Virus record (IMG/VR): IMGVR_UViG_3300005077_000036
DNA: 20,000 nt
Reading direction: 5' to 3' (one strand)
DNA from: an uncultured virus (IMG/VR IMGVR_UViG_3300005077_000036)
Taxonomy: Duplodnaviria; Heunggongvirae; Uroviricota; Caudoviricetes
Under the pieces are notes generated by a model. It saw only the letters and a program-made list of their open reading frames with translations. It ran no database searches and was not told the DNA's origin. Shown here in pieces: positions 1 to 20,000 of this stretch (positions within the stretch are counted from its first letter, which is position 1; each line of letters starts with the position of its first letter). The translations under genes and the position numbers were made by a program.

Positions 1-1
1 T

Positions 2-628
2 CAGGAAGGGTTTTCGATTTTTCAGAAGAAAGTGGTCGAAACGAATAACGCTGGCGGGAGCCCAAGCCTTCCGACGGCCCGCGTTGACGATGCGGGACCG
101 CCCACGTATGATCTTACCATGGCTGGCATATTCGGTAACGAGCGCGATTACGGCATCTTCGGACGCATCGTCGGCGATGTTGTCGATAAAAGAATTGGAG
201 ATGTTCAAGACATGCTGCAGGTGGTTGATCGCTACGCGACCACATCTACTACGACCACATCTGATCACCGATGGCCGCTCCTGCCCCCTCCGGACATGTA
301 TGGGAGGGACGGCCGCTTGAACCACGAGTATCGGAGGGATGACTCCGAACTTCGGGAGCGCTTGCGCCAGCTCACGGCGGAAAGGGAGCGAGCGCAGGCC
401 GATCGCGCGGCCCTTCAGCGAAAGCTCGACGAGCTGGAAAGACAGCGTCAGGACAGGGAGCGAAACCAAATCATAGAGGAGCTTGCTGCGATTCGACTTG
501 AACAGGAAGCGCGCGCCCGGCAGGTACGCTCCCAGCCTGCCCAGGCGAAGCCCAAGCAGCCGAAGCCGAAGCAGCTGACAGCCGGGACCGGAGGCGCGGA
601 CCGGCGCTTCGATTTCTCCGACGAGTAG
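2..628 (+). CDS. Hypothetical coiled-coil protein, possibly 5'-truncated by the window edge
   Basis: The frame is open from base 2 (QEGFSIFQKKV...) through the track's GTG at 32 to TAG 626-628. It has a long E/R/Q-rich helical segment (ELRERLRQLTAERERAQADRAALQRKLDELERQRQDRE) and a PKQPKPKQ low-complexity tail. Confidence 0.65.
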   Translation, partial: QEGFSIFQKKVVETNNAGGSPSLPTARVDDAGPPTYDLTMAGIFGNERDYGIFGRIVGDVVDKRIGDVQDMLQVVDRYATTSTTTTSDHRWPLLPPPDMYGRDGRLNHEYRRDDSELRERLRQLTAERERAQADRAALQRKLDELERQRQDRERNQIIEELAAIRLEQEARARQVRSQPAQAKPKQPKPKQLTAGTGGADRRFDFSDE

Positions 629-680
629 CTAAGCGTTCGCTTAGCAAATGCTTGACGACCAGCGCCGTCGCAGGCACGCT
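628..680 (+). promoter_or_regulatory. Palindromic operator-like site plus sigma70-like promoter for the 689 gene
   Basis: Perfect inverted repeat GCTAAGCG-TT-CGCTTAGC (628-645), then TTGACG (652-657), a 17 nt spacer and CACGCT (675-680). The ATG at 689 has no SD. The 639-656 18-mer recurs at 9731-9714 on the - strand. Confidence 0.6.
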
Positions 681-688
681 CCAATTTC

Positions 689-1456
689 ATGACGCAGCAA
701 GGTCGAATCCGCTGGCATTTGGATTCTCGCCTGGTCTCGTACTCGATCGCCGTCTCCTCCGAGTACGCAGAGGGCAAGAACAACGTAGTGGCCTACACGA
801 CACGGTTGTGTGCACAGGCCGCCTTGCAGGCCGCTGCTGGGCTTGCAGCTCTCAAGCAGGCCTGTGAGGCTGCTTCAGATGCGGACGCCATCTTGCCCGG
901 CGAGGATGGCGCGAAAAAAGACCGAGTCGCCACCGTCTTCCGATCACTCGCAGGAATCATCGAAGCACAAGCCGGCGAGCTTCGCGACACCTTCGAACTC
1001 ATCTGCGTCCTCGCGGAGAACACGAACGAACAGCATCCCGCGATGGATAACATGCGCGCCTTGGCTCGGGGAATGGGGCTCGACCTGTCCGAGCTTCAGG
1101 TGCACGAGGACTCCGCGATCTACGCGGACGAGGCCGTAAAGCAAGCTCCCGAAAGGCCCATGCGAAAAAAGGGCAGCGCTCGCCCTGCGCAGCTCACCAA
1201 GGACTTGTACCGGGCCGACCGCATCCGGGATCTGGTCACGAAATGCCTCGCCCGAGAGATATTCTACGTTCGCACGGGCCCCCTCACAGGATCTCTAGTG
1301 CCCATCGAAGGACGAACAGCCTCCGGGTGGGTTGAGCTGGGGCGATTCCGAGCGTCCATGCGTGACGTGAAGCACGTGTGCAAGAAAGCCAACCGAGAAC
1401 TATCCTCCCTCAAGCACACGCACCGCGACATCCTCGAAGAGAACGGGCTGTCATGA
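689..1456 (+). CDS. Hypothetical protein (255 aa)
   Basis: Protein-like composition, lies downstream of the promoter-like motif, and its TGA overlaps the recombinase ATG (ATGA 1453-1456). No family recognised. Confidence 0.75.
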   Translation: MTQQGRIRWHLDSRLVSYSIAVSSEYAEGKNNVVAYTTRLCAQAALQAAAGLAALKQACEAASDADAILPGEDGAKKDRVATVFRSLAGIIEAQAGELRDTFELICVLAENTNEQHPAMDNMRALARGMGLDLSELQVHEDSAIYADEAVKQAPERPMRKKGSARPAQLTKDLYRADRIRDLVTKCLAREIFYVRTGPLTGSLVPIEGRTASGWVELGRFRASMRDVKHVCKKANRELSSLKHTHRDILEENGLS

Positions 1457-4400
1457 ACCAGCCGCCACGATTCCCAGGCGATTTGATCCCCAATCGCCCC
1501 GACGCTCTCGGCGTCGAACCCGATTCGCTCGCTCGCGAAGTGCCTTATGGTCAAGTTCGAGCAGAGTCTACGAAATATCTCAATGCTCTTCGTCGCCTGG
1601 TCGCCCGCCTGGAGTCTTACGCAGGCGACACCTCCGAAGAATACCGGCGAGGCAAACGAAGCAGCCGGATGTCAGGCTCCGCGACTGCGAGGGTGTACCT
1701 TCGCTCGGTCGAGATTTGGAGCGGGTACTGCTACGAGAAATTCGGCAGAGAGCTTGATCCGGGCGAAGTGAGCGTCGAGGAGACGTACAAATTCGCCAAA
1801 TGGATGCTCGGAGGAAACGATCCGAAAGGCCTCGCTCGAATCAACCCAGACACGAGAGGCTTTACGGTCCGCTCCAAGGGCGATGATGCGTACCGCTTGT
1901 TCCAAGCCTGCATCAGAGCAACGCGAACGCGCCAGCGCGTGACCATCGCAGACATCGCCAACGAGCTTGAGCCGGACCTTCGGGCGAAGTGGGGTGTGAC
2001 CGGGGAAACGTACGCCGGACTGCACGACGCGATGATCGTGCTCACCCGAGAACTTCGCGTGGTCGACCGCCTTCCTCCCCTTCGCGAGCTTCGAGCCAAG
2101 TACAAAGGGTACAACCCGGACGTCGAAAAAAATCCTCTCACGTACCGCTACGAGGTGTCTCCCGCGAAAGCCTTGAAGATTTCGAGCGTGGCGGAGTATC
2201 TGTCGTGCTTGTCAGCGGTGTGGCGGGAATTCAATCAGCCAGAGTCGGGGTACGAGGGACCGCCGCTGCGATTCAACCCGTGGACCGAAGTGGCAAGAGA
2301 CTACGCCCGGAGGACCGCACGCCAAGTACGTGAGCGCAAAGAAGCCGGCGAATCCACCGTCATCACCACACCCCTCGTGAAAGCGTGCCTCCTCGCTGCC
2401 GCTGGCGTGGGCCTCGAACAGCGCCGAGACACGCTGCTTTTGAACATCTTGGCTCGACAAGGACTCCGCTCGGAGGAGATCGCCGCAGCGCAGCGGCAAG
2501 ACGTGAAGGATCAAGATGGCGTGCTCATCCTTTCAGTTGTTGGGAAAGGCAGAAAGCGTCGAACCATAGCTCTTTCATCAGCCGTGCGAGATGCTCTCAC
2601 GGCCATGGACACCACCCTGCAGGAATTGACTGGACAGCGCCGCAAAAATAACGAAGGCATCATCGAGCCGTCCTACGGAGCGAGGTACGCAGCAGAGCTG
2701 CTGGAACCCACGTCCCCGCTCTGTCCAAGCCTCGTTCGATGGGGCGCCAACGCACGCGACGAGTTCCCCGAAGTGGCGGCGCGAGAGCCTCTCGACGTCT
2801 CCGGTATCCGAGCGATTATCTCCCGAATCGCAGAGCGAGCCCGCGTTCGAGAGGTGGCAACGGGCGTCATCAGACCCCTGAGCGCGGAGGAGCGGCAGCG
2901 GGTCCACCCACACTCGTTTCGCCACTACTACGCGACCGCTGCACAGAAAAACAACGTTCCCATCCGACAAATCCAAGAGGATCTCGGACACGCGACGCTG
3001 AGCACCACCGAAACGTACGTCGAGGTGTTCACTCAGAAGAGCCTCGCAGCATCAACCGCGGTCGGTCGAGAAATCGACGGAGGGGGGCCGCTCACACCCG
3101 AGCAGGTTGCTTCTTTTACTTCGAAGGCAAGAAGCGCCATCGACCAACCCGAGATCGAGCCCGCTCGGCCTGAGGACGATCCCAACTTCAAGCGCGACGT
3201 CTCCCCGTCGACGCGCATCGCGCCGGAGGACCGAGTCCTCATCGCGAACCCGTACTGGGCATACGACAAGGGCGACGACATGCTGGCCTACCTGCCGACG
3301 CCCACGGCGACGATATTCAGCGCCGACAACGCGCAGCGGCTGGCCCGGCTCGAAGCCGCAGAGATGAACGCCGCCGCCTTGGGCGACACCGCCAAAGCCG
3401 CCTTCATCAGCGCGGAGAAAGCCGCAGTGTCCGCACGGTACGCGTACCTTACTCTGCGCATCGGAAGGCTTAGCCGACTCCCGTGGTGGGCAGGCAGAGC
3501 CAACAGGTGGACGTCCGGCACGCTAGCTCCCGTCCCATCGCCGTTTCAAATCGCGGGGGACGATCAGCACTCAGCAGATTTTGGCGAGTCGCTGGATGAC
3601 CTCTTCGCCTACACGTTCCGAACGAGAGGACCAAGCGCGGCTTCCTCAATGGTGTTCTGGCTGACTGAACTCGTTCAATACGCAGGCGTAGCTCTTTGGT
3701 CTGACGCGGAGGAACGAGGCGACAAGTGGATCGCCTTTTCCGAGCCCGCGTACCCCGACGCCGGAGTCGTGCGCGAGCACGAGGTGGCAGCGTTCGAGGC
3801 GTGGCTGGAAGAAAAAGGTATCGCCGCTTGGGCTCCGGAGAAGTCCAAGTCAGCAGGGCTTATCAAGAATCCCGTCATGGTCAACCTACAATCACTACCT
3901 GATTGGTTTTGGCTTGCGGACCCTATCGCCCCGCTGCCCGACAAAGAAAAGAAGCGTATCCAAGAATGGATACTTATACTCCGCGGCCGACGAACAGACC
4001 GAAGGCGCGTCCAGCGCAGGATCGAGCGCCTCGTGTCGCTTGCCAAGGCGCTCGAAGTCAAAGCGCGTGCGTACAGAAAGAAATTCCCCACCGACGAGTC
4101 TAGACAAACACCTGCCGGTGTCACTGAATCACAACTTCTTGGGTGGATGCGAACCCAGCTGGAGGACGAGCTTGCGCGCGCTTTCCCCGAAGCCGCCGGC
4201 AAGGTAACAGCGCCCGACATGGTTCAAGCCATTGTAGACGGCGCCGAGAACGAAACCGTCGCTCTGACCACCCTGCTCGTTCGAAAAGGAGCAGCGCTCG
4301 ACGGAGGAGGAACGGGCGAAGGTTGGGACGTGACGATGCGCAGCCCAAGGGAGCGAGCCCGGCTCATGAGCCCTGAATACCTCACTTGGCAAGATGGCAC

Positions 4401-5505
4401 CGTGCGCCACTCAGAGCAGGCGCGTAGGGCTTGGTTCGAGGCCTACGGTACAGACTCGGAGTGCGTGGTCCGGCGCGCCCTGAGGGCCGTCTGGGAGCGC
4501 CGCAGGCTGCTTGCAGCCGGAAGCGACCGAGGGGCTTCCACGAGACTCTGGGAGCAGTGGCTCGCCTTCGTCGTTCCGTGCGCCCCGGAAATGGAAAAGC
4601 GGCTCATTGACTCCGGCTGGGTGCCGCCCGCTACCCCGACCGAACGCCTCGCTCAGCTACGTCAAATATGGCAAGGCTTCGTAGCTTGGATCGTTCAGCG
4701 GCAGGGCGTACAGCCGAAGATCCCCGCGCTTCCCCAAGAGGTCGTTGATCAGGTCTTTGGACCTCTCGCCTACTCCATCGAGCGATTCGTCGAAGCCACA
4801 CAAGGCAGCGCTCGCGCACAACCCCCCGCGCCAACCGCGCGCATGCCCGAAGCCACCGCTCCCGAGTTCGCCCCGTACGAAGACCCCGCCTGGCAGCGAG
4901 GAGCGCAAACACAGGCCCCCCGCTGGACGCCTCCCCCCGCGCTCTGGGAAACGCGACCGTACGACGCCAAGTGGCCCGGGTACCCGCTCGTTGACTGGAC
5001 CTTCGAAAATGGCCTTGGCCCCGCAACGAAACGCCTCGTCGACAAGTCCACCGGCCAGCTGTGGGCGCCCGTCACGGATGAGGACGTGAAACTGTGGAAG
5101 TCGCACATGCGGACGTACGCACGATGGAGGCGCCGGTTCACCGCTGCTGACAGGCGGTTCGAGGGCCCTCACATGCTGAGCGGCGAGAGGGTTGAGCCCG
5201 CGAAGCTCCGCACTCACGGCTGGGAAGATCCCGAGCCTGAAGGCGTCCAGTGGCTCGGCTACCCGTGGATCAGCCCACGAGAAAGGGCAAAGGCGGCGGC
5301 GTTCTACGTGCAGCTCCCCGTGCTGCCGGGACAACCCCTGTCGCCATTCTTCAACGAGTCCATGAGAGCCTACGCTCGATGGAAGCGCTCCGAGATGGGA
5401 GCACGAGCGAATCCCTCACCCGACATCCTCGTCGGCGGCGCCTTCGGCGCACCCACGGTCATGGAGTACGCCCTGCTGTGCGCCTGGCCGGAGTCAGTTG
5501 AGTAA
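1453..5505 (+). CDS. Giant tyrosine recombinase/integrase (~1350 aa) with long C-terminal extension
   Basis: RRDTLLLNILARQGLRSEEI (catalytic R 2467), VVGKGRKRRTI (K 2545), VHPHSFRH (HxxR 2911-2922) and IQEDLGHATLSTTETY (H 2989, Y 3016). Core-binding-like helices ATARVYLRSV and SSVAEYLSCLSAVW...NPW lie upstream. Start moved from GTG 1378 to ATG 1453 because of the ATGA coupling. Confidence 0.93.
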   Translation: MNQPPRFPGDLIPNRPDALGVEPDSLAREVPYGQVRAESTKYLNALRRLVARLESYAGDTSEEYRRGKRSSRMSGSATARVYLRSVEIWSGYCYEKFGRELDPGEVSVEETYKFAKWMLGGNDPKGLARINPDTRGFTVRSKGDDAYRLFQACIRATRTRQRVTIADIANELEPDLRAKWGVTGETYAGLHDAMIVLTRELRVVDRLPPLRELRAKYKGYNPDVEKNPLTYRYEVSPAKALKISSVAEYLSCLSAVWREFNQPESGYEGPPLRFNPWTEVARDYARRTARQVRERKEAGESTVITTPLVKACLLAAAGVGLEQRRDTLLLNILARQGLRSEEIAAAQRQDVKDQDGVLILSVVGKGRKRRTIALSSAVRDALTAMDTTLQELTGQRRKNNEGIIEPSYGARYAAELLEPTSPLCPSLVRWGANARDEFPEVAAREPLDVSGIRAIISRIAERARVREVATGVIRPLSAEERQRVHPHSFRHYYATAAQKNNVPIRQIQEDLGHATLSTTETYVEVFTQKSLAASTAVGREIDGGGPLTPEQVASFTSKARSAIDQPEIEPARPEDDPNFKRDVSPSTRIAPEDRVLIANPYWAYDKGDDMLAYLPTPTATIFSADNAQRLARLEAAEMNAAALGDTAKAAFISAEKAAVSARYAYLTLRIGRLSRLPWWAGRANRWTSGTLAPVPSPFQIAGDDQHSADFGESLDDLFAYTFRTRGPSAASSMVFWLTELVQYAGVALWSDAEERGDKWIAFSEPAYPDAGVVREHEVAAFEAWLEEKGIAAWAPEKSKSAGLIKNPVMVNLQSLPDWFWLADPIAPLPDKEKKRIQEWILILRGRRTDRRRVQRRIERLVSLAKALEVKARAYRKKFPTDESRQTPAGVTESQLLGWMRTQLEDELARAFPEAAGKVTAPDMVQAIVDGAENETVALTTLLVRKGAALDGGGTGEGWDVTMRSPRERARLMSPEYLTWQDGTVRHSEQARRAWFEAYGTDSECVVRRALRAVWERRRLLAAGSDRGASTRLWEQWLAFVVPCAPEMEKRLIDSGWVPPATPTERLAQLRQIWQGFVAWIVQRQGVQPKIPALPQEVVDQVFGPLAYSIERFVEATQGSARAQPPAPTARMPEATAPEFAPYEDPAWQRGAQTQAPRWTPPPALWETRPYDAKWPGYPLVDWTFENGLGPATKRLVDKSTGQLWAPVTDEDVKLWKSHMRTYARWRRRFTAADRRFEGPHMLSGERVEPAKLRTHGWEDPEPEGVQWLGYPWISPRERAKAAAFYVQLPVLPGQPLSPFFNESMRAYARWKRSEMGARANPSPDILVGGAFGAPTVMEYALLCAWPESVE

Positions 5506-5511
5506 TTTACG

Positions 5512-6060
5512 ATGAAAAGCAGAGGATTCGCACTACCAGCCCGCCCTCAAGCGTACTCCGTCGAGGGAGACACCCTCGCGGCCGAGACCGGTCGGCTCGT
5601 CCTTGTCCGGCATTTGCGAGCCCCCACGACACCGAGAGACGGCGTCTTCCTGCTCTTCCCCGCCCTTCCGAGGCCGTACGAGCTGCTCCGGGTGGACTAC
5701 ACCCACATTGCAGTGATGCTTGCGGACGAGCAGCTTGGCGGCATTGCGCCCCGCGGCGAGGGGTTCGTCGGGGCATGCACGGGGCCCGGCCTGCTCATCG
5801 CGCTCGTGGACTCGCTGTTCCTGTACCCCTGGCCCGCAGAAGGCCCGGAGTACGAGAGGATGCTCAAGGCGTCAAAGAAGGCGGGAGGCTCATTCGTTCG
5901 GGAGCACGGGGGGCTCGGCGCCGTGTTCAAAACAGGCGAGATCCACCAGCGCTGGACGCTGTCAAAGGTCCGATGCGACGCCAAGGGCCAGCTGCTTGGT
6001 GCGCTGGTAGAGCTGGTGGTGAAAGATGAGATGGACGACGAGCTATCGGACGTAGCCTGA
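5512..6060 (+). CDS. Hypothetical protein (182 aa)
   Basis: ATG 6 nt after the recombinase stop, plausible globular composition, ends at the strand convergence point. Confidence 0.7.
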   Translation: MKSRGFALPARPQAYSVEGDTLAAETGRLVLVRHLRAPTTPRDGVFLLFPALPRPYELLRVDYTHIAVMLADEQLGGIAPRGEGFVGACTGPGLLIALVDSLFLYPWPAEGPEYERMLKASKKAGGSFVREHGGLGAVFKTGEIHQRWTLSKVRCDAKGQLLGALVELVVKDEMDDELSDVA

Positions 6061-6073
6061 AGCCGTGGACTGA

Positions 6074-6514
6074 TCAGAACGCCCTGTACGGAGGCGCACC
6101 TGGAGGCGGGCCAGGGGGCGCCGCCGGGGCGGGTGCTTGGGCCGGCGGCTGCATGACCACGTCCGAGGCCCAAGAAACGCTCAGGACCGTCGAGGGGCGG
6201 AACGCGAAGTACAGGGTGGGCATCTGGTAGGACGAGGGCGCGTCCGCAGACTGGCGAGGTCGCGTCTCCAGCACGTAGTGCGGCTCCACTTCCGTGCCGT
6301 GATTTGCCAAGCGGCCAATCATCACCGGACCGCTTATCGGCTGCATCACGCGGGCTCGTTCCGGCGTCACCATGGCCGATACCGCAGGAGCAATGCTCAT
6401 CGCAGCCGGATCGAACGCTGGCATCACAAGCGGGCCTGCAAACTGTACCATGATCACTCTTCCAACGAGCGAAGCCCAGTCGAAATCGTCAGGCGGAGGA
6501 CCTTCCACCTTCAC
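6074..6514 (-). CDS. Hypothetical protein (~146 aa) with Pro-rich C-terminus
   Basis: An in-frame GTG at 6514 overlaps the upstream TGA (GTGA) with AAGGA just upstream. Preferred over ATG 6613, which would overlap the glycosyltransferase by ~100 nt. Confidence 0.65.
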   Translation of the reverse strand: MKVEGPPPDDFDWASLVGRVIMVQFAGPLVMPAFDPAAMSIAPAVSAMVTPERARVMQPISGPVMIGRLANHGTEVEPHYVLETRPRQSADAPSSYQMPTLYFAFRPSTVLSVSWASDVVMQPPAQAPAPAAPPGPPPGAPPYRAF

Positions 6515-7581
6515 ACCAGGTCCTTGATCTCCTTCGCCAGCTTCGCCGTCACGCTCTCCCATGACCAATTCTCCCTCACCCACGCCTGATTTTCTCTTGC
6601 GAGTTTCTGCCATTGCTCAATTCCCTCGATAAATTGCTTCAGCTCGGATTTGATTGTGATGGTGGGCGCCAGCCCGGACGGGTCGTAGCTCACCCCGACC
6701 AACATGGGGCCACCCTGAATCGGCACGCACCCGCACTGCCCTTTTACGTTTTTTAGCCACTCCAAGTGCCCGGTCTCGGCCGACACCAGGCAAGGCACCC
6801 CAACAGCCAATGCTTCGAGCGGCACCAAGCCGAACCCCTCCGCTCGGCTGGGCTGCATGACGCCGTCAAACTGAGCGAGCAGGGCACCCATGACATCCGG
6901 CGTTACCGCCCAGCGCTGTGTCACGGTCACCACGCCCGACGCGCCAAGGTCTGCGACGAACTCGGCAACCTTCCCAATCTGCGACGTGGAAACGACAACG
7001 GTCAGCACCTCCGAACTCGCTGCCGCCGCGAACCTTCGAATGAGGTGAAGGGTGTTTTTTCGTTCGATCGAGCTTTCCGCAAGGTGCAGGTAGTTCCGCC
7101 TGCCTGGCACAACCACACAAGGCACTTTGGCCGCCGCACTGCCGAGGGACTTGCTCACCCCATGCGGCACGACCTTGGTTCGGAACGCCCAAGAATCCGC
7201 CTCCTCGCCCGAGAATTCTTTCTGCATCGCGCCGACCACGACCGCCTTGCCCCAAGCGCTCGGCACGAGAACCCGCGTACAGTTTTCTCGTATGGCCCAA
7301 AGCAGCCCGGGAGGAAGCCACGTCGAATTGGGCGCGACCATCGCCCACCTGTGATCATGCCCCGCCATCGATAGAAGCCGAAGCATGTTGCCCGGACCCA
7401 CCATGATCCCAACAGCGACGCCCATGCAGGCATCATCAGATGGTAGTTCTCCTTGCTGGTAGTAAACGGACCCTGCCTCTATCCCGTGGTCTCGCAGCCC
7501 CTCAACAAGACCGTTTGCCACCACGTTGAACGAACCGTAGTCGCCCGCAGGCTGATAGATAGCTACTTGCATTTTTCTCAC
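6511..7581 (-). CDS. Glycosyltransferase, GT-B fold, family GT4-like (356 aa)
   Basis: YLHLAESSIERKN, and QPSRAEGFGLVPLEALAVGVPCLVS (E-x7-E motif). N-terminal GSFNVVANGLVEGLRDHG and VLVPSAW...VVPHGV. GTGA coupling to the upstream gene. Confidence 0.92.
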   Translation of the reverse strand: MRKMQVAIYQPAGDYGSFNVVANGLVEGLRDHGIEAGSVYYQQGELPSDDACMGVAVGIMVGPGNMLRLLSMAGHDHRWAMVAPNSTWLPPGLLWAIRENCTRVLVPSAWGKAVVVGAMQKEFSGEEADSWAFRTKVVPHGVSKSLGSAAAKVPCVVVPGRRNYLHLAESSIERKNTLHLIRRFAAAASSEVLTVVVSTSQIGKVAEFVADLGASGVVTVTQRWAVTPDVMGALLAQFDGVMQPSRAEGFGLVPLEALAVGVPCLVSAETGHLEWLKNVKGQCGCVPIQGGPMLVGVSYDPSGLAPTITIKSELKQFIEGIEQWQKLARENQAWVRENWSWESVTAKLAKEIKDLV

Positions 7582-8978
7582 AGCGACAGGTCCTTCGTGG
7601 GCACCTTCGTCCCAGCAGTCAGCTCGTCCACGCGATCTCGCATCATCCTACCGATTGCGTCGATCGAATAATTCGAGAAACAGAGGGGCGTTCTTAGGTC
7701 TTCGTCCCTGCTCATGTACAGCTGCCTCATGTAGCGCCCTAGCTCGTTGGCATCGTACTTAGCCCACTCGGAACCGGGAGCGTAGTTGTAGTAAGAGAGA
7801 GTTGGCTCCGACGCCCCTTGCGCACGGAAGCACATGCTCCACTTGTGGCCTTCGCAGTAATCAGGCGGGCCGCCCCAGCCAGCATGCAGAACCGGCAACC
7901 CGGCGACTCGCGCGTCGAACGCCGGAAGGTCAAACCCTTCAGTTTTCCCGGTGCTCAGGTACACGTGGGAGTTTTCGTAAAGCTGGACCATCTCCTCCCG
8001 CGTGTGCCGCACGTTCCAGTACCGAACAATGTGCCTTCGCAGCTCCGCTCGGGTCCAGCCCCGCGTCTGGGCGAAAGGCGACGAACATACCTCGTTGATT
8101 GCCTCCTCGATGTCCTTCGCGTAGCCGCCGTCGCCCTGAAAGTAAGGCGAGCACTTCAGAATGACTCGCACATCATCAGAGGGCTGAAACCACATCGCAA
8201 GCGCCGCAATGATCGCAACTTGGTTCTTCCTCGGCTCCCACTTGCCGATATGCAGGAACGTGAACGGGGCCGTTTTCGAAGGCGCGCGAGCGTGGCGCAT
8301 GGGATCTTGAAAATCCATCGGATGAGGCACGACGCGGATTCGCTCCCTCTCGATCCCCGATGAAACGAGCCATTCGACAGCTTGGTTGTGGGTCACCCAA
8401 AGCTCGGGAAGCTTGGTGAGCATCCACGCATCCTCCTCAGACGGCGGCGCTTCCCACGCGCAAAGCAGCACCGTCGTGGAGAGCATGGCTTTTCTCTCCT
8501 GCGGAGTCATTCGGTCGTAGTGCCGCGGGAAGACAACCCGACTCAACGCTTCGCTCGTGGGCACCACGTGACGAATCGTGAGGGCCGTTTTTTCATGCTG
8601 CAGCGTGGTGAGGTGTCCGATATGCTGACGCGCGCCCTCAGGAAGCTCGTGAAAAGCCGTGAAGCCAAGGACCCCATCATTCGATGAACGGTAGGTCTCG
8701 GACTGCAAGAAAAGCGGGATACGAGTGCGCCACAGCGCAAGCGCATAGCGCCTCACCGCTATGCACACCCCGTCTGCTTCGTTCTCCCAGGGCCCTCGAT
8801 ACACGACACCGACCGGGTATCTCGCTGGCCTACTGCATCGAGAATGATCGCCTTCGACACCCTTTTCTTTCGGAGCCAGTTCTTCGAATTGCTCCGGGTT
8901 CAGGCAAGCATCCTGCACGTCAGACTGTGCCTGCTCGTCAATTTGACGTTGAGCAGAAAGAATGTCGTCCTCAGACAC
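7578..8978 (-). CDS. Glycosyltransferase, GT-B fold, family GT4-like (~466 aa)
   Basis: FTFLHIGKWEPRKNQ, YLSTGKTEGFDLPAFDARVAGLPV (E-x7-D variant) and RIRVVPHP. Probable start is GTG 8978 (AAGGGG upstream, overlaps the previous stop) rather than TTG 9059. Confidence 0.9.
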   Translation of the reverse strand: MSEDDILSAQRQIDEQAQSDVQDACLNPEQFEELAPKEKGVEGDHSRCSRPARYPVGVVYRGPWENEADGVCIAVRRYALALWRTRIPLFLQSETYRSSNDGVLGFTAFHELPEGARQHIGHLTTLQHEKTALTIRHVVPTSEALSRVVFPRHYDRMTPQERKAMLSTTVLLCAWEAPPSEEDAWMLTKLPELWVTHNQAVEWLVSSGIERERIRVVPHPMDFQDPMRHARAPSKTAPFTFLHIGKWEPRKNQVAIIAALAMWFQPSDDVRVILKCSPYFQGDGGYAKDIEEAINEVCSSPFAQTRGWTRAELRRHIVRYWNVRHTREEMVQLYENSHVYLSTGKTEGFDLPAFDARVAGLPVLHAGWGGPPDYCEGHKWSMCFRAQGASEPTLSYYNYAPGSEWAKYDANELGRYMRQLYMSRDEDLRTPLCFSNYSIDAIGRMMRDRVDELTAGTKVPTKDLSL

Positions 8979-9681
8979 GGTACATTTTCCCCTTGTGAAT
9001 ACGGTAAGAGCAGCCGCAGTTTTCGTTCGAACAGGTGAGTTTCTCGCTGTCCATGACAAAGCCAGCGAACACGTACGGGGTCACGCCGCCTGCCGACTGC
9101 ATCTGGCGGATCTCGCCGGCACCCCGAGTATCGAGGAACCACTTGCGATGAGAGAACTTCACGTGGCACTGCGCTTGCCCGCTCGGCACGCCTCGCTTCA
9201 CGCACTCCGGGCAAACGAAAATGAGGATGTGCTCCTTGTTGTCGTCGACAATCACGTCGCAGAGCATGTCGATGAGCTTCTCGCTCTTGCCAGCGGGGTA
9301 GTACGTAACGGGCGTCATGGGCGAAAAGACATCGGCGAAGTTGTTCGCGAACATCTTTCCGCCACCCCGCTCCACTGGGATGGACGCGATAGCCTTCTCG
9401 CAATCGTGGACCGCCCGGCGCTCGTTAGAATCATGCTCGAACGCCCGGATGCGGTTGTCTTGCGCCGTCGTGGTTGTGCCACCACGAACGATCGCCTGAA
9501 AAGACCGCGGAACACCACCGCCCTGCGTAAGAAAAGGCGAACGGTCGGTGTCGGGGAGCGGCTCTGTGTCCGCCGCTGGCTCGGGAGGCGCCTGCTCAGG
9601 CTGCGGCGCGGACGATTCAGACGTTGACTTGGAGGACTCGGAGGAGTCGGAGGGCTCGGGGGGCTTGATCTCGCTCGTCAT
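8971..9681 (-). CDS. Hypothetical protein with putative Zn-binding motifs (236 aa)
   Basis: FVCPECVKRG and LTCSNENCGC motifs, with a disordered S/E/P-rich N-terminus. First gene behind the 9690-9731 promoter-like motif. Confidence 0.75.
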   Translation of the reverse strand: MTSEIKPPEPSDSSESSKSTSESSAPQPEQAPPEPAADTEPLPDTDRSPFLTQGGGVPRSFQAIVRGGTTTTAQDNRIRAFEHDSNERRAVHDCEKAIASIPVERGGGKMFANNFADVFSPMTPVTYYPAGKSEKLIDMLCDVIVDDNKEHILIFVCPECVKRGVPSGQAQCHVKFSHRKWFLDTRGAGEIRQMQSAGGVTPYVFAGFVMDSEKLTCSNENCGCSYRIHKGKMYRV

Positions 9682-9689
9682 ACCTCTCG

Positions 9690-9731
9690 TGACTAGCGAG
9701 TGCTTAGCAGAAAGTCAAGCAATTGCTAAGC
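9690..9731 (-). promoter_or_regulatory. Operator-like site plus sigma70-like promoter for the Zn-protein/GT/GT operon
   Basis: The - strand reads GCTTAGCAATTGC-TTGACT-17 nt (containing TGCTAAGCA)-TAGTCA-8 nt-ATG. It is 17/18 identical to 639-656. Confidence 0.6.
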
Positions 9732-9734
9732 GGC

Positions 9735-10169
9735 CTACTTCCGCATGTACAGGAGGGCAGAGAATACAGCCGATACCACCGACGCCGCCGCTCCCACCGC
9801 AGCCAGGGCCACAAGCGGAGCCATTTGCTGCTTGACCCGCGGCTCCAACTTCGCCCAGCTGATCTCGATGACCCGAGACAGCGCTTGATCCATCGCGGGC
9901 CCCACCGCCCCACCGATCAGGTCCGTGAGAGGATCGCCCGAGAGCCCCTGCACCCCAATCGGATATCCAGACGGGTTCGAGTCGAAATACCGCCGACCTG
10001 CCGGCGGAACATTCGACCCCACCATCGAAGGCGCCCCTGCAAGGATCCGAGGGCCGGCCGCCGCCGGGCGCCACGGCGCATGAGGGAAAGCTGCAGGCCA
10101 CCTGCCGTGGCCGTACGCCTTGGAAATGCCTGGGTCGGGGGAGATGGCGTTGATCTGGAAAAAGCTCAT
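9735..10169 (-). CDS. Small membrane protein with C-terminal TM helix (144 aa)
   Basis: LVALAAVGAAASVVSAVFSALLYMRK hydrophobic end with basic cap. ATGA overlap with the J-domain gene. Confidence 0.75.
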   Translation of the reverse strand: MSFFQINAISPDPGISKAYGHGRWPAAFPHAPWRPAAAGPRILAGAPSMVGSNVPPAGRRYFDSNPSGYPIGVQGLSGDPLTDLIGGAVGPAMDQALSRVIEISWAKLEPRVKQQMAPLVALAAVGAAASVVSAVFSALLYMRK

Positions 10170-10777
10170 GCGGCTCGCTCCTGCTGAATCTTCGCGTACG
10201 CTTGTTGTACTCGCCGAAATCGGGCTGCCGCCCGCTTTTTGCTTGCTTCGTCACCCTGCACTTTGTCGGGATGAACCTCAGCGCAAGCTTGCCGGTACGC
10301 GCGCTTCACGTCCACGTCGTCGGCCATCGGGTCGACACCCAACTCGTCGTAGGCTTCGTCAGTCGAAATGCTGTCAGACGCCGCCTCCGCTTCCGAGGGC
10401 GGCTTCCAACGCGGAACATGCGCCCCCGCGACCTTGTGACAATCGAAGCACACAACTTCCGCGGTCATCGCCACCGAGCAGTGACGCAAGCACACAGGCC
10501 TCCCGCACAACGCGCAAGCCGCCACCGCCGCACTCGCACACCCTCCATCCACCGCGCAAATCCGAGACGAAGACAGCACCGGGATCCAACGCCTCGGCGC
10601 CGCGCTGAGCACCGCAAACATCCACGGCGCTATCACGCTCCGTAGCAGCTCCTCGGTCTGCGTCCCCGCGACCTGACTGAAGGCGCCGATGGCACTGCCG
10701 AGCGATTTGGCGGCCTCCGCCGGACTCGCATTCTCTTTGCCGGTGACGATTTCACGAAACAGCTGCGAGAGGTTCAT
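10166..10777 (-). CDS. Zn-finger + C-terminal J-domain (DnaJ-like co-chaperone, class C) protein (203 aa)
   Basis: J-domain AYDELGVDPMADDVDVKRAYRQACAEVHPDK...AAARFRRVQQAYAKI with intact HPD. Upstream Cys/His cluster CAVDGGC..CALCGRPVCLRHC..CFDC. Confidence 0.9.
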   Translation of the reverse strand: MNLSQLFREIVTGKENASPAEAAKSLGSAIGAFSQVAGTQTEELLRSVIAPWMFAVLSAAPRRWIPVLSSSRICAVDGGCASAAVAACALCGRPVCLRHCSVAMTAEVVCFDCHKVAGAHVPRWKPPSEAEAASDSISTDEAYDELGVDPMADDVDVKRAYRQACAEVHPDKVQGDEASKKRAAARFRRVQQAYAKIQQERAA

Positions 10778-10808
10778 AGAGGAACATTACCGCAAGTCAA
10801 AGCGTTGA

Positions 10809-11024
10809 TCACGCCCGCTTGTACGCTCGCCACTTGTACTGCACGAACAGGCATCCACCTACGCCAGCGGCGATACCGATAAGCAGCGGTGCCCACACAG
10901 GGATTTTCATCTGCTCCAGCTGGCGGATGTCTGACGTTCCCAGCGCGCCAGCGTAGCCGGCTGCCCGGAGCATCCCGTTGACCGCGCTAGGCTGCGAAGC
11001 GAGGACTGCTACCGTTCCGAGCAT
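10809..11024 (-). CDS. Small membrane protein (~71 aa, or 54 aa from ATG 10973)
   Basis: TM helix VWAPLLIGIAAGVGGCLFV followed by basic KWRAYKRA. GGAGGA precedes ATG 11024. The longer 11201 start overlaps the neighbouring gene heavily. Confidence 0.6.
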   Translation of the reverse strand: MLGTVAVLASQPSAVNGMLRAAGYAGALGTSDIRQLEQMKIPVWAPLLIGIAAGVGGCLFVQYKWRAYKRA

Positions 11025-11262
11025 CACGTTCCTCCAGCTCAACAAGCGTTTCGACCAGTATCTGGATCTGCTCTCGCTGCTTCGAGTTTTGCTTCTGAAG
11101 CTCGCTTGCGATCCTTGCGAGGCGAAGCGTCTGCTCGGTGTCTCGCTCCCTCCGAACATGCGAGTAGAGCGCCCAAGCGCAACCAAACCCCGCCAACACA
11201 CTCACCGCCGTCAGCGCGTAGACGTAAGCTTGCTCAGTCGAGAGGGTCAGGCGTCCTGCCAT
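10987..11262 (-). CDS. Small membrane protein, N-terminal TM plus coiled coil (91 aa)
   Basis: AYVYALTAVSVLAGFGCAWALY, then heptad-like LARIASELQKQNSKQREQIQILVETLVELEE. Confidence 0.7.
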   Translation of the reverse strand: MAGRLTLSTEQAYVYALTAVSVLAGFGCAWALYSHVRRERDTEQTLRLARIASELQKQNSKQREQIQILVETLVELEERDARNGSSPRFAA

Positions 11263-12005
11263 ACGAGAGGTCCGTCGCCCGTGTAGTGATACGCCCCCAC
11301 GCCCTTGTAGCCGCCAGGAAGCACAAGCTGCTGCTGCGCCTTCGGCACTGTTTTCGGAGACGTTGGGATAGAAGTTGGGAGTGTGACGAAACCAGTTGTA
11401 TTTAGCTGTTTGGCCAAAGCGGGATTCGCAAGAACTTGCTGCTTGGTCACACTCGGCAACTTGTTGAATTCGCTCACATTGATCGTTCGTCCCGGGAGGT
11501 ACAGCGGACCCGCCGTGTTGCGGGAAGGAGTAGAAGTAGCAGGCGCTCGCATCTTCGGCGACGAAGTGGCCGCCGGAGCTGACGGTCCGAGCTTGCCAGT
11601 GACGCCTGGAGAGGCAGCGCGAGACGGTGCCGCTCGCCCTTGAGTGACCTGGGGGGTGCTCGTTTGTGAGGACAGGATCGGAGGGGTCGTGTAAGGCACC
11701 TCCTCCTGCATCGTCGGAGGCACGCTCACGTCGGGAGGCAGCAGGTCGAGTCCAGGATCGATGGGCGTAACATCCCAGCTCTTCCCAGGGATGAGCTTAC
11801 CGCTGAGGATACCCAGCACTAGACCCGCAACGCCTCCAACCACCGGAGCCACCATGCCGTACTTGTCTTTCAGCATGTACCCCCCAGCAGCACCCACGAG
11901 CGCGCCAAGTCCACCCCGGATCGCCGCCTCGGACGTGGAAAGGCCGGTGCTTTGCTGAAAATCACCGAGCCCGCTCAGCGTAGTAACACAGGAATTGCAG
12001 CTCAT
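11247..12005 (-). CDS. Membrane protein with two glycine-zipper TM helices and Pro/Thr/Ser-rich tail (252 aa)
   Basis: GGLGALVGAAGG and VVGGVAGLVLGILSG helices, N-terminal CxxC then LSGLGD. ATGA coupling with the upstream gene. Confidence 0.78.
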   Translation of the reverse strand: MSCNSCVTTLSGLGDFQQSTGLSTSEAAIRGGLGALVGAAGGYMLKDKYGMVAPVVGGVAGLVLGILSGKLIPGKSWDVTPIDPGLDLLPPDVSVPPTMQEEVPYTTPPILSSQTSTPQVTQGRAAPSRAASPGVTGKLGPSAPAATSSPKMRAPATSTPSRNTAGPLYLPGRTINVSEFNKLPSVTKQQVLANPALAKQLNTTGFVTLPTSIPTSPKTVPKAQQQLVLPGGYKGVGAYHYTGDGPLVWQDA

Positions 12006-12901
12006 CTCTTTCTCCGTTTCGACAATGATCGCATGCTCGCCCTGACAAGCGCAAACGCGGCGACCGCACTCGCCCCTCCAATCAGAATTGACTCACCAGA
12101 CACGGGACTCTTGCTGCCCGGACCTTTTGCGCCCGGAGGAAGCTTACCGTCGCCGCCCACGTCGATGAGCGGAAGCGGGTGAATGCCTTCCCACGGCTCG
12201 AAGCCCGAGCCCAAGCACCATCCCTGCCCAAACTCCCCCCAGTACCCTGAAGAGCTGTACGACCAAGCCTTGCTGTCCGTGTTGATGCTCCGCTGCGTGA
12301 ACCGCCCCTCTCCCACTCCCATCACCTGGTAAAAAGGCTCGATTTTGCTCCAGTATCGGAACAGCTTCACCATGATGTCGTCGACCTCGGGCTCGCCCCG
12401 AAACACGTCATCAGCTGCGATAGGAAGTACGCCAACCTGATAGACGCTCGGAAGTGAAGATGTCCTCGGCGATGCCGTCGCGATGATCTGAGACCACTCC
12501 TTAGGATTCGGGGAGGCGAACCCGCCGGTTCTCACCGCGGTCACAATATCGATGTACCAGGTCGCATCCCCGGCAACTTTCTCGTCTGTCCACGGGTCCC
12601 CCAGCGACGTCCAGGCACCCTCCGTGTATCGAAACGTCGAGCCCTGCTGCACAGGGTGCAGACAGATCCCGAGAACGTCGTACAGCTCCACGTCCCCTGA
12701 AGCTGCCCACGCGGCCATCAGCCCAGTAGTAGCAAACGCCTTCGCCGCCGATCCAACCGGCGCAGACTTCATCCAGTTATCAATGACGATGCGGTGAAGG
12801 TAGACGGTCCCTGACTTGAAGTTCGCCACTCCAGTCTTCGCCAGGAACGCCTTCGCGTCGATGGTGTCGATCGCGCGATAAAACAGGTCGTCATGAAACA
12901 T
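12002..12901 (-). CDS. Hypothetical protein with C-terminal membrane anchor (299 aa)
   Basis: Trp/Gly-rich globular region, P/G linker, ILIGGASAVAAFALV plus basic tail RSLSKRRKR. GAGGCGG SD-like sequence upstream. Confidence 0.8.
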   Translation of the reverse strand: MFHDDLFYRAIDTIDAKAFLAKTGVANFKSGTVYLHRIVIDNWMKSAPVGSAAKAFATTGLMAAWAASGDVELYDVLGICLHPVQQGSTFRYTEGAWTSLGDPWTDEKVAGDATWYIDIVTAVRTGGFASPNPKEWSQIIATASPRTSSLPSVYQVGVLPIAADDVFRGEPEVDDIMVKLFRYWSKIEPFYQVMGVGEGRFTQRSINTDSKAWSYSSSGYWGEFGQGWCLGSGFEPWEGIHPLPLIDVGGDGKLPPGAKGPGSKSPVSGESILIGGASAVAAFALVRASMRSLSKRRKR

Positions 12902-12903
12902 AA

Positions 12904-12978
12904 AGCCGCCTCGCTACTACCAGGGTGCTGGTGTGCCTTTTCGCTGGCACATTCAGACGCAGAGTAAACGAGGCGGCC
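12904..12978 (-). promoter_or_regulatory. Structured intergenic RNA (three-way junction) occluding the RBS of the 12901 gene
   Basis: Closing stem GGCCGCCUCGU-U-UACU / AGUA-GCGAGGCGGCU, with inner hairpins GUGCC/GGCAC and ACCAG/CUGGU. Confidence 0.55.
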
Positions 12979-12985
12979 TATGCCG

Positions 12986-13834
12986 TCACTGTCGCACGGT
13001 TGCCGCGATATCGTCCAGTAGCTTCGTTACAAGAAGCTTCGAGCTGGTGAACCCAGCCACACGCGCCTCGACGAAAGCTATCGGACTTTCTACCGGCCGG
13101 AAAACAGCTCCCGCAATCCGGAAGCTCATGTCGTCGATGAGAATGTGAGACCAAGGCGCACCCGTCGCGCCGAACTTCCGGGTGTTCTGGGGTTGGAGCA
13201 GACGACCAAACCCGGACGCACCGCCATACGCTAGCAGCCCCACGTCGGTGAAGTAGGCCGCGGTCAGATCACTCAACTTCGGAATGTTGGACCGCTGCTG
13301 CGGGTACGCACTCTTGTCCGTGAGCGGAACGGGCGTTGGAACGAGCTGGTACTCCAGCAGACCTGGGCTCGTTCCCGCCACGTACACCGCGTACCCCATC
13401 GAGCCTGAGAATCGACCCGGCCCCCGCGGCACGTAGTCGTAGGAAGCTGCTCCCGAGAAGCCATACACAAGAACCTGGTACTCAAGAACGATGAGCGCCC
13501 TGTCCTGCCCCGGCTGCTCGTTGATCAGCTCGAAGCGGGTGTAGCTCGACGGCGTGCGCTCGGGAGCGAACCACGCCTGCGTGGGCAGGATGCGGCTCGT
13601 CCGTTCGTACGGAATGAATTCCGGATGCCGGGCCACTTGTTCCAGGAACGCACCCACTGGGATGGTCTTCATCACAGAGGGAAGCTTCGCAGGTTGCGCC
13701 TGGGATTGCGCGCCCTGAGACGCCGCCTGCGCCCGAGGGAACGGGACGCGGAACGACCCAGCTGGCGGGCAACCGGGCTGCTGCGGAGCTGCTCCTAGCC
13801 CCGCTGCCTGTCGCTGCTCTCGGGTAATGGTCAT
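12986..13834 (-). CDS. Beta-rich hypothetical protein, candidate minor capsid protein (282 aa)
   Basis: Alternating hydrophobic strands (ALIVLEYQVLVY, MGYAVYV, SFRIAGAVF, IAFVEARVAGF) and a flexible N-terminus with AAGLGAA. Third gene of the beta-rich trio. The CDS is solid but the product is inference. Confidence 0.5.
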   Translation of the reverse strand: MTITREQRQAAGLGAAPQQPGCPPAGSFRVPFPRAQAASQGAQSQAQPAKLPSVMKTIPVGAFLEQVARHPEFIPYERTSRILPTQAWFAPERTPSSYTRFELINEQPGQDRALIVLEYQVLVYGFSGAASYDYVPRGPGRFSGSMGYAVYVAGTSPGLLEYQLVPTPVPLTDKSAYPQQRSNIPKLSDLTAAYFTDVGLLAYGGASGFGRLLQPQNTRKFGATGAPWSHILIDDMSFRIAGAVFRPVESPIAFVEARVAGFTSSKLLVTKLLDDIAATVRQ

Positions 13835-13842
13835 GTGCTACC

Positions 13843-14814
13843 TCAGCCCGGGACGCGCACTCCCGATGGATGCAGAATTCGATACCCGAAATACCCGAGC
13901 TGAAGGATTCCAGCCGGGGATCGAGTCACGGTGTCGGTTGCGCCTGTCGTACACAACCAGGAATCATACTTGATCCCTTCGTGCCCGTCATACTGACCGG
14001 CCAAAAACGGCATCGCTCCAACCAGAGCGTCGATATTTCCAGCCGCCGGGTTGTTGACGTGCGTCGGCTCCGCCCAGAACTCGATCGTCTCGCCTCGCTC
14101 GAAATAGTCGAGCACCGGCAGCTGCATCATCGACTCAATACCGGGGGCCCAGAGCGCAAGCGGAACGTCTTCGTTCTGACGAGGGAATACCGTGTTTCGA
14201 ATACCGCAGTACCCGTCGAAGCTCATGGTGCGGAACGGGCTGCGATTCGTCGGGCGCTCCGTAAGAGCCGTGACCGGGGTCGCATCCGAAGCTCCACACC
14301 CCTCCGCCGCCAAACCCGACCAAGCGTACGTCTGCTGCCAGCCTTGCTGAGCATCCATGAAGTCGATCACGCTCGATACCGGACGGAAGCGGCCGAAGCT
14401 CCTGCCGACGTACGTTTCGGAAGTACCATCTTCCACGACAGAGAACGTGTAACTGGAAAGGAACGTCGCGTACCGCCCGACCGCAACGAACGGGCCGTGC
14501 TCCGTCACGGTGTAAGAGTTCTCCACCTTGCTGGTGGAGTTCGGCGCGATGCGCAGCTTGACGCTCACGTCAAACGGCACGCGCCGCCCCGGGATGTCTT
14601 CGATGTGCAGGACGTCCGGAAGCCCGATGACGGTGCCCATTCGGTTGGTGGAGTACCTCACCCCAGCAACCAGGCCCGACATCTCCCCGCGGAGCTGCGC
14701 CCGCGCAGCTCGCTCGTTTTGCAGCGCTTCTCCGAGCTTCTGCGCAGCCTCGTAGGCCTTGCGAGCAGTGGAATTCGCTGAGTTGATGGCATTGAGAATC
14801 TCATTGATGTTCAT
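13843..14814 (-). CDS. N-terminal coiled coil plus beta-rich domain, candidate minor capsid/vertex protein (~323 aa)
   Basis: AAGGAG 5 nt before ATG 14814. Helical first ~50 aa, then strands VPFDVSVKLRI, PFVAVGRYATF, ETIEFWAEP and ILQLGYFGYRI. Product is inference. Confidence 0.5.
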   Translation of the reverse strand: MNINEILNAINSANSTARKAYEAAQKLGEALQNERAARAQLRGEMSGLVAGVRYSTNRMGTVIGLPDVLHIEDIPGRRVPFDVSVKLRIAPNSTSKVENSYTVTEHGPFVAVGRYATFLSSYTFSVVEDGTSETYVGRSFGRFRPVSSVIDFMDAQQGWQQTYAWSGLAAEGCGASDATPVTALTERPTNRSPFRTMSFDGYCGIRNTVFPRQNEDVPLALWAPGIESMMQLPVLDYFERGETIEFWAEPTHVNNPAAGNIDALVGAMPFLAGQYDGHEGIKYDSWLCTTGATDTVTRSPAGILQLGYFGYRILHPSGVRVPG

Positions 14815-14875
14815 GGTCACTCCTTCAGGGAGACACGCTCGAAGAGCGCGAGATCAGGTGCGCAGACAAGGCTAC

Positions 14876-14913
14876 GCCCCCGCGCGAAATCCTGTCCAGG
14901 TTCGCACGGGGGC
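14876..14913 (-). terminator. Strong GC-rich hairpin downstream of the candidate major capsid gene (attenuator or 3' stabiliser)
   Basis: The - strand reads GCCCCCGUGCGAA-CCUG-GA-CAGG-AU-UUCGCGCGGGGGC: a 13 bp outer stem with one G-U. No long U-tract on the - strand. Confidence 0.55.
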
Positions 14914-14944
14914 TTTATGGAAGCTCGCTGGTGAGGGAGGCGGC

Positions 14945-15709
14945 CTACTGGACGTCGCGCGAAACGAGTCCGTCGAGCGTCATCGAAACGACCTTCGCGA
15001 TCGCGTCGACGGCGTTCAGGTTGTGAATCGGGTTCGTCATCGTACGACCCTGAGCGGTCGACGTTCCGAACACGGTCCCCTGACCGGCTTCGGGGTAGCT
15101 CATACCCGTCACCGACACCTTGATCGTCTGGCGAGGGGTGATCGTGATCGCCCGAGCCACGCGCAAGATGGAGGTGTGCGACGCCTGGCCGTTGTGGAAG
15201 TGGATGAGGTCGGTCGCGCCGCCGACGTCGCCCTGGAGGCCGCCGCCGTACGGGAAGTAGATCGAGGGCATGGAGCGAAGGCTGTCCTTCTCACCCGCGC
15301 CCACGGTCCAGAACAGACCCTCGCCGCACTGCCAGTGCAGACGGTACACGTCGTTGTAGTTGCCGATCGCGTTGCCGAGCGCGGGCTCGTTGGCCGCATC
15401 CGGCCAGTCCCACGCATCGCCGAACGCCGTCGAGCCGACGTCGCCGTTGAGGATGACCCCGGCCGCGTCGAGCGAACGCATCACCGGAGCGCGGAACCAC
15501 TGCAGAACGCGCGCCGCCAGGATGATCATGGAGGAGTCGTTTGGCAGCTGAGCCGACGTCTTGAGGTTGGTGAACCCTTCATCCCGACCCTGCGTGATGA
15601 ACAGGTCCGTGGTCGCCGACAGCCCCGGGTTGTGCAGACCGGCGGTCCGGATGAGGGCGTCACGGTACGGTTGATGGATTCGCTCACGGAGGTTGACGAT
15701 TTTTGCCAT
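14945..15709 (-). CDS. Candidate major capsid protein, single jelly-roll type (254 aa)
   Basis: Good SD (GGGAGAG), strongly GC3-biased codons, flanked by hairpins, directly downstream of the Arg-rich core-like gene. Beta-strand pattern with QPYRD...LF...TNL...QLP...NG...ITITPRQTIKVSV...MTLDGLVSRDVQ. The fold call is recalled resemblance, not a verified hit. Confidence 0.55.
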   Translation of the reverse strand: MAKIVNLRERIHQPYRDALIRTAGLHNPGLSATTDLFITQGRDEGFTNLKTSAQLPNDSSMIILAARVLQWFRAPVMRSLDAAGVILNGDVGSTAFGDAWDWPDAANEPALGNAIGNYNDVYRLHWQCGEGLFWTVGAGEKDSLRSMPSIYFPYGGGLQGDVGGATDLIHFHNGQASHTSILRVARAITITPRQTIKVSVTGMSYPEAGQGTVFGTSTAQGRTMTNPIHNLNAVDAIAKVVSMTLDGLVSRDVQ

Positions 15710-15815
15710 GATACTTTCTCTCCCGGACGGTCAGGCATTCCGTTGATAACGCGGGCAGGTACCGCTCTGCCGTCCTCATGGCCCGAAGGCCGTTGACACA
15801 CAGTCGCAACGGCCC

Positions 15816-18008
15816 TCACGGGCCGAACACACCATTGCCTCCACCGAGATCGAAGATGCCGGTGTCGTCGGGGTTTTCGGAATAACCAACGGGCGTTGCC
15901 TGCCCCGTCGGAACGTAGTCGCTGGTCGTCGGAACGCCTGCGCCCGAAGCGTAGGCACCCACGCCCGCAGCTGCCTCCATGATGTCGAACGCCTGATTGA
16001 GGTTCGAGTCGGGCAGGACTCCCTCATTCACTGCGCCCATGCCGGAGTAGCCCGGGACCAGCTCGTAGTCGCCCATGCCGGCGATGTTGACGTTGCGCAT
16101 CACGTACTCACCGAGTTCGCCTCCCGGCATGAGGGAGCCGTCGGTGGAGTAGTATTCGCCGAGGCCAGCAGAAGCCTGGACGTACTCACCCAAGCCCGCG
16201 GCGGCCTGCATCGGCCCCTGGCCGAGACCCTGGATCGCCCAGCGGCTGGACAGGTCGACGGAGGGAACGCCACTCAAGCCCGAGAGCTTGCCCATGACGA
16301 AGCCGTAGACGGCCGAAGCGACGCTCATCGCACCGAACGTTCCGAGCGCGTCCTGGTACTTCTCGCTCGCGTCCGGATCCTGCGTGACCATGTCGACGAG
16401 CTTGTCGCCGAACACGAGCGCCAGCAGACCGAGACCACCGGAGATGTACGTGGAGTAAGCCGGGGCGACCCGGCCGACGAGCCACGGCACGCCGAGGCCG
16501 AGGGCACCGCCAGCGATGTGGTAACCCCAAGCATGCACCGGGTTCTCCGACGCGAAGCCGGAGTTCGCGAGCGCCTGCAGAACGGCCGGGTTGTACCGAG
16601 CGTAACCGCGTCGGCGCCAGCTGCGGCGGGCACGGCCCCACCCACGGCGACGACGGCGGCTGAACCGACGCCGACGTCCCGACGAGCGCCGCTTCCCACG
16701 GCTGAACCGACGCCGACGACCGTATCCTCGCCGACGGTAGCGACGACCGTAGCGTCCGCTGCTCCGAGAGTACCGAGCCTGGTAGCGGCGGTACTTGCGG
16801 CTGCGGGACAGAGCACGCCGCCACGCGCGGTAAGCTCCGTACGAGTCCCACAGTTGACCGGCCTGCTGCTCGGCCGCAGCACGAGCCGCCTGCTCGACTT
16901 CCCAGGGGCTCACGCCCTGCAGGTAAGCCGCCATCGCAGTGCGGGAGAACTTCGGAGGCTTCGGGACACGCAACTTGCGCTGGTAGGTCGGCGGAAGGAA
17001 CTGCCCCCATGACTGACGCGCCCACGGATACATATCCGACCGGAGAGGCACCCCACCGAAGGCCGAAGCCGACCGGCGAGGCACTCCCTCGAACGGAGAG
17101 CTGCGCGAAGCTCCTCGCGCCTGACGCTCCCGCTCACTGGCGAAGTACATGCGAAGGAACTTCTTCTTTTGCTCCTCCGTGTAAGCAGGGCTGTCCAGGA
17201 TTTCTCTCAGGTGCGGCGGCACCTGAGAACGAATCTGGTCCATGGTGATGTTAGCACGCGCCCTGCGACCGTATCCGCGGCGGCCCGACCGGCGACGGCT
17301 CACCCGACGACGACCGTAGCCGCGCGCCCGGCGGCTGCGGCGCATCTTGCGAGACCGCTTCCGCATGCTCCGACGACCCCGACGACGGCTCACCCGACGA
17401 GCAGCCACCCGGCTGCCCCGACGCCAGCTGCGGCGGGTGCTCCGACGCTTGGCCTTGCGTCCACGCCGACGCCGACGACCGCGATTTTCCTCCGCGTATC
17501 CGTCGAACAGGTCGTACATGCTGTCGCCTTCGTTCCGGCGCGCCCTGCGACGGCTCGACCGGCGCCGCTTCATCGGCTTCCAGCTGTAGGACCGGCGACG
17601 CCGACCACTCGAACTACGCCGACGACGACGCCGACGCCTGTTTTCTTCTGCGAAGGTAAACATATCGTTCTCCTCGTTCGTTGGTGAATTGCCACGCGCT
17701 CTGCGACCACGCGGCTCGCAGTACGATTCGGGCACAAAACGCCCAGACTCGTCCCGGCAGCGAGCTTCCGCAACACGGCTCAACTTGCGAGCCTTGCGAC
17801 TCACGAAGCGCCCCTTTTCATCACGGTCGCCCCGAATTCGGTTCGGTCGGCTCCCGTTCGGGATCGCCCCCATGGTCACACCCATGATCGCCGAGACACC
17901 CGGACCATTGCCCCTACTGCTGCGGTTGCGACGAGACCGAGGCGGATCGAAGACGCGATAGCTCTTCGCCATCCAACCAGGCAGTCTGTACATCGTCGCT
18001 TCAGCCAT
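15816..18008 (-). CDS. Arg-rich protamine-like DNA-binding protein with TM helices and GLG-repeat tail, candidate virion core/membrane protein (730 aa)
   Basis: Poly-Arg/Ser/Gly tracts over about aa 120-250 and 395-470, two RDxxGRFV motifs, three hydrophobic segments (IAGGALGLGVPWLVG, YISGGLGLLALVFG, FGAMSVASAVYGFVMG) and an acidic tail with repeated G[LMV]G[ED]Y. Confidence 0.8.
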   Translation of the reverse strand: MAEATMYRLPGWMAKSYRVFDPPRSRRNRSSRGNGPGVSAIMGVTMGAIPNGSRPNRIRGDRDEKGRFVSRKARKLSRVAEARCRDESGRFVPESYCEPRGRRARGNSPTNEENDMFTFAEENRRRRRRRRSSSGRRRRSYSWKPMKRRRSSRRRARRNEGDSMYDLFDGYAEENRGRRRRRGRKAKRRSTRRSWRRGSRVAARRVSRRRGRRSMRKRSRKMRRSRRARGYGRRRVSRRRSGRRGYGRRARANITMDQIRSQVPPHLREILDSPAYTEEQKKKFLRMYFASERERQARGASRSSPFEGVPRRSASAFGGVPLRSDMYPWARQSWGQFLPPTYQRKLRVPKPPKFSRTAMAAYLQGVSPWEVEQAARAAAEQQAGQLWDSYGAYRAWRRALSRSRKYRRYQARYSRSSGRYGRRYRRRGYGRRRRFSRGKRRSSGRRRRFSRRRRRGWGRARRSWRRRGYARYNPAVLQALANSGFASENPVHAWGYHIAGGALGLGVPWLVGRVAPAYSTYISGGLGLLALVFGDKLVDMVTQDPDASEKYQDALGTFGAMSVASAVYGFVMGKLSGLSGVPSVDLSSRWAIQGLGQGPMQAAAGLGEYVQASAGLGEYYSTDGSLMPGGELGEYVMRNVNIAGMGDYELVPGYSGMGAVNEGVLPDSNLNQAFDIMEAAAGVGAYASGAGVPTTSDYVPTGQATPVGYSENPDDTGIFDLGGGNGVFGP
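16657..16718. repeat. 20 bp direct repeat within the Arg-rich coding region
   Basis: CGGCTGAACCGACGCCGACG at 16657-16676 and 16699-16718 (encodes RRRRFSR twice on the - strand). Confidence 0.8.
17293..17400. repeat. 18 bp direct repeat within the Arg-rich coding region
   Basis: CGACGGCTCACCCGACGA at 17293-17310 and 17383-17400 (encodes RRVSRR). Confidence 0.8.
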
Positions 18009-18083
18009 TTTGACGCACTTGTCCGAGCTTTCGCTTCGGGAGCGCCACCCTGGCGGTACACTTCCTCTGCTACGTGTGCGACG

Positions 18084-18113
18084 ACGATACGAGCCCGATC
18101 AAGGGACGGTCAA
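18084..18113 (-). promoter_or_regulatory. Sigma70-like promoter for the core/capsid operon
   Basis: TTGACC (18113-18108), 18 nt, TATCGT (18089-18084), with a T-tract upstream. Lies in the 133 nt gap before the 730 aa gene. Confidence 0.5.
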
Positions 18114-18141
18114 GGTTGCGAAAAATCGTCCGCCGCGCCGG

Positions 18142-18759
18142 CTATCCACCGATGCCGTGCCTGCTGATATGAAGCTCGTCGCCCGTGATCAGCAGGTGAA
18201 ATCCTTCCGGCGAGTAGACGCACAGAAAGATTTGCTGCGTCTTCGGATGCACCCCACCGGCCAGCACGGAGTTCGGAATGTGGATTTCGTAAAGCTCGCC
18301 GTCGCTGGGATGAATCTGCACCCCTCTGTTATCGGCGAGGTCCGCAACGTACTTAGGCATCGGCGGCTCTATCTCGATGGGCATGTAGGCGATCACGCCC
18401 ATCTGTGTCGACCCACGCGCGGGGACCTTCCGCACCTTCACCCATTGGAACGGTCGGCCATGACCGTTCGTGATGTTGGTGTTCGAGGGGTTCACGTACA
18501 AGCGCTGCGGCCCCTCCGCGATGTGCTTGTACAGCTCCCACTCATCCTGGTTGTCGATCCACTTGTCGGACTCGTACAGCTGCGCGTTGCATCGCCCGAT
18601 GTCCATCCAATACCGAGGCCAGCCGAACGGACGAGGCGTCTGGGCTCGCATGGGCTTGCCATAAAAAACCTCTCGAACGTTCTTTGCCGCGTGGTAATCC
18701 AGGGCAAGGGGGGCGACTTCCCTGTTCGAGTGATAGACTTGCGCAACCCTTCGCCTCAT
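18142..18759 (-). CDS. Hypothetical protein (~205 aa)
   Basis: ATG 18759 overlaps the upstream TGA (ATGA). Aromatic-rich globular sequence (LYESDKW..WELYKHIAE, FHLLITGDELHISRHGIGG). The track's extension to 18912 overlaps the next gene. Confidence 0.75.
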   Translation of the reverse strand: MRRRVAQVYHSNREVAPLALDYHAAKNVREVFYGKPMRAQTPRPFGWPRYWMDIGRCNAQLYESDKWIDNQDEWELYKHIAEGPQRLYVNPSNTNITNGHGRPFQWVKVRKVPARGSTQMGVIAYMPIEIEPPMPKYVADLADNRGVQIHPSDGELYEIHIPNSVLAGGVHPKTQQIFLCVYSPEGFHLLITGDELHISRHGIGG

Positions 18760-19112
18760 CGTTGGCCTCGCATCCACAAAATCGCCCCGACCACCGCCAG
18801 CGCCGCCAAGACCGCAACCACTTGCGTGCCCGGCTCCCCTCCCAAGCCCGCCAGCCCCGACGGGGTCGCAGCGCTCGAAGTGCTCCGCCACGGCACGCCT
18901 CCAGCTCGGCAAACGCTGCCAACCGGCACAAAACCTCGCCCTGTTACCCTCGCCCCTTTTGGAAGAGGCCTGGCTGCCTCCGAAGCTGCCACCCCGAATT
19001 TCGTCGGCGCGTACGTGGGGGTGGGAAGATCGTCGTTGATCGGCGTCGCGTCCGAGTATTCGTAGTACACGAAGTCGCCGGACACGGGATCAGGAATGGA
19101 GCAAGTCGCCAC
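18756..19112 (-). CDS. Small protein with C-terminal TM helix (118 aa)
   Basis: SGLAGLGG followed by VVAVLAALAVVGAILWMR. Tightly packed between its neighbours. Confidence 0.75.
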   Translation of the reverse strand: MATCSIPDPVSGDFVYYEYSDATPINDDLPTPTYAPTKFGVAASEAARPLPKGARVTGRGFVPVGSVCRAGGVPWRSTSSAATPSGLAGLGGEPGTQVVAVLAALAVVGAILWMRGQR

Positions 19113-19115
19113 AGC

Positions 19116-19985
19116 TCACCTTACCAGCTGTGCGTGAGACATTGCCTCGATGCGTTGCAACTTCTTGAGTTGTTCGTATGCGAGCTTGTCGCTCGACGCC
19201 TGCCGCACCGCACGGCCAAGGGACGCGGTGATTGTATCGAGGTTCATGAGCAGGACGAGCCCACCCACACCGAGAGCGATGTACGGCAGAGCCTGCTTGA
19301 AGGCCTGAGAGGGAGCGTCGCCAAACAAGCTCGCCCACAAAGCCTGCCCGTTGCCGGCGATGTTCCCCAGATCCTCGCAAATTTGATCCGCCTTCGGATG
19401 CCCATCCCGACGCGCATTTTCACAAGCCATCATGGCCCTCGCCTGCGCCTCGGCAACCGCGGAATCCCTGAGCGAGAGCACAACCACCGCTCCCGCAACA
19501 AGCGCAACACCCACCACCACAACGCCAATCAGAATCACCGCCGCAGTGCCAAGCTCTCCGAGCGCTGGCTGGTCGAGCCTCACATCCGTGCCCGCGCTGC
19601 GGACAATGACTCGCGCACTCTTCGCGCCGCTGCCCAGAGACGAAATCGCCTCCTTCACCGGCTGCTCGGGCGTCACGGTCGGGATGAGCAAGCCCGTCCG
19701 ATGGGCGTGGATGACGTCGGACAGCTGGCGAAGACGCCTCTCAGCGTCCAGCTCGAACGCGTCCATGGGCCACGCCCCAACCTCCACCATGTGCCGGGCA
19801 TACCCCGTCAGGTAGGAGCCCAACCCCGCGCTAGCCTGGCTGAACCGGCCGAGCATGTAGTCGCGGCTCGACTCGGCGTCGAGCGCAGCGGCTGAGTTCT
19901 CGGGCAAATCGATCCCGTCGATGAGCGCCCGCTCGTACGTGGCCGAGTCCCCCACGATGCGCTGCTCGACCAGCTCCGCCGCCAC
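19116..19985 (-). CDS. Membrane protein with two TM helices (>=289 aa, may begin beyond the window)
   Basis: AAVILIGVVVVGVALVAGAVVVLSL and ALPYIALGVGGLVLLM. The frame is open to base 20000. Confidence 0.8.
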   Translation of the reverse strand: MAAELVEQRIVGDSATYERALIDGIDLPENSAAALDAESSRDYMLGRFSQASAGLGSYLTGYARHMVEVGAWPMDAFELDAERRLRQLSDVIHAHRTGLLIPTVTPEQPVKEAISSLGSGAKSARVIVRSAGTDVRLDQPALGELGTAAVILIGVVVVGVALVAGAVVVLSLRDSAVAEAQARAMMACENARRDGHPKADQICEDLGNIAGNGQALWASLFGDAPSQAFKQALPYIALGVGGLVLLMNLDTITASLGRAVRQASSDKLAYEQLKKLQRIEAMSHAQLVR

Positions 19986-20000
19986 CTGACTTCTGGCCGC

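Follow-up and report, generated by a model that had tools for sequence, protein, structure and literature searches.

A giant Xer-like tyrosine recombinase with a conserved C-terminal extension in a lineage of large uncultivated tailed phages

In a 20,000-nucleotide stretch of DNA from an uncultured tailed phage (hereafter, the window, meaning the whole stretch analysed), a single open frame at positions 1453-5505 of the plus strand (1350 codons and a stop) encodes a tyrosine recombinase of 1350 amino acids. The gene is intact, the catalytic residues are complete, the fusion to a long C-terminal extension is conserved among relatives together with the extension itself, the extension matches no known fold, and the genomic context is viral. 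From these observations we infer catalytic activity, the substrate and any role of the extension; on balance we favor, by no means firmly, an active Xer-like site-specific recombinase of undescribed giant architecture, in which the extension would serve as a built-in accessory module. Literature searches on giant or large tyrosine recombinases, which covered openly accessible papers, met no description of this family.

The listing of open reading frames gives an open frame at 1378-5505 (+) with a GTG start (1375 aa), which is the longest in the window; the second-longest encodes 730 aa. The ATG at 1453 shares the tetranucleotide ATGA with the stop of the preceding ORF (689-1456), and the N-terminal motif of the family, NRPDALG, begins 13 codons after this ATG in the family alignment. 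Because of this overlap and of the position relative to NRPDALG, the ATG at 1453, yielding 1350 aa, is the best choice of start, and the start and the length of about 1350 aa put forward in an earlier note on this DNA are upheld. That note placed the catalytic tyrosine at 3016-3018; the codon proves to be Y522 within the PF00589 domain, and the 828 codons said to follow it are present in the open frame. The four motifs quoted from the extension, LPWWAGRANRW (aa 676-686), LPDWFWLADP (aa 815-824), SECVVRRALRAVWE (aa 1002-1015) and LWEQWLAFVVPC (aa 1032-1043), all occur in the translation, where they coincide with the columns of highest conservation in the family alignment.

An ORF of this length could in principle be a mis-assembly, or a sequencing error that fused two genes by read-through, and one relative indeed appears to be split into pieces of 850 aa and 606 aa on two equally long contigs. 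Yet the same domain order, from the N-terminal motif to the C-terminal peptide, is found in 46 independent full-length relatives from several sources, the recombinase frames of ten IMG/VR viral records run for 1190-1637 aa free of stops, and conserved motifs continue in frame to the final residues of the window protein. The tblastn match to the related loci L001 and L002 likewise keeps one frame across aa 37-1141. An assembly or frameshift artefact is extremely improbable, and this explanation is already close to refuted.

The catalytic domain (aa 320-530; 2410-3042, +) is recognized by Pfam PF00589 (Phage_integrase) at aa 322-527, with 69.6 bits against a cut-off of 27.1 (E 3.7e-19), and by PHROG integrase families 1 and 216 (E about 2e-21). 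Its residues R339, K365, H487, R490, H513 and Y522 are each conserved in all 46 aligned full-length relatives, so that the catalytic motifs are complete, as had been claimed, and form a recombinase-type R-K-H-R-H-Y set. The closest sequence matches of the core are XerC, XerA and XerD among NCBIfam models and PDB sequences (XerC, E 3.4e-22; XerA, E 3.8e-21; PDB 4a8e and 1a0p, E 1e-17 to 1e-16). The scores stay far below the Xer equivalog cut-offs (XerC, 79.2 vs 335.15; XerA, 75.8 vs 220; XerD, 61.3 vs 329.6). PF00589 is the sole Pfam domain of the protein, with no resolvase, recombinase or zinc-ribbon domain detected.

The stretch before the catalytic domain, of about 320 aa, is likewise oversized. 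This N-terminal region (aa 1-319; 1453-2409, +), delimited by alignments, is basic (net charge +10), carries NRPDALG at aa 14-20 and is probably an expanded core-binding domain; in our reading of the sequence, its helix motifs resemble the core-binding helices of Xer proteins. Weak sub-threshold matches to the SAM-like family PF13495 (about 21 bits vs a cut-off of 27) were seen in 2 of the 46 relatives scanned, and Pfam gave no SAM-like match in the window protein itself. Nor was an arm-binding family found in it by Pfam at E <= 0.01, a search that a diverged domain could escape.

The 46 full-length relatives (1085-1633 aa, 19-35% identical) share one layout, with conserved blocks A and B and a terminal peptide. 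A word-index search retrieved 10 relatives of 1175-1633 aa, a pattern scan of metagenome contigs gave 8 loci, and HMMER, run exhaustively with only the extension as query, yielded 53 representatives. When 46 of these 53 were scanned with Pfam, PF00589 was found upstream of the extension in 37. Eight short matches had no integrase domain: four are fragments by contig-edge or cluster evidence, a fifth probably represents one half of a frameshifted gene, and the other three fall into neither group. The short matches point to N-terminally truncated fragments, because they keep the family C-terminus. The fusion of recombinase and extension is therefore conserved across the family, and the homologues do not present the extension as a separate known gene. 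The alignment of all 46 sequences was too diverse to make a search pattern, so closer subsets were used for the pattern scans.

Within the extension, conservation is confined to aa ~596-1065 and the final ~15-30 residues. It begins with a linker and a long helical hairpin (aa 531-667; 3043-3453, +), defined by charge, identity and model 1 (AlphaFold, aa 560-1110), which is acidic and poorly conserved; the hairpin helices correspond to model residues 60-84 and 87-108, and alignment gaps show that the branch of P0009-P0011 does without it. Block A (aa 668-850; 3454-4002, +), delimited by alignments and charge, is acidic and Trp-rich (6%) and has the motifs RLPWWAGRxNxW, GPTAA, VREH and LPxW..DP. 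W736, W759, R774, W784 and D823 are found in 46/46 relatives and H776 in 45/46, and the pLDDT of model 1 across this block is mainly 85-97. Block A is followed by a middle region of long helices (aa 851-960; 4003-4332, +; helices 291-318 and 328-351 of model 1), with a mean identity to relatives of 0.12. Block B (aa 961-1065; 4333-4647, +), also defined by alignments, is basic and has the motifs TIVH, GTDSECVxRRxxRxLWE and VPCxxxxE; H986, S1002, R1008, R1011 and P1042 are present in every one of the 46 relatives, E1003 and E1048 in 45, C1004 in 43 and C1043 in 42. Its pLDDT ranges from 80 to 93 in model 1 and from 67 to 94 in model 2 (aa 940-1350).

A purely structural zinc site made of H776, H986, C1004 and C1043 was considered but not retained as less likely, since both cysteines are replaceable, C1004 being changed in 3/46 and C1043 in 4/46 sequences. 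Beyond block B, a variable region (aa 1066-1318; 4648-5406, +), delimited by sequence, alignment and model 2, has a small W[PL]GYP...M(R)xYARW(K/R)R module in duplicate, predicted as three strands and a helix (strands at 243-268 and helix at 270-293 of model 2, pLDDT about 71-76), and relatives have one copy or none. The C-terminal tail (aa 1319-1350; 5407-5502, +), recognized by comparison of the C-termini of 57 family sequences, contains a divergent version (NPSPD...APTVMEYALL) of a family-wide terminal peptide with the consensus N..x(8-12)..[LVM]PxP[VI]xLxF[AC]. P1334 and P1336 are near-invariant in the alignment, the tail has a pLDDT below 50 in model 2, and the linker before the conserved peptide varies strongly in length among relatives.

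No family in Pfam, PHROG, NCBIfam or PADLOC covers the extension, and a family profile run against PDB sequences matched the catalytic domain only. A tblastn search of 50,697 phage records and 72,556 plasmids gave a match confined to aa ~309-573. The distinct multidomain architecture that the earlier note had proposed is borne out by these searches and by the conserved fusion. The segments folded and searched were aa 560-1110 (model 1, pLDDT 79.8, pTM 0.69) and aa 940-1350 (model 2, pLDDT 63.6), block A being folded as part of the former. Model 1, which is confident, had top hits at E 0.68 in Foldseek against the PDB and E 0.14 against BFVD, generic helical hairpins in both cases; its top Z in a wide VIA search was 8.1, limited to a 49-residue helical hairpin. 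For model 2 the top PDB hit in Foldseek had E 0.69, and the VIA search peaked at Z 5.3, a weak COMM-domain-like match of the small strand-helix module. The top score in the ESM Atlas for aa 640-1110 (0.82) was at noise level. Mutual hhalign comparison of seven protein segments revealed no internal duplication, every probability being below 1%. These models predict that the extension is a mostly helical module of ~470 residues without a recognizable fold, which is not in itself proof of a new fold. Of the roles that the earlier note put forward for the extension (target selection, directionality, a second enzyme or partner binding), none gained a functional lead from the fold searches. A point against the accessory-module view is that no finding links the extension with DNA or a partner: block A is acidic, and neither a fold match nor an internal repeat of recombinase domains was detected.

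The giant gene sits among DNA-metabolism genes. Its conserved neighbors are an SNF2 helicase, which is usually nearby, a 255-aa ORF, two GT4 glycosyltransferases and a DnaJ-domain protein, and synteny with SNF2 helicase, GT4, DnaJ and others persists down to about 30% protein identity. The 255-aa ORF (689-1456, +), whose stop overlaps the recombinase start, has no match in Pfam, PHROG, NCBIfam or PADLOC; in each of L001, L002, L091 and L092 the giant gene is directly preceded by a homologue (31-34% identity). On the other side, a 182-aa ORF (5512-6060, +) begins 6 nt past the recombinase stop and is the final gene of the rightward unit; it has no match in the same four collections and no homologue in the related loci. 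A constant link to a capsid module, raised in the earlier note, found no support: neither the window nor a 90-kb relative shows a recognized capsid, portal or terminase gene. The structural genes of this large-phage lineage escape current profile libraries, and ORF 13843-14820 of the window resembles only unnamed proteins of tailed phages.

In the collections searched, the family was met solely in metagenomic and IMG/VR viral contigs, of up to 182 kb, with members in 16 IMG/VR contigs. One record is a complete genome of 143,727 bp with direct terminal repeats and 100% CheckV completeness. The giant recombinase is the only PF00589 gene in nine of the ten viral records examined. In this lineage of large uncultivated tailed phages it is a resident enzyme and, as a rule, has no other tyrosine recombinase beside it. 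A Planctomycetota MAG includes one relative in its bin, and the lineage is possibly one of large, little-known phages with Planctomycetota as hosts.

Two copies of a 19-nt motif bracket the recombinase gene. The first, CGCTTAGCAAATGCTTGAC (638-656, +), ends 33 nt ahead of the start codon at 689, and the inverted second copy, CGCTTAGCAATTGCTTGAC (9714-9732, -), ends 33 nt ahead of the start codon at 9681, which opens a leftward unit. Both copies are intergenic and 18/19 nt identical, and the window has these two matches where 200 shuffles gave an expectation of 0. If the recombinase were an invertase, such a pair could mark the two ends of the 9-kb segment that it inverts. Nevertheless, each copy faces its own operon at the same distance from a start codon, and neither copy, as we read them, has the usual pair of inverted arms flanking a spacer of 6-8 bp. 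Moreover, a related core, GCTTAGCA(A/C)GTG, recurs in relative G001 at other gene starts instead of around its recombinase, and L002 retains only the TTGAC part of the motif. We consider inversion very unlikely. The placement and orientation that both copies share would fit a promoter or operator. A scan with the sigma-70 consensus gave no promoter at either copy, and the motif was rejected as a sigma-70 promoter.

The other alternatives concern the reaction and the extension. A temperate integrase would insert the phage into the host chromosome, with the extension in an arm-binding role (attP/attB discrimination), and the integrase superfamily membership of a protein that is mostly alone of its kind in these records, the relative in a Planctomycetota bin, and a tRNA-Arg about 2 kb upstream of the gene in L090 are all in keeping with such a role. 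That tRNA is the only one seen in 12 related loci, and the window has no tRNA at all, nor an attP-like region beside the gene. Furthermore, on contigs where the position is known, the gene lies in the interior, within a conserved gene order, and not at an element border. The ten IMG/VR records are marked "linear" or "direct terminal repeats", and CheckV completeness values put the genomes between about 100 kb and more than 200 kb, sizes at which lysogeny is uncommon. When 185,579 species genomes were scanned twice for exact peptide patterns, no full-length relative emerged, although diverged prophage copies could escape such scans: the extension pattern gave 13 pattern matches and zero relatives, and the other scan gave 25 loci that matched in the catalytic domain only. 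The hosts of these phages may be poorly represented among the genomes. A temperate integrase is a possible identity for the protein, if a doubtful one. By comparison, a protelomerase-like hairpin resolvase or a topoisomerase-IB-like relaxase acting on the topology or ends of a large phage genome seems quite unlikely. Protelomerases are enlarged members of the superfamily, and the giant recombinase is a conserved core gene near a helicase; but the core has the recombinase set R-K-H-R-H-Y, its top matches are Xer proteins, Pfam and NCBIfam output for the window protein contains no protelomerase or topoisomerase family, and the complete relative ends in direct repeats and not in hairpins.

The extension could instead be a fused nuclease, phosphodiesterase or nucleotide-processing enzyme, which would make the protein bifunctional. 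Across 46 sequences of only 19-35% overall identity, nine polar residues of blocks A and B show little or no variation (R774, H776, D823, H986, S1002, E1003, R1008, R1011 and E1048); the model brings the two blocks together in one compact unit (pTM 0.69); and the replaceable cysteines speak against a purely structural metal site. A set of this kind suggests an active or ligand site rather than a simple scaffold, which is a point in favor of the proposal. Conversely, Pfam, NCBIfam, PADLOC, PDB profiles, Foldseek and VIA showed no enzyme family or fold, and DNA-binding and interface surfaces also carry invariant Arg, His and Glu. We regard a second enzyme as unlikely. A further proposal, which we hold to be rather improbable, is a new class of self-sufficient large tyrosine recombinases of big phages, in which the extension would use the same nine residues as its own active or ligand site and couple strand exchange to direction control or SNF2 activation. 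The tethered C-terminal peptide might then control direction, and the adjoining SNF2 translocase might activate the recombinase as FtsK does XerD.

For the accessory-module recombinase that we favor, the following course of action may be suggested. The enlarged N-terminal part would bind DNA, and the Xer-like catalytic domain would cut and rejoin it via Tyr522, recombining DNA of the phage itself in the ordinary conservative manner. Synapsis, partner contact or control of directionality would fall to the extension, which could supply what small tyrosine recombinases need from elsewhere: a separate arm-binding domain, host factors or a translocase. Large serine integrases owe their self-sufficiency to their C-terminal domains in a parallel way, a likeness of architecture only. 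No site at which the enzyme would recombine DNA was identified. As to the reaction, we tentatively prefer resolution or cyclization of replicated phage genomes over chromosomal integration and excision, which we find conceivable but less probable; the remaining probability belongs to other reactions.

Tyrosine recombinases are among the best-studied DNA enzymes, and this family is three to five times their usual size. A sizeable part of recombinase biology appears to have been overlooked, because the giant proteins carry a big constrained module and are mostly the sole recombinase of their kind in the large phage genomes examined. If the extension frees the enzyme from host factors or sets its direction, the family would be the equivalent, among tyrosine enzymes, of the large serine integrases that serve genome engineering; a second enzyme would instead imply an unknown step in DNA processing by large phages. 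Should the self-sufficient class exist, its members would recombine long DNA without host factors, by a mechanism new to site-specific recombination, and might supply tools for genome engineering.

In published classifications (PMC8138268), tyrosine recombinases have two or three domains and roughly 300-450 residues. The catalytic domain of the giant protein is closest to that of the Xer proteins (XerC/XerD, archaeal XerA, XerH), with which it shares the full R-K-H-R-H-Y set and the lack of a recognizable arm-binding domain. It differs in size, being about 4.5 times the solved XerD chain (290 aa), with an N-terminal part of about 320 aa and about 830 residues past the catalytic tyrosine. It is also phage-encoded and found on viral and metagenomic contigs, whereas the two-domain Xer dimer resolvases of about 300 aa are encoded on the cellular chromosome, beside dif. 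That the superfamily tolerates added domains is seen in TnpB of Tn554 (roughly 600-700 aa), in the "large" recombinase of strand-biased circularizing elements, in RitA, with two core-binding domains, and in RitC, with an extra C-terminal helix. These enlarged recombinases of mobile elements are much smaller than the giant protein and add core-binding domains or a single helix, and none is reported with a conserved C-terminal module of 500 residues; none of them matched the extension in the searches made. The protelomerases (TelK, TelN, ResT) and the phage topoisomerase-IB-like enzymes also belong to this catalytic superfamily, as members that have been enlarged or repurposed; they are phage-encoded and act on the phage's own genome. 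They differ from the giant protein, which matches none of their sequence families and has an Xer-like core, and a complete relative of which has direct terminal repeats. A jumbo-phage topoisomerase is described in PMC7824862. With the large serine integrases (phiC31, Bxb1) the likeness is one of working logic only: a small catalytic domain is followed by a long conserved C-terminal region, and model 1 of the extension includes long helical hairpins. In the serine enzymes, that region gives site recognition and control of direction without host factors. Their chemistry and fold are unrelated to those of the giant recombinase, and the parallel is one that we infer from architecture, not a homology.

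The open frame 1378-5505 (+), with 1375 codons, is by far the longest ORF in the window (the runner-up has 730). At 1453, an ATG shares the tetranucleotide ATGA with the stop of ORF 689-1456 and shortly precedes NRPDALG, a family-conserved N-terminal motif; therefore, the giant recombinase is best read as a protein of 1350 residues, in agreement with the start and length assumed in an earlier note made from the sequence alone. As that note had claimed, the catalytic tyrosine is encoded at nt 3016-3018 (Y522), with 828 codons after it, and the four Trp-rich motifs quoted there are all present in the protein. The Phage_integrase domain (Pfam) at aa 322-527 scores 69.6 bits, compared to a cut-off of 27.1. 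Across 46 full-length members aligned with MAFFT, which are 19-35% identical to the window protein, R339, K365, H487, R490, H513 and Y522 each occur in 46 of 46. The recombinase core is complete and constrained, and is most Xer-like. Family score and catalytic residues place the giant recombinase in the tyrosine recombinase superfamily.

The N-terminal part (aa 1-319) is basic, with a net charge of +10, and is probably an expanded core-binding domain; the only SAM-like Pfam matches were sub-threshold and came from two relatives. It is followed by the catalytic domain (aa 320-530; PF00589, all six catalytic residues present) and by an acidic linker with a long helical hairpin (aa 531-667), the latter missing from one branch. 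The extension, i.e., the part C-terminal to Y522, contains two conserved blocks. Block A (aa 668-850) is acidic, consists of 6% Trp, and includes RLPWWAGRxNxW, GPTAA, VREH and LPxW..DP. A middle region of long helices with weak conservation (aa 851-960) connects it to block B (aa 961-1065), which is basic, has an Arg-rich helix, and carries TIVH, GTDSECVxRRxxRxLWE and VPCxxxxE. Within the extension, W736, W759, R774, W784, D823, H986, S1002, R1008, R1011 and P1042 are found in 46 of the 46 aligned members, H776, E1003 and E1048 in 45, C1004 in 43, and C1043 in 42. The variable region (aa 1066-1318) holds two copies of a small W[PL]GYP...MxxYARW(K/R)R module; this internal doubling, with M(R)xYARW in the second half of the pattern, lies at ~4990-5400 (aa ~1180-1315), and relatives have one copy. 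The stretch from aa 1111 on measures 208 residues in the window protein, compared to a family median of 33. At the extreme end is a short, conserved C-terminal peptide (aa 1319-1350) of the form N..x(8-12)..[LVM]PxP[VI]xLxF[AC], recognisable in most of 57 sequences inspected; that of the window protein is divergent. Comparison of segments with each other by hhalign revealed no internal duplication of recombinase domains.

Two parts of the extension were modelled. Model 1 (aa 560-1110; AlphaFold2 with the 46-sequence alignment) has a mean pLDDT of 79.8 and a pTM of 0.69, with 260 residues reaching 90 or more, and its predicted fold consists mainly of helices, plus a few short strands. Foldseek searches with this model gave no match at E <= 1e-3, either in the PDB (best 0.68, TM about 0.1) or in BFVD (best 0.14). 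A Foldseek-independent comparison to 48,161 chains (VIA) gave a top Z of 8.1 over 49 residues of helical hairpin, a level that the tool calls common for unmatched helical models. Model 2 (aa 940-1350) is weaker (pLDDT 63.6, pTM 0.37); it reproduces block B and predicts the small module as three strands and a helix, with the C-terminal peptide at pLDDT below 50. The searches with model 2 were also negative, with a best Foldseek E of 0.69 and a best VIA Z of 5.3; in this top VIA hit, the small module weakly resembles a COMM domain, which is at most a lead. Foldseek and VIA were negative for both models, so a known fold was not recognised. The domain-wise structural check that the earlier note had put forward thereby yielded a confident model of aa 560-1110 and no fold match in the PDB, BFVD or the VIA chains.

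A word-index search retrieved 10 relatives of 1175-1633 aa, in all of which PF00589 is the sole precomputed domain. Using the extension alone (aa 530-1350) as the query of an exhaustive HMMER search against 1.84 billion cluster representatives, we detected 53 proteins at E <= 1e-3, 26 of them at E <= 1e-10. The Pfam scan took in 46 of these 53 matches: P0013 and P0029 were omitted for size, and P0002-P0006 were already covered by the word-index search. PF00589 lies upstream of the extension match in 37 of the 46 scanned proteins. Eight others are short (468-664 aa) and have no domain; they retain the family C-terminus, which points to N-terminal truncation. Three of the eight are on contigs under 3 kb, and another, P0048, shares a 90% cluster with a 1281-aa 'integrase'. 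P0019 (850 aa) and P0027 (606 aa), N-terminal and C-terminal pieces each on a 14,381-bp contig, look like halves of one split relative, due to a frameshift error or a pseudogene. The same scan identified P0037 as an unrelated Sua5 protein, and it was rejected as a family member. Among the 53 matches there is no evidence of a free-standing extension gene; contig or cluster evidence points to fragments for four of the eight short proteins, and P0027 is probably half of a frameshifted gene. The fusion of recombinase and extension is conserved, with 46 full-length members aligned and no separate extension gene evident. An uninterrupted frame of 1190-1637 aa is present in all 10 viral records examined; on this comparison of sequences, the giant ORF belongs to a conserved family and is not an artefact.

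Among the collections searched, the family is confined to metagenomic and viral contigs: close relatives are on 3 IMG/VR contigs, a distant branch on 13 more, and 8 metagenome loci carry members. Matches to known phage and plasmid records are limited to the catalytic domain. Two pattern scans of one genome per species, covering 185,579 species, found no full-length relative, it being noted that diverged copies can escape patterns. The label of one relative gives a Planctomycetota MAG as its source. The giant gene is the only PF00589 gene in 9 of the 10 viral records; the 130-kb relative (G003) is unique among them in having a second tyrosine recombinase of ordinary size, in a 318-aa frame (record 13797-14348, -). 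One relative (G005) is a genome of 143,727 bp with direct terminal repeats and a CheckV completeness of 100%; the remaining nine records are classed as linear, with completeness of 13-96%. The sole tRNA across 12 related loci is a tRNA-Arg (CCT) at 6029-6102 of a 65-kb contig (L090), roughly 2 kb upstream of that contig's giant gene.

A 255-aa ORF lies directly upstream of the giant gene in the window and in the related loci L001, L002, L091 and L092. The opposite strand downstream carries genes for two GT4 glycosyltransferases and a DnaJ-domain protein, with a 236-aa ORF and further ORFs, in an order that L002 and L092 keep and that L003 and L091 share in part. The GT4 pair, at 6511-7581 (-) and 7578-9059 (-), matches the Pfam family 'GT4 in conflict systems', the first above and the second below the cut-off; the DnaJ-domain protein (10166-10777, -) lies beyond it, in identical order in L002 and L092. 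Of 19 related loci, 15 encode an SNF2-family helicase within 10 kb of the giant gene, the distant branch among them (three of the 19, L126-L128, are near-identical copies). A 90-kb relative (G001) encodes an SNF2 helicase, an AAA ATPase, a RecE-like exonuclease, a ParB-like protein and methyltransferases, as well as a lytic transglycosylase, lectin-like proteins and one 'virion structural protein'. The setting is likely that of a large tailed phage. No capsid, portal or terminase is recognisable in G001 or in the window; therefore, the previously suggested link of the giant recombinase to a capsid module is unsupported. The best-conserved neighbour, ORF 13843-14820 (-) of 325 aa, shares 54-56% identity with its L002 and L092 counterparts and resembles solely unnamed tailed-phage protein clusters (Atlas score 0.90, TM 0.52); its product may be a structural protein. 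ORF 15816-18008 (-), of 730 aa, has no family match and contains degenerate GC-rich direct repeats (families D1-D3), especially at 16700-17640, with local GC up to 0.69.

No recombination site was found. The one repeat that stands out is a 19-nt inverted pair, CGCTTAGCAAWTGCTTGAC, at 638-656 (+) and 9714-9732 (-), with 18 of 19 nt identical; 200 shuffles put the chance expectation at 0 matches. The pair brackets two convergent gene groups, and from the end of each copy it is 33 nt to the first start codon of the respective group (689 + and 9681 -). GCTAAGC half-sites additionally adjoin each copy. The ATG at 689 has no Shine-Dalgarno-like sequence upstream (window 680-691); the start at 9681 (-) has GAGAGG 5 nt upstream. 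In G001, at about 36% protein-level identity to the window, a related core recurs: GCTTAGCA(A/C)GTG is found at three places, twice between genes and shortly ahead of a predicted gene start and once inside a called ORF, and a copy of CTAAGCG precedes the homologue of the 255-aa ORF by 13 nt (core and CTAAGCG copies at record positions 53818, 58434, 83380 and 26587, L083 and L085 regions). A consensus scan detected no sigma-70 promoter at either 19-nt copy. The motif is probably a lineage-specific promoter or operator, to judge from its placement, and may alternatively be used as a recombination site.

On phage DNA, the core would carry out conservative site-specific recombination, with the extension serving as a built-in accessory module of the recombinase. 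With a little less than even confidence, we favour resolution or cyclisation of replicated genomes over chromosomal integration, which we consider less likely. Resolution or cyclisation is favoured because the core is 'simple' and Xer-like, the gene lies within a conserved DNA-metabolism neighbourhood and not at an element border, one relative, complete and free, has terminal repeats, genome sizes extend up to the jumbo range, and an integrated copy was not found in the pattern scans, each of these points being weak alone. The charge contrast between acidic block A and basic block B bears on the role of the extension. Nine invariant polar residues of the extension could form an active or ligand-binding site, as expected if it were a second enzyme, a reading that they keep in play at low probability. 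The terminal peptide on its flexible tether recalls the C-terminal segments swapped between tyrosine recombinase subunits; such segments are exchanged in Cre, lambda Int and XerD.

The giant recombinase misses the Xer equivalog thresholds (NCBIfam), and Pfam recognises in it no arm-binding, protelomerase or serine-recombinase domain. The Tn554/SE-type 'large' tyrosine recombinases are about half its size. These are the enzymes termed 'large' in the literature found (PMC10214605). A published classification, in its available portion, separates simple (core-binding and catalytic) from arm-binding types, and the single extra helix of RitC is the sole C-terminal addition there (PMC8138268). A recombinase of the giant kind is undescribed in the full-text literature searched, with subscription journals and supplements lying outside that set. 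We therefore class the giant recombinase as a new, conserved architecture within a known enzyme family.
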